From Thermodesulfobacteriota bacterium (GTDB lineage Bacteria > Desulfobacterota > Desulfarculia > JACQYL01): a DNA stretch of 64,000 nt. The notes below the pieces were generated by a model. The model made no database searches. It was not told the origin of the DNA and was given only the letters and a program-made list of their open reading frames with translations. Every line of letters begins with the position of its first letter. Positions within the stretch are counted from its first letter, which is position 1. Location of the stretch: positions 3,552,001 through 3,616,000 of the forward strand of contig CAXXLZ010000002.1 of NCBI GenBank assembly GCA_963675595.2, given 5' to 3'. Of this stretch, positions 1 through 64,000 are shown in pieces. Both the position numbers and the translations under genes were made by a program.

Positions 1-59
1 GAACGGGCGTGCAGGCCCAGCTTGTTGACGATGCTGAAATCTTTGGTAAGGGTTTCCAT
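1..59 (-). CDS. ptsH: HPr phosphocarrier protein (5' part only, runs off the window)
   Basis: Reverse strand from ATG at 59 reads METLTKDFSIVNKLGLHAR, containing the HPr GLHAR phospho-His motif; 9 nt downstream of PTS IID. Confidence 0.9.
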   Translation of the reverse strand, partial: METLTKDFSIVNKLGLHAR

Positions 60-68
60 ATATCGAAT

Positions 69-836
69 CTACTCCGAAGGAAGTACCATAAACATGAGTA
101 TGAAAAGGGACAGTGCAACCCCGAGAATCATCGGAACGGGAATTCGCTTTGACAGAAAGAAATGAAAAACGAGTACGATCGGGAGGCAGAACCACTCTCC
201 GAATCCCTCCAAATGGGCGTCGATTCCGAAGTTCAGTGCACATTTTGCGCCGACAAGTCCCAAAACTATGGGCAGGATTCCTTTAAGGAGGACGACTCGG
301 GAGGGAATGTCCCAAGTCCTCAGACTCTCCAGTATCCCGATCCCTTTGAAGTAAGCCACATGAAGGCCGTATGCGCGAATAAACAAATGTACTGTATTGT
401 AGAAAAACAGGAAAATCAACGGAGCCCAAAGGGATTCTCTAAAGACGAAAAATAAAGCCGAGGCCGCGCAAAGCGGTCTAAGCGTGTTCCAGAAGAGGGC
501 GTCTCCCATCGCGGCGAAAGCCGTCATCGCTCCGGTCCTGAAATCGTCTATGAGAGATACGGGAATGTTCTTCCGTTCCCGATCTTCCTCCAGGCGAGCC
601 ACGGTGCCGATGATCAACGCCGCCATATAGGGCTGAGAATTGAAGGCTTCCATGTGTCTTCCACAGGCGTCCCGCAATTTGTCCGGGTGTTTTCCATAAA
701 CACGTTTGAGGGCAGGCAGAATGCTGAAAACAAAACCCAGATTCTGCATTCGCTCCAGATTCCAGGCTGCCTGCAGAAAGAAGGAGCGAAAAAAAAGACG
801 AAGCGGCACCAGGTCACGGCTTGGGATCATGTTCAC
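69..836 (-). CDS. PTS mannose/fructose/sorbose family IID component
   Basis: RSFFLQAAWNLERMQNLG, AFNSQP and AMGDALFW motifs of ManZ-type IID; hydrophobic C-terminus; adjacent to HPr. Confidence 0.88.
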   Translation of the reverse strand: MNMIPSRDLVPLRLFFRSFFLQAAWNLERMQNLGFVFSILPALKRVYGKHPDKLRDACGRHMEAFNSQPYMAALIIGTVARLEEDRERKNIPVSLIDDFRTGAMTAFAAMGDALFWNTLRPLCAASALFFVFRESLWAPLIFLFFYNTVHLFIRAYGLHVAYFKGIGILESLRTWDIPSRVVLLKGILPIVLGLVGAKCALNFGIDAHLEGFGEWFCLPIVLVFHFFLSKRIPVPMILGVALSLFILMFMVLPSE

Positions 837-1728
837 CTCGGCGCAAATCTTCCGGAGCCGGAGAGTCGTCCTCCAACTCTCGTTTGAGTCTGAGACCTTC
901 CTCGTAAACGATTCGTTTGGGGATTCCTCTGCTCGCAGCGACCTGCTTCACAAGTTCTCCCATGGGCTTCCCCGTTTCCTCCAGAAGAAGTTTCAGCTCC
1001 TCACCGATGGAAAGGGACGGCGTCGGTTCTCCTTCGAAGCCCCTGATGATCAGGGTGATTTCTCCACGGATTGCTTCTTGATCCAGACGCTGCAGAATGT
1101 CTTGTGCCGACCCCCTGAGGAACGTCTCGTGGATTTTGGTCATTTCCCGGGCAAGAACCATCGGGCGGTCGCCGAAAAGGTCGGCGATGTCCGAGAGGGT
1201 GTCCACCAACCGATGCGGGGCCTCGAACAGCACCAGAGTATAAGGGGTCCAGGAAAGCTCTTCGAGACGTTTGCGCCGTTGTCCGGCTTTGGAGGGGAGG
1301 AAGCCCTCAAACAAAAACGGAACCGAAGGAAAACCCGCGATGGAAAGGGCTGCCGTGGGCGCGGAAGCGCCGGGTATGGGGATGACTTGAACACCGGCCT
1401 CGAGCGCTTCAGTTACGAGTTCCATTCCGGGATCGGATACCACGGGGGTGCCGCCGTCGGTAATCAGTGCGACGGAGGCCCCGTCCCTGAGAAGTTCCAG
1501 GAGCTTGGCTCCCGCCTTGGACCGGTTGTGCCTGTGGTAGGCAACCAGTTTGGCTTTGATGCCGTAGTGCGAAAGCAGAATGCGACTTCTTCGGGTATCC
1601 TCAACGGCTAGGTAGTCCGCCTGTCTGAGTACGTCCAAGGCCCTCAACGTGACGTCCGCCAGATTTCCTATGGGGGTCGCCACAAGGTACAGCCGGCCGG
1701 TTACGGTTTCAGCAAGCTTCGAAGGCAT
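814..1728 (-). CDS. rsmI: 16S rRNA (C1402-2'-O)-methyltransferase RsmI
   Basis: LYLVATPIGNLAD, EDTR, SDPG, FEAPHR and REMTKIHE motifs; start placed at ATG 1728. Confidence 0.95.
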   Translation of the reverse strand: MPSKLAETVTGRLYLVATPIGNLADVTLRALDVLRQADYLAVEDTRRSRILLSHYGIKAKLVAYHRHNRSKAGAKLLELLRDGASVALITDGGTPVVSDPGMELVTEALEAGVQVIPIPGASAPTAALSIAGFPSVPFLFEGFLPSKAGQRRKRLEELSWTPYTLVLFEAPHRLVDTLSDIADLFGDRPMVLAREMTKIHETFLRGSAQDILQRLDQEAIRGEITLIIRGFEGEPTPSLSIGEELKLLLEETGKPMGELVKQVAASRGIPKRIVYEEGLRLKRELEDDSPAPEDLRRGEHDPKP

Positions 1729-2071
1729 TTTGGAAGTGTGTGACTTTGGGATCACAACCGGACTGCAGTTCCACGGTGACTACGTCGAATCGGGACGGCC
1801 TATCGAGCATATCCTTCTCTTTGAGATAGGAGACGGCGGCCATGGAAAGCGTCCGGCGTTTTTTCAGTGTAATGGATTCCGCGGGATGCTCGCAGAAACC
1901 GGCGGATGCCGACCTTACTTCGACAAAAACCGTAGTACGTCCGTCCTTGACCACCAGATCGATTTCGCCCAGCCTGCATCTGTAATTTTTATCAACGATT
2001 CGATATCCCAGCTTTTTAAGAAAAGACGCCGCGAGTTGTTCCGCTTGCGCTCCGGTCGCGTTGCGGTTCAT
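1709..2071 (-). CDS. yraN: YraN family (UPF0102) endonuclease-like protein
   Basis: G...AE..A...L, NYR...GEIDLV, VFVEVR and RFDVV motifs; between rnhB and rsmI. Confidence 0.9.
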   Translation of the reverse strand: MNRNATGAQAEQLAASFLKKLGYRIVDKNYRCRLGEIDLVVKDGRTTVFVEVRSASAGFCEHPAESITLKKRRTLSMAAVSYLKEKDMLDRPSRFDVVTVELQSGCDPKVTHFQNAFEAC

Positions 2072-2772
2072 GGGGCCTCAATGTTCGCGAGGCGCATGAG
2101 GGGCGGGGCGGGCGAGTCGAAGAATTCCCGGACTCCTTTGAAGGCTCTTCTATGGATGGGGCAAGGGCCTAACCGGGTCAGAGCGCTGCGGTGTTCTTTC
2201 GTGCCGTATCCTTTATTGGAGGCGAAATTGTAGCCCGGATAATTCACGTCGTACCATGCCATCATACGGTCACGCACCACTTTGGCGACAATGGAGGCGG
2301 CGCCGATGGAAGCGCTCAGTTGATCGCCTTTGACCACGGCCCGCTGGGACGTAAAGCCGGGAATGGGGAAATTGCCGTCTACGAGCACAAAATCCGCAGG
2401 CCGACGAAGTCCCTCGATCGCCCAGCGCATCGCCTGGATCGATGCGCCAAGGATGTTCAGCTTTTCAATGTCGTCGGTATGGCAGACGCCGACACCGACG
2501 GCCAAAGCTCTCGTTAGAATTTCGTCGAACAGGGTTTCGCGAAGATCCGGGGAAAGAGACTTGGAATCCCCCACCCCGGGAATCAAGTCTTCTCTGCTCA
2601 GGATTACGGCGGCGCCCACCACGGGACCGGCCAGTGGGCCGCGGCCCGCTTCGTCCGCTCCGGCAACCATCTGGAAGCCCTGGTCCCAGGCCATTCGCTC
2701 AAATTCCGTTAAGTCCGGGGAACACGAGCGAGGAATCCGCCCTCCGGATCCCTTTCCCGGTTTCCCCGCCAT
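2068..2772 (-). CDS. rnhB: Ribonuclease HII
   Basis: GADEAGRGPLAGPV, DSK, VDG, KGD, AASIVAKV, NKGYGT and HRRAF motifs. Confidence 0.96.
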   Translation of the reverse strand: MAGKPGKGSGGRIPRSCSPDLTEFERMAWDQGFQMVAGADEAGRGPLAGPVVGAAVILSREDLIPGVGDSKSLSPDLRETLFDEILTRALAVGVGVCHTDDIEKLNILGASIQAMRWAIEGLRRPADFVLVDGNFPIPGFTSQRAVVKGDQLSASIGAASIVAKVVRDRMMAWYDVNYPGYNFASNKGYGTKEHRSALTRLGPCPIHRRAFKGVREFFDSPAPPLMRLANIEAP

Positions 2773-2773
2773 A

Positions 2774-3124
2774 TCAGGAGCGTCTCGCTTCCTTGATGCG
2801 GGCGGCTTTTCCCTGAAGCTTTCTCATGTAGTAGAGTCGTGAGCGGCGTACACGGCCTTTGGTGACCACGTCTATCTTGTCGATGATCGGGGAATGAAAC
2901 GGAAAAATTCGCTCAACGCCCACGCCGTAGGAAATCTTCCTGACCGTGAATGTGGCTCCCATGCGCCCTTTTCGCTTGCGTAAAACGAATCCTTCGAAAA
3001 CCTGGATGCGCTTCTTTTCTCCTTCTTTGATGACCACATGCACGCGCACGGTGTCCCCCGTGGAGAAATCCGGGTGGTCCATACGCATCTGTTCCATTTC
3101 CAGTTGGTTGATAACCGGGTGCAT
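2774..3124 (-). CDS. rplS: 50S ribosomal protein L19
   Basis: [42 protein letters not shown]; start ATG 3124 behind a GGAGG SD. Confidence 0.97.
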
Positions 3125-3217
3125 CTCGCGTTCCTCCTGATTGATTCGGACCGGCCGGTGGTTTGCTCTCACCGACGGAGCCGGACCCGCTTTGTTTCGC
3201 TTCCTTATCTTATCATC

Positions 3218-3784
3218 TCACCGGTCGACGCCCAAGAGCCGGTCCGTGATGATCGCGGCCGCCGAGCGCACTGAAAGGTGATTGTAGCCGTTTAAGCCGG
3301 GTATGGGTTCAAGGGTCACACACTCGTCCGGGAGACCTTCCCGGGCCAAACCCCATGCAGTTCCGAAAAGCAGCAACCAAGGGCCCCTCGCTCGCACCAT
3401 CTCCCTCATCGCCGCGTAACTTACGTGCGGTGAGCGGCTCGTTGCGCCGGTGAGAATCAGGTGGGGCCGTTTTCCTTCTCTATCCTCGATATCCTCGCAA
3501 GCCGTTTCCAGGGAATCCACCACGCGTGCGTGCTCAAGCGCCTTTTTGCGGTCGGGGTTCACCTGGGCCCCATAGCCTTGTGTCCAGTGACGTATGAGTC
3601 GTTTCGCGAGTTCGCTTTGATCCTCGACCGGTGTAATTACGTAAAAACCGGGGACACTATATGTGGCGGCCAGCCGGCTTAAGTCATGAATATCCAAATT
3701 CGTCACGGCGGAGGCGACGAGCTCTTTGTTGCGATTGTAGACCGGGTAGTGTACCAGTCCCAAATACAGGCGATTATTACCCAC
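3218..3784 (-). CDS. SPOUT-like RNA methyltransferase (DUF2168/COG4752 type, trmD-associated)
   Basis: LVHYPV, SAVTNLDIHD, LLFGTAWGL and YNHLSVRSAAAIITDRL motifs; directly downstream of trmD. Confidence 0.8.
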   Translation of the reverse strand: MGNNRLYLGLVHYPVYNRNKELVASAVTNLDIHDLSRLAATYSVPGFYVITPVEDQSELAKRLIRHWTQGYGAQVNPDRKKALEHARVVDSLETACEDIEDREGKRPHLILTGATSRSPHVSYAAMREMVRARGPWLLLFGTAWGLAREGLPDECVTLEPIPGLNGYNHLSVRSAAAIITDRLLGVDR

Positions 3785-3869
3785 GTGCGTTTGCGTGTGA
3801 TCTCGTTCGGCTTGGACGTCGCCGTGACCGGGCCTTCGGAAGCGGAAGACGTTCGTTATGCCGTGTCCC

Positions 3870-4586
3870 TCATTCTTCGGGAAAGGGCTCTCCGGAATTT
3901 CCCTCCAGCCGTTCCGCCAGATCGGGCCGTCGCGTTCGGGTGAGCCTCAAGGATTGATCAAGGCGCCACCGTTTGATTTCTCCGTGATTCCCGGACAGCA
4001 GGATCTCGGGAACCACATGCCCTTCGAAGTCGGGAGGACGCGTGTATTGAGGATACTCGATCAAGCCTCGATCGAAACTCTCCTCCTCGATGGATTCGGC
4101 GTTTCCCAACACTCCGGGGACCAAACGAAACACCGTGTCCAAAATCACCAATGCCGCAATCTCTCCACCCGTCAATACATAGTCGCCGATGGAGAGCTCT
4201 TCGTCGACATAATGGATCACCCGCTCGTCCACGCCCTCGTAATGGCCGCACACCAGAGCGATTCGATCCAAACCGGACAGTTCTCGGGCCTTTGATTGAG
4301 TGAGAACTTTCCCCCTCGGAGATAGGAGCACCACATGAGGTGCCCCTGCGGAAGGATCGGACGTCAAAGAACGAATGGCTCCGACGATCGGTTCCACCTT
4401 GAGCACCATGCCGGAACCGCCACCATACGGACGATCATCGGCTTGGGCATGCTTCCCCGCGGCAAAATCACGGATGTTCACCACATTGACCCCGACGCAC
4501 CCGGACTCGATGGCTCTCTTGAGCATGCTCTCCTTGAGAGGAGAATCGAAAAAGCCCGGAAACAGGGTCAAGATATCAAAATTCAT
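3870..4586 (-). CDS. trmD: tRNA (guanine37-N1)-methyltransferase TrmD
   Basis: DDRPYGGGSGM, CGHYEGVDER, SIGDYVLTGGE, YPQYTRP, LLSGNH. Confidence 0.97.
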   Translation of the reverse strand: MNFDILTLFPGFFDSPLKESMLKRAIESGCVGVNVVNIRDFAAGKHAQADDRPYGGGSGMVLKVEPIVGAIRSLTSDPSAGAPHVVLLSPRGKVLTQSKARELSGLDRIALVCGHYEGVDERVIHYVDEELSIGDYVLTGGEIAALVILDTVFRLVPGVLGNAESIEEESFDRGLIEYPQYTRPPDFEGHVVPEILLSGNHGEIKRWRLDQSLRLTRTRRPDLAERLEGNSGEPFPEE

Positions 4587-4604
4587 GTCCTTCTTCGGGG
4601 GAAT

Positions 4605-5126
4605 CTAAAATTCTTCAGGAAATTCAAGGCGGATCGTGCCGTTGGGCAAGTCCACCTCCCGGACGAATTCTTCTACCGCCGGGATCAGCCGTTCACCGGC
4701 CGTACTTCTCACCACCAACACGTCATGGGCTTCAGTGCGGAAAAGGGACTTCACTTCCCCCCGGAAAGCGCCCTCCGCATCCAAAACCTTTAAACCGATG
4801 AGCTCAAACCAATAGAATTGGTCTTCTCCGGCGTCCCCCAAGCTGGACCTGGGCACCAGGAGTGAAGACCCGCTCAATCGGTCGGCACGCCCCACCTCCT
4901 CGAAGCCTTCGAAACGTACAAGGAGGAAGCGACCCCGCGGTATTGCCGAAACAATGTTTAGGCGTCGGGGCACTCCTCCTTTGGGCTCGAGAAACACCGA
5001 ATTTCCCGGTTGGAAGAAGTCATGGGAGTCGGCATAAGACTCGATCTTCACAAAGCCTTCGATCCCGTAGGGCCCTAATACCCTGCCCATGGGCACGAGA
5101 TCGTCGGCCTCATTCAATGATTTCAA
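4605..5126 (-). CDS. rimM: Ribosome maturation factor RimM
   Basis: [33 protein letters not shown]; position between khpA and trmD. Confidence 0.93.
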
Positions 5127-5340
5127 GCACCGACCTTTTGCGTATCTTGGTGGAGGCGGCGCTCAAAATAGTTCGCATGGCCCTCGCCGTCCTACCTTGC
5201 TTACCGATAACTTTGCCCAGGTCTTCTTTGGCCACTTTCAGTTCGATCACCGAGGTTTGTTCGCCTTCGATCTCATTTACCTCAACGTCATCCGGACGAT
5301 CCACCAAACTTTTAGCGATAAACTCTATCAGCTCTTTCAT
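5110..5340 (-). CDS. khpA: KH-domain RNA-binding protein KhpA
   Basis: [23 protein letters not shown] (GxxG KH loop); rpsP-khpA-rimM order; start ATG 5340. Confidence 0.92.
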
Positions 5341-5521
5341 CGAGAACTCCTCCCCGGTTGAAGTGTCATCGGTCATGTCTGCATGCTTGATCTCCCCCAC
5401 TCCCCATCGCATCTTGTCGCTGTACTTCAAGAGGAAGTTCCATGGTCCAGACAGACGAAGATTTTTTTCAATCGAACCGATCAGGAAAGGGTTCGCCCGG
5501 TCTGTAAATCGAAGGACTGGA

Positions 5522-5764
5522 TCAGAAGTATCCCCCCGATTTGCAGAGGTGCCCCACTGTGTCGGTGGGTACCGCGCCCTTCTTCAGCCAATCGTCCAGT
5601 CGATCTTTATCGACTCTGAACTCGGAGGGTTGTTTTCGCGGGTCATAGGTCCCCAGGACCTCAATGAATCTTCCGTCCCTGGGCGCCTGAGAATCCGCTA
5701 CAACCACTCGATAAAAGGGTCGTTTTTTAGCTCCCATTCGAGCCAACCTGATTTTCACCGGCAT
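5522..5764 (-). CDS. rpsP: 30S ribosomal protein S16
   Basis: [50 protein letters not shown]. Confidence 0.97.
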
Positions 5765-5897
5765 TTCGACAATTACCCCTTTCTTTACGTTGCTGAAAAA
5801 CTCAGCAGTTTGGTTCATCCCATCGGCGCGGTTTCTTCAATCTGCTTTTCCGAGCAACCAAGGATCCGACATGGCCAAAAAAGTCCCAATGTGAATC

Positions 5898-5926
5898 ATT
5901 TTATTTACAAACGAATGATTTAGCAA
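5898..5926 (-). promoter_or_regulatory. Sigma70-like promoter for the rpsP operon
   Basis: Minus strand TTGCTA-N17-TAAAAT in an AT-rich patch ~135 nt upstream of rpsP. Confidence 0.55.
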
Positions 5927-5941
5927 TGGCTTCGGTTCATT

Positions 5942-7276
5942 CTAAAAAGGAAAACCGCCTTTAAGCAAACCTCGCTTCTTGCCGCCTTTTCCCCCGAACT
6001 GGCGGAGCATCTTTTTCATCTGTGCGAAATTTTTCAACAGCGAGTTCACGTCCTGGACGGTGGTGCCGCTCCCACGCGCGATTCGTTTGCGTCGGCCGGC
6101 ATTGATGATCTGGTGGTTGGCCCGTTCCTCGAGAGTCATGGAACTGATGATGGCTTCCACCCTTACGAGTTCGTTTTCGTTAAGATCCAGTCCCTTATTC
6201 TTGAGCTTGCCGAAACCGGGGATCATTCCGAGAATCTGTTCCAGAGATCCCATCTTCTTGATCTGCTTCAATTGGTCGCGAAAATCTTCCAACGTGAACG
6301 CGTCTTTGCGTATTTTCTGTTCGAGCTCCTGAGCCTGCGTTTGGTCGATGGCGGCCTGCGCCTTTTCCACGAGGGTCAGGACGTCTCCCATCCCAAGAAT
6401 CCTGGACGCCATTCTTTCGGGGTGGAACACCTCGATGGCTTCCAGCTTCTCACCCATACCGACCATCTTGATGGGTTTCTGAGTGACGGCTTTGATGGAA
6501 AGAGCCGCACCGCCTCGGGCATCGCCGTCCATCTTGGTCAGGACGACGCCTCCGATGTCGAGCATCTCGTCGAATTTAGCGGCTACGTTCACAGCGTCCT
6601 GGCCCGTCATGGCGTCCGCGACGAAAAGTATTTCCGAAGGGTGCACCGCCTTTTTGATTTCCTGGAGCTCGTTCATCAGCTCCTCATCAATGTGCAGTCG
6701 ACCGGCGGTGTCCACGATGAGGACGTCTTTGTTCTTTTCGACGGCCGCCTTCACGGCCTGCTGAGCGATCTGAACCGGAGACTCCCGTGCGTCCGAGGGA
6801 AAAGTATCGACGCCGATCTGGCTGCCCAGCCTCTCCAACTGGTCAATAGCCGCGGGTCGATACACGTCGGCGGAAACCAAGGCGCAGGAACGACCGTGGG
6901 CTTGCAGGTGCAAGGCCAGCTTACCCGCGGTGGTGGTCTTGCCCGAGCCCTGAAGTCCGACGAGCATGAGCACGTGGGGCCGGCTTCCGGTGAGGTTGAG
7001 CTCCTGGCTCTTGCCCCCCATCAGTTCGACGAGTTCCTCGTTGACGATCTTAATGACCTGCTGGGCCGGGGTCAGGCTTTTCATTACCTCCGCGCCGACG
7101 GCCCGTTGGCGCACGGTCTCAATGAAATTCTTGGTGACCCGATAGTGGACGTCGGCTTCGAGCAGAGCCATTCGCACTTCCCGCAGTCCGGCCTTGATGT
7201 TCTCTTCGGTGAGTTTTCCCCGAGATTTTAGGGCCTTGAATGCGGAGTCCAGTTTGGCGGTCAGGCTGTCGAACAT
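5942..7276 (-). CDS. ffh: Signal recognition particle protein Ffh
   Basis: ALLEADV, GLQGSGKTT, DTAGR, TKMDGDARGG and Met-rich M domain. Confidence 0.98.
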   Translation of the reverse strand: MFDSLTAKLDSAFKALKSRGKLTEENIKAGLREVRMALLEADVHYRVTKNFIETVRQRAVGAEVMKSLTPAQQVIKIVNEELVELMGGKSQELNLTGSRPHVLMLVGLQGSGKTTTAGKLALHLQAHGRSCALVSADVYRPAAIDQLERLGSQIGVDTFPSDARESPVQIAQQAVKAAVEKNKDVLIVDTAGRLHIDEELMNELQEIKKAVHPSEILFVADAMTGQDAVNVAAKFDEMLDIGGVVLTKMDGDARGGAALSIKAVTQKPIKMVGMGEKLEAIEVFHPERMASRILGMGDVLTLVEKAQAAIDQTQAQELEQKIRKDAFTLEDFRDQLKQIKKMGSLEQILGMIPGFGKLKNKGLDLNENELVRVEAIISSMTLEERANHQIINAGRRKRIARGSGTTVQDVNSLLKNFAQMKKMLRQFGGKGGKKRGLLKGGFPF

Positions 7277-7355
7277 AATAAGACCGTTTCCTTAATGAAC
7301 CGGGACGTAAAGCGACATCGATTACGGGAACGACATCTGAAGTCGGAAATTGTCA

Positions 7356-7384
7356 AATATATTTAGGAGGCATCGAGATGTCAA
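7356..7384 (-). promoter_or_regulatory. Sigma70-like promoter for ffh
   Basis: Minus strand TTGACA-N17-TATATT, 80 nt upstream of the ffh start. Confidence 0.6.
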
Positions 7385-7475
7385 GAGAATAAGGGAAGAG
7401 GCGGAAATGAAGCGCTGTACGGGTTGGACGCCCCTAACCGCGAAGGAAGGCTTTCGGAAAGGGGTGCGATGAGAC

Positions 7476-7796
7476 TTAAGAGAATGCCTTGACCGGAAGT
7501 CGTTCCACACAAACCTCCATGAGGACCGTGCCGCCCCTTGGACCCCTGCACGGGTCGGGGCACTGGATCAAAGCCACCTCAGGCGCGTGCTCCTCGGCAA
7601 GTCCCAGATGTTCCGCGAGAACACTCTTGCTTAATGCGGCGTAGAAAGGAAGAAGGGAAGCCAGCGAATGCATGCAGACGGCCCGTCCATTGCTCGGCCG
7701 CAGCATGAATCCTCGTTCGATCCGGAAAGTATCCCCGATTTCATAAACCGGACAGTGACCTCGGATCTCTCTGATTGTGACCCGAAGTGTGTTCAA
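7476..7796 (-). CDS. TIGR04076-like small Cys-containing protein
   Basis: GHCPVYEIGD, CMHSL and QCPDP...GGTV pattern typical of this anaerobe family; the 5' end overlaps the hydrolase gene. Confidence 0.65.
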   Translation of the reverse strand: MNTLRVTIREIRGHCPVYEIGDTFRIERGFMLRPSNGRAVCMHSLASLLPFYAALSKSVLAEHLGLAEEHAPEVALIQCPDPCRGPRGGTVLMEVCVERLPVKAFS

Positions 7797-8394
7797 ACCA
7801 TCCTCGCACGGTCTTACGGATCTCGGTTTCCCTGCCGATATAGAAATGATCCCCCTGCAGAATTTCCGATGCGGCCAAGTTGGTCAGGGATTCCAAGAAC
7901 GGCTCGAGTTGGGAAAGGGGGCAAACATCGTCCCTGTTGGTGGCGACGATATAAACCGGGGTCCGCGATTCTTCGACTTCATGGAAATCCCAAATGGACA
8001 GTGGAGGTGAGATGAGAATCACGGCGGAAGGTTTGAGTTCGGCAGCCGTTTTTGCTGCAATCCATGCGCCGAAAGAGTACCCGGCGATCATCCGGTCGGT
8101 ACAACCGACGGTCGCCAGATGTTGGTAGGCCGCAGCCAAATCTTCTTCTTCTCCCTTTCCGCGGTCGTAATTTCCGGAGCTGCCGCCCACGCCCCGGAAA
8201 TTGAAGGCCAGTGCGCCCACATCGGCGTCAAGCAAGCCTTCAGCCGCGGCCCGAACCACGTTGTTGTGCATATTTCCCCCGTAAAGAGGGTGCGGATGGG
8301 CCACGACGGCTCCCCGGTTTCCCGGGCCCGGGCTCCATAGACCTTCCAGGGTCAATGTGCCCGAAAGAATACGAATTTCTTCGGTTGACTTCAT
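7741..8394 (-). CDS. Alpha/beta hydrolase (COG2945 type)
   Basis: HPHPLYGGNM, FNFRGVGGS, GYSFG nucleophile elbow and DHF; ATG 8394 overlaps the upstream stop (ATGA). Confidence 0.88.
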   Translation of the reverse strand: MKSTEEIRILSGTLTLEGLWSPGPGNRGAVVAHPHPLYGGNMHNNVVRAAAEGLLDADVGALAFNFRGVGGSSGNYDRGKGEEEDLAAAYQHLATVGCTDRMIAGYSFGAWIAAKTAAELKPSAVILISPPLSIWDFHEVEESRTPVYIVATNRDDVCPLSQLEPFLESLTNLAASEILQGDHFYIGRETEIRKTVRGWFEHTSGHNQRDPRSLSGL

Positions 8395-8942
8395 TGGGCG
8401 CAACTTCCGACGTAGGCGGCTCCCGACTCCAATGCCTCGCAATTGAGGCGGAAAAGGTCGGGATTCTTGCCTCCCATGCCGGTTTCCAGGGCCTCTTGAA
8501 TGCTCTTCAGAGAAACTACACCGCATGTTTCCACAAAAGCCCCGAGGATGACCATGTTGGCAAGTTGTTCCCTGCCGACTTTGGACGCCAGTTCCAGCGA
8601 GGGCACGGCCAGACTGCGGATACCGTCGAACACGACCTCTTTCATGTCGATCAAGGAACTGTTCACAATGAGTAATCCGTCTTTTCGAACCCTGGGACCG
8701 AATTTCAACAAGGACGGGAGGTTCAGGACGATGCTGGAACGAGGGCTCTGAATGATGGGTGAACCGATCTCACGGTCCGAGATAACCACCGTGCAGTTGG
8801 CCGTTCCCCCCCGCATCTCGACCCCGTAAACGGGCATGTAGGTGGTGTTCTTGTCTTCCAGCATTGCGGCCGTGGCCAACAGGTTCCCTATGAACATGAC
8901 CCCTTGTCCGCCGAATCCCGCTATGATCGTGTCGTAATACAT
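8391..8942 (-). CDS. 2-oxoacid:ferredoxin oxidoreductase gamma subunit
   Basis: AGFGGQG, YGVEMRGGTANC, ANMVILGA. Confidence 0.92.
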   Translation of the reverse strand: MYYDTIIAGFGGQGVMFIGNLLATAAMLEDKNTTYMPVYGVEMRGGTANCTVVISDREIGSPIIQSPRSSIVLNLPSLLKFGPRVRKDGLLIVNSSLIDMKEVVFDGIRSLAVPSLELASKVGREQLANMVILGAFVETCGVVSLKSIQEALETGMGGKNPDLFRLNCEALESGAAYVGSCAQ

Positions 8943-8943
8943 A

Positions 8944-9696
8944 TCAACTCTCCAGGCCGGCGGTGGCGTCCTTGAAGACTCCCAACGGAAAAATCGGGAT
9001 CATAACGTCCTGGACGTGTTTCTTCGCCTTCAATGGGGGCATTTTCCAGTTGGTGGGGCATGCGCTGAGGAATTCGACGAAGCCGAACCCCACGTTCTTT
9101 ATCTGGACCTCAAAGGCCTTGTCCAATGCTTTCTTCGCCTTCATCAAGTGCTTGGGATCGTGTACCGATACCCGCGCGGAATAGGCAACGCCGCCGAGTT
9201 GGGACATAATCTCGCTCATGAGGATGGGGTGCCCCGCTTCTTCCGCCGACCGTCCGTAAGGAGACGTGGTGGTGGTCTGGCCTATGAGCGTGGTGGGCGC
9301 CATCTGCCCCCCGGTCATTCCGTAGGTCGTGTTGTTCACGAAAACTACGGTGAGTCGCTCTCCTCGGTTCGCGGCATGAATGACTTCCGCGGTACCGATG
9401 GCCGCAAGGTCGCCGTCGCCCTGGTATGTGAAAACGAAGTTGGAGGGACGTGCGCGTTTCACCCCCGTGGCCACGGCGGCGGCCCTTCCGTGAGGTGCCT
9501 CCAGGACGTCCACGTCGAAATAATCGTACATGAAAACGGAACAACCCACCGAGGCCACACCGATGGTGTCCTCTCGCAGATCAAACCGGTCCAAGGCCTC
9601 GGCCACGAGCCGGTGAATGATACCGTGATGACACCCCGGACAGAAGTGCATGGGCACGTCTATGAGGGACCGGGGCCGCTTGAATACCTGCTTCAT
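8944..9696 (-). CDS. 2-oxoacid:ferredoxin oxidoreductase beta (TPP-binding) subunit
   Basis: FCPGCHHG, VGCS, HGRA, GDGD...NN..YGMTGGQ, CPTNW. Confidence 0.93.
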   Translation of the reverse strand: MKQVFKRPRSLIDVPMHFCPGCHHGIIHRLVAEALDRFDLREDTIGVASVGCSVFMYDYFDVDVLEAPHGRAAAVATGVKRARPSNFVFTYQGDGDLAAIGTAEVIHAANRGERLTVVFVNNTTYGMTGGQMAPTTLIGQTTTTSPYGRSAEEAGHPILMSEIMSQLGGVAYSARVSVHDPKHLMKAKKALDKAFEVQIKNVGFGFVEFLSACPTNWKMPPLKAKKHVQDVMIPIFPLGVFKDATAGLES

Positions 9697-10751
9697 ACTT
9701 TCCTCTCGAGGGATTGCTTGATCTCCTTGAAAAGTTCGTCCGGCGTGGGGATGGACCCCGGCGGCTTACCATAAAAATCCACGTCCGCCTCTCCCAGAAG
9801 GCTCAGGCGTACGTCTTCCACCATCTGACCGGTGTTGAGTTCGATGGTGAGGAACCGGCGGGTGTTTCTCGCCGCGTCCCGCAAAGCTTTGGCCGGAAAA
9901 GGGAACAGTGTGATGGGCCGGATGAGACCCACCCGGAGTCCGGCCTCCCGAGCCATCTCGATGGATGTTTTGACGATGCGGGCTACGGAGCCGAAGGCCA
10001 CGACGATCAACTCGGCGTGGTCGATGCCGGCGATCTCACACATCACATCATCTTTCATCCGCTCGTATTTGGCGAAGAGCCGCCAGTTATGGTCCGTGAG
10101 CTCTCCGTCGGAAAGGTAGAGGGACTTCAGTAAGCGGGCTTTTCGGTCCCGACATCCGGTCAACGCCCATTCCTTCTCCGACGTTTTGACGGTTCCCGGC
10201 GGGTTCAGCGCCACGGGTTCCTTGATCTGACCCAAGATGGCGTCCCCCAAAACAACCACGGGGTTACGATACTTATCCGCCAAGTCAAAAGCGTGGATCG
10301 TCAGGTCGTAATTTTCCTGCACGGAATGCGGGGCGAGGACCAGAGTACGGTAGTCGCCGTGGCCCCCTCCGCGAGTGGCCTGAAAATAATCCCCCTGGGA
10401 CGGAGCGATGCCGCCCAAGCCGGGACCGCTTCGGCTCATGTTGACGATGACGCCGGGGATTTCACTCCCCGCCATGTAGGAAATCCCTTCCTGTTTGAGG
10501 CTGATGCCGGGGCTCGACGAAGACGTCATCACGCGGACTCCGGTGGCGGCGGCCCCCATGAGCATGTTGATCGACGCGATTTCGCTTTCGGCTTGAAGGA
10601 ATACGCCGCCGACCTTGGGCAACTGGGCGGCCATGAACTCCGGAATCTGGTTCTGGGGAGTGATGGGATAGCCGAAGTAGAACCTGCACCCCGCGTCGAG
10701 AGCTCCCATTCCGATGGCTTCATTGCCGTTCACGAGTTTTCTCTTAGACAA
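9693..10751 (-). CDS. vorB: 2-oxoacid:ferredoxin oxidoreductase alpha subunit, 2-oxoisovalerate (Vor) type
   Basis: GNEA, FGYPITPQ, QAESE, TSSSSPGISLKQEG, GPGLGGI.PSQGDY..ATRGGGHGD; probable TTG start at 10751. Confidence 0.85.
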   Translation of the reverse strand: MSKRKLVNGNEAIGMGALDAGCRFYFGYPITPQNQIPEFMAAQLPKVGGVFLQAESEIASINMLMGAAATGVRVMTSSSSPGISLKQEGISYMAGSEIPGVIVNMSRSGPGLGGIAPSQGDYFQATRGGGHGDYRTLVLAPHSVQENYDLTIHAFDLADKYRNPVVVLGDAILGQIKEPVALNPPGTVKTSEKEWALTGCRDRKARLLKSLYLSDGELTDHNWRLFAKYERMKDDVMCEIAGIDHAELIVVAFGSVARIVKTSIEMAREAGLRVGLIRPITLFPFPAKALRDAARNTRRFLTIELNTGQMVEDVRLSLLGEADVDFYGKPPGSIPTPDELFKEIKQSLERKV

Positions 10752-10762
10752 ACTGCTTCCCC

Positions 10763-10966
10763 CTATTTCCAAACTTCGATGACGACGTCAGGGCACATTT
10801 CAGCGCAAAGGGCGCAGCCGGTGCAGTCTTCAACCCGCACACATTCGGCAACGGGGTAGCCCTGACGGTTGAATCTCTGGGACAAGACCAAACAATTCTT
10901 GGGACAGGTCTCGACGCAGATGCCGCAGCCTTTGCACCTTTCTTCAAAAAACTCCACTTTTGCCAT
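10763..10966 (-). CDS. 2x[4Fe-4S] ferredoxin (oxidoreductase delta subunit)
   Basis: CKGCGICVETCP and CTGCALCAEMCP; start ATG 10966. Confidence 0.92.
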   Translation of the reverse strand: MAKVEFFEERCKGCGICVETCPKNCLVLSQRFNRQGYPVAECVRVEDCTGCALCAEMCPDVVIEVWK

Positions 10967-11054
10967 GATTTTCACTTTCTTCTTTGCCGGCCGGATCCTG
11001 GACGGAGGCATGAGCCATCGCCCGGAACCTATGGAAATGCGCCGGTTTCCAGCA

Positions 11055-11993
11055 TCAGGCGAACCGGGACGCCAGTTCTTCCACTCCGGCCGGGTCTTCA
11101 ACCTGGTATGCTTCGTAGTGCGTGTCACTCTTTACGGTGCGCTTGAGCAGGTTCGTGAGCACCTTCTTGGGTCCCACTTCCACGAATCGTTCGGCTCCCG
11201 AGCGGAGCATGGTTTCCACACACGAGGACCAAAGTACGGGCTCGGTGATCTGGCGGACCATCAAATCTCGGATAATTTCCGGGTCCGTTTCAAAGGAAGC
11301 GGTGACATTGAAAGGAACGGTCAGGCCGGGTGCGCGAAACTTAGTGGCGGCCACCCGCTCGGCGAAACGTTGCCCGGCTTCCTTCATCAAGGCGCAATGC
11401 CAAGCCCCGCTCACCTTCAGGGGCACGGTTTTCCACCCCTTTTCCTTGAAGGCGGAGGAGGCTTTTTCGACGAGTTCTTTCTCTCCTGAAATCACCACCT
11501 GCTCCGGCGAATTGAAATTGGCCACACTGATGACGCCCGAGGAACGAAAAGGTTCGATGCCTGTTCGAACTTCGTCCAGGCCCACTCCCAAAACGGCGGA
11601 CATACCGCCGGCGCAGTTGTGGGAGGCGGCATCCATGTATTCTCCGCGCAGGTTCACCAGGTTGAGGGTGTCTTCAAGGGAAAGCACTCCCGCCGTGTGC
11701 AAAGCGCAATACTCTCCCAGGCTGTGACCCGCGGCGAAGTCGGGTCGTACACTCCTTTCCAAGAGGCTTCTCAGCAGCGCCAGGTTCACCGCGGTCAATG
11801 CGGGCTGAAGGTTCACCGTCAGGGTCAACTCTTCCAGTGGGCCTTCGAAACAAAGCCGTTTGATGGGCTTCTGCGTGATCTGTTCCGCCAGGTCGAACAC
11901 TTCCTTGGCCGAGGCGTTTGCATCGTAGAGAGTCTTGCCCATTCCCACGAACTGTGAGCCCTGACCGGGAAAAACAAAGGCGACTTTTCCCAT
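11055..11993 (-). CDS. fabD: Malonyl-CoA:ACP transacylase FabD
   Basis: FPGQGSQ, QPAL, GHSLGEY, ANFNSPEQVVISG, VSGAWH, EVGP; start ATG 11993 behind an AGGAGG SD. Confidence 0.95.
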   Translation of the reverse strand: MGKVAFVFPGQGSQFVGMGKTLYDANASAKEVFDLAEQITQKPIKRLCFEGPLEELTLTVNLQPALTAVNLALLRSLLERSVRPDFAAGHSLGEYCALHTAGVLSLEDTLNLVNLRGEYMDAASHNCAGGMSAVLGVGLDEVRTGIEPFRSSGVISVANFNSPEQVVISGEKELVEKASSAFKEKGWKTVPLKVSGAWHCALMKEAGQRFAERVAATKFRAPGLTVPFNVTASFETDPEIIRDLMVRQITEPVLWSSCVETMLRSGAERFVEVGPKKVLTNLLKRTVKSDTHYEAYQVEDPAGVEELASRFA

Positions 11994-12113
11994 GTGCGCC
12001 TCCTTTTCACTATTCGGAGGGTAGTATATAGTCAGTAGATTCCCATGATTGCAAGTAGAAACTGGCCGGGCCATTCCCTGCAGAAAGCGGTGAGCGGCGG
12101 GGCGGCTTTTTTA

Positions 12114-12142
12114 TTGCCGCGTGGCGGACAAGTCACTATGAT
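12114..12142 (+). promoter_or_regulatory. Sigma70-like promoter upstream of the zinc-ribbon ORF and rfbB
   Basis: TTGCCG-N17-TATGAT. Confidence 0.5.
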
Positions 12143-12201
12143 GCCTCACACGGTTCGGGCAATGCTCGTTTACCGGTTTCCATCACGGGGAGGTTTTAGG
12201 C

Positions 12202-12378
12202 ATGAAGGAAGAGACCCAAGAGAAAGACGAACGGGAAGTCGATGCGTTATGCCCCGAATGTGGGCACGGCTTCAAAGCGTTCGTTGATCGGCTTCTGCCC
12301 CGCGCCGGAGATGCGCCGGAAGAAGTCGCCGTACATTGTCCGGTCTGCGGATGCAACGACTGCAAGATCGGCAAATGA
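12202..12378 (+). CDS. Small (58 aa) zinc-ribbon protein, not in the ORF track
   Basis: MKEETQEKDEREVDALCPECGHGFKAFVDRLLPRAGDAPEEVAVHCPVCGCNDCKIGK; two CPxCG knuckles; GGGAGG SD upstream. Confidence 0.75.
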   Translation: MKEETQEKDEREVDALCPECGHGFKAFVDRLLPRAGDAPEEVAVHCPVCGCNDCKIGK

Positions 12379-12544
12379 CGAACGGATCGGCTGGGGGACG
12401 ACGTCTCGTTACGTGGGAGAAAACACGGCGATGACCGCAAGGCCCGCAGGCTTCCCAGCAGACTTATGATTGCAGAAGGTACCGGCGAGGCGGGATCATG
12501 GATGTGGATAGGTCGATTATTTCGATGAAGTGGGAGCTTCGTTG

Positions 12545-13621
12545 ATGGAAAAGAAGAATATTCTGGTCACGGGCGGCTCGGGATTTATCGGCACCAATTT
12601 CATCCGTTTCGTACTCGAGGCGAGGCCGGGCTGGCGCGTGGTCAATTTGGATGCACTGACTTATGCGGGAAACGCGGCGAATTTGGACGATCTTCCACCG
12701 GGTTTGGCGGAGAGGCTCTCTTTCGTGCACGGGGATATACGTGACGGGGCTTTGTTGGAGCGTCTGTTTTCCCAAGAGGAATTCGACGGGGTCATTCACT
12801 TGGCTGCGGAAAGCCATGTGGACCGTTCCATATTGGGCCCGGAGGCGTTTCTCGAAACCAACGTGCTGGGAACCTTCCGTCTGCTGGATGCGAGCAAGGT
12901 CCACTGGGAATCCAAAGGTCGCCCCGACGGCTTCAAATTCCTCCACATCTCCACGGACGAAGTATACGGCAGTCTTGGGCCGGAAGGGCTGTTCACCGAG
13001 CATTCCCGCTACGATCCATCGAGCCCTTATTCCGCCTCCAAGGCGTCATCGGATCATTTCGTCCGGGCGTTCTTCAGGACCTACGGTCTTCCGGTCAATA
13101 TCACCAACTGCTCCAACAACTTCGGACCCTATCAGTTTCCGGAGAAACTGATTCCTCTGTTCCTGCTGAACATACTGGACGAGAAACCCCTTCCTGTTTA
13201 CGGCGACGGAAAGAACGTCCGTGACTGGCTGTATGTCTCGGACCATTGCGAAGCCCTGCTGACGGTGTTCGAGAACGGCGGGGCCGGCGAGACGTACAAC
13301 GTGGGCGGGAACGCGGAAACTACGAATCTCGCTTTGGTGGAGACTCTTTGCAGAGCCATGGATCGGAAGCTGGAGCTTCCCGAAGATCGATCAAGCGAAC
13401 GCCTGATCCGGTTCGTGAAGGATCGACCGGGCCACGATCGGCGCTACGCCATCGACGCCTCCAAGATTCGAAACGAGTTGGGATGGATTCCCAAACATGA
13501 TTTCGGGTCGGCCCTCGAAGAAACCGTGGACTGGTACCTCGGACACATGGAATGGGTCCGTTCCATCCAAACCGGTGAATACCGCAAATGGATCGAACTG
13601 AACTACGATGATCGAGCCTGA
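12545..13621 (+). CDS. rfbB: dTDP-glucose 4,6-dehydratase
   Basis: TGGSGFIG, LTYAGN, AAESHVDRS, STDEVYG, YSASK, DRPGHDRRYAID. Confidence 0.95.
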   Translation: MEKKNILVTGGSGFIGTNFIRFVLEARPGWRVVNLDALTYAGNAANLDDLPPGLAERLSFVHGDIRDGALLERLFSQEEFDGVIHLAAESHVDRSILGPEAFLETNVLGTFRLLDASKVHWESKGRPDGFKFLHISTDEVYGSLGPEGLFTEHSRYDPSSPYSASKASSDHFVRAFFRTYGLPVNITNCSNNFGPYQFPEKLIPLFLLNILDEKPLPVYGDGKNVRDWLYVSDHCEALLTVFENGGAGETYNVGGNAETTNLALVETLCRAMDRKLELPEDRSSERLIRFVKDRPGHDRRYAIDASKIRNELGWIPKHDFGSALEETVDWYLGHMEWVRSIQTGEYRKWIELNYDDRA

Positions 13622-13672
13622 CCGGACGAGTGGTGAAGTACAACGCCGCAGACCGGGTTCTTCGCCGGCCTG

Positions 13673-14716
13673 CTAAACGTTGAATCGAAAATGGATGATG
13701 TCCCCGTCTTTTACGGGGTAGGTCTTGCCCTCGAGACGCACCGTGCCTTGTTTCTTGGCCGCCGCGTAGTTTCCCGCCTCCATGAGGTCTTCATAAGCCA
13801 CCACTTCGGCCCGGATGAAGCCTTTCTTGATGTCCGAGTGGATTTCCCCTGCGGCCTCCAAAGCGGGGGAGCTTTCCCCGGTGGTCCAGGCCTTGACCTC
13901 GTCTTCTCCCACCGTGAGAAAGGTGATCAGCCTGAGCAGGGCAAAGGATCGCTCAATGACGCGATTGACCGCGGATTCCTGAATTCCGAAATCCTCCTGA
14001 AAGCTTCGCGCTTCCTCCTCGGAAAGCTGGGCCATCTCCATTTCCAGCCGACCCCGCACCACCATGGCCTCGGTTCCGGCCAAGTCCCCTTCCGGCAGGT
14101 CCGGATCCTCGTCGTCGTTGTTGAAGACCACCAACAGAGGTTTTGCCGAAAGAAAGGTGAATCCGCGGAGTTCGGGAGCCTGGGAGACTTCGGGGTGAGC
14201 CCTTAAAGGCACGCCTTCGTTGAGCAGTGTCAGGCATTGTTCAAGGAGTTGCTGTTCCGTGGCGGAGACGTCCTTTCCTCTTTTCCGATCCACGGCCAGG
14301 CGTTCCAGGCGCTTCTCCACGGTAGCCAGATCGGAAATGAGAAACTCGTCCTCCAATTCCGATACGTCCTGCAAGGGATGGGGGTCTCCCAGGACGGGAT
14401 GCGGAAAATTCCGCGCCGTCATGAGGAAGGCATCCATGGGGCGCATGTGGTTCAGAAGCAGCGCCATATACTCCTGTTTATTGTCCGTGCTCCCGGGGTT
14501 GCCCTGCAAATCGAGATAGGTCACCTGGGCGAAGGTGGTCTTCTTGGGATTGTACATCGCCGAGAGGCGAACCACTCTATCGTCCGGCACGGGAACCGCG
14601 CCCAGGACGGGGACCGGCTGGCCGCCCGCGGGGACCGATTCTCCCTCTCTCCGGGTCAAGGCGTTGAAAATGGTGGTCTTGCCGGCTTGAGACAGACCGA
14701 CGATGCCGAGTTTCAT
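13673..14716 (-). CDS. ychF: YchF-like ATPase (divergent, with DUF933/TGS C-terminus)
   Basis: GIVGL..AGKTTIFNALT, VPDDR, LITFLTVGEDEVKAW, AAGEIHSDIKKGFIRAEV, VKDGDIIHFRFNV. Confidence 0.82.
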   Translation of the reverse strand: MKLGIVGLSQAGKTTIFNALTRREGESVPAGGQPVPVLGAVPVPDDRVVRLSAMYNPKKTTFAQVTYLDLQGNPGSTDNKQEYMALLLNHMRPMDAFLMTARNFPHPVLGDPHPLQDVSELEDEFLISDLATVEKRLERLAVDRKRGKDVSATEQQLLEQCLTLLNEGVPLRAHPEVSQAPELRGFTFLSAKPLLVVFNNDDEDPDLPEGDLAGTEAMVVRGRLEMEMAQLSEEEARSFQEDFGIQESAVNRVIERSFALLRLITFLTVGEDEVKAWTTGESSPALEAAGEIHSDIKKGFIRAEVVAYEDLMEAGNYAAAKKQGTVRLEGKTYPVKDGDIIHFRFNV

Positions 14717-14973
14717 GATGCTCTCCAGCGATCAATGATTGGTTGGATGGATTCGTCCTGCCGGAACCTTGCTCTTCCCATCGGCATGCGTCGGACGAGG
14801 AGAATGGGGAGGGCGCTCCGTTCGATGTCCCTTAGGTTCGGCGTGCTTCTCCGTTATCGCTCGGGCGGGCGACCCTTGCGAATGTGCGCCCGGAGAGTTT
14901 CGACGCCGGAGCTTTGAGGCGTGTTCCGCCGACAAGCCGGTCCAGCGAAAGCCGTACCCGGTCATCGTCGGGT

Positions 14974-15585
14974 CTACAAGTCGTTTTCAGTTTCAGCCAG
15001 GGAGGCTTTGGGGATGGTGACGCTGAATATCCCCCGCAGATCCCCCGGTCTGTAACCTACGGCCTCGTCGGCGGGATAGTACGTCTCCAAAGTCCCGGCG
15101 ACACTTCGCGCGATTCGGTCGACGTCTCCGTGGCACAACACACAGAGGCTGCCTACACGGATCGGTGAAAAATATCGCCAAACCAATCCGGCGTCCACGA
15201 TCCGGGGCTCCAATGCCAAACCCTGTGAGTCGGACTGGGCGTATTCCCGAAGAATGTCCTTTTCCAAACCGTCCGGGCGATTTCTGGCGTTCCTGATTCG
15301 CAGGCTGGTGCGCTTGATCTGCAGTCCTGAAACCCCGAGTTCGTCGGCGACTTGAGAGGTAATGTCAAGAGCCTTGCGAGAGCAGATTTCAACGGCGCCC
15401 GCGGGTCCACCGGCTTTCATGGCCGTATGGAGTTCCGCCTTCAGGGACGCCGTCACGGTTTGCGCCGCCAGAGCTCCGATTTCCCAGACTCGTTTCGGAG
15501 GGTCCTCGGCCCGGAGGTTGGAAGCATGGGCAAGGCAAACGACCAGCGCCAAAAGCAACGCTTTGATCATAGAAGCGGCCATCAA
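14974..15585 (-). CDS. Exported DUF3365/Tll0287-like c-type heme protein
   Basis: Signal peptide; RTSLRIRNARNRPD, CVLCH heme motif, YPADEAVGY..GDLRG. Confidence 0.8.
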   Translation of the reverse strand: MMAASMIKALLLALVVCLAHASNLRAEDPPKRVWEIGALAAQTVTASLKAELHTAMKAGGPAGAVEICSRKALDITSQVADELGVSGLQIKRTSLRIRNARNRPDGLEKDILREYAQSDSQGLALEPRIVDAGLVWRYFSPIRVGSLCVLCHGDVDRIARSVAGTLETYYPADEAVGYRPGDLRGIFSVTIPKASLAETENDL

Positions 15586-15609
15586 AGAGCCCCCAAACAG
15601 CGTAAAGGG

Positions 15610-16702
15610 TCAATAACTCAGAAGATAGGCCTGGATGAAGTCGTCCAGATCGCCGTCCAACACCGCGTCGACGTTTCCTTTTTCCGTGTCGGTGCGATGG
15701 TCCTTCACCAGCCGATATGGCTGCAGTACGTAGGACCGGATCTGGCTGCCCCAGCTGATTTCTTTCTTGTCTTTATGAATCTTCTCCATTTCCTCGGCCT
15801 TTTTCTTCTCTTCCATTTCGTAGAGTCTGGCCTTGAGGACCTTCATGGCGGATTCCTTGTTCCTGTGCTGGGACTTCTCATTCTGGCACGTAACCACAAT
15901 GCCCGTAGGGTAATGGGTGATCCTGATGGCGGAGGAGGTCTTGTTCACGTGTTGACCGCCGTGGCCGCTCGCTCGGAACGTGTCGATGCGGATGTCCTCG
16001 TCCCGAACTTCTATAACGATCTCGTCGTCGATTTCAGGGTACACGGAAACCGATGCAAAGGACGTATGGCGCCGTCCGCCGGCATCAAAGGGAGATATCC
16101 TGACCAGACGATGAATTCCCGCCTCGGCTTTGAGGAAGCCGTAGGCGTTCAATCCTTTGACGATAAACGTGGTGCTTTTCAAGCCGGCTTCGTCGCCGTC
16201 GAGCATGTCCAGGATTTCCGTGGCGTATCCGCGTCTTTCCGCCCAGCGGAGATACATACGAAGGATCATGGAGGCCCAGTCCTGGGCTTCCGTACCCCCG
16301 GCTCCGGCGTTGATCGAAACGATGGCGTTGCGGAAGTCGTCTTGCCCCCGCAGCATGCGCTGCATCTCAAGCTCTTCCAGCTTCCCGTCGAGCTTCTTGG
16401 CTTGGCCGGCGACTTCGGAAAGGGCGTTGAGATCGTTTTCTTCCTCGGCGAGTTCGAACAGGACCTTGGCATCGTCGAACAGTCGGGCGGCTTCGTCGTA
16501 TCCTTCAACGCAGGGCAGCAATTGAGCGCGGATTTTCAGTATCTTTTTGGCTCGATCCTGATTGCCCCAGAACCGCTCTCTGGCCATGATCGAGTCGATG
16601 CGTTTGAGCTTCTTCTTCAGGTCATCGACTTCAAAGACGACCTCGTAAGGAATCAAGACGTTCTTCGATGTTGGTCAATTCGGCTTTCGTTTCAAGAAAC
16701 AT
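15610..16702 (-). CDS. prfB: Peptide chain release factor 2 (programmed +1 frameshift)
   Basis: ORF1 MFLETKAELTNIEERLDSLRGRL ends CTT TGA at 16636-16631; the +1 frame continues EVDDLKK... with SPF and GGQ motifs. Confidence 0.95.
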
Positions 16703-16970
16703 GGCTTTCCCCTCCTTGAATGATTCTCATGTGCCCCGACGGGCGAAACCGCCGGCGAAGGTCGATGGATCACGATCGGGACTTCAACCCGATGATCGGC
16801 GGTGCCTCGAACTTTCGCGGGACCGCGATTCCACGAAATGGAACGGAGTCCCGAAGACCGCAACGCGCGTCCTGCAATACGAAACGCAGCGGCCGGAGAC
16901 GGTTCCGGCCGAAGTGCGGTCAGGGTTCAAACTGTAAGGCGGAAGATTCATCTCACCCCTCCGACGGGAG

Positions 16971-18512
16971 TCAGGTCGTATCGGCTCTTCCTTTCCGGAT
17001 CGCCTCACGGACGATCAAAATTACTATAACAAAAATGCAGGAAAAAGCAAAAACATCACCGAATCGGGAATAGAAGGTGCGGGATTCCAGAAGGGGCACG
17101 GACGCGCACATGTGCGCGGGAACGAAAATGGGACCCGCTTGAAGCACGCGACCGGAAGCGTGAATGACTCCGGATATCCCCGTGTTGGCCGCCCGAACGG
17201 AAAAACGGCGGTTTTCGATGGACCGAAAGGTGAGCATGGAGAAGTGTTGATAGGGTGCGCTGGAACGCTCGAACCAGGCGTCGTTGGTCATGTTCGCCAG
17301 GAGGTTTGCCCCTTTTTGAGTGGCCGTTCTGGCCAGATAAGGGAAAATGGACTCGAAACAGATCAATGGGCCGACGCGCACGTTGTCGTACTGGAGGACG
17401 CCCCCTTTCTCACCGGAAGCGAAGTCCCCCACTTCCGCAACGATCTTTCCCAGGAAAGAAAACCATTCCTTAAAAGGCACGTATTCGCCGTAAGGCACCA
17501 GGTGGCTCTTGTCGTAGTATCCGAGAATCCGGGATTCCGGACTCATAAGATAAGCTCGATTATATAATCGGATGTGCCCCTCGAGGTCTACGGCCATGGC
17601 CGGACTGCCGAAGAGGAGGTAAACGCCGGTGCTCGCGGCTATCCTGTTGAGACGAAGGCTCAGGCCCTTGTCACGTCCATAATAGAAGGGCGCCGCGGTT
17701 TCCGGCCAAACCACGAGTTCCGCTCCGAGCTCCGCCGTCTCACGGGTAAGCTTTTCATAGATATCCAGTGTCGAATTCTGGAATTCGCGGGCCCACTTCC
17801 GGTCCTGCTCGATGTTGCCCTGTGCGATGCCCACCGAAACACGGGGGGCGGAGAGAGAGGACTTCTCGATCGAGGCGAGTCTGAAGTGGCCGTAAATTGA
17901 AAAAGCGAGAAGCACCAGGCAGGCCGTGATGATTTCTTTGGCGAAGAAACGTTGCCTCAAGGACTCTTTTGAAAAGATAAGATGGTATACGGCGAGATTC
18001 ACCGAGACAATCATGAAAGACACCCCGTAGACACCGAAAATGTCGGCAACCTGGATCAGGGTGAGGCGTGTATAGAGCGAATAACCCAGCAGCTCCCAGG
18101 GGAATCCGGTAAGGAAGTGGGTGCGAAGCCATTCCAGGGACACCCAAGCGGAGGGCGCCGCCAAAACCAGTCCGATTCCGTGAGACGAGGCCCATCGCGA
18201 CGCGAGGCAGAACAAGGCGATGAAGAGGGCAAGGACGGACACCAAAAGCATGAGAATCACGATGCTGAGCAACCATCCCAGGCCGCCGAAATGGCTCACC
18301 ACATGGTAGATCCAATAGAGCAGCGAGGTGAAGTGCACCAGACCCGCCATCCATCCCACCAAAAAGGCCCTGCGGAGAGAAAGCCCTTCCAGAGACTTGA
18401 ACAGCGGGACCAAGGCGACAAAAACAAGAGGATACCATTCGACCTTTGGAAAGGAGAGGGTAAGAAGGACCCCGGACACGGCCGCCAAGAATAGGGAGTG
18501 CATGAGTATCAA
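16971..18512 (-). CDS. lnt: Apolipoprotein N-acyltransferase
   Basis: TGFPW, QGNI, WPETA, YN, KSHLVPYGEY, ICFES, TNDAWF, RAANTGIS. Confidence 0.95.
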   Translation of the reverse strand: MILMHSLFLAAVSGVLLTLSFPKVEWYPLVFVALVPLFKSLEGLSLRRAFLVGWMAGLVHFTSLLYWIYHVVSHFGGLGWLLSIVILMLLVSVLALFIALFCLASRWASSHGIGLVLAAPSAWVSLEWLRTHFLTGFPWELLGYSLYTRLTLIQVADIFGVYGVSFMIVSVNLAVYHLIFSKESLRQRFFAKEIITACLVLLAFSIYGHFRLASIEKSSLSAPRVSVGIAQGNIEQDRKWAREFQNSTLDIYEKLTRETAELGAELVVWPETAAPFYYGRDKGLSLRLNRIAASTGVYLLFGSPAMAVDLEGHIRLYNRAYLMSPESRILGYYDKSHLVPYGEYVPFKEWFSFLGKIVAEVGDFASGEKGGVLQYDNVRVGPLICFESIFPYLARTATQKGANLLANMTNDAWFERSSAPYQHFSMLTFRSIENRRFSVRAANTGISGVIHASGRVLQAGPIFVPAHMCASVPLLESRTFYSRFGDVFAFSCIFVIVILIVREAIRKGRADTT

Positions 18513-19363
18513 GGGTTCGGGGAGCGCGGGGAGAGGGGGCGTTCGATACGTACCTCTTCGATACGACGCGGGTCCGCGGATTGGATGATGAAAGTCAGGT
18601 CCTCGTAGATAATCTCCTCATTGGAAGCGGGAACGCGCCCGAAAAGGTGGATCAGAAATCCCCCGACGGATTCGTATTCTCCCTCGGGAAATTTAACCCC
18701 CAAGGAGTCTTCCAGGTCTTCGATGTCCGTTCTGGCATCTACGAGATAAGTGTGTTCGTCGATGGAGGAAATCATCTGGATGCTGGGATCGTGTTCATCG
18801 TGGATTTCGCCGACAATTTCCTCGATGATATCCTCGATGGTCGCCAGCCCGTCGGTGCCCCCATACTCATCGCTGATCACGGCCATGTGAGAACGGGAGT
18901 CCATGAGTTCCTTGAGTAATTCGTTGATTTTCTTGCTTCCGGGAACAAAAAACGGCGGCCGCTGAACTTCGGAAACGATTTGTTCGTCCGCGTTCCTTCC
19001 CCAGCAGCTCAGAAGGTCCTTCACATGGAGTATGCCTTGGATATTATCGAGGTTTTCTCGATAAACGGGATAGCGGGAATGGCCGTACTGATTGGCCAGG
19101 TCGATGATATCCTGGATGGTGGCGTTTTCAGGTATGCCGATGATATCGGTCCGCGGAACCATGATCTCGCGGGCATCCGTTTCCGCAAGTTCAAGGACTC
19201 CATGGATCATATCTCCCTCTTGGAGGGAGATGAGGCCGCGTTCTTCCCCAGCGTCGATCAGTTCCTGTATTTCCTGCTCAATATCGGTGGATCGGTTGAA
19301 CCGTCGCCGACCCAGGTAACCAATCAAACGCTGAAATATCGAAGGGTGTCCGTCGTCGTCCAA
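18509..19363 (-). CDS. corC: CBS/CorC-HlyC domain protein (CorC/YbeX-like)
   Basis: REIMVPRTDI, HSRYPVY, GILHVKDLL, DEYGGTDGLATIEDIIEEIVGEI.DE; probable TTG start at 19363; upstream of lnt. Confidence 0.85.
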   Translation of the reverse strand: MDDDGHPSIFQRLIGYLGRRRFNRSTDIEQEIQELIDAGEERGLISLQEGDMIHGVLELAETDAREIMVPRTDIIGIPENATIQDIIDLANQYGHSRYPVYRENLDNIQGILHVKDLLSCWGRNADEQIVSEVQRPPFFVPGSKKINELLKELMDSRSHMAVISDEYGGTDGLATIEDIIEEIVGEIHDEHDPSIQMISSIDEHTYLVDARTDIEDLEDSLGVKFPEGEYESVGGFLIHLFGRVPASNEEIIYEDLTFIIQSADPRRIEEVRIERPLSPRSPNP

Positions 19364-19418
19364 CTGTGGGTCTCTCAGTATAAATTTGGGCCGATGATAG
19401 GAACAAACTATTGAGCTG

Positions 19419-19874
19419 TCAAATAATTTTGGTCGGCACGACCGATTCGAATCGTTCCAGTCCCTGGCGGATGATCTTCCGGGTGTATTCGGGCAGGGAA
19501 TATCGTTCCATGTCTTCGGGATGTGCCCACTCCGCACGATCCACGTCGTCGGCGGGGCTGGGGTCTCCGGATTCCCAGCGGGCGACGAATTCGGCGATGA
19601 CGTAGTGAAACTGAATCCTCCCGACGGGGTCCCGGAGAATTCTCTCCACGAAGGTGAGGAGTTCCAAAGGACGAGCGATCACCGAGGTTTCCTCCAGAAC
19701 TTCCCGCGCCAACGCTTCCGAGAGGGTTTCCCCCAGCTCGACGGCTCCCCCGGGGATGGACCAAACGCCCATGGAAGGCTGCTTGCCTCTGCGAACCAGG
19801 AGCACTCTGCCGGCAGGCTCCACAACGACGCCCGCCACGGATACAACGGGTTGATCGGGATATTCTCTCTTCAC
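19419..19874 (-). CDS. NUDIX hydrolase
   Basis: Nudix box GGAVELGETLSEALAREVLEET. Confidence 0.92.
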   Translation of the reverse strand: MKREYPDQPVVSVAGVVVEPAGRVLLVRRGKQPSMGVWSIPGGAVELGETLSEALAREVLEETSVIARPLELLTFVERILRDPVGRIQFHYVIAEFVARWESGDPSPADDVDRAEWAHPEDMERYSLPEYTRKIIRQGLERFESVVPTKII

Positions 19875-19895
19875 TCCTTCACCTCTTCTTTCGAG

Positions 19896-20939
19896 CTAGG
19901 CTTGGACCGCTCTGCGCACATCCTCCACGTCCCCCATAACAATCAGTACATTGCCCGCCTCAAGCGGAGTGGAACCCGGCGGGTTGAAATCCATGCTTCC
20001 TCCCCGATTTTTCTGGAAAGCCAATACCATGAGCCGATAATTCTCGGAGAAGGCACACTCGGAAATGCGCTTGCCCTCGAAGGACGAGCCCTCCTTGATG
20101 GGGACTTCCTCGATCCGAACGGTCCCCTGGGCGCTTCGGATCATCTTGTCGATGAAATCCACGGCGGAAGGGCGGATCATTTCCGAGGCGATGCGTAATC
20201 CTCCAATGGTATTGGGAGAGACCACGGCATCCGCTCCGGCTCTCCTCAGTTTGGGCTCGATACCCCGTTCGGAGAATTTTGTCACGATGCGCAACTGTGA
20301 ATTGAGCATGCGAGCGCTCATGGTGACGAAAAGATTGTCCTTATCCGAGGGCAGGACGGAGATCAAGCCGGAAGCCCGCTGAACCCCGGCCTGGGTGAGA
20401 ACGTGATCGTCCGTGGCGTCTCCCCGAACGTACCGAAAAACCGCCTTGCCCGCGCTTGTGTCTCCGTGCTCTTCTCGATAAATTTCTTCCACGTTGCGTA
20501 ATCGCTCTTCGTCCAGGTCCACGGCCACCACCTCGTTCCGGTTCTTCAACAATTCCTCCAAGGCCCTGACGCCCGTGTCCCCCAGTCCGCAAACAATGAA
20601 ATGGCGGTTCATCTTGTCGATTTGCTGTTGCATGCGCTTTCTCCGAATGAATCCCGAGAAGTGGCCTTCCACGATGAATGCCGTGAAAGTGCCGGCGGCA
20701 TAGACCAGGATCCCCATGCCGAAAACGATGAGCACCATGGTGTAGATTACGGCCGGTACGCTGCCGGTTACCGGAACCACCTCTCCATAACCCACGGTGG
20801 TCAGTGATATCACCGTCATGTACAGACAGGCCAGGAAGGACTGCTCCCCCCGGAAGAGGGCGAAGTACCCCGCGGAGCCCAGCAGTACCACAAGGGCCGG
20901 CCACATGAGTACGCGGAAAAGCTGCTTTCGATGGAACAT
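19896..20939 (-). CDS. Potassium channel with TrkA-N/TrkA-C (RCK) domains
   Basis: Two TM helices around the TTVGYG filter; CGLGDTG Rossmann motif, GDAT, AGAD.VVSP; alternative start 21005. Confidence 0.9.
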   Translation of the reverse strand: MFHRKQLFRVLMWPALVVLLGSAGYFALFRGEQSFLACLYMTVISLTTVGYGEVVPVTGSVPAVIYTMVLIVFGMGILVYAAGTFTAFIVEGHFSGFIRRKRMQQQIDKMNRHFIVCGLGDTGVRALEELLKNRNEVVAVDLDEERLRNVEEIYREEHGDTSAGKAVFRYVRGDATDDHVLTQAGVQRASGLISVLPSDKDNLFVTMSARMLNSQLRIVTKFSERGIEPKLRRAGADAVVSPNTIGGLRIASEMIRPSAVDFIDKMIRSAQGTVRIEEVPIKEGSSFEGKRISECAFSENYRLMVLAFQKNRGGSMDFNPPGSTPLEAGNVLIVMGDVEDVRRAVQA

Positions 20940-21059
20940 CAGGGACCGTCCCCGGGCAAGCCGAAGGTTCCGAATCGTTCCGAATTCGTCCGACAGGGAA
21001 TCCAACGAATGCGGGTGGTTGAATTCTCCCTTTTGCAGAGCAAAGGGAGGAACGGCATG

Positions 21060-22187
21060 TTAACGGGGATCCTTTCGGTAAACACCCATGATCTCATTCA
21101 AAGCTCTGCCCGGAGTCAAAGGAGTGAGCCCAGGGTAGTCCGGGACAATACGATCCAAGCCGTATACGAGGAATACAGCGTCCTCTTTGGCCGATTTCGC
21201 GATTTTCTCGGCGAAAACGTCGTGGAGAGTGAAATGCGTGTAAAAGAGGTCCACGTCTTCGAAGGCATACCCTGTTTGAGCCTTCATCCGCCGGTAAGTG
21301 TCGTCCGCGAGTGAGTCTCCGGCCAGCAAACGGATTCTTGCCGGTGGGAGAGGGAGTCCCTTGGCCTTCAGCGTTCGGGAGACCTCTTCGAGCAGGTGTT
21401 GATTCGTCGAGAGCAGATCTTCGTCGATCTCAACGCCCAGAGACGCTCGGGTCCAGTAACTCATGAGCACATTCACCCTACCGTCGGCGCAACCGAGGTC
21501 GCAGAAGACGGTGCGCGACGGTGTCAGAACGTCCATCTCCACCAATGCGGGCAAACACTCCGAAAGTCTGGCGAGGTCGGTGGATTTGTAATTGCCCAAG
21601 TTTCCGCTGGTTCCGACCTTTTTCCCATCGTAGAAATTCCGGACGGCTTCCAGCGCCTGGGGAAGCAGCCTTTCTTCCAGGAGCTTGAGCCGTCGAACGA
21701 GTTCTTCGTGAATCACAAACTGGAGGTCGAGCTCGCGTGACGTGGTTTCCTGCAAGTGAACGAGGTCATGGTGGCTGAGGGCTTGCTTGATTCTCTCACA
21801 GAGATAGTTAACGCAGAGCACCGCTCGAGCCGGCAAAGTGCAGCCGGAAGCACCCAAGAAACGACAGGACCTGGAGTCGGGGGGGGCCGGCGTGGGAGTC
21901 GTTCCCATGAGGAGGTTGAGCAAAAGCAGGATCGAATCGTACTTGTTCTCAATACCGTCTCCGCAACAACTGCCGCCCAATTCGGCATCGCATTCGGCGC
22001 AGATCCGCGACACGCCGAGTTCACGCATGGTGTCGGAGGAGACTTGAACGGCGGAGCGATAGGTGTCGATCAGTGCGGACAATTTCGGGTCCGACAAGAA
22101 AAAATCGCCGTATCGTTCCCAAAGGTCCAAGGCCAGGGAGGTCTTGGATTCGATGGAGCCGCTGAATTGATTTCGATGAAGGACCAT
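21060..22187 (-). CDS. Hypothetical fusion: Cys-cluster domain + class I SAM-dependent methyltransferase-like domain
   Basis: N-half CAEC-x7-CC...CRFL...GC.L..R..LC..YLC; C-half VFCDLGCADG, GVEID, LAGD. Confidence 0.65.
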   Translation of the reverse strand: MVLHRNQFSGSIESKTSLALDLWERYGDFFLSDPKLSALIDTYRSAVQVSSDTMRELGVSRICAECDAELGGSCCGDGIENKYDSILLLLNLLMGTTPTPAPPDSRSCRFLGASGCTLPARAVLCVNYLCERIKQALSHHDLVHLQETTSRELDLQFVIHEELVRRLKLLEERLLPQALEAVRNFYDGKKVGTSGNLGNYKSTDLARLSECLPALVEMDVLTPSRTVFCDLGCADGRVNVLMSYWTRASLGVEIDEDLLSTNQHLLEEVSRTLKAKGLPLPPARIRLLAGDSLADDTYRRMKAQTGYAFEDVDLFYTHFTLHDVFAEKIAKSAKEDAVFLVYGLDRIVPDYPGLTPLTPGRALNEIMGVYRKDPR

Positions 22188-22303
22188 TTGGAATTTGCTC
22201 GTTTATTCGGATTCCATCGGAAGAGGAAAAGGAGTGATGGAGATCGAGAGATTTCGTCGGAATAACAGTCCTGAGCTTCTCCGTCGGGCTCGAACGCCCG
22301 GTT

Positions 22304-22849
22304 TCATTTGGCGCCGGATTTCTTCTTCAGGTCCGATTTCAAGAGGTGGACACCCGCCTTATTCCAGAAATCGTACACACAGTGGCGCAGTACGGTGACC
22401 GGTGCTCCGTTCTTCAGCTTGACGACTATTTCATATCTGCTGAATTCGTCCACCAACCCACGTATCAGTTCCCCTTCCAGTGTTTGCAGGAAGACCACTT
22501 CACGGTTTTTCATGAGTGGAAACAGCGTCTTGTTCTTAATGTGGCGGCGGCGCGCCTTTTCCTCGATGGGGGGATGCAATATCTTCTCATCTCTTTTGAT
22601 GAGTTTGGTCACCAAAGACTCTTTGGATTCGGGGTACAAGTATTTGATTTCGACTTTTCGGATCCCTTGTTCGCCCAGAGAAACGTCCTCGACGGTCACA
22701 TCGTACTTCTCATTTTTTTTGATGATCCCGCGAAACGTTTTGAGTCCGTGGCAATACAGAATCCAAACCTCGCCCGAGGACAACGCCTGATCGAACGCGG
22801 AAGCCTCGTAGTGAGATTCCAGGTATGTTCTCAGTTCTCCGACATCCAT
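22304..22849 (-). CDS. Hypothetical protein with two Hfq/Sm-like repeats
   Basis: C-half LFPLMKNREVVFLQTLEGELIRGLVDEFSRYEIVVK...VLRHCV aligns by eye to Hfq Sm1/Sm2; the N-half has a weaker copy. Confidence 0.6.
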   Translation of the reverse strand: MDVGELRTYLESHYEASAFDQALSSGEVWILYCHGLKTFRGIIKKNEKYDVTVEDVSLGEQGIRKVEIKYLYPESKESLVTKLIKRDEKILHPPIEEKARRRHIKNKTLFPLMKNREVVFLQTLEGELIRGLVDEFSRYEIVVKLKNGAPVTVLRHCVYDFWNKAGVHLLKSDLKKKSGAK

Positions 22850-23122
22850 TCTCGGTTTTCCCCGCTTGTTTGTGTATTCTATGCATAGAGAATTCTTCGC
22901 CGCATTTCAAGCGCCGTGGGATTCTATGGTCGAGGCGTTGCCTTAGGGGTTTATCCTCCTTGGAATTCCTGCTAAGAGATTCCCGGTCCGGATGAGGTCG
23001 GAGACACGATGTCCGCTTGCTCGGCGGATCGCCTCCCGGTGAGATCGTTACTTGGGTGGAGACGTTTGGGAGATGCCGGAGGGCGGAACCCCGGACGTGA
23101 AATTTCGAGAAAGGAATCGGCC

Positions 23123-24409
23123 ATGGACGACTTGAAAAAGGCTTACCACACTATTGTTAAGGATCATTTCCCCGACCGTATCACCATGGAGTTCGGAGGT
23201 AAGACCCTGGTTTATGAGAAGCACGTGTGGAAGATCAAGGATGAGTCCACCGGGGAACTGGTGCAAAGAGGATTACGCTACGGGGAGAACCCGGGGCAGG
23301 AAGCGGCCTTGTATCGTCTTGTCAACGGCAATCTGGTCTTGGGGGACTGCGGTTTCATCGGGCCGGGGAGGGGACTGGTCAGCGACATCTCCGAAGAAGA
23401 CATGCTCCAATTCGGCAAGCATCCGGGCAAGACAAACCTGACGGATATAGACAACTCGTTGAATATCCTGAAGTTCTTGATGGATCGTCCCTGCACGGTC
23501 ATCGTCAAGCACAACAACCCGTGTGGAGTGGCCTGGGGCGCCGATTTGGCCGAATCCTACGAAAAGGCCAACATGGCCGACAGGATCGCGGCATTCGGTG
23601 GGTGCGCGGCGTTCAATCGTGAGGTGGACCGGGAAACCGCCCGTCTGGTGGCGGAAAACTACCTTGAAGTGGTGGCTGCGCCCGAGTTCAGTGGAGACGC
23701 CTTGGACCTTCTCAAGAAACGTCCCAATCTGCGCATCGTCCGAATCGGAAGGATCAATGATTTGAAGGACTACGTGACAACGCGTTTCCTGGATTTCAAG
23801 AGCCTGATGGACGGGGGCGTCATTATTCAGCAATCGGCTGTGAATACGGTCCTTTCGGCTTCGGATTTCAAGCCGGCCCGGGCCGCTCATGAAGGGAAGG
23901 AATACGGTATCGCGCGTCAACCCACCGAAGAGGAGCTCTCGGACCTGCTCTTCGGTTGGGCCGTCGAGCAGGGAGTGACCTCCAATTCGGTGCTCTATGT
24001 GAAGAACGGAGTCACCGTGGGCATCGGAACCGGGGAGCAGGATCGCGTGGGAGTGGCGGAAATCGGGGTGTTCAAGGCCTACACCAAGTATGCAGACGCC
24101 CTATGTTTCCGGACGTTCGGCATTCCCTACAAGGACCTCGAGCTGGAGGTCGCTCGAGGAACCCGAGCCAAGACGGATCAGGAACGAATCGATGCCGAGA
24201 CGCGTGAACATCGGGGAGGCTTGATCGGTTCTTCGATGGTGTCGGACGCGTTTTTTCCTTTTCGGGACGGTGTGGACGTGGGCCTAAAGGAAGGAGTGCG
24301 CGCCGTGGTACAGCCGGGTGGATCGCTGAGGGACTACGAGGTGATCGAAGCGTGCAACGAGGTCGGTGCGACCATGGTGTTTACCGGTCAACGGGCCTTC
24401 AAACACTAA
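23123..24409 (+). CDS. purH: PurH-family AICAR transformylase domain protein (no N-terminal MGS/IMP cyclohydrolase domain)
   Basis: LRYGENPGQEAA, VKHNNPCGVA, AFGG, SNS, GQDR-like GEQDR, SDAFFPFRD, QPGGS.RD, FTGQRAFKH; start ATG 23123 behind AAGGA. Confidence 0.85.
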   Translation: MDDLKKAYHTIVKDHFPDRITMEFGGKTLVYEKHVWKIKDESTGELVQRGLRYGENPGQEAALYRLVNGNLVLGDCGFIGPGRGLVSDISEEDMLQFGKHPGKTNLTDIDNSLNILKFLMDRPCTVIVKHNNPCGVAWGADLAESYEKANMADRIAAFGGCAAFNREVDRETARLVAENYLEVVAAPEFSGDALDLLKKRPNLRIVRIGRINDLKDYVTTRFLDFKSLMDGGVIIQQSAVNTVLSASDFKPARAAHEGKEYGIARQPTEEELSDLLFGWAVEQGVTSNSVLYVKNGVTVGIGTGEQDRVGVAEIGVFKAYTKYADALCFRTFGIPYKDLELEVARGTRAKTDQERIDAETREHRGGLIGSSMVSDAFFPFRDGVDVGLKEGVRAVVQPGGSLRDYEVIEACNEVGATMVFTGQRAFKH

Positions 24410-24440
24410 CGGCCGATACGCGGTCGCCCGTTTTTTGGGT

Positions 24441-24478
24441 CGGAGGGAACCCTGTAAGGGTTCCCTCCGTTGTTTTTT
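24441..24478 (+). terminator. Intrinsic terminator after purH
   Basis: CGGAGGGAACCCT-GTA-AGGGTTCCCTCCG (13-bp stem) followed by TTGTTTTTT. Confidence 0.85.
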
Positions 24479-24496
24479 GGATTGCGATCCTTCCGA

Positions 24497-25870
24497 TTAC
24501 TCGTGAGGTCTGTTCTCCAGCTTGCTGAAGATATTCCACGCTCTGAGCAGTTCCACGGCCCTAGAAAGCTGGTTGTCCTCCGCTTCCTCGGCTTCCGGTT
24601 GAGGAGACGCTTCCTCATCCGATAGGTTGGAGTCTTCTTCTTGGACGTCCTGCTTCTCCGGCTGCTCGGATTCCGTGGAATTCTCCAGGTGCCTGAGCAA
24701 GTCCTTTTCCCGAATGAATTTCCGTTTCTTCTCGGCTTCCTGGTCCGGAGCTTTTCGGATCATTTCCACAAACACATCGGGCGTAATTCCTTTCGCCTGG
24801 ATGGAACGATCGCCCGGGGTATAGTACAGAGCGGTGGTGAGGCGTAATCCGGAGTCGTCGTCCAATGGAATGATGGTCTGCACGGAGCCTTTTCCGAAGG
24901 TCGAAGTCCCCATGATAATGGCGCGCTTATGATCCTGCAGGGCGCCGGCGACGATTTCGGAAGCGCTGGCGCTGCCTTGATTGACCAGAACCACTACTGG
25001 AAGGTGCTTGGGAACCAGGATTTCTTCATCGGCGTAGAAGTGAACATTCTGATTCTGAACGCGGCCTTTCGTGTAGACGATGACCCCGTCCGAAAGAAAC
25101 GCGTCGCTGACCTTCACCGCCTGATCCAACAGTCCACCGGGGTTGTTTCTCAGGTCCAGGACCAAGCCGTTGTAGAGCTTTTCATCCAGCTTGAGTTCCT
25201 TGACGGCCTCCGCCAACTTGTCGTAGGTGCGGTCTTGAAACGCCAAAATCCGGATGTAGGCGATGTCGTCGCCGACGGTTTTCCACTTGACGCTTTGCAC
25301 ACGGATGATGTCCCGTACTATGGGAATCGTCAGCAGTCGGGTTTCCCCTTCGCGGAGAATGGTCAGGACCACCTCTTGCCCGCGCGGACCTCGAATGAGT
25401 TTCACCGCATCGGTAAGGCTCATATCTTTGGTGATCTTTCCGTCGATTTTGATGATCTTGTCTCCGGCTTTCATTCCGGCTCGGAAAGCGGGAGTGTCTT
25501 CGATGGGGGAAACCACGGTGAGCACCCCGTCACGGACGGTGATTTCGATCCCGATGCCCCCGAACTCCCCTTTGGTTTCGATGCGGAGTTCCTTATATTC
25601 GTCGGGAGGAAGAAACGCGGAGTGGGGATCGAGTATTCGCACCATACCCTGGATCGCCCCATATATGAGATCCTCGGGCTTCTCCTCGTCCACGTACTTC
25701 TGCTCGATCTCGTTGAGCACCGACGTGAATATCTTGAGCTTTTCGTAGGTATCGTCGGACCCGGAGCCGGCTCCGGACACCCCTCCTTCGGGTATGGTGA
25801 GGAAAAAGGCCAGAGCAATGACCGTGGCGATCACCGGCGTTACGATTTGCCAGAGTTTTTCAAACTTCAT
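24497..25870 (-). CDS. ctpA: S41 carboxyl-terminal processing protease (CtpA-like)
   Basis: LDPHS, GEFGGIGI PDZ, DLRNNPGGLL, SASASEIVAGALQD, FGKGSVQ, GITPD. Confidence 0.93.
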   Translation of the reverse strand: MKFEKLWQIVTPVIATVIALAFFLTIPEGGVSGAGSGSDDTYEKLKIFTSVLNEIEQKYVDEEKPEDLIYGAIQGMVRILDPHSAFLPPDEYKELRIETKGEFGGIGIEITVRDGVLTVVSPIEDTPAFRAGMKAGDKIIKIDGKITKDMSLTDAVKLIRGPRGQEVVLTILREGETRLLTIPIVRDIIRVQSVKWKTVGDDIAYIRILAFQDRTYDKLAEAVKELKLDEKLYNGLVLDLRNNPGGLLDQAVKVSDAFLSDGVIVYTKGRVQNQNVHFYADEEILVPKHLPVVVLVNQGSASASEIVAGALQDHKRAIIMGTSTFGKGSVQTIIPLDDDSGLRLTTALYYTPGDRSIQAKGITPDVFVEMIRKAPDQEAEKKRKFIREKDLLRHLENSTESEQPEKQDVQEEDSNLSDEEASPQPEAEEAEDNQLSRAVELLRAWNIFSKLENRPHE

Positions 25871-26062
25871 GTCTTCCTCTCGGCATGCGGTTGAGATGGT
25901 AGCGGTTGAAGATCGACAGAGAAAAGCTCATTGCCCGCGGGTCCGGGACAACGGTTCGTCCTCGACCTGCTTTCACCGTCCGGCGGGCCGACGAAGGCGG
26001 TGCGCCCCGGCACCTCATCTACTCCCGACGTCCCACCGTCGGCGCCGCTCCCGCCAGGGCGG

Positions 26063-27463
26063 TCATTCGAGCAGGCCCATGGCGGCCTTCAACTGAGCGA
26101 GTGAGATGTTGTAGTCGTACAGCGCATTATAATAATTGTCCTGAGCCTGGGACAACAGCGTCTGAGCATCCAGAACCTCGGTGTTCGTGGTCACCTGCTC
26201 CTTATATCGTTCCGAAGCCATACGCAGGTTTTCCTCGGCCTGATCAATCGTGGTCTGGGTGACGGGAATGTTTTTTTCAGCCACCCTTAGATCCAGGAAC
26301 GCATTATTGATCTCGAGGGCCACGGCTTCCCGTACCTGTTTTTCGATCTCCTTGCTCTGTTTGACCCGGACCTTCTTTTCGGATGTGTCGTAGAAGGTCC
26401 GCCCCCACTCCCAGAATGTCCATTCCAGCCCCGCGATGAACGACCAGTCTTCCGCGTCTTCGTAGTCCGACCCGTCCACGGTCCACTCGTCGCCCTTCCT
26501 TACATAATCGAACATCACGGAAAGGTTGGGATAGTAATCGGCTTCAGCTAATTTTACGTTCTTCTCGGCCACATCGATTCCCAACTCCGCGCGACGGATA
26601 TCGGGGCGAAGGTCGAAAGCCTGGTCGAGGCACTCCCGGAAAGACTTGTCGAACGGGTTGTATCTCAGCAAATCCAAAACTTGGGTCTTCGCCTCCACGG
26701 GAAAGCGAAGCAGGTTGTTCAGCTGGGCCCTGCGAACCTCGATAAGGTTCTCCGCTCTGGTCAAGTTGTGACGCGCGTTGGCGGCTTCGACCTCGGCCTT
26801 CAAATAGTCGTTCTTGGGCGTCATGCCCACTTCATAGAAGTCTTTGGCCATCTTGGCTTGGGCTTCGAAGCCCTTGACGGCGGTTTGTGCGACGATGAGT
26901 CCCTTTTCGGCCCGAAGGAGATTGTAATAGACCTGTTTCGCACTGAAGATAAGTTCGAGCTTCTTAATTTCCAAAGATGCCTTGGCTACGTCGATACCGA
27001 GTTTGGCCAGATCGAAGGAGGTCAGTATGCGAAACCCGGTGAACAGGGGTTGCGTCAGGGTGGTTTCCCAATTCCAATTATTAATGGTTCCGGTTTGGAT
27101 TTCGCCCGGCATCGAAGGCAGGGAGAAGCTTTCAAGCACCGGAGTCTCATTGAGACGCGTGTAGCTGTATTGGGTTTTCGCTTTGAAAAAGAATTCGGAC
27201 CGGGCGACCTTTTTCTGAGCGTGAGCGGCCTCGATTTCGTCGCGAGCCACCAGAATGTCCGGATTACGATCAAGTACGATGCGAATGCAGTCTTGCAGAG
27301 ACAGGGGCCCCGACGTTGAAGCGGCGTCGGCCCCTGAAATACCCGGGTCCTGCTGCCGAACATCGCCGGAAGTATCCCCCGCGGGTGGTTCGATGGAAAA
27401 AACCGGTAACGGTATCAGGCAGACAAGCAGAAAAATAATCATGGGAATTCGCACGAAAGTCAC
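26063..27463 (-). CDS. TolC family outer membrane efflux protein
   Basis: Signal peptide, LSLQDCI...NPDI, two OEP repeats (LTQPLFTG; YYPNLS; ERYKEQ..TNTEVLDAQ). Confidence 0.9.
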   Translation of the reverse strand: MTFVRIPMIIFLLVCLIPLPVFSIEPPAGDTSGDVRQQDPGISGADAASTSGPLSLQDCIRIVLDRNPDILVARDEIEAAHAQKKVARSEFFFKAKTQYSYTRLNETPVLESFSLPSMPGEIQTGTINNWNWETTLTQPLFTGFRILTSFDLAKLGIDVAKASLEIKKLELIFSAKQVYYNLLRAEKGLIVAQTAVKGFEAQAKMAKDFYEVGMTPKNDYLKAEVEAANARHNLTRAENLIEVRRAQLNNLLRFPVEAKTQVLDLLRYNPFDKSFRECLDQAFDLRPDIRRAELGIDVAEKNVKLAEADYYPNLSVMFDYVRKGDEWTVDGSDYEDAEDWSFIAGLEWTFWEWGRTFYDTSEKKVRVKQSKEIEKQVREAVALEINNAFLDLRVAEKNIPVTQTTIDQAEENLRMASERYKEQVTTNTEVLDAQTLLSQAQDNYYNALYDYNISLAQLKAAMGLLE

Positions 27464-28158
27464 TCCATTGAACTCGCTGATCGCCGTAGAGACGGTGGTC
27501 CGGTCAAGCTAAATGAGAAATCGGTGCCGACTCGAAAGTAAGAAGGAAAAAAAAGGGGCCTCACGTTCCCTGATCATTTTTCTCAATTTCGCAGTGTAAG
27601 GCCGTTCGGTCGAATTATGTCCGAGGGGATTTTCCCGGTCAAGTCCCTTTCCCATATCCCCGAAAGTGCCGCTGCCGAGCGCAAGGAATGTCCGGTCTTT
27701 TGGGAATTCCGTTCTTTGGGAATAGAAGTCGGTTCCGCGTCTTTGACGGATGCACGAGGTATCGCAGGCCGTGCTCGACTCCAGTTAAGACCGGCATAAG
27801 CCGTCATGCGGTGCGCCGGCGGGGAAGCGCGGGCCTTAATTTGGTGTCGAGTAGGCTCCGGGTATTGGATTTGCTTTGACGACGGCTTGGGGTGAGTGTA
27901 ATTTTGAGAAATGTAAAGTTCCCGCTCTTTTTCGGATACCTCTAAAAAAATAAGAAGCCTGAACACATACTTGAGCCGGCTCCGAATCGATTCGGCTTTC
28001 AGCTGGGTTTCGTTCGAATCGACGGAGTCGTCTTGGATTGAGAGGGAAAATAATTCCTTCATACTTCACAAATTCATGAATTTTGGTGGGCCGGCATGTA
28101 AGGACCGAAAATCATAATAGGGTGAGTGATGCCAACGCAAGAGGGCAAGGGGGACGCC

Positions 28159-30372
28159 ATGAGAACAAAGACGATCGTCAGGTGCGTGTGTTTGCCGGTA
28201 ATCGTGATCTCTGCCCTTTTGTGCGGCAACGCGTATGCTCAGTACCAAGGTATCTGGAAGGACACCGGAGAGTCCCCGGCCCACAACTTCTACATACAAC
28301 ACTATTCGACGGGCTCCACCATCGTTATCTACACGGCGGATGCAGTCACTTTTCACGCCTTCCTCGCAGACATTTCCGAAAGTCGTTTTGAAGCGGACTC
28401 TCTCGACCCCGACAAGGCCATGCATCTGCTCGTTACGTTCGTCTCCGGAAGCACCGGGAACGCCGAATTGACCGACAATGATACGGGCGTATCGACGGAA
28501 GCTGAAATAGAGAAGAAGTTCGCGGCGATTCGAACCATGCATTCGGGTGTCTGGAAAGACGAAGATTCCTTGTTCAACATGTATGTTCAGGACTACGAGG
28601 CGGGGTCGACCATCATTGTGTATACGTTGGACGCCGTTAATTTCCAGGCGTTTCAAGGAGGCCCGAACGGTTTGGTTTTCACGGCGAAAAATATGGCCGA
28701 TCAGAGCCTGGAGTTGGAGATGGCGTTCTCGGCCTTCGACGAAGGAACGGTCACCGTGGAACCTGCCGTGGAACCTGCTGTCGCGCCCGTGTTCCTGCCC
28801 CAGGCCGACGACTTCACCTACGATGTCGCCAAATTGTACCAACCGGCGCAGTTGGATATCGACATCCTGTTCACTCCCAAATCCGGGCCTTCTCCACTAG
28901 AAGTGCAGTTCACCGCCGCCTCCACCATGACGTTCCTAAGTTGGAGCTGGGACTTCGACGACGGTGGAACGAGCGCCCAACAGAACCCGAAGCACACTTA
29001 CACCGCCGCCGGCTCCTATGAGGCCGCGCTCACCATGAGCAATCCTTTGCTCTCCATTACCTGCATCGCATCCGAGCCGGTTGACGTTCAACAGGCGGAA
29101 ACGAACCCTGTGATCAGCGGCACCGTCACGCTTTCATCGGGCGGCACGGGGCCGGCGGGTGTAACGTTGACGGCGAGCAACGGGGGCGGCTCCACAACCA
29201 CGAACGGTCAGGGGACGTACTCCCTTTCAGTGACGAGCGGTTGGAGCGGTACGATCACGCCTTCTTTAAGCGGGTATACGTTTGCTCCCGCCTCGAAGGC
29301 TTTCACGAACGTTACAACCGACCAAACTCAAGACTTTACGGCAACTTCGACCTCGCCTTCGACCGTGAATGTCTCGGGGACCGTCTCGGTGTCGGGAGGG
29401 GGCGTCTTGAGCGGCGTGCTGGTATCCTTCGACGGCGTGGGGGGCATTAAGACGGACGGACTCGGAAATTACGATATGGACGTTCCCTACGGCTGGGGAG
29501 GGGCCGTCACTCCTTCCAAGTCCGGCTACACCTTTACGCCACAGCAAACGATCATCAACAGCGCCACTTTCGATTATTCGAATGTGGATTTCACAGCCAC
29601 TCCTCTGCAACAGACCGTGACGGTCTCGGGCACGATCACGGAATTCGGAGGTGGAGGCTTACTCAACGTGGCGGTGGAGTTCCAGAACCTGGAGATCGCA
29701 TTCACGGACGCGTCCGGGTTCTACAGCCTGGACGTTCCGTACGGATGGGCGGGAACCGTTACTCCCTATAAGGACAATTACACGTTCCAGCCGGAGCAGG
29801 TCTACATGAACGGCGTCACGGCGGATACGGGCCAAGACTTCCTGGGCCGGACCATTGTGTCCTATGTGTCTCTTTCCGGCACCGTAACCTCCGGCGGTTC
29901 CGGACTCGAATGGGTGATGATCACCCTGCTGGACTATGGAACCACCTGGACGGACGCTCAGGGAGCGTGGAGCACCCAGGTTCCCTACGGCTGGGGCGGA
30001 AGCATCACACCTTCGAAAGCCGACTACACCTTCACTCCGGCGCAAGCCTACATCAACGGCGCCACCTTTGACTATACGGGCATCGACTTTTCGGGCACGC
30101 CCTCGCAGGTCACCATCTCCGGTACGGTAATCGCTCAGCCGGCGGACGGCGGGCAGCCCATAGCCGACGTCACCATTACTTACTCGGGGGACAGTGCGAG
30201 CGGATCCACCACAACGAATGCGTCGGGGCAGTATTCCTTCACGGTTCCGGGCGGTTGGACCGGTTATGCCGCGCCGTCCAAGACCGGATGGACGTTTGCA
30301 CCCCCGTCGATTGCCTATAACGACATGATGACGGATTCCGTAATGCAGTACACCGGATTTTGGAGTCCGTAA
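28159..30372 (+). CDS. Secreted protein: two N-terminal GxW beta domains + PKD domain + five ~84-aa beta-sandwich repeats
   Basis: Signal peptide ending AYA; GIWKD/GVWKD tandem domains; PKD motif WSWDFDDG...HTY..AGSY; five repeats of SGTV..TD..G.Y...V..GW.G..TPS..YTF.P. Confidence 0.8.
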   Translation: MRTKTIVRCVCLPVIVISALLCGNAYAQYQGIWKDTGESPAHNFYIQHYSTGSTIVIYTADAVTFHAFLADISESRFEADSLDPDKAMHLLVTFVSGSTGNAELTDNDTGVSTEAEIEKKFAAIRTMHSGVWKDEDSLFNMYVQDYEAGSTIIVYTLDAVNFQAFQGGPNGLVFTAKNMADQSLELEMAFSAFDEGTVTVEPAVEPAVAPVFLPQADDFTYDVAKLYQPAQLDIDILFTPKSGPSPLEVQFTAASTMTFLSWSWDFDDGGTSAQQNPKHTYTAAGSYEAALTMSNPLLSITCIASEPVDVQQAETNPVISGTVTLSSGGTGPAGVTLTASNGGGSTTTNGQGTYSLSVTSGWSGTITPSLSGYTFAPASKAFTNVTTDQTQDFTATSTSPSTVNVSGTVSVSGGGVLSGVLVSFDGVGGIKTDGLGNYDMDVPYGWGGAVTPSKSGYTFTPQQTIINSATFDYSNVDFTATPLQQTVTVSGTITEFGGGGLLNVAVEFQNLEIAFTDASGFYSLDVPYGWAGTVTPYKDNYTFQPEQVYMNGVTADTGQDFLGRTIVSYVSLSGTVTSGGSGLEWVMITLLDYGTTWTDAQGAWSTQVPYGWGGSITPSKADYTFTPAQAYINGATFDYTGIDFSGTPSQVTISGTVIAQPADGGQPIADVTITYSGDSASGSTTTNASGQYSFTVPGGWTGYAAPSKTGWTFAPPSIAYNDMMTDSVMQYTGFWSP

Positions 30373-30472
30373 GCCGGAGCCTTTTCCATGGGGCAATATT
30401 CGGTGAGCGATATGCCGAATCCTGGTGAAGTGGTGTGAGACACAATCTCAATCGGAAGGAGCCGTGAAGCAG

Positions 30473-33400
30473 ATGAGGAAAGAAAAGCTTGCCGCCCGGG
30501 CGGCCCTGGTTGGAATCGTCTTTCTCTTCCTTTCGCTCATCGGATTGAAGGTTGAATCTTTCGCTCAGCCTCTCGATTCCGCCGGGAGTAAGCAGGCTGC
30601 AAAGATTGTCGACTACGAATCGGGGAATGGAGACTGGTACGGGGGCATATGGAAGAACACGGCATCGTCTCCGGAGTTGTCCGTGAACCTGTACATTCAG
30701 ACCTATTACACCGACTCCACGGTTGTGGTGTACACTCCCGACGCGAGAGTCTTCCACGCTTTCCTGTCCGAGACCTCCGACTCCGTCATTGAAGCCGATT
30801 CCATGGACCCCGGCAACTCCATGAGCATGCGCATCGATTTTCTCACCGAGGACGCGGGAACCCTCCTGTTGACGGACAACGCTCAGAATCCTCCCTCCTC
30901 CATACAGGTGGATATCGAACGGGTTTTTCAGGCCGTTCGGACGGCCCACTCCGGAATATGGAAAGACGCGACCAATACGTTCAACATGTACGTTCAGGAC
31001 TACGAAACCGGGTCCACCGTTGTTGTGTACACTTTTGACGGTTCGGTTTTTCGGGCTTTCCTCTCCGACACGGATGCAGACGTGTTCTCCTGCTTCGATT
31101 TGGGGGACGGGACCGAAGAGATGACCATGACGTTCACGGGATGGGACGAAGGAACCGTTATGGTGCAGCCTTCTCCGGACCTGTCGCATCCCGCGGCAAC
31201 CGACGGTTTCACGTACGACGTGGGCAAACGCTTTCCTCCCGCCCATATGGACGTGGACTTCGAGGGCGCTCCCAGGGCGGGTACGGCGCCTCTCCAAGTC
31301 GTGTTTTCCGATACTTCAACACTGGACAACAACCAATGGTCGTGGGATTTCGGAGACGATGATTCGAGCGGCGAGCAAGGCCCGACGCATGTATACACCG
31401 AACCCGGCAAGTACACCGTTCGTCTGACCACAAGCGACGGCTCCGCTGAAACGACGACCACAAGAACGGATTACATCGAGGTCTTTTCCTCCACGGACCC
31501 GGTGGTTTCCGGAACCGTCCGTGAATCGTATGCAAACACGGGCCTGAAGAACGTTGCGGTGACTCTGGGCGGTTCGGGCGTCGCTACAACGGATGCCACA
31601 GGCTATTACGCCGCGCAGGTGCCCACCGGCTGGAGCGGCATCTTGGGGCCTTCGTTGAGCGGTTGGGTATTCACGCCCCGGAACATGACCCTGGGCAATG
31701 TGACCTCGGACCAGTCGAGCCAGGATTTCCTCGGTTCCTACATGCCGCCTTACATGGTGAACATTTCCGGAAAGGTCGATTTCGGCGGAGTCGGTCTCGG
31801 TCTCGTGCAGCTTGATTTCAGCGGCGTGGGGACGTGTTTCACGGATTCGTCGGGCAATTACTCCTATGATGTTCCCGATCAGTGGAGCGGAACGGTCACG
31901 CCTTCCATGAGCGGCTATTTCTTCAGCCCGGCCTCGAGGAGCTACGTCAATTTGGCCGCGGATCAGACAAATCAGGACTTCGGCTCCTTTGTATCTCCGC
32001 CCCCCATGATCACGGTGGAAGGTACCATCAAGACGGACGGAGGTACGCCCTTACTCGGGGTGGTCGTCAACTATGCCGGAACGGGCGGAGCCGGGTCCGC
32101 CGGCGTCGATATCCAAGGCAAATACTCCTTTCAGGTGCTTTCCGGCTGGAGTGGAACCGCCACGCCGTCTCTCAGCGGCTATACCTTCAGTCCCGCATCC
32201 AGGACATACACCGGTCAGACCACCGATGTGACCAACCACGACTACACGGCATACGTGCAAACCGTGACCATTTCAGGCTCCGTTACTTTCGGGGGCGCGG
32301 GGCTGGGCTCGGTGACAATGACCGTAAGCGACGTGGGAACCGTTTCGACCGACGCATCCGGTTCCTATAATGCGGATGTTCCCATCGGGTGGACCGGAAC
32401 GGTCACTCCTTCTCTGGTCGGTTATTTCTTTATGCCGGCATCGAAAAGCTACACTTCCGTGGCTTCCTCCCAAACAAACCAGGATTTCAGCGCGTTTGCG
32501 GCCCCGCCTCCCATGATTACCGTGTCCGGAACGATCCTTGAAACGGGAACGGGAAACCCGGTGAACGGAGTCGACATCGACTACAGCGGAGTAGGGGGCG
32601 CGGGAACGGCCGTAACGGATCCTCAAGGGGAATACTCATTCCAGGTTCTATCCGGATGGAGCGGAACCGCCACGCCTTCCCATTCGAGATATTCCTTCTA
32701 TCCGCCGACAAGGATGTACAACAAGGAAACCACCGATCAATCGAACCATGATTACTTGGCGACGCCCACCATCGTGAGCATCGTGGGGGAGATCACCACA
32801 AGCACGGGGACGCCCATTCCCGGAGTGAACGTGAACTACGGCGGCGACGGCATCACCGGCGTCGTGGCCACCGGGGGCGTGGGGCAATACTCCTTCGACG
32901 TTCCTTACGGCTGGAGCGGTACGGCCACACCCTCGTACGGCAGCTACTCCTTTTCCCCGACTTCCAGGTCCTATACGTCCGTGCCGTCCGATCAATTCAA
33001 TCAGAACTACACGGGAACCCAGTCGCTTCCCCAGACCGTGTCCGTATCGGGTACCATTACTTATTTCGGAGACTACCTCGGCGGCGTCGCGGTAGCCTTC
33101 AGCGGCGTCGGACAGACTACGACGGATGCGTTCGGGCATTTCGTCATGGAAGTTCCCTACCTGTGGAGCGGCACGGCGACACCGTCCCTCGAAGGCTACA
33201 CTTTTTCGCCGGAGTACATGGACTTTGCCAATGTGTCGGCGGACCTCCAGGGGCAAAACTTCACGGCGTCTCAAGCCGAGCCTCAGAGCGTAGTCCTTTC
33301 CGGAATCATAACAGGTCCGGAAGTGGGCGCACCCGCTCCGAACATAACCGTATCCTTTTCGGGGCAGGGGTCCGTAATAACGGATGAGGATGGGTACTAC

Positions 33401-33544
33401 CAAAAAGAAGTGCCCGCGTCTTGGAGCGGTTCCGTCACTCCTTCCTATTCGGGATATGGATTCGATCCTCCTTCGTATGAATTCGACGTCGTATCTTCGG
33501 ACCAATGGGGCCTTGACTTTTCGGCCTATCTGGATTGGTTCTGA
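30473..33544 (+). CDS. Secreted paralogue: two GxW domains + PKD domain + eight ~85-aa beta-sandwich repeats
   Basis: Signal peptide; GIWKN/GIWKD domains; WSWDFGD...HVYTEPGKYTV PKD; eight repeats of the same consensus as the upstream gene. Confidence 0.82.
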   Translation: MRKEKLAARAALVGIVFLFLSLIGLKVESFAQPLDSAGSKQAAKIVDYESGNGDWYGGIWKNTASSPELSVNLYIQTYYTDSTVVVYTPDARVFHAFLSETSDSVIEADSMDPGNSMSMRIDFLTEDAGTLLLTDNAQNPPSSIQVDIERVFQAVRTAHSGIWKDATNTFNMYVQDYETGSTVVVYTFDGSVFRAFLSDTDADVFSCFDLGDGTEEMTMTFTGWDEGTVMVQPSPDLSHPAATDGFTYDVGKRFPPAHMDVDFEGAPRAGTAPLQVVFSDTSTLDNNQWSWDFGDDDSSGEQGPTHVYTEPGKYTVRLTTSDGSAETTTTRTDYIEVFSSTDPVVSGTVRESYANTGLKNVAVTLGGSGVATTDATGYYAAQVPTGWSGILGPSLSGWVFTPRNMTLGNVTSDQSSQDFLGSYMPPYMVNISGKVDFGGVGLGLVQLDFSGVGTCFTDSSGNYSYDVPDQWSGTVTPSMSGYFFSPASRSYVNLAADQTNQDFGSFVSPPPMITVEGTIKTDGGTPLLGVVVNYAGTGGAGSAGVDIQGKYSFQVLSGWSGTATPSLSGYTFSPASRTYTGQTTDVTNHDYTAYVQTVTISGSVTFGGAGLGSVTMTVSDVGTVSTDASGSYNADVPIGWTGTVTPSLVGYFFMPASKSYTSVASSQTNQDFSAFAAPPPMITVSGTILETGTGNPVNGVDIDYSGVGGAGTAVTDPQGEYSFQVLSGWSGTATPSHSRYSFYPPTRMYNKETTDQSNHDYLATPTIVSIVGEITTSTGTPIPGVNVNYGGDGITGVVATGGVGQYSFDVPYGWSGTATPSYGSYSFSPTSRSYTSVPSDQFNQNYTGTQSLPQTVSVSGTITYFGDYLGGVAVAFSGVGQTTTDAFGHFVMEVPYLWSGTATPSLEGYTFSPEYMDFANVSADLQGQNFTASQAEPQSVVLSGIITGPEVGAPAPNITVSFSGQGSVITDEDGYYQKEVPASWSGSVTPSYSGYGFDPPSYEFDVVSSDQWGLDFSAYLDWF

Positions 33545-33565
33545 TCGCGTTTTTCCTTCCTGAGG

Positions 33566-33598
33566 CGCAGCCCGGGTGAGACCCGCACCCGGGCCGCG
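33566..33598. repeat. GC-rich inverted repeat after the second secreted-protein gene
   Basis: GCCCGGGTG-AGACCCG-CACCCGGGC stem-loop; no U-tract. Confidence 0.5.
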
Positions 33599-33701
33599 TG
33601 CGGGATTGATTCATTCGCGACCTGAGATCATTCCGCATCGGCTTCGGACGAATCCGGTCGTAACTCCTTCTTCTGGGGACGTCTCTCCCGCAACATAGTT
33701 C

Positions 33702-33729
33702 TTGACAATTCCGAAGGCAGGAATATACT
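33702..33729 (+). promoter_or_regulatory. Sigma70 promoter of the yceD-rpmF-plsX operon
   Basis: TTGACA-N16-TATACT, 41 nt upstream of the yceD ATG. Confidence 0.7.
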
Positions 33730-33770
33730 CAAACTTTTTATCCTCATCGATGTTTCCTGTTGAGGACGGA

Positions 33771-34289
33771 ATGATCATACAGACCGCCAACTTCCCGGAT
33801 GAAGGGCTTGAATTCGACATTGACGAGCCGTCCGATTGGGGAGGTCGAGGTTTTGCCCACGGCCCCGTGAGGGGGCGCGTCCGCGTAGATCGTTCCGGAG
33901 ATTACTTCATGATCCGCGGGGAGGTCCGGACCTCGGTACCCGTTTGTTGCGTGCGGTGCCTTGCGGATTGCCTTGCCGAAGTCAACGCCGACATTTACGC
34001 CGTGCTTGTTTCCGCCGCCCTGATGAAGGCGGCGACACACGATAACTTGGAGTTGACCGCCGAAGATCTGGATGTTGTTACTTACGAAGACGATGAATTT
34101 GATACCGATCCGATCATTGAAGACCAGATATTGCTCTCAATTCCCGAGAATCCTCTTTGCTCGGATGAATGTGCCGGTCTTTGCCCGAAATGCGGCGTCA
34201 ACCGGAACTTGACGCAATGCGAATGCGGACCCGATGAAACAAGCGGCTCTTTCGGCGTGCTGGCCGGTTTTCGGCCGATGAAGTCCTGA
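33771..34289 (+). CDS. yceD: YceD/DUF177 family protein
   Basis: [21 protein letters not shown]...CEC; directly upstream of rpmF. Confidence 0.9.
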
Positions 34290-34323
34290 GAGTATCGGGA
34301 TCAAACAGATTTGGAGATTCCCC

Positions 34324-34500
34324 ATGGCCGTACCCAAACGAAGAAAATCGAAATCGAAGAAGAACATGCGGCGTTCGCATGATCACTTGAGCGCACCCGG
34401 AATTTCCTTGTGCGCCCAATGTGCCGAACCGAAGCTCCCCCACCGCGCGTGTCCCAGTTGTGGGAACTACCGCGGAAGGACTTTCATCGAGACGGAGTAG
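34324..34500 (+). CDS. rpmF: 50S ribosomal protein L32 (not in the ORF track)
   Basis: [58 protein letters not shown]. Confidence 0.96.
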
Positions 34501-34549
34501 AATTGCAGACGGTTTCCCGCCCGTTTTTCCGCCCGTTCGATGAAAACCG

Positions 34550-35608
34550 GTGAGTCTCACCATGAATCGGGCTGAGTTCCGCATCGCCGTCGACGCGATG
34601 GGAGGCGATTTCGCCCCCGCGGCCCCGGTTGAGGGAGCTGTGTGGGCTGCTCGGGATTTTGGTCAGCCCGTCATCCTCGTCGGCCGACAAAAAGTGGTGG
34701 AAGCCGAGCTGAAGGCCCTCCAAGGGGTTCCCTCTTCCCTGATCGAGATTCACGACGCTCCCGAAGTGGTTGAAATGGACGAGCCTGCCGCCGCGGCGTT
34801 CAAGAAGAAGAAAGGCGCCTCGATCCGGGTGGCCTTCGACTTGGTGAAGCAGGGAAAGGCGCAAGGGGTTGTCAGCGCGGGTAACTCCGGCGCCATCATG
34901 GCGGCGGCCGCATTGGTGTTGGGGCGCACCAAGGGAGTCGACCGCCCGGCCATCGCAGGCATCCTACCGACACTCGAGGGACCCACCGTGCTCATAGACG
35001 TGGGTGCCAACGTGAACTGCAAACCCCACAACCTCTTTCAATTCGGAATGATGGGTGATATCTACGCCCGGAGTATTCTCCAGTTGAAAGACCCCGCGGT
35101 CGCCCTGTTGAGTGTGGGGGAAGAAAGCATCAAAGGCAACGATCTCGTCAAGCGGGTTCACGAGTTACTGCGGAACGCGGACATCAATTTTGTAGGTAAT
35201 GTGGAAGGCAGGGACATTTTCACGGGCAAAACCCAAGTAATTATCTGTGACGGCTTCGTCGGCAATGTCTGCCTCAAATTGGCCGAAGGCATCGGCCAAG
35301 CCTTCGGGCGGATGGTCAAAAAAGAAGTGCGGAAAGGCATCCTGAGCAGTATGGGATTCCTCTTCGCCCGAGGAGCGTTCAATAGAATCGGTTCGAGAAT
35401 GGATTATGCGGAACACGGCGGTGCTCCGCTATTGGGTGTGAACGGCGCCTGCGTGGTATGCCACGGAGCCTCCTCCTCCAAGGCCGTCAAGAACGCCGTC
35501 CGGGTCGCTTCGGAACTGATTCGGAATCGAGTCAACGAGCATTTGACCCGAGGTTTGCAACTCTTCGCTGAAAAGCACCCCGAGGGGACGGCTGAACGGA
35601 GCCGGTAA
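34550..35608 (+). CDS. plsX: Phosphate acyltransferase PlsX
   Basis: IAVDAMGGDFAP, SAGNSGA, RPAIA, DVGAN, GEESIKG, CDGFVGNVCLK, GGAPLLG, HGAS. Confidence 0.96.
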   Translation: MSLTMNRAEFRIAVDAMGGDFAPAAPVEGAVWAARDFGQPVILVGRQKVVEAELKALQGVPSSLIEIHDAPEVVEMDEPAAAAFKKKKGASIRVAFDLVKQGKAQGVVSAGNSGAIMAAAALVLGRTKGVDRPAIAGILPTLEGPTVLIDVGANVNCKPHNLFQFGMMGDIYARSILQLKDPAVALLSVGEESIKGNDLVKRVHELLRNADINFVGNVEGRDIFTGKTQVIICDGFVGNVCLKLAEGIGQAFGRMVKKEVRKGILSSMGFLFARGAFNRIGSRMDYAEHGGAPLLGVNGACVVCHGASSSKAVKNAVRVASELIRNRVNEHLTRGLQLFAEKHPEGTAERSR

Positions 35609-35621
35609 TTAGGAGCGCCTC

Positions 35622-36779
35622 ATGGACTATTTCCTGACGGAAGAACAGTTGACCATACGGGACTTGGCGAGGCAGATCGCCGAGTCTAGAATCGTGCCTT
35701 CCCGCGCCGAACTGGACGAGAAGAGCGAATTTCCTCATGAGATCATGAAGGACTTGGCGCAATCGGATCTTTTCGGAATCACCATTCCTGAGGAGTTCGG
35801 CGGTCTGGGGCTGGGATGCATGGAGAACTGCGTGGCCGTTGAGGAAATCAGCCGCGGCTGCTGCGGAGTGGCCACCACTTTCGCCGCGAGCGGACTTGGG
35901 GCCTACCCGATTATTCTGCACGGAAGCGAGGAGCAGAAGAAGAAATACCTGCCGCGTATCGCCTCAGGCGAGTCGTTGGCCGCTTTCGCTCTGACTGAAT
36001 CCACCGCCGGCAGCGACGCGGGCGGTATTATGACGACCGCCGTTCTCGATGGCGATGAATACGTGCTCAACGGTTCGAAGCAGTGGATTACCAACGGAGG
36101 CGAGGCCGACATCTATTCCGTTTTCGTGGTGACGGACAAAGCCAAAGGAGCCCGCGGGGCCACCGCCCTGATCGTGGAAAAGAGCGATCCCGGATTCAGT
36201 TTCGGCAAGAAGGAAGACAAAATGGGAATCCGGGCTTCCGTGACCCGGGAACTCATTTTTGATAACTGTCGTATCCCCAAAGACCGTATTATCCGCAAGC
36301 AGGGAGCCGGTTTCCTCGTTGCCATGAAGACCTTCGATCATTCGCGGCCGGGCGTGGGAGCCCAAGCGGTGGGCGTGGCTCAGGCGGCCCTCGACGAAGC
36401 CGTGAAGTACGCCAAGACTCGAGTTCAGTTCGAGGTTCCCATCATCAGTTTTCAGGCGGTACAACATATGCTGGCGGATATGGCCACGTCCGTTGAAGCC
36501 GCGCGTGCTCTGGTATACTGTGTGGCCAGAAGCATGGATGCCGGTGCGGGCGACACTTCGAAGGTCAGCGCCATGGCCAAGCTGTTTCCCACGGAAATGG
36601 CGATGAAGGTGACCACGGATGCGGTTCAGATACTGGGCGGTTGCGGCTACATGAGAGAGTATCCCGTGGAAAAAATGATGCGGGATGCCAAGATTCTCCA
36701 GATTTACGAAGGAACCAATCAGATTCAGCGGAACGTCATTGGACAAGCACTGAACAAGGAATACACCCGCAAGGGTTAG
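35622..36779 (+). CDS. Acyl-CoA dehydrogenase (short-chain/Bcd-like)
   Basis: PEEFGGLG, FALTE..AGSD, NGSKQWITNG, KMGIRAS, RVQF, QILGG.GY, RDAKILQIYEGTNQIQR (catalytic Glu in the SCAD position). Confidence 0.93.
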   Translation: MDYFLTEEQLTIRDLARQIAESRIVPSRAELDEKSEFPHEIMKDLAQSDLFGITIPEEFGGLGLGCMENCVAVEEISRGCCGVATTFAASGLGAYPIILHGSEEQKKKYLPRIASGESLAAFALTESTAGSDAGGIMTTAVLDGDEYVLNGSKQWITNGGEADIYSVFVVTDKAKGARGATALIVEKSDPGFSFGKKEDKMGIRASVTRELIFDNCRIPKDRIIRKQGAGFLVAMKTFDHSRPGVGAQAVGVAQAALDEAVKYAKTRVQFEVPIISFQAVQHMLADMATSVEAARALVYCVARSMDAGAGDTSKVSAMAKLFPTEMAMKVTTDAVQILGGCGYMREYPVEKMMRDAKILQIYEGTNQIQRNVIGQALNKEYTRKG

Positions 36780-36789
36780 GTCGCTTCTC

Positions 36790-37584
36790 ATGAATCTAGT
36801 CGTCTGCGTCAAACAGGTTCCCGACGCCAAAAATATTCGCATCGACCCGGTGACGAACACTCTTCAGCGGCAAGGAGTGGAAAGCATCGTCAATCCGTTT
36901 GATTTGTACGCCCTTGAGGCGGGACTTCGTCTGCGGGATGAATTCGGGGGCAAACTGACCGTGATCTCCATGGGGCCGCCTCAAGCCGAGAGCGTCCTCA
37001 GGGAAGCCCTCTCCTACGGGGCCGATGAGGCGGTACTGCTCAGCGACCGTGCTTTCGCCGGAGCCGATACATTGGCGACCGCCAAGACCCTGGCCGCGTG
37101 TGTGCGTCGATTAAGCCCCTTCGATTTAGTGATCTGCGGAAAGCAGGCCGTCGACGGGGACACGGCCCAGGTCGGTCCCGCCCTGGCTCAATCCCTCGAT
37201 ATCCCTCATGTGGCCTTTGTCGGAACCATGGAAGGCGTTGAAGCGGGTTGCCTCACGGTGCAACGTATGATGGACGACGGTTATGACACGGTCGCCGTGG
37301 AACTGCCCGCTCTGATCACCGTGGTCAAAGAAATCGGAGAGCCCAGGGTTCCTTCCTTCAAAGGGAAGATGCGGGCCAAGAAGCAGCCGGTGCCCGTTTG
37401 GGGCCTCAAAGAACTGGACCTTGCGGAAGACCAAGTGGGGCTCAAAGGCTCAGCCACGTGGGTTGAACGCATCTTTGCTCCCGAGCCGCGAGGAAGACGG
37501 GAAATCCTTGACGGCGACCCGGATACACAGGCGGCGAATCTCCTGAAGCGCCTGAAAGAGGACCAGGTCGTCAAACTCGCCTGA
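36790..37584 (+). CDS. etfB: Electron transfer flavoprotein beta subunit
   Basis: VCVKQVPD, NPFD, SMGP, FAGADTLATA, GKQAVDGDTAQVG. Confidence 0.94.
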   Translation: MNLVVCVKQVPDAKNIRIDPVTNTLQRQGVESIVNPFDLYALEAGLRLRDEFGGKLTVISMGPPQAESVLREALSYGADEAVLLSDRAFAGADTLATAKTLAACVRRLSPFDLVICGKQAVDGDTAQVGPALAQSLDIPHVAFVGTMEGVEAGCLTVQRMMDDGYDTVAVELPALITVVKEIGEPRVPSFKGKMRAKKQPVPVWGLKELDLAEDQVGLKGSATWVERIFAPEPRGRREILDGDPDTQAANLLKRLKEDQVVKLA

Positions 37585-37728
37585 CCGGACTTTTCGCCCG
37601 TCTTGACCCCGGAATCGCTTGTTTGGAAGGAGCGCGGGATGCTTGACACCGGATTTTCGGGCATGTAATAGAGCGACCTTGACTTTTCCGCTCGGAGCGA
37701 GAACACCAAGAAACCAAGCGCTGAAACG

Positions 37729-38922
37729 ATGAGTATCGGCATAGATCGTGACAAATGCACGGCGTGTGGCGCCTGTGTGGATGCCTGCCCCTTCGGGGTC
37801 ATGGAAATCGTCGGTGAGACGGCCGTCGTAGGGGACGGCTGTACGCTGTGCGGGGCCTGTGAAGAGGCCTGTGCCTTCGAGGCGATCACCATTGTCCGCA
37901 AGACGGGCTCGAGTGAGGCTGCGGCGGCTTATCAAGGCGTGTGGGTGTTCGCCGAGTACAGAGGCGGCAATATCGCGGGGGTCGCCTTCGAGCTTTTGGG
38001 CGAAGGGCGGAAGCTTGCCGAAAAACTGGGGCAGGAACTGAGCGCCGTGATTCTGGGCGGCTGCCTTGACGGTGCGGCGGAGGAACTTGTCGCCCACGGC
38101 GCCGACCGGGTTTTCGTATTCGACCATCCCGACCTTCTTCATTTCCAGGAAGCTACCTACAGCCGGACCATCGCCGGACTCGTCCGTGAACGAAAGCCCG
38201 CCGTCTTGTTGCTGGGGGCGACGGCCATCGGCCGATCTCTCGCTCCGGGAATCGCGGCTTTGCTGGACACCGGTCTCACCGCGGACTGCACGGAGCTGGA
38301 CATTCGTCCGGAAGATCAGGCGCTGCTTCAGACCCGCCCCGCTTTCGGCGGGAACATCATGGCGACCATCGTTTGTGCGGACCGGAGACCGCAGATGGCC
38401 ACGGTGAGGCCCAAGGTGATGAAACGGGCTTCAAGAATCGAAGGTCACCGGGGCGAAATCATTTCCATGGATTTGCCGTCTGAAGCCGTCGACCGGCGCA
38501 TCCGCGTTCTCGGCACGGTGGCGCAACAAGGCGATCTGGTGAATTTGGCCGAGGCGGACGTGATTGTGGCCGGCGGCAGGGGGATTCAGGAGGAAAAGAA
38601 TTTCGCCTTGCTCAAGGAGTTGGCGGACCTCCTCAACGGTTGTGTGGCCGCCACGCGAGGTGCGGTGGACGCGGGTTGGATCGATTATGCTCATCAGGTG
38701 GGTCAGACCGGCCGAACGGTGAGCCCCAAGTTGTATATTGCCTGCGGCGTTTCAGGCGCGGTCCAACATTTGGTGGGTATGCAGTCTTCCGACGTCATCG
38801 TGGCGATCAACAAGGATCCGGAAGCGCCTATATTCAGCGTGGCCGACTACGGCATTGTGGGCGATCTTTTCGAAATCGTGCCCAAACTCATCCAGCAAAT
38901 AAAGAACTCCTTGGGACAATAA
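37729..38922 (+). CDS. etfA: Electron transfer flavoprotein alpha subunit with an N-terminal 2x[4Fe-4S] ferredoxin domain
   Basis: CTACGACVDACP and CTLCGACEEAC, then GLTADCT, TRPAFGGN, QMATVRP, GGRG, QVGQTG, GVSGAVQHLVGM, AINKD. Confidence 0.93.
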   Translation: MSIGIDRDKCTACGACVDACPFGVMEIVGETAVVGDGCTLCGACEEACAFEAITIVRKTGSSEAAAAYQGVWVFAEYRGGNIAGVAFELLGEGRKLAEKLGQELSAVILGGCLDGAAEELVAHGADRVFVFDHPDLLHFQEATYSRTIAGLVRERKPAVLLLGATAIGRSLAPGIAALLDTGLTADCTELDIRPEDQALLQTRPAFGGNIMATIVCADRRPQMATVRPKVMKRASRIEGHRGEIISMDLPSEAVDRRIRVLGTVAQQGDLVNLAEADVIVAGGRGIQEEKNFALLKELADLLNGCVAATRGAVDAGWIDYAHQVGQTGRTVSPKLYIACGVSGAVQHLVGMQSSDVIVAINKDPEAPIFSVADYGIVGDLFEIVPKLIQQIKNSLGQ

Positions 38923-38962
38923 GTCTTCCCGGTTCCCAATTACCCGCACAGGAGAACATGTC

Positions 38963-39706
38963 TTGGAAGCCACGAATCGAGTTATGCTGATCACGGGGGG
39001 CTCTCGAGGGATCGGCCGCGCCGTCGCCCTGAAATTGGCCCGTCCCGGGGACATTTTGTTGCTCAATCATTATGATAAGGACGACGAGGCGGCTCGAGCC
39101 ACCGCCGCCGAGATCGAACAGCTTGGAGCCTCGGCCCGACTCTATTATTTTAACGTGGGCGACTTCGCGGAAGTCGAACGGTTTGTGGGTGAGATGGTCG
39201 CGGAATTCGGCGGCATCCACGTTCTGGTCAACAATGCGGGTATCACCATGGATGCCATGTTCATTCGGATGAAAGAGGAACAATGGGACCGGGTGATCGA
39301 TGTGAATCTCAAAGGCGTATTCAATTGCACCCAGGCGGTCAGCCGTGCCATGATCAAGCAGAGACACGGGAAGATCGTGAGCATTTCCTCCGTGGTGGGC
39401 GCCATTGGAAATGTCGGGCAGGCGAACTACTCGGCCTCCAAAGCCGGGATCATGGGCTTCACGAAATCCGTGGCGAAGGAACTCGCGTCGCGAAATGTCA
39501 ATGTCAACGCAGTGGCTCCCGGATTCATAGACACCGAGATGACGGCGGTGATCCCTGATAAGATCAAAGAAGGCTTTCTTCGCAACGTTCCGATGAACCG
39601 CATGGGAACGCCGGAGGAAGTGGCCGAGGTGGTGGAGTTTCTGTGTTCGGATCGGGCTCGTTACGTTACAGGCCAGATCATTCATGTCAACGGGGGCATG
39701 TACTGA
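38963..39706 (+). CDS. fabG: 3-oxoacyl-ACP reductase FabG
   Basis: TGGSRGIG, NNAGIT, GN.GQANYSASK, APGFIDTEMT, VNGGM; upstream of acpP. Confidence 0.94.
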   Translation: MEATNRVMLITGGSRGIGRAVALKLARPGDILLLNHYDKDDEAARATAAEIEQLGASARLYYFNVGDFAEVERFVGEMVAEFGGIHVLVNNAGITMDAMFIRMKEEQWDRVIDVNLKGVFNCTQAVSRAMIKQRHGKIVSISSVVGAIGNVGQANYSASKAGIMGFTKSVAKELASRNVNVNAVAPGFIDTEMTAVIPDKIKEGFLRNVPMNRMGTPEEVAEVVEFLCSDRARYVTGQIIHVNGGMY

Positions 39707-39813
39707 TCCGTCTCTTGGAGACGAGTCGGACCGCACCTTGAATTAGTTTGAGCCGAATCGGACACCATCTTGTCCGGGAATTGGATAAACAACATCATTG
39801 GGGGGGAAAAATA

Positions 39814-40050
39814 ATGGCGTCTTACGCGGAAAAAGTTAAGCAGATCATCAGTGATCAGCTGGGAGTGGACCTTGCGGACGTTGTCGAGGAAGCGTCCTTC
39901 GTAGACGACCTGGGTGCCGACTCTCTGGACCTGGTCGAACTGATCATGGCCATGGAAGAGGCTTTCAACGTGGAAATCGCCGATGAGGAGGCTGAGACGA
40001 TTCGAACGGTGAAAGACGCGGTCAGTTATATAGAAAATCACCATCCATAA
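39814..40050 (+). CDS. acpP: Acyl carrier protein
   Basis: [21 protein letters not shown] phosphopantetheine site; start ATG 39814. Confidence 0.96.
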
Positions 40051-40067
40051 GAAAAGGACGAACACTG

Positions 40068-41309
40068 GTGTCCAGAAGAGTCGTCATCACGGGCTATGGC
40101 GTGGTTACCCCTCTAGGAAACAACACCGAGGATACTTGGCGTAATCTGATTGCGGGAAACAGCGGCGTCGGCCAAATCACCCTTTTCGAGACCAAAGGGT
40201 TCCGGACCACCATCGGGGCGGAGGTGAAAAACTTCAATCCCGATGATTATCTGGATAAGAAATCCGTCCGCCGTCTTGACCGCTTCATCCATCTCGCCAT
40301 AGCGGCTTCGGACATGGCCGTAACGGATGCGGGGCTGGACATGTCCGAGGTGAACCCCGAAAGGGTCGGGACGTACGTGGGAACCGGACTGGGAGGGTTG
40401 AATTCGATCGAGCATTACCACGCCGTGCTGAAAGAGGCGGGACCGAACAAGATCAATCCTTTCTTCATTCCCATGCTTATCGGTAACATGGCGCCGGGAC
40501 AGATTTCCATCCGGCACGGAACCAAAGGCCCCAACCTGTGCGTTTCCACGGCATGCGCCGCCGGCTCCCATGCCGTGGGTGAATCCTTGAAGCTCATTCA
40601 GGCGGGCATGGCCGACGTGATGATCTGCGGCGGCAGCGAAGCGGTGATTACCCCTTTGGGGCTCGGCGGGTTCTGCGCCATGCGGGCGCTGTCCGAACGG
40701 AACGATGCGCCCGAAAAGGCTTCCCGGCCGTTCGAGAAGAACCGCGACGGGTTCATCATGGGGGAAGGCAGCGGAATCGTGGTGATCGAAACCCTGGACC
40801 ATGCCAAGGCTCGGGGAGCCAAGATTCGGGCCGAGCTCATCGGGTACGGTCTGTCGAGTGATGCCTACCATATGACCGCTCCCGCCCCGGGAGGGACCGG
40901 CGCGGCCCGTTGCATGGAAATGGCTTTAAAGACCGCGGGAATCCGACCGGAAGAAGTGGACTACATCAACGCGCACGGCACTTCCACGGACCTCAACGAC
41001 GTTTCCGAATACCAGGCCATTCGGACGGTTTTCGGTGATCACACGGATCGAATGCCCGTGAGTTCCACCAAATCCATGACCGGCCATCTGTTGGGAGCCG
41101 CCGGAGGGGTGGAGTCCGTTGTCTCCGTGCTCGTAATGGAGCGAGAAATCATCCCGCCGACGATCAATTACGAGGAGCCGGATCCGGAGATTTCGCTGGA
41201 TGTGGTGCCCAATGAAGCCAGGACCGCAACCGTCGACGTAGTCATGAGCAACTCCTTCGGATTTGGAGGCACCAACGCCAGCTTGATCTTTAAGCGTTGG
41301 GCCGAATAG
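40068..41309 (+). CDS. fabF: Beta-ketoacyl-ACP synthase II
   Basis: TACAAG, INAHGTST, KSMTGHLLGAAG, SNSFGFGGTNA. Confidence 0.96.
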   Translation: MSRRVVITGYGVVTPLGNNTEDTWRNLIAGNSGVGQITLFETKGFRTTIGAEVKNFNPDDYLDKKSVRRLDRFIHLAIAASDMAVTDAGLDMSEVNPERVGTYVGTGLGGLNSIEHYHAVLKEAGPNKINPFFIPMLIGNMAPGQISIRHGTKGPNLCVSTACAAGSHAVGESLKLIQAGMADVMICGGSEAVITPLGLGGFCAMRALSERNDAPEKASRPFEKNRDGFIMGEGSGIVVIETLDHAKARGAKIRAELIGYGLSSDAYHMTAPAPGGTGAARCMEMALKTAGIRPEEVDYINAHGTSTDLNDVSEYQAIRTVFGDHTDRMPVSSTKSMTGHLLGAAGGVESVVSVLVMEREIIPPTINYEEPDPEISLDVVPNEARTATVDVVMSNSFGFGGTNASLIFKRWAE

Positions 41310-41398
41310 TGTCGCAGTCACCGTCTGCGTAGAGTGCCCCTCCTGCGGGAATAGAATCCGCCAAGAGATGGGGGCGAACGGAAAGAAGCTCCAAAGTC

Positions 41399-42643
41399 AT
41401 GAAACATCTTAGACAGACCGATCCCGAAGTCGCCGAAGCCATTGAATTGGAAATCCGGCGGCAAAGCGAAAAGCTGGTCCTCATCGCGTCCGAGAACTAC
41501 GTCAGTCCCGCCGTGGCCGAAGCACTGGGTTCCGTGCTGACCAACAAGTATGCCGAAGGATATCCGGGCCACCGGTACTACGGAGGATGCGAGCACGTCG
41601 ATCAGGTGGAGACCCTGGCCATCGAAAGGCTCAAGAGCCTTTTCGGCGCGGATCACGCCAATGTCCAGCCTCACGCCGGTTCCCAGGCGAACATGGGGGT
41701 TTACTTTTCCGTACTGAAGCAGGGTGACACCATACTGGGGATGGACCTCTCCCACGGAGGGCATTTGACCCACGGGAGTCCCGTCAATTTCTCGGGTCGG
41801 CTGTTCAATACGGTGTTTTACGGCGTGGATCGCAACTCGTTCACCATCGACATGGACCAGGTGGAGTCCCAGGCCAAGACGCATCGCCCGGCTTTGATCA
41901 TTGCCGGAGGTAGTTCCTATCCCAGGCTGATCGATTTCGAGGGCTTTTCCCGAATCGCTCGAGAGGTGGGAGCCGTGTTCATGGTGGACATGGCTCATTT
42001 CGCGGGACTCGTAGCCGGAGGAGTCTTTCCGTCTCCCGTGCCCCATGCGGATTTCGTGACCTCGACCACGCATAAAACCCTCAGGGGCCCCCGTGGAGGC
42101 TTCATCCTGTCCACCGGAGAATATGCCAAGAAACTGGACCGATACCTCTTTCCGGGCATGCAGGGCGGTCCTCTGATGCATGTCATCGCCGCCAAAGCGG
42201 TGGCATTCAAAGAGGCTCTGCAACCGGAATTCAGCGATTATGCGCGGCAGATCGTGACCAATGCCCAAGTGATGGCGGCTCGGCTTTCCGAGCGCGGCAT
42301 CGATGTCGTGTCCGGGGGCACCGACTGCCACCTGATGTTGGTGGACCTTTCCAACGTGAACTTGACGGGAGCCAAAGCCGAAGAGGTATTGGATGAGGCG
42401 GGCATCACTCTGAACAAGAACGTCATTCCGTTTGAAAAGAGGAGTCCCAACGAAACAAGCGGCATACGGATCGGTACGCCGGCGGTCACCACGAGGGGAA
42501 TGAAGGAAGGCGAAATGCGTTGGATCGCGGACAGAATCGTGGACGTGCTGTCTAATCCCGATGATCAGGCCCTGGTGGATCGGACACGGGAAGAGGTCAG
42601 GCACCTGTGCGAGAAATTCCCGGTTTTCGGGACGGGAGATTGA
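41399..42643 (+). CDS. glyA: Serine hydroxymethyltransferase
   Basis: [39 protein letters not shown]. Confidence 0.97.
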
Positions 42644-42798
42644 TACCGGACGTTATCTGAACGCCCCCTCCTTCAGGCTCGGCAGCTTCCGAAAAGTCCT
42701 TCGGCGTTCCCGCCGAAGGCGGACCCCCTCCTCGGAGCCGGTTCTACGTTAGGTCCAAGCAATGAAATCTCTGTCCTTATTGATGGAGAATCCCCGAC

Positions 42799-43290
42799 GT
42801 GAAATGTCCATTTTGCGGTTCTCTCGAAAACAAAGTGATCGACTCCAGGCTCAGCAAGGAAGGAGCCGCCATACGTCGTAGGCGTGATTGCACGGAGTGC
42901 GGACGCCGGTTCACCACTTATGAGCGGGTGGAAGAAATCCTCCCCATGGTGATCAAGAAAGACAATCGTCGGGAGCCGTACAACAGGGAAAAGGTCCACG
43001 AAGGGATCAAGAAGGCATTGCAGAAAAGGCCGGTCAGCGTGGATGCCGTCATGGCCTTTCTGGACGATCTGGAACGGAGCTTTCAGGAAAGTCAGAAAAA
43101 GGAAATCCCCAGTAAGGAGATCGGCGAAAGAGTGATCCAGCAGCTCAAGGAATGGGACGAGGTGGCCTATGTACGCTTCGCCTCGGTGTACCGGCAGTTC
43201 TCAGACACTGCGGAATTCATGTCCGAGCTGGAGCAACTCATTCTGGATCGTAAGAAGAAAGCCGAGGAGCGTGAGCCGGAAGACGGATGA
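42799..43290 (+). CDS. nrdR: Transcriptional repressor NrdR
   Basis: MKCPFC, VIDSR, RRRRDCTECGRRFTTYER, ATP cone, VAYVRFASVY. Confidence 0.96.
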   Translation: MKCPFCGSLENKVIDSRLSKEGAAIRRRRDCTECGRRFTTYERVEEILPMVIKKDNRREPYNREKVHEGIKKALQKRPVSVDAVMAFLDDLERSFQESQKKEIPSKEIGERVIQQLKEWDEVAYVRFASVYRQFSDTAEFMSELEQLILDRKKKAEEREPEDG

Positions 43291-44368
43291 AGCGTATATG
43301 GCGATGGCTCTTCGCCTGGCCATGAAGGGCTGGGGCCGCACTTCGCCCAACCCCTTGGTCGGAGCCGTTGTGGTGCGCGACGATCAGGTGGTGGGGAAAG
43401 GGTTTCATCCCAAGGCCGGGGAACCCCACGCCGAGAGGATCGCTCTGGAACGAGCCGGCTCTCAAGCACGGGGAGGGACGCTTTACGTTACGCTTGAGCC
43501 GTGTAATCATTACGGTCGGACGCCTCCTTGCACGGAGGCCGTGCTGGCGAGTGGGGTACGCCGGGTAGTCATCGGGCAGACCGACCCCAATCCGGAAGTG
43601 GCGGGCGGAGGCGCTCAACGGCTTCGGGAGGCGGGTATCCAGGTGGAGATCGGCGTCCTGGAAGCACGCTGTCGGCGCCTCAACGAAGCCTTCAATTTCT
43701 TTGTGACCCGGAAACGACCGTTTATCGCCCTCAAGCTGGCTGCGACACTGGACGGAAAGACCGCCACCAAGACGGGGGACTCCCGTTGGATCACCAACGA
43801 ACGTTCCCGAAACTTCGTTCATCGTCTTCGGGGCGGCATGGACTCAATCATGGTGGGCATGGGTACGGTTCGCGCCGACGACCCACAGCTGACCTGCCGA
43901 TGGAAAAATGGCCGCGATCCTTTGCGTGTGGTGGTGGACGGCTCTCTTTCCTTGACCCCGGACCGGAAGATATTCAATCCCGATTCCGAGGCGGGGCTGT
44001 TGGTTTTCACGGGAGTTGCGGCGGATCCCGAAAAGGCGGCCGTGCTGGAAGCCTCGGGAGCCGAGGTTGTCCGTGTCGAAATCGAAAACGGATTTGTGGA
44101 CCTGAAGGCCGTCTTCTCGACGCTGGCCGAGCGTCGCATTCTCTCCGTGCTCATCGAAGGAGGGGGGACGCTGGCGGCGTCGGCGCTTAGGGCCGGGTTG
44201 GTGGATCGCCTTTATTTTTTTTACGCGCCGAAAATCATCGGGGGCAACGGAGCTCCGGGAATGATCGGGGATCTGGGGATCGAGACCATGGCCGAGTGCC
44301 TTCGAATCAAAGATACGAGACTACGTCGGTTCGGAGAAGACTTCATGGTGGAAGTGTCCATCTCCTAA
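43271..44368 (+). CDS. ribD: Riboflavin biosynthesis deaminase/reductase RibD
   Basis: PNPLVGAV, HAE, TLEPCNHYGRTPPC, DGKTAT, DDPQLT, IEGGG; probable GTG start at 43271. Confidence 0.95.
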   Translation: MSRKTDEAYMAMALRLAMKGWGRTSPNPLVGAVVVRDDQVVGKGFHPKAGEPHAERIALERAGSQARGGTLYVTLEPCNHYGRTPPCTEAVLASGVRRVVIGQTDPNPEVAGGGAQRLREAGIQVEIGVLEARCRRLNEAFNFFVTRKRPFIALKLAATLDGKTATKTGDSRWITNERSRNFVHRLRGGMDSIMVGMGTVRADDPQLTCRWKNGRDPLRVVVDGSLSLTPDRKIFNPDSEAGLLVFTGVAADPEKAAVLEASGAEVVRVEIENGFVDLKAVFSTLAERRILSVLIEGGGTLAASALRAGLVDRLYFFYAPKIIGGNGAPGMIGDLGIETMAECLRIKDTRLRRFGEDFMVEVSIS

Positions 44369-44440
44369 CCGGTTCGCAGAAATCGCAATATCGTTTCCGG
44401 ACGCATATTGGGATTTACTCTAACGAGAGGTGCCTCGTTC

Positions 44441-45097
44441 ATGTTTACGGGACTGGTGGAAAGACTGGGAAAGACCCACCGGATCGTGCACAAGGGTGGC
44501 GAAGCCGTACTCGTCCTGGCGGCGGAGTTTCCCGAATCCGTCATTATCGGGGAAAGTATTGCCGTAAACGGGGTTTGCCTGACGGTGACGGGAAGCAGCT
44601 CGGGCGTCCATGAATTCGACGTGTCCGAGGAAACGCTGAAGCGGAGCAATCTGGGCTTCCTGAAGCCGGGAGATCCCGTGAACCTGGAACGGGCCCTCAG
44701 GCTGAACGATCGGTTGGGAGGCCACTTGGTGACCGGTCATATTGACGCCGTGGGGCGGATCCTGATAAAAAAGCGAAGCCTGAGTTCGGTGATCATGAGG
44801 GTGGGAGTTCCCTCGGAGGTTTCTCGCTATCTGGTGCCCAAAGGTTCCGTGGGCGTGGACGGCATCAGTCTTACCGTGAACCGGACCGGGGAAGATTTTT
44901 TTGAAGTTAACCTGATTCCTCACACGGTCGAGGTCACCACCCTCAAGATTCGTGACGAGGGAGATTCGGTAAATATTGAGACGGATCTCATCGGGAAGTA
45001 TGTAGACCGAATGCTGCAGCCGCATTCCGCAGGCGGAGACGGCGAATCCCGAAAAGGCCTGACCCTTGACGCTTTGTCACGTCACGGGTTTCTATGA
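44441..45097 (+). CDS. ribE: Riboflavin synthase (alpha chain)
   Basis: [46 protein letters not shown]. Confidence 0.95.
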
Positions 45098-45217
45098 TCT
45101 CTCGTATTCGGTGGGAGCCCGTCGTTTATTTTTAGAGCCTGAAATTCGGTTCGGTAAGCCGTCCCTGCCGCATCCCTGAACATGGGGGCGCGTCTTGCCC
45201 GACCAGCAGAGGTTTCG

Positions 45218-46417
45218 ATGCCGTTAAGCACTATTGAGGAAGCCGTTGAGGACATGCGGGAAGGCCGGATGGTCATCCTGGTGGACGACGAGGATCGCGA
45301 AAACGAAGGTGACCTGACCATGGCGGCCGACAAGGTCACCCCTGAAGCCATCAATTTCATGGCCAAATACGGACGCGGGCTCATCTGTCTTTCCATGTCT
45401 CCGGAAATGTTGGATCGTCTGCACTTGCCCATGATGGTCCAGGACAACACCTCACCTTTTCAAACCGCGTTCACCGTATCCATCGACGCGCGGCAGAATC
45501 CCCACAGCCCCGTTTCCGCCGCGGGACGTGCGCACACCATTTTGAAGGCCATAGACGACTCGGCCGGCGAGGCGGACATCGTTGCTCCCGGATATGTATT
45601 CCCTTTGAGAGCCAAGCCGGGCGGTGTTCTGGTGCGCACGGGACAGACCGAAGGCTCGGTGGATTTGGCGAGGCTTGCGGGGCTTAGACCCGCGGGGGTC
45701 ATCTGTGAGGTGATGAACGAAGACGGCTCCATGAGTCGCATGCCCCAGCTCGAGGTGCTGGCGGAGAAGCTGGATCTCAAAATTGTCACCATCGCCGACC
45801 TCATCGCATACAGGATGAGAAATGAACGTCTGGTCCATCGGGCCGCGGAGGCCGTTCTGCCGACTCCGGCGGGGCGTTTCACCGCCATCGCTTATGAGAA
45901 CGACGTGGACGAGCACCAGCATTTGGCCCTCATTAAAGGTGAAATCAGCCCGGACGACGAGGTATTGGTGCGGGTCCATTCGGAATGTCTCACGGGAGAC
46001 GTGTTCCATTCCCTGCGGTGCGACTGCGGAGATCAGCTGGGGGTGGCGTTGGGCCTGATCGAAAAAGAAGGCAAAGGCGTGCTGCTGTATATGCATCAGG
46101 AGGGGCGTGGCATCGGCCTGATCAACAAGCTGAAGGCCTATTCCCTGCAGGACGAAGGCAAGGATACGGTGGAAGCCAATGAGGCGCTGGGATTCAAAGC
46201 GGACCTCCGGGACTATGGAATCGGGGCCCAAATTCTTGCCGACCTGGGTATCCGAAAAATGAAACTCATGACCAATAATCCTAGAAAAATCATTGGGTTG
46301 GAGGGTTACGGGCTCACTGTGGTGGATCGCGTGCCTCTGGCCGTGCCCGCCAATGAGATCAACTTGAGATACCTGCGCACCAAGTGCGCCAAGCTCGGAC
46401 ACATGTTGGAAGTCTAG
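45218..46417 (+). CDS. ribBA: Bifunctional DHBP synthase/GTP cyclohydrolase II (DHBP half possibly degenerate)
   Basis: [14 protein letters not shown]; [33 protein letters not shown]. Confidence 0.93.
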
Positions 46418-46506
46418 CGCGGACCAGGGGGACGGAGCGTTCTCCTTCCGAATGCGCAGGGAACCCTGCTGCATTTAACAGGTCGTTGAGAAGCCGGAAT
46501 ATTGCC

Positions 46507-46625
46507 GATTGGTGAAAGGCGAAGATAGGCGAGGCGTGCAACATCCCGAGGAATGGGGCGTGATGGAAGTGCGTCGCATGACGTGAGATGAAGCGTAACG
46601 CCGCAGATTGCGTTTTTCACCGATC
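46507..46625. repeat. ~120-bp imperfect inverted-repeat element (MITE/REP-like) between ribBA and ribH
   Basis: Ends GATTGGTGAAAGGCG / CGTTTTTCACCGATC are imperfect inverted repeats; inner pairs GGCGT/ACGCC and CATC/GATG plus an apical hairpin. Confidence 0.55.
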
Positions 46626-46645
46626 CGTAAAGCGGAGGGTATGCT

Positions 46646-47110
46646 GTGGTCACTTATTTCGAAGGCCGTCTCAACGCCGAATCGCTGCGATTCGGCATTG
46701 TGATCAGCCGATTCAATGATTTCATTACATCTCGTTTGCTCGAAGGGGCATTGGACGCATTGATTCGCCACGGTGCGGATGAGAGTCGGATTCATGTGGT
46801 CAAGGTCCCCGGTGCGTTCGAGATTCCCCTGATTAGCCGAAAGATGGCGACAAGCGGCAACTATGATGCGGTGTTGTGCCTGGGCGCGGTGATCCGAGGT
46901 TCCACACCTCATTTCGACTATGTGGCCGCAGAGGTTTCCAAAGGGGTGGCCTCCGTTTCTCTGGAAACCGGTGTTCCGGTGATCTTCGGAGTGCTCACCA
47001 CGGACACCATTGAACAGGCCGTGGAACGAGCCGGTACGAAATCCGGTAACAAGGGTTGGAGTACGGCTATTTCCGCCATTGAGATGGCCAATCTCCTCAA
47101 AGAGCTTTAG
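46646..47110 (+). CDS. ribH: 6,7-dimethyl-8-ribityllumazine synthase
   Basis: [41 protein letters not shown]. Confidence 0.97.
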
Positions 47111-47216
47111 AATCGTCGCCTTTGCGCCGCGGCAACGGGGCGACGCCCGAAGCCGCGGAGTGCGTTCATCCGCCGCCGGTTAAAAAAGCGGCAACCTCCC
47201 CGGGAATACGACCTCC

Positions 47217-47834
47217 ATGAGTTCTCGCCGGATAATTCGTCCAGAAAATCCCGAAGCTTCTCTCGAATCCGATCGAAAAGTTCGGAAGAGGCGAAAGGAG
47301 AGTGGAGCGCGGGCCGACGCGGCCCCCTCGTCCACGGTTCCGCCGGAGCCTGATGAAACCCCGCAGATTGAAGACGGGGCATCGGTGAACCGTCGACAGG
47401 CCCGGGAACAAATACTCCAGGTTCTCTACATGTTGGACGTCTCCGGATTGCAGGCCGTGGAGGCATTGAGGTTGTTCATCACCTGCCACCTCGGGGGTCG
47501 ACCCATGGACCCGTTCGTTCGGGAGGTTGTGTGTGGAATCTCGGAAAATGGAACGGTTGTGGACCAGACCATTCGGGAGCACTCCGAGAACTGGCGTCTG
47601 AACAGAATGCCCATTGTGGACAGAAACCTGCTGCGACTGGCGGTATTTGAGCTCTTATTTCGGGAGGACATCCCTCCCAAAGTCTCCATCAACGAGGCCA
47701 TCGAGCTCGGAAAGAAGTACGGAAGCGAAGACTCGGGGGCTTTCATTAACGGCATCCTGGACGGTGTTTACCGCAAGTTGAAACGTGAAGCGACCTACAA
47801 GTCGGGAACAGAGAGCGAAGGACCATCCAAGTGA
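47217..47834 (+). CDS. nusB: Transcription antitermination factor NusB (start uncertain; the core begins near GTG 47385)
   Basis: [46 protein letters not shown]. Confidence 0.93.
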
Positions 47835-50425
47835 ATACGACGGAACTGCAATACGATCCGCAAGACGTGGAACTGAAGGCACAGGAACGTTGGCGGGAAA
47901 AGAAATTCGACCAGGTGGGTGAGGATCCGTCCAAACCCAAATTCTATTTGCTCGAAATGTTTCCTTACCCCTCCGGTAAGATTCACATGGGGCATGTGCG
48001 GAACTATACGATCGGCGACGTGGTGGCCCGATACAAGCGCATGAGGGGATTCAACGTGCTTCACCCCATGGGGTGGGACGCCTTCGGCATGCCGGCGGAG
48101 AACGCGGCCATAGAGAATAAGGTGCACCCCGCGGAATGGACCAGAAACAACATCCGAGCGATGCGGGACCAACTGAAGCGCATGGGCTTCAGTTACGACT
48201 GGTCACGGGAGCTTGCCACCTGCGACCCCGAATATTATCGGTGGGAACAACTGCTGTTCGTCAGGATGATGGAAAAGGGCTTGGCCTACAGTAAGCGTTC
48301 CCTGGTGAACTGGTGCCCGAAGTGCCAGACCGTATTGGCCAATGAGCAGGTGGAGGACGGCTACTGCTGGCGACACTCCGATCAGGAAGTGGTCAAGAAG
48401 GAGATGGACGGGTGGTTTTTCAAGATTACGGACTATGCGGAGGAGTTGCTGGAATGGACCGATAAGCTCCCCGGCTGGCCGGAGCGGGTGTTGACCATGC
48501 AGAGAAACTGGATCGGTAAGAGCATCGGGGCTCTCATCCGGTTTCCCATGGAAGACGGCGGCGACCCCATCGAGGTCTTCACCACCAGGCAGGACACGCT
48601 GTTCGGGGCCACGTTCATGTGCTTGGCGCCCGAGTTGCCTCGCTCCCGGGAGATTGCGGCGGGCACGGATCAAGAGCCCGAAGTCCGCGCCTTCATCGAG
48701 AAGACGCTGCGGGTGGAAAGCTATTTGCGAGCCTCGGATCAAATGGTCAAAGAAGGGGTGTTCACCGGGAAGTACTGCGTCAATCCCGTCACCGGGCGAA
48801 AGATGCCCGTGTTCATCGCCAATTTCGTCGTGGCCGAGTATGGGGCGGGTGCCGTCATGGCGGTTCCCGCACACGATCAACGCGACTTCGAGTTTGCCCG
48901 GAAATATGAACTCCCGGTGGTGGTCGTGATTCAGCCGACGGATCGGGCTCTGGATCCCGACGCCATGACCGAAGCCTATGTGGATGAAGGGATATTGGTG
49001 AATTCCGGGGAGTTCGACGGCCTGCCCAATCGGGAAGCCATGGACCGGATCGTGGATTACCTGGATTCGAAAGGTTTGGGACGGAGGACGGTGAGTTACC
49101 GATTGCGCGATTGGGGAATCTCCCGTCAGAGATTTTGGGGAGCCCCCATTCCGGTGATCTATTGCGACAAATGCGGGACGGTGCCCGTGCCCGAAAGCGA
49201 CCTCCCCGTGATCCTTCCCGAGGAAGCTCAGTTGAGAGAGAACGGGGGGTCCCCCCTTCCTCATCTCGATTCCTTCGTCAACGTTCCTTGCCCACGATGC
49301 GGGGGACCGGGCCGCAGGGAAACGGACACCATGGACACTTTTGTAGAATCCTCCTGGTATTTCGCCCGATTCTCCTGCGCCGATTACGACGAGGGACCCC
49401 TCGACCCGGAACGGGTCAACTACTGGATGCCGGTGAATCATTACATCGGCGGTATCGAGCACGCCATACTTCACCTGCTCTATTCTCGTTTTTACGTCAA
49501 GGTTATGAGGGACTTCGGGTTGCTGAAGGTGGACGAGCCCTTCACCAATCTCTTGACCCAGGGAATGGTTTGCCACGAAACTTATGAGTGCCCGGTTCAC
49601 GGTTATCTGTTCCCGAGCGAAGTTTCGGAGCTCAAATGTCCCGTGTGCGGCGGTCCGGTGACCGTGGGACCCAAAGTGAAGATGTCCAAATCGAAACGCA
49701 ACGTTGTGGATCCGGCGGTCCTGATTCGGAATTACGGTGCGGACACGGTACGGCTGTTCTGTCTGTTCGCTTCGCCTCCCGAAAGAGACCTGGAATGGAG
49801 CGAGCAGGGCGTCGACGGGGCTTCGCGGTTTCTGGGGAGAGTGTGGCGGCTGGTGACGGAGCGCATGGACGATCTCCGAAACGTAACGCCGTATCGCATG
49901 GAAACTCCGTTAAACGGCATTCTCAAGCAATTGCATCGCAAGACCCACCAAACGATCAAAAAGGTGACGGACGACATCGAAGATCGCTTCCATTTCAACA
50001 CGGCCATCGCGGCGGTTATGGAATTGACGAACTTGGTCTACAAGGTGCTGGACGAATCCGAAGAGTCGGACAAGGCGGCCTTGTCCGTTGCCGCCGAGGC
50101 AATCGAGACGCTGTTGACGCTCCTTTTTCCCTTTGTGCCGCATATCGCGGAAGAGCTGTGGATGCACTATACCGGGGGGCGGGAGTTGATCTCCCGGCCT
50201 TGGCCTGAATACCACCCCGAATCCATTGTTGAGGATGAAATCGAGATTGCGGTTCAGGTCAACGGAAAGCTCCGAAGCCAGATCGTGGTGGAACGGGACG
50301 CCGATCGCGAAACTTTGGAACGGACCGCTTTGAGCGATGAAAGGATTCGGAAGTGGCTGGAAGGCAAAACCATCCGGAAGGTGATCGTGGTTCCCGGAAG
50401 ACTGGTGAACGTGGTCGTCTCTTAA
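47831..50425 (+). CDS. leuS: Leucine--tRNA ligase
   Basis: [57 protein letters not shown]. Confidence 0.98.
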
Positions 50426-50444
50426 TCATGCTCGAGGTTGGGCC

Positions 50445-50972
50445 ATGAACTCGAAAAGTATGGCGATTTGCGGTGTGTTGTGTGCCCTGGCGGTATTTTC
50501 CTGGGGTTGCGGTTACGAGATGACGCGAAGCCGCGGAGGGTTGCCCGACCATGTTCGAACCGTAGCCGTTCCGGTCATGGATATCCGGGCCAACGAACCG
50601 GGTTTGGAGCGGGAAGCCACTCGCCTGCTTATCGAGGAATTCAATCGGCGCCCCGAACTGCGCGTGGCGGCTCCCGGGAAGGCCGATGCGGTATTGCACT
50701 GCGTCATCGACCAAGTGGATTTGTCTGCGCTGTCCTACGGCTCGGACGAACACGCTACGGAACGTCGGGTCATTCTCTCCATGGGCTATCGACTGACGGA
50801 CGTAAAAACCGGGAAGGCCATCGCCCAGGCGGATCGACTTTGGTTCCAGGAAGGATACCTGGTAGTCAAAGGAGACCCCGTGGCAACGGATTATAATCGG
50901 AAGGAAGCCCTCAGAAAGATTCTGGCCAATCTCGCGGAAAAAATCAACGAGGGAGCGCTGGGCACCTTTTGA
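50445..50972 (+). CDS. lptE: LptE family lipoprotein
   Basis: Lipobox SWGC-GY; immediately downstream of leuS; LptE-like length and pattern. Confidence 0.75.
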   Translation: MNSKSMAICGVLCALAVFSWGCGYEMTRSRGGLPDHVRTVAVPVMDIRANEPGLEREATRLLIEEFNRRPELRVAAPGKADAVLHCVIDQVDLSALSYGSDEHATERRVILSMGYRLTDVKTGKAIAQADRLWFQEGYLVVKGDPVATDYNRKEALRKILANLAEKINEGALGTF

Positions 50973-51085
50973 ACGGCAGTGCCCGGGAATCGGCAAACCG
51001 AACGGCCGTGGCTCCGACTGCTTGGTGAAGACGCGTCGCGCCTGCGACCGCTGATCGGCGAGGGGGGGGGCTGTTTGAAACGAAA

Positions 51086-51122
51086 GAGTCGTTTCGATAC
51101 GTATCGAAACGACTCCATTTTT
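51086..51122. terminator. Probable bidirectional terminator (30-bp perfect palindrome) between convergent lptE and rpsT
   Basis: GAGTCGTTTCGATACGTATCGAAACGACTC is its own reverse complement; followed by CATTTTT on + and TTTCGTTT on -. Confidence 0.75.
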
Positions 51123-51152
51123 CCGGATGCCGATTACGGGTGAACGACCGTG

Positions 51153-51428
51153 CTATACCGCAGCCTGCCGCAGTTCGTTCACTTTGCGGGTAAGCCGGGA
51201 AACGTACCTGCCCGCCGTATTCCTGTGGAGTACTCCTTTGGCTCCCGCTTTCTGAATCTGGGGAATCGCCTCGCTCAGAGCCTGCTGGGCCTTGGAGATA
51301 TCCTTTTCTTCGATGGATTTCCGGACCTTTTTCATGAGATTGCGTACGCGCGTGCGAACGGATGCATTGCGGGCGCGTCGTTTTTCGTTTTGGCGGGCTC
51401 TCTTGAGAGCGGACGGATGATTGGCCAA
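51153..51428 (-). CDS. rpsT: 30S ribosomal protein S20
   Basis: MANHPSALKRARQNEKRRARN...KGVLHRNTAGRYVSRL; TTG start behind GGAGG. Confidence 0.96.
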   Translation of the reverse strand: MANHPSALKRARQNEKRRARNASVRTRVRNLMKKVRKSIEEKDISKAQQALSEAIPQIQKAGAKGVLHRNTAGRYVSRLTRKVNELRQAAV

Positions 51429-51462
51429 GGTCTTCCTCCGATTGTTTTTTTATGAAGCGCCA

Positions 51463-51491
51463 AATTTACGTCACATCTAATGTGTTGTCAA
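51463..51491 (-). promoter_or_regulatory. Sigma70 promoter for rpsT
   Basis: Minus strand TTGACA-N17-TAAATT. Confidence 0.65.
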
Positions 51492-51759
51492 TGAAAATCT
51501 AACGTCCTTGACGTCCGACTTTCCCACGCATAACATGATTTGGTTCTTAAGTCCCATCGCGAATCCTTGAAGCATAGGCTCTTTGGTATGACGGGCCGGA
51601 TGGGTTCGCCTCCCTCGGACGGGAGGAAGGGCTTCGGGAGAATGGAATGCTCGGCGTGTAGGCTGAGAGAGTAAGCTCAAAACGGATTCTTCGTAATCCG
51701 GTTCGGGGCGTCGTCGGGTCGAAACGTTGCATCGAATCTTCTTAGAAGGAGGGGCGGCC

Positions 51760-52419
51760 GTGCGCACTTGGTTTTCCGAAAAGGATGGTTATTTGCGTCT
51801 TTTCCTCATCCTGATATCGGCCGCGGTTTTCGTTTCGTGCACCTCACCCGGCCAAACACTTCGGGAGGACGTCTCTTCAAATCACAGGGTCGTCTTCATG
51901 ACCGTTCACAGCCATTACCAGGGTCGTCCTTCGGAGCGGGATCGCGTTTTCATGACCTTCCGCAATACGGTGACGGGGCTGCGCTATTCTTCTATGGCCG
52001 TGGATGGATTGCTACTGCTCGATCTTCCCGACGGCCCCTATGAGTTGGTCAAGGTTGAAGTGTGGCATGTGTTGGGCAATGAAATTTTCGGGCAGGCAAG
52101 AGACTACCGTATCGAAGACGCCAAATCGTTCAACGTCAAACCCCTGAGCTTTTGGGTCGGAAGCCCGGGTCCCGCCTTGTATCTGGGAAGCTTCGGCTTG
52201 AATCTATTCCGTCCCGGGGAACTTCGGGGGACCGTTCCTCCGGAAACGGCCGGTCGTCCCGCCACCTTCCGAATTCAGGTTGAGGATCGTTTTCAGCATG
52301 ATCGGGAAGCCTTCGCAAAAGCATTTTCCGATATCAGCCGTCGGCATCCCCAACTTAAGTTCGACTACGACTTGAGGAACAGAGCACTTCCTTCGGCTTA
52401 CTTTCTTTTTGAGTGGTGA
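51760..52419 (+). CDS. Hypothetical lipoprotein
   Basis: GTG start behind AGGAGG; hydrophobic stretch ending FVSC (lipobox); beta-rich body with LPDGPYEL. Confidence 0.6.
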   Translation: MRTWFSEKDGYLRLFLILISAAVFVSCTSPGQTLREDVSSNHRVVFMTVHSHYQGRPSERDRVFMTFRNTVTGLRYSSMAVDGLLLLDLPDGPYELVKVEVWHVLGNEIFGQARDYRIEDAKSFNVKPLSFWVGSPGPALYLGSFGLNLFRPGELRGTVPPETAGRPATFRIQVEDRFQHDREAFAKAFSDISRRHPQLKFDYDLRNRALPSAYFLFEW

Positions 52420-52420
52420 T

Positions 52421-52951
52421 TCACGACACGAGTCGATCAATCTCGCGAAATTCCGCGTAAGAATCCAGGACCGGCTTGAGGTCCGCCCACTTCAAGCGCC
52501 CAAGGATTTCATAAGTCCGGGCATGGACGATCCCTTCCTCTTTTTCCCTGGATCTGCCGGCACAATCGAAACTTTCCATGAATCGCGAAAAGCGCACCAC
52601 GTGGACGAGTTCGTGGGTCAGGATGTACACGGCGAGCGCCGCCAGAGACAGGCGTGAATCCCGGCTTAGAGCCTCCAATATCACATGGTCTTGGAGGCAA
52701 ATCAGATAAAAATCCAATACACGGGAAGGCTGGGGAGGCTTCTCCGGATGTCTGGAATACTTGAATAATTGGGCGAAGGCTTCAAGGGTGATCTCGTCTT
52801 CCCTGAGGCTCCGAAGAGTCTTCACGTCATACCGGAGGCGCTTCCAGGAATCGGAGGATATTTTGTAGTAGTCCGCGGTGGCCTCTTCGGCTATGTTGAG
52901 TGCTTCGTGGATGATATCGAGCTCATGCTCACTGAACCTCTTGAGTTCCAT
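52421..52951 (-). CDS. Hypothetical protein with HExxH (zincin-like) motif
   Basis: YILTHELVHVVRF plus a downstream EE; ATG behind GGAGG. Confidence 0.7.
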   Translation of the reverse strand: MELKRFSEHELDIIHEALNIAEEATADYYKISSDSWKRLRYDVKTLRSLREDEITLEAFAQLFKYSRHPEKPPQPSRVLDFYLICLQDHVILEALSRDSRLSLAALAVYILTHELVHVVRFSRFMESFDCAGRSREKEEGIVHARTYEILGRLKWADLKPVLDSYAEFREIDRLVS

Positions 52952-53042
52952 GAGTCCTACCTCCGAAGAGTCCTTTCCTCTTTCGCGGCCAAATCGTTTT
53001 CTCCCGGGCGTGCGTGGGGTGATTCGTCTTCGACGCCTGCTT

Positions 53043-53828
53043 TCACTTATCTCCCCGTCCTCTTTTCAGGTTTCTGGCCTGCCGGCTGCGTTTCCGATCT
53101 TGCGCGGCGTCATTCTTGCGTCCGCCTTTTTCCTTCCCGCCTCGCCTGCTCTTGGAAGGAAAAATGGATTCGAGGTCCGGATGGAAAGAACCGGGCCCCG
53201 GCGATTCGGGTGCGGATTTCCGGGGCTTGGCCGCTTTGCTTCGAACCTCCTCCTCGGTCTTGTTGATGGGAGGGCCCATCAGGAATTCGGGAGGCAGGAA
53301 GGCTACGAGCACCAATTCCTTTCCGGATCCAAAGAAGCGTACTCCCTTGGCTTGAGCTTTCTCGGCGGACACCTCCAGCAATAAGGGGTCCTGTTCCCGC
53401 CTCTTCCCGAGACGTGAGGCCATGGCCTTGTCTCTGGCCAGGACGACCCAAGGGCCTGAAAACGGCTTCAGCCCGTTCTCCGCGACGTGAGGCCAGGCGC
53501 GACGGCGTATGCCGATGTGGAGAATTTTGGGCGGATGAATGACGTCGAGACGTCCGATTTCAGTGGAACGTTCCAGGGCGCGGATTCTATCCCCATCCGC
53601 CTCGAAATGCGCACCGCGATCGTGGAGGAGCATTTCCCGGAGATGGGACACTTTGACGAAGCGCCAATCTTCCTCCTCGGAAAGCGCCTGTCTCAGGTCC
53701 TTAAAGGCTACGAAACCTGATTCGTCGGGCAGCAGACCGAACTCACTCGGAGCTCTGCCCAACACGTATAGAATCATCCGCTCGATTTGTTCCTGCTTAT
53801 GCCGGGTCTTCTTGTCCATTTTGCTCAA
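53043..53828 (-). CDS. KptA/Tpt1-like RNA 2'-phosphotransferase homologue, catalytically degenerate
   Basis: YVLG..P.EFGL..D..GFV, RIRA, PP..L, NGLKP, A..LG.R, LEV.A, LPPEFL follow the KptA layout; basic C-terminal tail. Confidence 0.7.
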   Translation of the reverse strand: MSKMDKKTRHKQEQIERMILYVLGRAPSEFGLLPDESGFVAFKDLRQALSEEEDWRFVKVSHLREMLLHDRGAHFEADGDRIRALERSTEIGRLDVIHPPKILHIGIRRRAWPHVAENGLKPFSGPWVVLARDKAMASRLGKRREQDPLLLEVSAEKAQAKGVRFFGSGKELVLVAFLPPEFLMGPPINKTEEEVRSKAAKPRKSAPESPGPGSFHPDLESIFPSKSRRGGKEKGGRKNDAAQDRKRSRQARNLKRGRGDK

Positions 53829-54183
53829 AATAGATGATGGTGTTTCTTGCGCCCTTGTCCGAATACAAAAAGTGAAAAGTCGGACTCCATGAAGCGATTT
53901 CAGGGGCCTGCGTCAAATCTCTACATACAGAATATCCCACGATGTGTCGATGCCGCAATAACGTAACATAATGGGAAGAGGTCGCGTCGGTATGTAACGA
54001 CGACGGGCCGAGGGGTGGATTTTGTGTTTGAATTTCTTTCGGGGAGCCTTTCTACAAGGGCAGGTTCCATGCCGATATGGTTGCCTCATCGAAAATAATG
54101 CCTGCGGAAGGTGAAGCGTTGACGTAAACTTATTGCTTGATATGAGTGTAGACGTCAAAAACGGATGGGACCGAAGTTTTCTA

Positions 54184-54212
54184 TTGAAATCCCAGATGGG
54201 GATGGGTATAAA
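54184..54212 (+). promoter_or_regulatory. Sigma70-like promoter upstream of the M23 peptidase
   Basis: TTGAAA-N17-TATAAA, 275 nt before the ATG. Confidence 0.5.
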
Positions 54213-54487
54213 ACTTGATCCAAAGAGTTGCTTTTCCTCGTATGCCATGTTTCATGGATTCTTGCACGCGTGACGCCGTGTGCCGATTTTTTGTGATATG
54301 TCTACTCCTCGTTGATTCTCGGGTTTCAGGACAAGCGGGTGGTAGTATGTCTCAAGCCCCCCCTTTGAAATCCAAGAAATAGTTTCTTTTTCACCAGAGG
54401 AATAAGCGACTTCATGTCTCGTTTGCCGATGCTTTTATAAAATACCGATCGGGTTCAGACGTTAATTTAGAGACGGATAGGGGAATC

Positions 54488-56032
54488 ATGATCGAAGCCG
54501 ATGTAGCTTCCAAGTCCGGAAAAAGGATTTTGGTCGTCCTGGGTATCGCCGCATATACACTACTGGCCTTTTTCTTCTTCAGCACTTCCTGGGATTTCGC
54601 CGACGCCAAAAGTGACACATCCCGTGAAGCAACATCCGCAACAACCGGAGTATCCCAATCCAAGAGCGCGAGTGAAAGCTTGGGTGAAGTGCGTGCATCC
54701 TCGTCACAGGCTTCGAAATCGACCTCTCGCTCACCCGGTATTATGAGTTTTTGGCAAAACCTTACATCATCCGCCGGCAGCGCAGGCCTTTCTCCGACTT
54801 TGCTGTACACTTCCGCTCCTCCCGCCTCGCCGGTTGAAGAGCGACTTACAACATCCGACCCACTAGTTGATTCGTCGGGGGCGGACTCGATGAACGTCGT
54901 GGAAGAAACCCTCACGTTCAAGCGAGGGGATTCCTTCTTTGAAAATGCGGTCCGCCTCGGTCTGGACCGTACCGAGGTCGCGGATATCGTCAACAAAGCG
55001 CGAGCGAAGTTGGACCCCAGACGTATCGCCATCGGGGACCTGCTCACTTTAAGACGAATGGAGGGGAACTCGTGCTGGTTCCAATTGGTCTATGAGAAGA
55101 AGAACGAATATCGAGTGGTTGTTGAACCGGAAGGCGACGGATGCCTGGTCGAGAAAGAGCCCATCGCACTAACCCCAAAATTGAACGTGGTCGAAGGGAC
55201 CATCGAGAGCTCTCTTTATGAGAGCGCGCTCGAAGCGGGGCTTTCTCCATTCCTGATTCAGGAGCTGGCGGACATCTACAGCTGGGACATCGATTTTCTT
55301 GTGGACATCCGCCGCGGGGACCGGTTTCGAGTCGTATACGAAACCTGGTATAGGGACGGCGAGAGAGTCAAAGACGGAGCCATTCTGGCTTGTCGGTTCA
55401 TTAACGATGGTCAAACCGTCGATGCGTTCCGATATCGCGACGAACAGGGAAGGGAAGGATATTACGATCGTCAAGGCAGGAATCTGCAAAAACGTTTCCT
55501 CAAGTCCCCTTTACAATACCGCAGAATCAGTTCCTACTTCTCCAATAGGCGGTTTCATCCCATACTGAAAATCTATCGCCCCCATCATGGTGTTGATTAT
55601 GCCGCACCGACCGGGACACCGGTACAGTCCATCGGCGACGGAAAGGTAACTTTTGCCGGCTGGAAAAGAGGATATGGGAGATTCATCAAGATCCGGCATC
55701 CCAACGGCATGATTTCCTGCTATGGTCACCTCTCCAGCTTTGCCAAGGGACTTCGCTCGGGGAAGCGCGTCCAACAGGGTGAGTTCATCGGGCGCGTGGG
55801 GATGACGGGATTGGCCACGGGCCCCCACCTCGACTTCCGCATGTCCGTGAACGGCAGGTTCGTGGATCCGCTGAAGCTTCTTCGCAAATCACCGCCTTTG
55901 AAGTCCCTGGACTCCTCACTGAGGCAAGCGTTCAACGAAACGGCGGAGGAATATTCCCCCTATTTGGAGGAGGGCGGGAGCTTTTTGGCACAGGCGCCCA
56001 CCTCGAGTCGAGGGCCCAGATTCATGCCTTGA
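54488..56032 (+). CDS. M23 family peptidoglycan DD-endopeptidase (MepM-like)
   Basis: N-terminal TM and Ser/Thr-rich linker; WDIDF..DIR.GD, RISS.F..R.HP, HHGVDYAAP.GTP, YGHL, TGLATGPHLDF. Confidence 0.92.
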   Translation: MIEADVASKSGKRILVVLGIAAYTLLAFFFFSTSWDFADAKSDTSREATSATTGVSQSKSASESLGEVRASSSQASKSTSRSPGIMSFWQNLTSSAGSAGLSPTLLYTSAPPASPVEERLTTSDPLVDSSGADSMNVVEETLTFKRGDSFFENAVRLGLDRTEVADIVNKARAKLDPRRIAIGDLLTLRRMEGNSCWFQLVYEKKNEYRVVVEPEGDGCLVEKEPIALTPKLNVVEGTIESSLYESALEAGLSPFLIQELADIYSWDIDFLVDIRRGDRFRVVYETWYRDGERVKDGAILACRFINDGQTVDAFRYRDEQGREGYYDRQGRNLQKRFLKSPLQYRRISSYFSNRRFHPILKIYRPHHGVDYAAPTGTPVQSIGDGKVTFAGWKRGYGRFIKIRHPNGMISCYGHLSSFAKGLRSGKRVQQGEFIGRVGMTGLATGPHLDFRMSVNGRFVDPLKLLRKSPPLKSLDSSLRQAFNETAEEYSPYLEEGGSFLAQAPTSSRGPRFMP

Positions 56033-56055
56033 GGGAACCCCCGCTTATTTCGATG

Positions 56056-56075
56056 CCTCGGGATTTTTCCCGAGG
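56056..56075. terminator. Stem-loop between the convergent M23 and dctP genes
   Basis: CCTCGGGA-TTTT-TCCCGAGG; U-tract weak or absent. Confidence 0.4.
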
Positions 56076-56113
56076 ATATCGGGCACGGCCGGAATCCCCA
56101 CAAAATCCGGTAT

Positions 56114-57118
56114 TCAGTAAATATCGGACTCCGCCACGCCGCGACTCAGTGTGTTGAACCATTCCGCCCCGATCCATTGACGCCAGTTCTCATACAAGGG
56201 GGCCATTCGAGTCTTGAAGGCCTTCAAGTCCTCTTGATCCATCCATAGGACGGATAGTCCCCGGGACTGGGCTCCGGCCAGAGCATACACTTCCTGCTGC
56301 ACTTGGTAGCCTCGGTTCACATCCTCGAAATCTTCCGCGGCCTTAAGGAGAATCGCTTTGAATTTTGGAGCGAGTTCGCTCCAGACACGGCCGTTGATGA
56401 CCAGGATTCCCAGGTCGATGCCCCTGAAGGGAACCGTGATGAATCGGTTCACGGTTTTCAGTTCGGGCGAAAGCACCTGATCAAGGGAAATCTGGACCGC
56501 GGTGACTTCCCTGCTTTTCAAGGCTTGGGCGAGCCGTTCCTTTCCAAGGGCCGAAGGGATCGCTTCGAGGGCGGTCATTGTGTCATAGAATAGGGGGTCC
56601 TCGGGGCCGTTGACCCTGAGTCCCCGGAAGTCTTGCGGACGTTCCAACGGCTTTTCGCCGTTGACGATCGCCGGCACCCCGTAGTAGACCCAAGCCAAAG
56701 CGGCCAGACCTTTGGGGTCGAACAAATCGAAAAGGGCTTTGCGGAATTCTCCATCGAGTATGCGGAACGTCCTGCGCCGATCGGTGAAAAAGAAAGGCAT
56801 ACCCGGAAGACTCGATTGGGGTACGATTTGGAGCGTGTAACGAAGCGGCAAGGCCGCCATTTCAAGATTGCCTGCGAGAACCTGTTCAAGTAGGGATCGG
56901 TCCTCGCCCATCCGGCCTTCAGGAATGACTTCCACTCCGATGGTTTTGCTGGTTGCCGTTTCCACACGGTGTTTAAAGGCCAGGGCTCCGATGTTTACGG
57001 AGTGAGCCAGCGGCCTGCTGTGAGCAAGTCTGAGTTCGATGGTTGAGGCGAGGCAAAGACTGCTCGAGCCGGCGAACGATAGAACAACCAGGAGAATAAC
57101 CGGGAAGAACGGAAACAT
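56114..57118 (-). CDS. TRAP transporter substrate-binding protein (DctP family)
   Basis: Signal peptide; LRLAH, G.MG.D, G.LEMA, PFFF, P.DFRGLRV; start ATG 57118. Confidence 0.82.
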   Translation of the reverse strand: MFPFFPVILLVVLSFAGSSSLCLASTIELRLAHSRPLAHSVNIGALAFKHRVETATSKTIGVEVIPEGRMGEDRSLLEQVLAGNLEMAALPLRYTLQIVPQSSLPGMPFFFTDRRRTFRILDGEFRKALFDLFDPKGLAALAWVYYGVPAIVNGEKPLERPQDFRGLRVNGPEDPLFYDTMTALEAIPSALGKERLAQALKSREVTAVQISLDQVLSPELKTVNRFITVPFRGIDLGILVINGRVWSELAPKFKAILLKAAEDFEDVNRGYQVQQEVYALAGAQSRGLSVLWMDQEDLKAFKTRMAPLYENWRQWIGAEWFNTLSRGVAESDIY

Positions 57119-57636
57119 GGTCCCGGCGGGAGATTTCGGCTTAGCTCCCGACTTTCCGCCGTGCCGCGGCCCGTTGAGAACCGAAAGCGCAAGACCCGGA
57201 AGACCGCTTTTTCGAAACCGTGCTTTCTTCCGGAAACCCTCAGCAGGCTTATGCCCGAACAGATCGTGAGACGCGATTGCGTTTGTTTTGTGTGGCGCGA
57301 GAGTTGTCGGCCGGCACACATTCACGGGACGCTCCATTGGAAAATTCCTTCACGGTCATCCCGGCGACGGCTTTCCGGGAGAATTGCCGGGAGGCGTACC
57401 CCCCGATAGAAGCCCATATCCAGCGGTTTCTCCCATAGTCTGCCGTCGGAGAACGCAGGGGGACACTTCCATCTCTCACCTCGGACCGGGACCGAGAGGT
57501 CGGGCACCGAAAGTGAGTGTCCATTTCCGGGCGGCCTTCAACGGGGTCGGGAACCTGCCGCGTAATGCGCCGCCGACGGAAATTTGCATCAGCATCCGGA
57601 ATGCATTCGAATTTGTCAAGAGACTAAGCGGAGACC

Positions 57637-60072
57637 ATGAGCACCGGACATTGGATCATGCAGGCCCACGTAGCGCTGCCGACGGCCGTGGATGAAGCCT
57701 ACACGTACGAGATTCCTTCTGAATGGGGGAATATTCCGGAACCCGGTCGCAGGGTGTTGGTTCCGTTCGGGTCCAGAACCATGGCCGGATATGTCCTGGA
57801 AGTGGAGCATGCCGCGCCTGAGAGACGTCTTAAGCCGATATTGGAGGTGCTAGACGAGACTCCGCTCTTTCCGGAGGAGATGATTCCCTTCTTTCGTTGG
57901 ATCGCCGCGTACTATCTGCATCCCATTGGTTTGGTGATTCAGACGGCGCTGCCCGCCGGCCTGTCGGTGGAGAGTCACAGGGTGGTCGTCATCACGGACT
58001 TGGGCACGACCGCTCTTCGAGAAGGAAGCGCGAGCCGTGAGGAATCCGAAATCTTGGCCGCCCTGGCGCATGGCCGACCCACGAGGCTTTCTCTGTTGAA
58101 AAACAAGCTTCCCGGGGCTTCGACGGAAGCCGTTCTTCGACGGATGGCCGGAATGGAATGGGTTCGGCTCGAAAACCATTTGAAGACCGACACGGTTCGG
58201 CCTCTGAAGGTGAAGACCTACAAGGCGATGTGTCTTAGTGCCCGGGCCACGCCCAAACAGAAGGCGGTCCTGGAATATCTGTGGGAGCGAGGAGAGACTT
58301 CCAGGCCGCGGATTCTTGAGAGCCTGCCCGGGTGCGATTCCACTCTTCGCAGTCTGGAGAAGCGAGGATGGGTGCGTGCGGGAGCTCGGAAGGTCTACCG
58401 GAATCCTTTTGGTGAGGAGTACTCGATTTCCGGTTCCCCCCCGCTTCTCACCCCCGAACAGGCGCAAGCGGCCCGTGTGCTGGCGGGTGCGATCCAACGG
58501 AAGAAGTACGAAGCATTCATGCTGTTCGGCATCACCGGTAGCGGAAAGACGGAGGTCTATCTTGAAGCCGTGAAAAGCGTCCTCGGTGAAGGCCGTTCGG
58601 CGCTGATCCTTTGTCCGGAAATCAGCTTGGCGGCCCAAATGGAGGGAGCCTTCCGTTCCCGGTTCGGAGATTCGTTGGCCGTGCTCCATAGCGGTCTGAA
58701 CCCGGGACAACGCTACGATCAATGGATGAGGGTGATACACGGCAAAGCGAAAGTGGTTCTGGGGGCTCGTTCCGCGATCTTCGCCCCGTTGGAGGATCCG
58801 GGCCTGGTGATCGTGGACGAGGAACATGAACAGGCCTACAAGCAGGAAGACGGGCTGCATTACAACGCCAGAGATCTTGCGGTGGTTCGGGCTCGCATGT
58901 CGAACGCCGTGGTGGTGTTGGGCAGTGCCACACCGTCGTTCCAGACATACCACAACTCCGTTCGGGGAAAGCATTCGGCTATTTTCCTGACCGAGCGGGT
59001 GGGCGGCGGAGTTCTGCCTGAGATTCAAGTGGTGGACATGGCCCGGGAGAAACCGGGAACGCGATTCTCGAGCGTGCTGTTGAAACAGCTTGCCGAAAAC
59101 CTGGATAAGGGAGAACAGGCCATCCTGTTCGTCAATCGAAGGGGATACGCATCGCTCCTTTTTTGCATCAAATGCAGGACCACGGTGGAGTGTCCGCATT
59201 GTCACGTCTCCTTGACGCTCCATGCTCCCCGATCGGGACACGGGGAATTCCTTCTTTGCCACTATTGCGGCTTCAAGTCATCCGTTCCCAAAACATGCTC
59301 GGTTTGCGGGTCCAAGCATTTGGTGACCATGGGTGCGGGCACCGAACGTATGGAGGAAGCGTTGTCGGAGCTGTTCCCTTCCGCCAGGATCGGTCGAGTG
59401 GACAGGGATTCCGTGCCCACAAGGTCGAAATTATTTCGTGCGCTGCGGGACTTCCATGACGGCGAGTTGGACATTCTCATCGGGACCCAGATGATCGCCA
59501 AAGGTCTTGATTTCCCCGGCGTGACCTTGGTGGGTGTGCCGGGAGCCGACCAGTCCCTCCATTTCCCGGATTATGCGGCCACGGAAAGGACGTTCCAGAT
59601 TCTCAGCCAAGTGGCCGGTCGCTCCGGCAGGCGGAACAAGCCGGGCAAAGTGATCATCCAATCCTATCTGCCCGACCATTACTGCATTCGTCACGCCAAG
59701 GAGCACCGATTTCACGGCTTCTATCTGGAAGAGATCACTCAGCGGGCCGAACTCGACTATCCTCCGTTTTGCAGGTTGGCTCTGGTGCGTGTATCTTCAA
59801 CGGATCCGATCGTGGTACGAGAGGCCGCCGGCGCGGTGGGGGATATCTTGAAGCATGCCTCACGCGGGTCCCGAGGCGTGAAGGTACTGGGGCCGGCTCC
59901 GGCCCCCATCGGCAAGATCCGGAATCGATACCGTTGGCATCTCCTTATCAAGGCGGCCGACGCGGGTATGCTGCATGCATGCCTCGATGAGTGCATGGTC
60001 CGATGCAGGCAAGCCGTGCGAAAAATCAAAGCCGACCTTGTTCTTGATGTGGACCCGTCTTCGATGCTTTGA
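57637..60072 (+). CDS. priA: Primosomal protein N'
   Basis: GITGSGKTEVY, CPEI, DEEH, GSATPS, NRRGY, four CxxC, GTQMIAKG.DFP, QVAGRSGR, DVDP. Confidence 0.97.
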   Translation: MSTGHWIMQAHVALPTAVDEAYTYEIPSEWGNIPEPGRRVLVPFGSRTMAGYVLEVEHAAPERRLKPILEVLDETPLFPEEMIPFFRWIAAYYLHPIGLVIQTALPAGLSVESHRVVVITDLGTTALREGSASREESEILAALAHGRPTRLSLLKNKLPGASTEAVLRRMAGMEWVRLENHLKTDTVRPLKVKTYKAMCLSARATPKQKAVLEYLWERGETSRPRILESLPGCDSTLRSLEKRGWVRAGARKVYRNPFGEEYSISGSPPLLTPEQAQAARVLAGAIQRKKYEAFMLFGITGSGKTEVYLEAVKSVLGEGRSALILCPEISLAAQMEGAFRSRFGDSLAVLHSGLNPGQRYDQWMRVIHGKAKVVLGARSAIFAPLEDPGLVIVDEEHEQAYKQEDGLHYNARDLAVVRARMSNAVVVLGSATPSFQTYHNSVRGKHSAIFLTERVGGGVLPEIQVVDMAREKPGTRFSSVLLKQLAENLDKGEQAILFVNRRGYASLLFCIKCRTTVECPHCHVSLTLHAPRSGHGEFLLCHYCGFKSSVPKTCSVCGSKHLVTMGAGTERMEEALSELFPSARIGRVDRDSVPTRSKLFRALRDFHDGELDILIGTQMIAKGLDFPGVTLVGVPGADQSLHFPDYAATERTFQILSQVAGRSGRRNKPGKVIIQSYLPDHYCIRHAKEHRFHGFYLEEITQRAELDYPPFCRLALVRVSSTDPIVVREAAGAVGDILKHASRGSRGVKVLGPAPAPIGKIRNRYRWHLLIKAADAGMLHACLDECMVRCRQAVRKIKADLVLDVDPSSML

Positions 60073-60352
60073 TCCGGCCGGATGGTCCGGCGGGCGCGGC
60101 CCGGCATGTGAACGGCCGTTGAATCCTCCGAACCTTTCGGCTGGTCATTTTTCAAACATGTTTTTCGGTTCGGACGGCGCATTTCGCCGGATGTGTCTTG
60201 TAGTCGGGCTTGCCCTGCACTAACTTAAAAGGTGGAAGTCCGACGTCTCTCCGGAAACGGGCGAGGACCGGGCGAATTACGACACGAAGAAGGTCGGAAT
60301 CTCAAGATGATTACTGAAATGGAACCGAGCAGGTTGCGATAGGTGGTATATC

Positions 60353-60865
60353 ATGGCGATCAGGGAAATTGTCAAATACCCCGATGAACGTCTGGCGACG
60401 GAATGTAGTCCGGTGCAAAAGCTGGACGAGCGGATCCAGACGCTCATCGACGACATGGCGGATACCATGTACGATGCTCCGGGGATCGGCTTGGCCGCTC
60501 CCCAGGTGGGTGAGGACTGCAGGGTTATCGTGGTTGACACCAGCCGACGGAGCGAGCCGGACGCGTTCATGGCGTTGATTAATCCGGAAATTGTCGAGCA
60601 TGAAGGGGAACTGGTGTCCGAGGAAGGCTGTCTGAGCGTGAGGGAGTATAACGCGGACGTTAAACGAAGCTCAAAAGTCCGGGTTCGGGCTCTGGATCGG
60701 GAAGGGCGCGAAGTGGACATCGTGGCGGAAGACCTTCAGGCCATCGTTCTTCAACACGAGATCGACCATCTCGACGGCATACTCTTTATCGATCGAATCA
60801 GCAGGCTTAAGAGAGCCTTATACGACAAGCGGCTGAAAAAGAACCTCGAAAAAGATGAAGACTAA
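60353..60865 (+). CDS. def: Peptide deformylase
   Basis: GIGLAAPQVG, EGCLS, QHEIDHLDG. Confidence 0.97.
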   Translation: MAIREIVKYPDERLATECSPVQKLDERIQTLIDDMADTMYDAPGIGLAAPQVGEDCRVIVVDTSRRSEPDAFMALINPEIVEHEGELVSEEGCLSVREYNADVKRSSKVRVRALDREGREVDIVAEDLQAIVLQHEIDHLDGILFIDRISRLKRALYDKRLKKNLEKDED

Positions 60866-60877
60866 GGGGGACAAGGT

Positions 60878-61813
60878 TTGCGCATAGGGTTCATGGGGAC
60901 TCCCGAGTTCGCGGCGGTTCACCTGGAGGCCCTGATACGGGCCGGACGGGAGGTGATTTTCGCCGTCACGCAGCCCGATCGTCCCAAGGGTCGAGGAAAG
61001 AAAGAACAGCCCTCCCCGGTCAAGGTACTGGCGGAAAGTCGAGGGATCGAGGTGCTTCAGCCGGAAGGCATCTGCCAAGGGGAGACGGAAGGAGTGTTCC
61101 GGTCAAAGGCACCGGACGTGATCGTCGTCGTAGCTTACGGACTGTTGCTCCCTCGATGGCTGCTTCATTTGCCTCCCTTGGGGTGCGTCAATGTGCATGC
61201 TTCCCTGTTGCCCCGCTACCGAGGGGCCGCACCCATCAACCGGGCTCTGATCAACGGCGAATCGGAAACGGGCGTAACCACCATGCTCATGGATGCGGGA
61301 CTCGACTCGGGGGATATTCTGTTGCAGTCCGTGATCCCCATCGGGGCCGATGACACCGCGGGAACACTGCACGACAAGTTGGCGTCCGAGGGTGCCTCTT
61401 TGTTGCTGGAAACCTTGTCCGGGATGGATAGAAGGGAGCTTCGTCCCGAACCTCAGAACCACGCGGAAGCTTCCTACGCTCCCAAGCTGGCCAAAAGCGA
61501 AGGCCTGATTTCCTGGAACCAAAAGGCGAATCGCATCTCGTTTCGGATCCGGGGATTGGATCCTCGGCCGGCGGCGTACACTTTTGTTCAGGGGAAGAGG
61601 CTCGGGCTATTCGGGGCTTCCTACCGCACCGCTCCAATGGACCGCCCCGCCGGCTCCGTGCTGGGAGTTACGGAGCATGGACTCGAAGTGGCCGCTTCGG
61701 ACGGCGTCGTTGCCGTGCTTGAGCTTCAGCTTGAAGGAAAGAAGCGCCTTAGGGCCGCCGATTTCATCAGAGGGTTCCCTTTGGATTCCTCCATTATCCT
61801 CGGTGAATCGTGA
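60878..61813 (+). CDS. fmt: Methionyl-tRNA formyltransferase
   Basis: FMGTPEFA, TQPDRP.GRG, NVHASLLPRYRGAAP, GLDSGD. Confidence 0.97.
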   Translation: MRIGFMGTPEFAAVHLEALIRAGREVIFAVTQPDRPKGRGKKEQPSPVKVLAESRGIEVLQPEGICQGETEGVFRSKAPDVIVVVAYGLLLPRWLLHLPPLGCVNVHASLLPRYRGAAPINRALINGESETGVTTMLMDAGLDSGDILLQSVIPIGADDTAGTLHDKLASEGASLLLETLSGMDRRELRPEPQNHAEASYAPKLAKSEGLISWNQKANRISFRIRGLDPRPAAYTFVQGKRLGLFGASYRTAPMDRPAGSVLGVTEHGLEVAASDGVVAVLELQLEGKKRLRAADFIRGFPLDSSIILGES

Positions 61814-63168
61814 GCTGGGCGCGGGGAGTCGCTTGGCGCATTCTCATGGAGGTGGAGAAGACCGGGCAAAATCCCCGCACGCTTCTCGATGCGCGTATTT
61901 CAGGAGCAAAGGACAGGCCCGTTAGGGAGCACGCCCTGGCGGCCCATCTGGTGTTTTCCGTTCTTCGATGGCGGCTTAAACTCGATTGGATGTTGAATCG
62001 GTTGAGCCGAACTCCCTTGAAACGATGTTCTCTCCCGGTGCGCACCGCCCTGCGATTGGGCGCCGCTCAGCTTGTTCTTCTGGATCGCATTCCCGATTAC
62101 GCCGCGGTGAACGATACGGTGGGGCTGCTGAAACACTCCCAACCCCCCTGGGTTACCGGATTCGTGAACGGCGTGCTGCGGAACTTGGCCGCGCAGGGAG
62201 CATCGGTGTTGAATGCCCTGGATGAGGAGCCAACCGAGGTTCGGCTCTCGGTGACTTTTTCTCACCCGAGATGGCTGGTGCGTCGTTGGGTGTCTCGCCT
62301 GGGGGAGCAAACCGCAATTGAACTCATGAAGGCGAACAACGAGGAGGCTCCCCGGACGATTCGGGTAAACCGTCTTCGAGGATCCAAGGGGCAAGTGCGT
62401 GACGCTCTGGAAGCTTTAGGAGCCCGGGTCGTTGACACGCCTTTTTCTCCGGATGGGTTGTTCGTCCGGGATTTGACCGGTCCGTTGGAGAGGACCGCCT
62501 TATGGAAAGAGGGATGCTTCGAGATTCAGGATGAGGGAGCCCAATTGGCGACTCATCTCGCGTCTCCCGGGGGAAGGAGACGCGTGTTGGACCTATGCGC
62601 GGGAAGAGGAGGGAAGACCGGCTACCTGGCGCAGCTTTCGTCGGGACTTGGAGAAATCCTGGCGGTGGATCAAAGCCTGGAACGTCTGCGGCTTCTCATG
62701 GACAACATGAACCGGCAGAGAGTCGGAAATGTGACCGTCGTTCGGGCGGATGCCCTGTCCCTCGCCCCGGAGGAACTGGGAGGGACATTCGATGTGGTTT
62801 TCCTGGATGCTCCCTGCTCCGGATTGGGTGCTCTCAGACGTCAACCCGACTTGCGCTGGAACAAGTCCGAAAGCTCCGTAGCACGATCCGCCGAACGGCA
62901 GAGGAACCTGCTTCGAGCCGCCTCGAACATGGTGAGCCCGGGTGGAGTGCTGGTTTATTGCACGTGCAGTACCGAACCGGAGGAGAACGAAGACAACGTC
63001 TCCTGGTTTCTAAAAACCAGGGCCGGTTTCCGTCTCGATCCAGTTGCCGCATTCCTACCTTCAGAAAATCCCTCTATGGCTGACAAAGACGGCTTTTTCC
63101 GGGCGTTTCCTCACCTCCACAACACGGACGGATTTTTCGGCGCCCGTTTTGTCAGGGCCGATGCCTGA
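61810..63168 (+). CDS. rsmB: 16S rRNA (C967-C5)-methyltransferase RsmB
   Basis: NusB-like N-domain (FVNGVLR), SHP.W, IQD, DLCA..GGKT, DAPCSG.G, YCTCS..EEN, DGFF. Confidence 0.95.
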   Translation: MSWARGVAWRILMEVEKTGQNPRTLLDARISGAKDRPVREHALAAHLVFSVLRWRLKLDWMLNRLSRTPLKRCSLPVRTALRLGAAQLVLLDRIPDYAAVNDTVGLLKHSQPPWVTGFVNGVLRNLAAQGASVLNALDEEPTEVRLSVTFSHPRWLVRRWVSRLGEQTAIELMKANNEEAPRTIRVNRLRGSKGQVRDALEALGARVVDTPFSPDGLFVRDLTGPLERTALWKEGCFEIQDEGAQLATHLASPGGRRRVLDLCAGRGGKTGYLAQLSSGLGEILAVDQSLERLRLLMDNMNRQRVGNVTVVRADALSLAPEELGGTFDVVFLDAPCSGLGALRRQPDLRWNKSESSVARSAERQRNLLRAASNMVSPGGVLVYCTCSTEPEENEDNVSWFLKTRAGFRLDPVAAFLPSENPSMADKDGFFRAFPHLHNTDGFFGARFVRADA

Positions 63169-63198
63169 GCATCAAGGACTCCGCCCAAGCGATTCCCG

Positions 63199-64000
63199 CT
63201 ATTCCCTCCCGATGAGTCTCAGTTCTTGGTTTTCACCGAATTCGTAGACTTCTCCACATGCGGAGCACTTCAAGTCGTCCCCGAGACGCACTCCGCATGT
63301 ACACATGTAACCAATCCTGCGCCCCGGGTTGCCCACGATCAGCGCGTGGGCGGGCACGTCGCGGGTCACCACCGCTCCCGCTCCGACAAAAGCATACGAG
63401 CCTATGGTGACACCGCAAACGATGGTGCAATTGGCTCCAAGGGTGGCTCCCTTGCGCACCAGCGTGGGTCTGATTTCGTCCATGCGCCGCAAGTGGGCTC
63501 TGGGATTGTACACGTTCGTGAAGACCATGGATGGCCCGCAGAATACCTCGTCCTCCAGGGTAACTCCTTTGTAGACCGAAACATTGTTCTGGATTTTGCA
63601 GGCATTTCCTATGGAGACGTCCGGCCCAACGACCACGTTCTGTCCGATATTGCATCTTTCACCAATGCGGGACCCTTCAATCACATGGCAGAAATGCCAT
63701 ATTTTGGTGCCGCTTCCCACGGTGACTCCTTCGTCCACGATGGAGGAAGGATGAACGAAAAACGAAGCCTCGGAGCCAGTGTGGGTGGTGTGCGTGGTCG
63801 GAGGCGCTTTGGGTTCAATGGGGAGTGAGATGCGGCCGGTATGGTCGTCCAATGATCTTTGACTGGCATTCAGGACGCGGAGAACGGCGAGACCTTCGTG
63901 GCCGTCCGTGCGCGGTCGTCGTCCCGTGCTGATGGCGTTGAGGAAGTGCTCACATTCCATCTTCAACGGCTCGGCTTCGGCGACTTCCACGAGCTCCGGC
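63199..64000 (-). CDS. Gfo/Idh/MocA oxidoreductase fused to a WbpD-like hexapeptide N-acetyltransferase (5'-truncated by the window)
   Basis: EPL..EC.HFL.AI...P.TDG.EG..VL (oxidoreductase C-terminus), then HPSSIVD...TKIWHF, KIQNNVS, FTNV.NPR, GANCTI and a terminal CxCG..CxxC. Confidence 0.85.

Follow-up and report, generated by a model that had tools for sequence, protein, structure and literature searches.

An acyl-CoA dehydrogenase-fold protein and a bifurcating-type ETF encoded in a fatty-acid synthesis operon: a candidate enoyl-ACP reductase of FAS II

The window (the whole stretch of DNA analysed, 64,000 nucleotides) contains a fatty-acid synthesis operon in which a gene for an acyl-CoA dehydrogenase (ACAD)-fold flavoprotein is followed by genes for both subunits of an ETF. 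From sequence comparison, this ACAD and EtfAB probably constitute the enoyl-ACP reductase of FAS II in the source bacterium and in many anaerobes, and the reductase is probably driven by NADH with reduction of ferredoxin as well. A preliminary description had proposed that the ACAD and ETF serve anabolism as an ETF-coupled reductase of enoyl thioesters in FAS II, and that is the proposal comparative genomics best supports. Among the roles it had offered, that of enoyl-ACP reductase is favoured because the ACAD is kept in the fab operon across phyla, because known reductases were not found in 30 of 58 genomes carrying it, because FabK holds its slot in non-carriers, and because it is often the sole ACAD-like gene of its genome and some carriers lack beta-oxidation. 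As the ACAD and ETF genes stand in the place of the relatives' enoyl reductase, the last step of fatty-acid elongation is their probable role. If this is true, that step is performed in many anaerobic bacteria in a way not yet described; a literature search found no published description of an ACAD-ETF enoyl reductase in a fab operon.

Layout of the operon

Open reading frames and family profiles confirmed the gene order yceD-rpmF-plsX-ACAD-etfB-etfA-fabG-acpP-fabF, all on the forward strand. The longest yceD reading frame (33702-34289; PF02620 YceD, 83 bits, ORF residues 72-190) is followed by rpmF (ribosomal protein L32, 34324-34500; PF01783, TIGR01031) and plsX (phosphate acyltransferase, 34550-35608; TIGR00182, 361 bits, cut-off 243). 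The ACAD (35622-36779; Acyl-CoA_dh_N, _M and _1 domains), proposed to be the catalytic subunit, begins after a gap of 13 nt, and etfB (36790-37584) after a further 10 nt. Downstream of etfA (37729-38922) a 40-nt gap leads to fabG (3-oxoacyl-ACP reductase, 38963-39706; TIGR01830, 337 bits, cut-off 298), acpP (acyl carrier protein, 39814-40050; NF002148, 116 bits), with Ser37 within the invariant DSLD motif, and fabF (beta-ketoacyl-ACP synthase II, 40068-41309; TIGR03150, 648 bits, cut-off 494). The near-consensus promoter previously placed at 33702 was recovered as a putative sigma-70-like site (TTGACA-16-TATACT, 33702-33729, forward strand) matching 11 of 12 consensus positions, a consensus match only, and the true start of yceD is probably downstream of it. 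The consensus scan found 7 promoter-like sites in the region, compared with 3.3 ± 2.0 in shuffled sequences.

Two points were missing from the preliminary description, namely a fabD gene inside the window and a 144-nt spacer between etfB and etfA (37585-37728, forward strand). The spacer contains a conserved promoter-like block, TTGACA (37643-37648), 17 nt, TAATAG (37666-37671), which lay outside what the consensus scan scored. In three genera (G000, G001 and G002) TTGACACCG and ATGTAA.AG are invariant and the flanks are variable; an Rfam search of the spacer gave no match. The presence of this internal block before etfA is counted against the enoyl reductase reading.

Searches bore out the absence of fabH, fabI, fabK, fabV and fabZ from the window. 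The preliminary description put the ACAD and ETF in the fabH-fabD slot, but fabH is elsewhere in the genome (G000:C2:4371834-4372805), fabD (malonyl-CoA:ACP transacylase; TIGR00128, 304 bits, cut-off 261; PF00698) is displaced to 11055-12074 on the reverse strand, and one or the other adjoins the ACAD in the same operon of other carriers. The ACAD has thus been added to the operon and has not taken the place of either gene. Supply of short acyl-CoA primers in place of FabH-dependent initiation, also suggested, was rejected; with fabH present, and in several carriers immediately next to the ACAD, initiation is not replaced.

The ACAD and the ETF subunits

The best NCBIfam match of the ACAD was AcrC, at 459 bits below the cut-off of 640. 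It is about 52% identical to the Bcd of C. difficile (5ol2_C, 402 bits), retaining the Glu of IYEGT, and scores 312 bits with CarC. These nearest characterised ACADs (Bcd, AcrC and CarC) run reductively (PMC5861303). Short CoA thioesters are the substrates of all its characterised close relatives, and no ACP-binding signature was found among the clade-specific residues. MbtN, RedW and PigA show that the ACAD fold can act on thioesters of ACP or PCP, but the models of these carrier-protein enzymes gave 57, 269 and 237 bits with the window ACAD (cut-offs 700, 650 and 500), and they are natural-product-pathway dehydrogenases without a dedicated bifurcating ETF. An ACAD tree, suggested in the preliminary description as a check, placed the fab-operon orthologue in a clade of its own, apart from 8 paralogues of the source genome (SH-aLRT 99%).

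EtfB matched CarD, LctB and the EtfB subunits of 4kpu, 5ol2 and 7koe at 204-243 bits, compared with 91-95 bits for non-bifurcating ETFs. EtfA has an N-terminal 2x[4Fe-4S] ferredoxin domain (Fer4, residues 3-60) preceding the ETF and ETF_alpha domains, and aligns with CarE (6fah_A) from end to end, ferredoxin domain included (residues 1-392, 424 bits). For both subunits, the five best relatives of known structure all come from bifurcating complexes, and by sequence the ETF belongs to the electron-bifurcating type of CarDE and Bcd-EtfAB.

The module resembles Bcd-EtfAB of clostridia and Acidaminococcus (5ol2, 4l1f, 4kpu) in combining an ACAD-fold subunit with a two-subunit bifurcating-type ETF, and its ETF subunits score 213-298 bits with those of 5ol2 and 4kpu. 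Physiologically, Bcd-EtfAB is reductive (2 NADH + crotonyl-CoA + 2 Fd(ox) giving butyryl-CoA + 2 Fd(red); PMC5861303). Unlike Bcd, the window ACAD belongs to a separate orthologue clade and is encoded in FAS II operons, not with thiolase, hbd and crotonase genes; some genomes with a member of the clade have no CoA-level pathway for butyrate or beta-oxidation, and EtfA carries the extra ferredoxin domain. Among solved structures, CarCDE of Acetobacterium woodii (6fah; CarD 243 and CarE 424 bits) is the nearest to both ETF subunits, and it shares the gene order in which the ACAD is followed by the small and then the large subunit of the ETF. CarC-CarED contains 3 FAD and 2 [4Fe-4S] (Table 1 of PMC5861303). 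The window differs from CarCDE in its catalytic subunit, which is nearer to Bcd than to CarC, and in its gene context, which is lipid synthesis and not phenylacrylate respiration.

Occurrence of the ACAD and of known enoyl reductases

The arrangement is not unique to the source genome. An orthologue with 72-83% identity was found in 14 of 20 relatives (next paralogues about 50%), and the gene order is the same in all 14. No other gene of the operon is as well conserved (plsX 48-70%, fabF 55-74%). In one relative, G003, the orthologue reads as two pieces, which is counted against the enoyl reductase reading. A sample of 121 genomes from the phylum comprised 58 carriers, with 57-75% identity and a single copy in each, and 63 non-carriers. 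In 45 of the 58 the ACAD lies 2.4-8.4 kb from the housekeeping fabF; operon maps added 4, giving at least 49 with fab linkage, 3 unlinked and 6 others unassigned. Among the best 80 loci from all prokaryote species, 52 were fab-linked and 28 were not. The linked copies occur in several gene orders, such as fabD-fabG-acpP-fabF-ACAD, and also under several other phylum labels. This arrangement is far beyond chance. Twelve orthologue loci outside fab operons had housekeeping genes as neighbours, with no thiolase, crotonase or 3-hydroxyacyl-CoA dehydrogenase gene beside any of them, so that these unlinked copies do not look catabolic either. Adjacent etfBA genes were missing at 17 fab-linked loci, also counted against the enoyl reductase reading; ETF genes were present elsewhere in all six of the phylum genomes checked that lack them beside the ACAD. 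Carriers include genomes without beta-oxidation, genomes of 1.5-2.5 Mb with very few oxidoreductases and, at a first look, many small genomes with only one or two ACAD-like candidates.

In the source genome fabH, fabD and fabZ are present outside the operon, and searches for FabI, FabK, FabL and FabV found none. The 18 SDRs included no qualifying match to FabI or FabL (E. coli FabI reached only 25-27% identity), no FabK or NMO/FabX-family gene was detected, and FabV was not found in a search that had no positive control, which is counted as a weakness. The expectation that carriers would lack a known reductase held in part. In 30 of the 58, five of them closed genomes, there was no match to FabI, FabI-like, FabL or FabK-like proteins, and the other 28 have another candidate (1 true FabI, 4 true FabL, 5 other FabI-like and 22 FabK-like, overlapping), which means that in some carriers the ACAD need not be the sole option. 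A similar expectation for fabH failed, as that gene occurs in the source genome and beside the ACAD in several carriers. The five closed genomes contain 1, 4, 1, 1 and 2 SDRs. In two scanned single-SDR genomes (G049 and G121) FabG is the sole SDR; a third such genome, G087, gave no match to E. coli FabI and none to FabL in searches with these two; and for none of the 4 further SDRs of G058 and G123 was FabI or FabL best-scoring.

True FabI was found in 16 genomes of the sample, only one a carrier. The 5 FabK matches above the curated cut-off are all in non-carriers, and no FabK-like gene of any carrier is near fabF. Strong FabK genes (372-502 bits) of non-carriers were checked at eight loci, and at all eight fabK occupies the ACAD slot, in the order yceD-rpmF-plsX-(fabH)-[fabK]-fabD-fabG-acpP. 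Like the ACAD, FabK (enoyl-ACP reductase II, FMN) is a flavoprotein, and it is an enoyl reductase. Its fold is unrelated (an NMO-type TIM barrel), and it is a single subunit using NADH directly, with no ETF or ferredoxin link. FabI or FabK-like matches were absent from 17 of the 63 non-carriers. In family f3, which belongs to the same class as the window, the 5 genomes checked have the operon yceD-rpmF-fabG-acpP-fabF and no recognised reductase; in four further phylum genomes without one, the fab operon is canonical or nearly so. On this evidence the phylum must contain a reductase that is not yet recognised, and the source genome could contain one too.

Proposed reaction and alternative explanations

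In a mechanism modelled on Bcd-EtfAB and CarCDE, the bifurcating FAD in EtfB would be reduced by NADH. Of the two electrons, one would pass through the FAD of EtfA to that of the ACAD, where trans-2-enoyl-ACP would be converted to acyl-ACP, and the second, of low potential, would go to ferredoxin, perhaps via the pair of [4Fe-4S] clusters in the N-terminal domain of EtfA. The proposed substrate, unlike that of Bcd, is enoyl-ACP of all chain lengths. That it is ACP-bound rather than CoA-bound appears somewhat the likelier case, and coupled reduction of ferredoxin has about an even chance of being correct.

An ordinary CoA-level enzyme of the Bcd-EtfAB type, such as a reductase of crotonyl-CoA or another short enoyl-CoA, providing primers or redox balance and merely co-located with fab genes, seems most improbable. 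Its closest characterised proteins, AcrC and Bcd, are indeed CoA-dependent, no ACP-specific feature was found and 28 of the best 80 loci are unlinked, but fab linkage survives several rearrangements and phylum labels, none of the 12 unlinked loci has thiolase, crotonase or hbd beside it, and fabH is available, adjoining the ACAD in several carriers. Moreover, the five closed carriers have no real match to 3-hydroxyacyl-CoA dehydrogenase (best 24.5 bits, partial), and hence no CoA-level route supplying enoyl-CoA. Also improbable is an acyl-ACP dehydrogenase making the double bond for oxygen-independent unsaturation, with some other unrecognised enzyme as reductase. Dehydrogenation is the native ACAD reaction, and the source genome, in which E. 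coli FabA matches only FabZ (30% identity) and an NMO/FabX-family gene is likewise absent, has no defined route to unsaturated acids. The 17 non-carriers imply another reductase in the phylum, and FabX of Helicobacter pylori sets a precedent for an enzyme of the dehydrogenase type within core fatty-acid synthesis: it is a flavoenzyme with an Fe-S cluster which dehydrogenates, by backtracking, and isomerises ACP-bound chains in FAS II (PMC8626469). FabX, however, has the NMO fold, no ETF, and works in the oxidative direction. Against such a dehydrogenase, 30 carriers, five of them closed, would be left without any reductase, what fills the slot in non-carriers is a reductase (FabK above or near the curated cut-off), the ETF belongs to a bifurcating, NADH-oxidising class that accompanies reductive enzymes, and the operon showed no partner isomerase.

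At two of 113 orthologue loci (L093, where it scores 195.6 bits, and L124) an NMO/FabK-like gene accompanies ACAD-etfBA in one fab operon. Because both NMO proteins have a C-terminal CX2CX3CX4C cluster, missing from the in-slot FabK, they are better FabX-like candidates than the ACAD, although the spacing differs from that of the FabX cysteines (300, 304, 308 and 320). The same two operons favour a second reductase that is auxiliary or conditional, or another lipid redox role, with the main reductase from an unrecognised family, as do the complete fab operons without a recognised reductase in the 17 non-carriers and f3, and the 28 carriers with another candidate. Many bacteria keep two enoyl reductases. 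We nevertheless consider an auxiliary role unlikely, as the ACAD is single-copy and better conserved than any other gene of the operon, persists in genomes of 1.5-2.5 Mb that encode very few oxidoreductases, and alternates with FabK in one slot.

The fab operon of the window and its ACAD and ETF proteins

The acyl-CoA-dehydrogenase-fold gene (ACAD, 35622-36779) and the adjoining ETF genes etfB (36790-37584) and etfA (37729-38922) lie within a fatty-acid synthesis (fab) operon on the plus strand. They are preceded by yceD (33702-34289), rpmF (34324-34500) and plsX (34550-35608), and followed by fabG (38963-39706), acpP (39814-40050) and fabF (40068-41309). The intergenic gaps of 13, 10 and 40 nt reported in the preliminary description were confirmed from the ORF coordinates, and the promoter match that it placed upstream of the operon was found at 33702-33729, agreeing with the consensus at 11 of 12 positions. 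The etfB-etfA spacer (37585-37728) is 144 nt long and contains a promoter-like block, TTGACA, 17 nt and TAATAG, at 37643-37671. When the spacer was compared with its equivalents at two other loci (L039 and L040), the block TTGACACCG ... ATGTAA.AG was invariant across the three genera and its flanks were variable. In sequence the block looks like an internal promoter, so that etfA-fabG-acpP-fabF may be transcribed separately as well. A terminator scan of the operon region gave 10 sites, against 10.9 expected from shuffled sequence, none of them intergenic on the plus strand, and an Rfam search of 33300-41500 gave no match.

Downstream of the operon (41399-47834) are glyA and then a riboflavin operon (ribD, riboflavin synthase, ribBA, ribH and nusB); this glyA/ribD context is seen repeatedly within the phylum, both in carriers, ie genomes with a single-copy orthologue of the window ACAD, and in non-carriers. 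Directly upstream, at 28126-33544, is a tandem pair of large genes (748 and 1039 aa) whose products contain PKD and CarboxypepD_reg domains. The fabD gene of the window is outside the operon, at 11055-12074 on the minus strand, and is followed on that strand by the two genes of a 2-oxoacid:ferredoxin oxidoreductase (alpha subunit 9693-10772, beta subunit 8944-9696), a pairing which might be a source of branched or short acyl-CoA primers.

The window ACAD has the three domains of the acyl-CoA dehydrogenase superfamily, N-terminal helical (PF02771, 131.7 bits), middle beta (PF02770, 93 bits) and C-terminal helical (PF00441, 183.8 bits), and shares about 52% identity with Bcd from the Bcd-EtfAB complex of C. 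difficile. Its C-terminal IYEGTNQIQ aligns with IYEGTSEVQ of that Bcd with the Glu of the motif kept; this residue, E363, is invariant in 29 orthologues and we take it to be the catalytic base. The best NCBIfam model was the clostridial acryloyl-CoA reductase AcrC (NF042972), at 459.1 bits against a cut-off of 640, ie the protein is not a member of that family. There are 10 ACAD matches at E <= 1e-60 in the own genome, and ordinary ACADs are therefore present too.

EtfB is similar to CarD overall, aligning over residues 1-260, and its five closest relatives of solved structure are CarD and LctB, together with the small subunits of 4kpu, 5ol2 and 7koe (204-243 bits, against 91-95 bits for non-bifurcating ETFs). 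EtfA gave 293-424 bits with bifurcating ETFs and at most 180 bits with non-bifurcating ones. CarE, a subunit of the caffeyl-CoA reductase complex, gave the highest of these scores, and residues 1-392 of EtfA align to it, ferredoxin domain included. The N-terminal domain of EtfA contains two [4Fe-4S] motifs, with Fer4 families at residues 3-60 and the alignment to CarE starting at residue 1, so that it has the same fusion as CarE, the large subunit of CarCDE with its N-terminal 2x[4Fe-4S] domain. By its sequence, the ETF of the window is of the electron-bifurcating (group 2) kind. The ferredoxin domain is absent from some operon copies, those of the carrier genomes G123 and G089 aligning only from residue 66. 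According to the available part of a 2018 review of bifurcation (PMC5861303), Bcd-EtfAB catalyses 2 NADH + crotonyl-CoA + 2 Fd(ox) -> butyryl-CoA + 2 Fd(red), with E0' values of -10 mV for crotonyl-CoA, -320 mV for NADH and -420 mV for ferredoxin, and CarC-CarED contains 3 FAD and 2 [4Fe-4S].

Orthologues of the ACAD and their linkage to fab operons

An orthologue of the ACAD was found in 14 of 20 relatives, with 72-83% identity, the next paralogues being about 50% identical. It is the most conserved gene of the operon, since in the same 14 relatives the identities are 48-70% for plsX, 53-74% for fabG and 55-74% for fabF. In the phylum sample (121 genomes, spread evenly over the phylum; threshold E <= 1e-140) exactly one orthologue was present in each of 58 genomes, at 57-75% identity; at a first look, many small genomes of the sample had 1-2 ACAD-like candidates in all. 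When every prokaryote species was scanned through a single genome, at least 586 relatives were found. The tree proposed in the preliminary description was built from 114 orthologues and 8 paralogues of the own genome (quick IQ-TREE search, LG+G4), and it places the orthologues in a single clade with 99% SH-aLRT. The fab-linked ACADs are spread over nearly all of its subclades, and 16 of the 20 copies standing alone fall in one Nitrospirota subclade that is itself nested among fab-linked copies.

A search across genomes for ACAD-etf genes flanked by plsX and fabG, also proposed earlier, established that the arrangement is not unique to this genome; the order yceD-(rpmF)-plsX-ACAD-etfB-etfA-fabG-acpP-fabF is kept in all 14 relatives with an orthologue. 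In the phylum sample the ACAD is 2.4-8.4 kb from the housekeeping fabF in 45 of the 58 carriers, as judged by coordinates, and linked in 4 more by operon maps. ACAD-etfBA is away from the fab operon in 3 closed carrier genomes, all of one family, and 6 of the 58 carriers were unassignable owing to contig breaks. Among the best 80 of the at least 586 relatives (65-75% identical), 52 are fab-linked, although some of these 80 loci are truncated at contig ends and may have been assigned wrongly; their labels are Thermodesulfobacteriota/'delta proteobacteria', Nitrospirota, Omnitrophota, Margulisiibacteriota, Saganbacteria, Edwardsiibacteriota, Ratteibacteria and one Actinomycetota MAG. The gene orders seen in carriers are plsX-ACAD-etfBA-(fabD)-fabG, plsX-fabH-ACAD-etfBA-fabG, plsX-ACAD-fabD-fabG with no etf, and fabD-fabG-acpP-fabF-ACAD. 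No etfBA adjoins the ACAD at 17 fab-linked loci, and ETF genes were present elsewhere in all 6 such phylum genomes checked. An EtfA match was found in 95 of the 121 genomes, so that co-occurrence with ETF is uninformative. In one relative (G003; locus L052, G003:C1:1890000-1904000, two contigs) the ACAD is split near residue 208 and fabG near residue 190, which may be due to sequencing or assembly error or to decay of the operon.

The earlier suggestion that the module serves anabolism is supported by the loci lacking fab linkage. At 12 such orthologue loci the neighbours are housekeeping genes (dapF, pmbA, kdsBACD, dxs, proC and others), and genes for thiolase, crotonase or 3-hydroxyacyl-CoA dehydrogenase adjoin the ACAD at none of them. 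Moreover, no real 3-hydroxyacyl-CoA dehydrogenase was found in the five closed carrier genomes, where the best PF02737 match was partial, at 24.5 bits. The ACAD-ETF module is not catabolic.

Enoyl reductases in this genome and across the phylum

Among the steps by which bacteria make fatty acids, that of the enoyl reductase varies most, and the enzyme is a drug target; many anaerobe genomes show none of its known isozymes. In the own genome (6.79 Mb in 3 contigs, 98% complete) fabH stands alone beside trpS, and fabZ is in an lpxD-fabZ-lpxA-lpxI-lpxB cluster. FabK was not found, the highest score with TIGR03151 in the whole genome being 24.9 bits where the cut-off is 453. PF13561 identified 18 SDRs, and the FabI model was absent from the best 25 NCBIfam families of the 16 scanned, the other two being the operon FabG and a weak match of 27.8 bits. 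The best SDR reached 208 bits with the FabL model (cut-off 328), and E. coli FabI was matched at 25-27% identity at best. FabV (PF12241) had no match in the own genome, 21 relatives or the 121 phylum genomes, a weak negative because the control genomes were equally silent. The ACAD-ETF module is itself not an SDR and so lies outside the FabI/FabL family. A second KAS I/II gene (G000:C2:3940655-3941866) encodes a protein 41% identical to E. coli FabB, the value for the operon FabF being 39%. A secondary lipid cluster (L150, G000:C2:3374000-3392000), which resembles clusters of the aryl-polyene type, comprises two KS, a FabZ-like and a FabG-like protein, a FabL-like SDR, an ABC exporter and two acyltransferases similar to LpxL. 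The FabL-like SDR (L150:11174-12025:-), at 178 bits against the cut-off of 328, was not treated as the housekeeping reductase, although it might conceivably have that role.

Across the phylum sample, in raw tallies over related genomes that are uncorrected for kinship, true FabI (38-53% identity) was found in 1/58 carriers and 15/63 non-carriers, other FabI-like proteins (30-34% identity) in 5/58 and 3/63, FabK-family proteins at E <= 1e-40 in 22/58 and 34/63, and FabK over the curated cut-off in 0/58 and 5/63. FabL exceeded its cut-off in 4/58 carriers and 0/63 non-carriers, the control for this model having matched in B. subtilis only. Neither FabI, FabI-like, FabL nor FabK-like proteins were found in 30/58 carriers and 17/63 non-carriers. 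The five closed carrier genomes contain 1, 4, 1, 1 and 2 SDRs. The sole SDR is FabG in G049 and G121 (360 and 354 bits), G087, which also has a single SDR, matched neither E. coli FabI nor the FabL model, and none of the four other SDRs scanned, in G058 and G123, was best as FabI or FabL.

Twelve loci with strong FabK matches were compared. In all 8 of the non-carrier loci with 372-502 bits, fabK is in the operon, in the order yceD-rpmF-plsX-(fabH)-fabK-fabD-fabG-acpP-(fabF)-glyA-ribD, and its position is that of ACAD(-etfBA) in carriers. The other 4 are away from fab genes, 2 in carriers (345-378 bits) and 2 in non-carriers (one of these on a contig of 5.9 kb). Comparison of coordinates placed no FabK-like gene of a phylum-sample carrier near fabF. 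This slot of a conserved operon is thus occupied by FabK, by ACAD(-EtfBA), or is empty, the pattern expected of non-orthologous displacement of one function. FabK-like genes of 223-275 bits do occur in 11 of the 14 carriers among the close relatives. The 8 such loci examined are outside fab operons, adjoining DctM/Usp/DHDPS or enoyl-CoA hydratase genes; these genes were set aside as the main reductase and are kept as a caveat. At three loci (L064, L067 and L068, in G017, G014 and G019) a FabK-like protein of the FabK/FabX fold family (NMO) is paired with an enoyl-CoA hydratase/isomerase outside the fab operon, an arrangement reminiscent of fabM-fabK.

Proposed function of the ACAD-ETF module

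Three roles had been proposed for the module. The first, as enoyl-ACP reductase of FAS II, explains these data best and is probably that of the ACAD together with EtfAB. Support for this function comes from genomic context, ie operon order, linkage and the FabK slot; from context and the type of ETF we infer an ACP-bound substrate and the reduction of ferredoxin. No ACP-specific feature of the ACAD was found with family models or among clade-specific residues. The residues A46, A88, Q154, W155, G160, Y165, K197, M344 and K351 are clade-specific (conserved to 95% or more among 114 orthologues, and common to at most 1 of 8 paralogues), and judged without coordinates they contain no interpretable basic patch that could be an ACP-binding signature; the median net charge is -4. 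A predicted complex of 2 ACAD with AcpP had a score of 0.01 and a mark of 0.32, which counts neither for nor against binding. The second proposed role, supply of primers in place of FabH, fails, as fabH is present in the own genome and adjoins the ACAD in G058, G123, G089, G095, G054 and the locus L093. The third, dehydrogenation of acyl-ACP for unsaturation, may be a rival or an added role, no FabA and no FabX-family gene having been found in the own genome; however, it leaves the missing reductase unsupplied.

The ACAD-ETF finding is real, widespread and beyond known annotation. No description of an ACAD or ETF as a core FAS II component was found in the full-text literature searched, which included few subscription journals. 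To our knowledge, flavin-based electron bifurcation is known so far from catabolic and respiratory reactions. In their available text, neither the bifurcation review (PMC5861303) nor a survey in which the reported Bf-Bcd are all from Firmicutes, Fusobacteria and Bacteroidetes (PMC6085437) contains 'acyl carrier' or 'enoyl-ACP', nor, respectively, 'fatty acid synthesis' and 'fatty acid'. The available part of a D. vulgaris fitness study gives DVU2064 as the likely essential fatty-acid enzyme and leaves ACADs unmentioned (PMC10102598). ACAD-EtfAB is best classed with the Bcd/CarC-EtfAB enzymes, as one recruited to FAS II. We put forward more tentatively that it may represent a further class of FAS II enoyl-ACP reductase in many anaerobes, ACAD-fold and fed by a bifurcating EtfAB, with 2 NADH giving reduced ferredoxin per elongation, beside the known structural classes FabI/FabL, FabK and FabV. 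The carriers concerned are about half of the phylum sample together with Nitrospirota, Omnitrophota, Margulisiibacteriota and other candidate-phylum lineages. If this is true, every two-carbon elongation step in many strict anaerobes oxidises 2 NADH and yields reduced ferredoxin, a core anabolic pathway is coupled to flavin-based electron bifurcation, and membrane-lipid synthesis would be a source of low-potential electrons for energy conservation or CO2 fixation. The lack of a known isozyme would be accounted for in a large group of ecological importance, among them sulfate reducers, relatives of cable bacteria, Thermodesulfovibrionia and a number of candidate phyla. A new estimate would also be required of what lipid synthesis costs when energy is limiting, and lipid hydrogen-isotope signatures may be affected. 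Such genes are at present annotated as generic acyl-CoA dehydrogenases and ETFs, and models therefore infer beta-oxidation where it is absent.

Some results count against the ACAD with EtfAB as the reductase. Family f3 belongs to the same class as the window and has no ACAD; its fab operon, seen in five genomes (L153-L157), is yceD-rpmF-fabG-acpP-fabF, without plsX, ACAD or etfBA, and no FabI or FabV was found in it, FabK-like matches being weak and in 2/6 genomes. Four of the 17 non-carriers in which no reductase was recognised (L178-L181) keep canonical or near-canonical fab operons, and some reductase of the phylum therefore escapes the searches used. Five carriers of other phyla yielded no true FabI (best 1.5e-19) and FabK-family matches of no more than 97-195 bits. 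In two of them, L093 (11167-12147, plus strand) and L124 (about 11197-12144), an NMO gene directly follows acpP in the same operon as ACAD-etfBA. The L093 protein gave 195.6 bits with TIGR03151 and is 36% identical to in-slot FabK, and the L124 protein is 46% identical to that of L093. Both have a C-terminal CX2CX3CX4C cluster which is absent from in-slot FabK. In FabX of H. pylori, too, there are C-terminal cysteines (300, 304, 308 and 320), belonging to a [4Fe-4S] subdomain that replaces the NAD(P)H motif (PMC8626469). Given the cluster and this likeness, the NMO of L093 and L124 may be a FabX-like Fe-S flavoenzyme rather than a second reductase.
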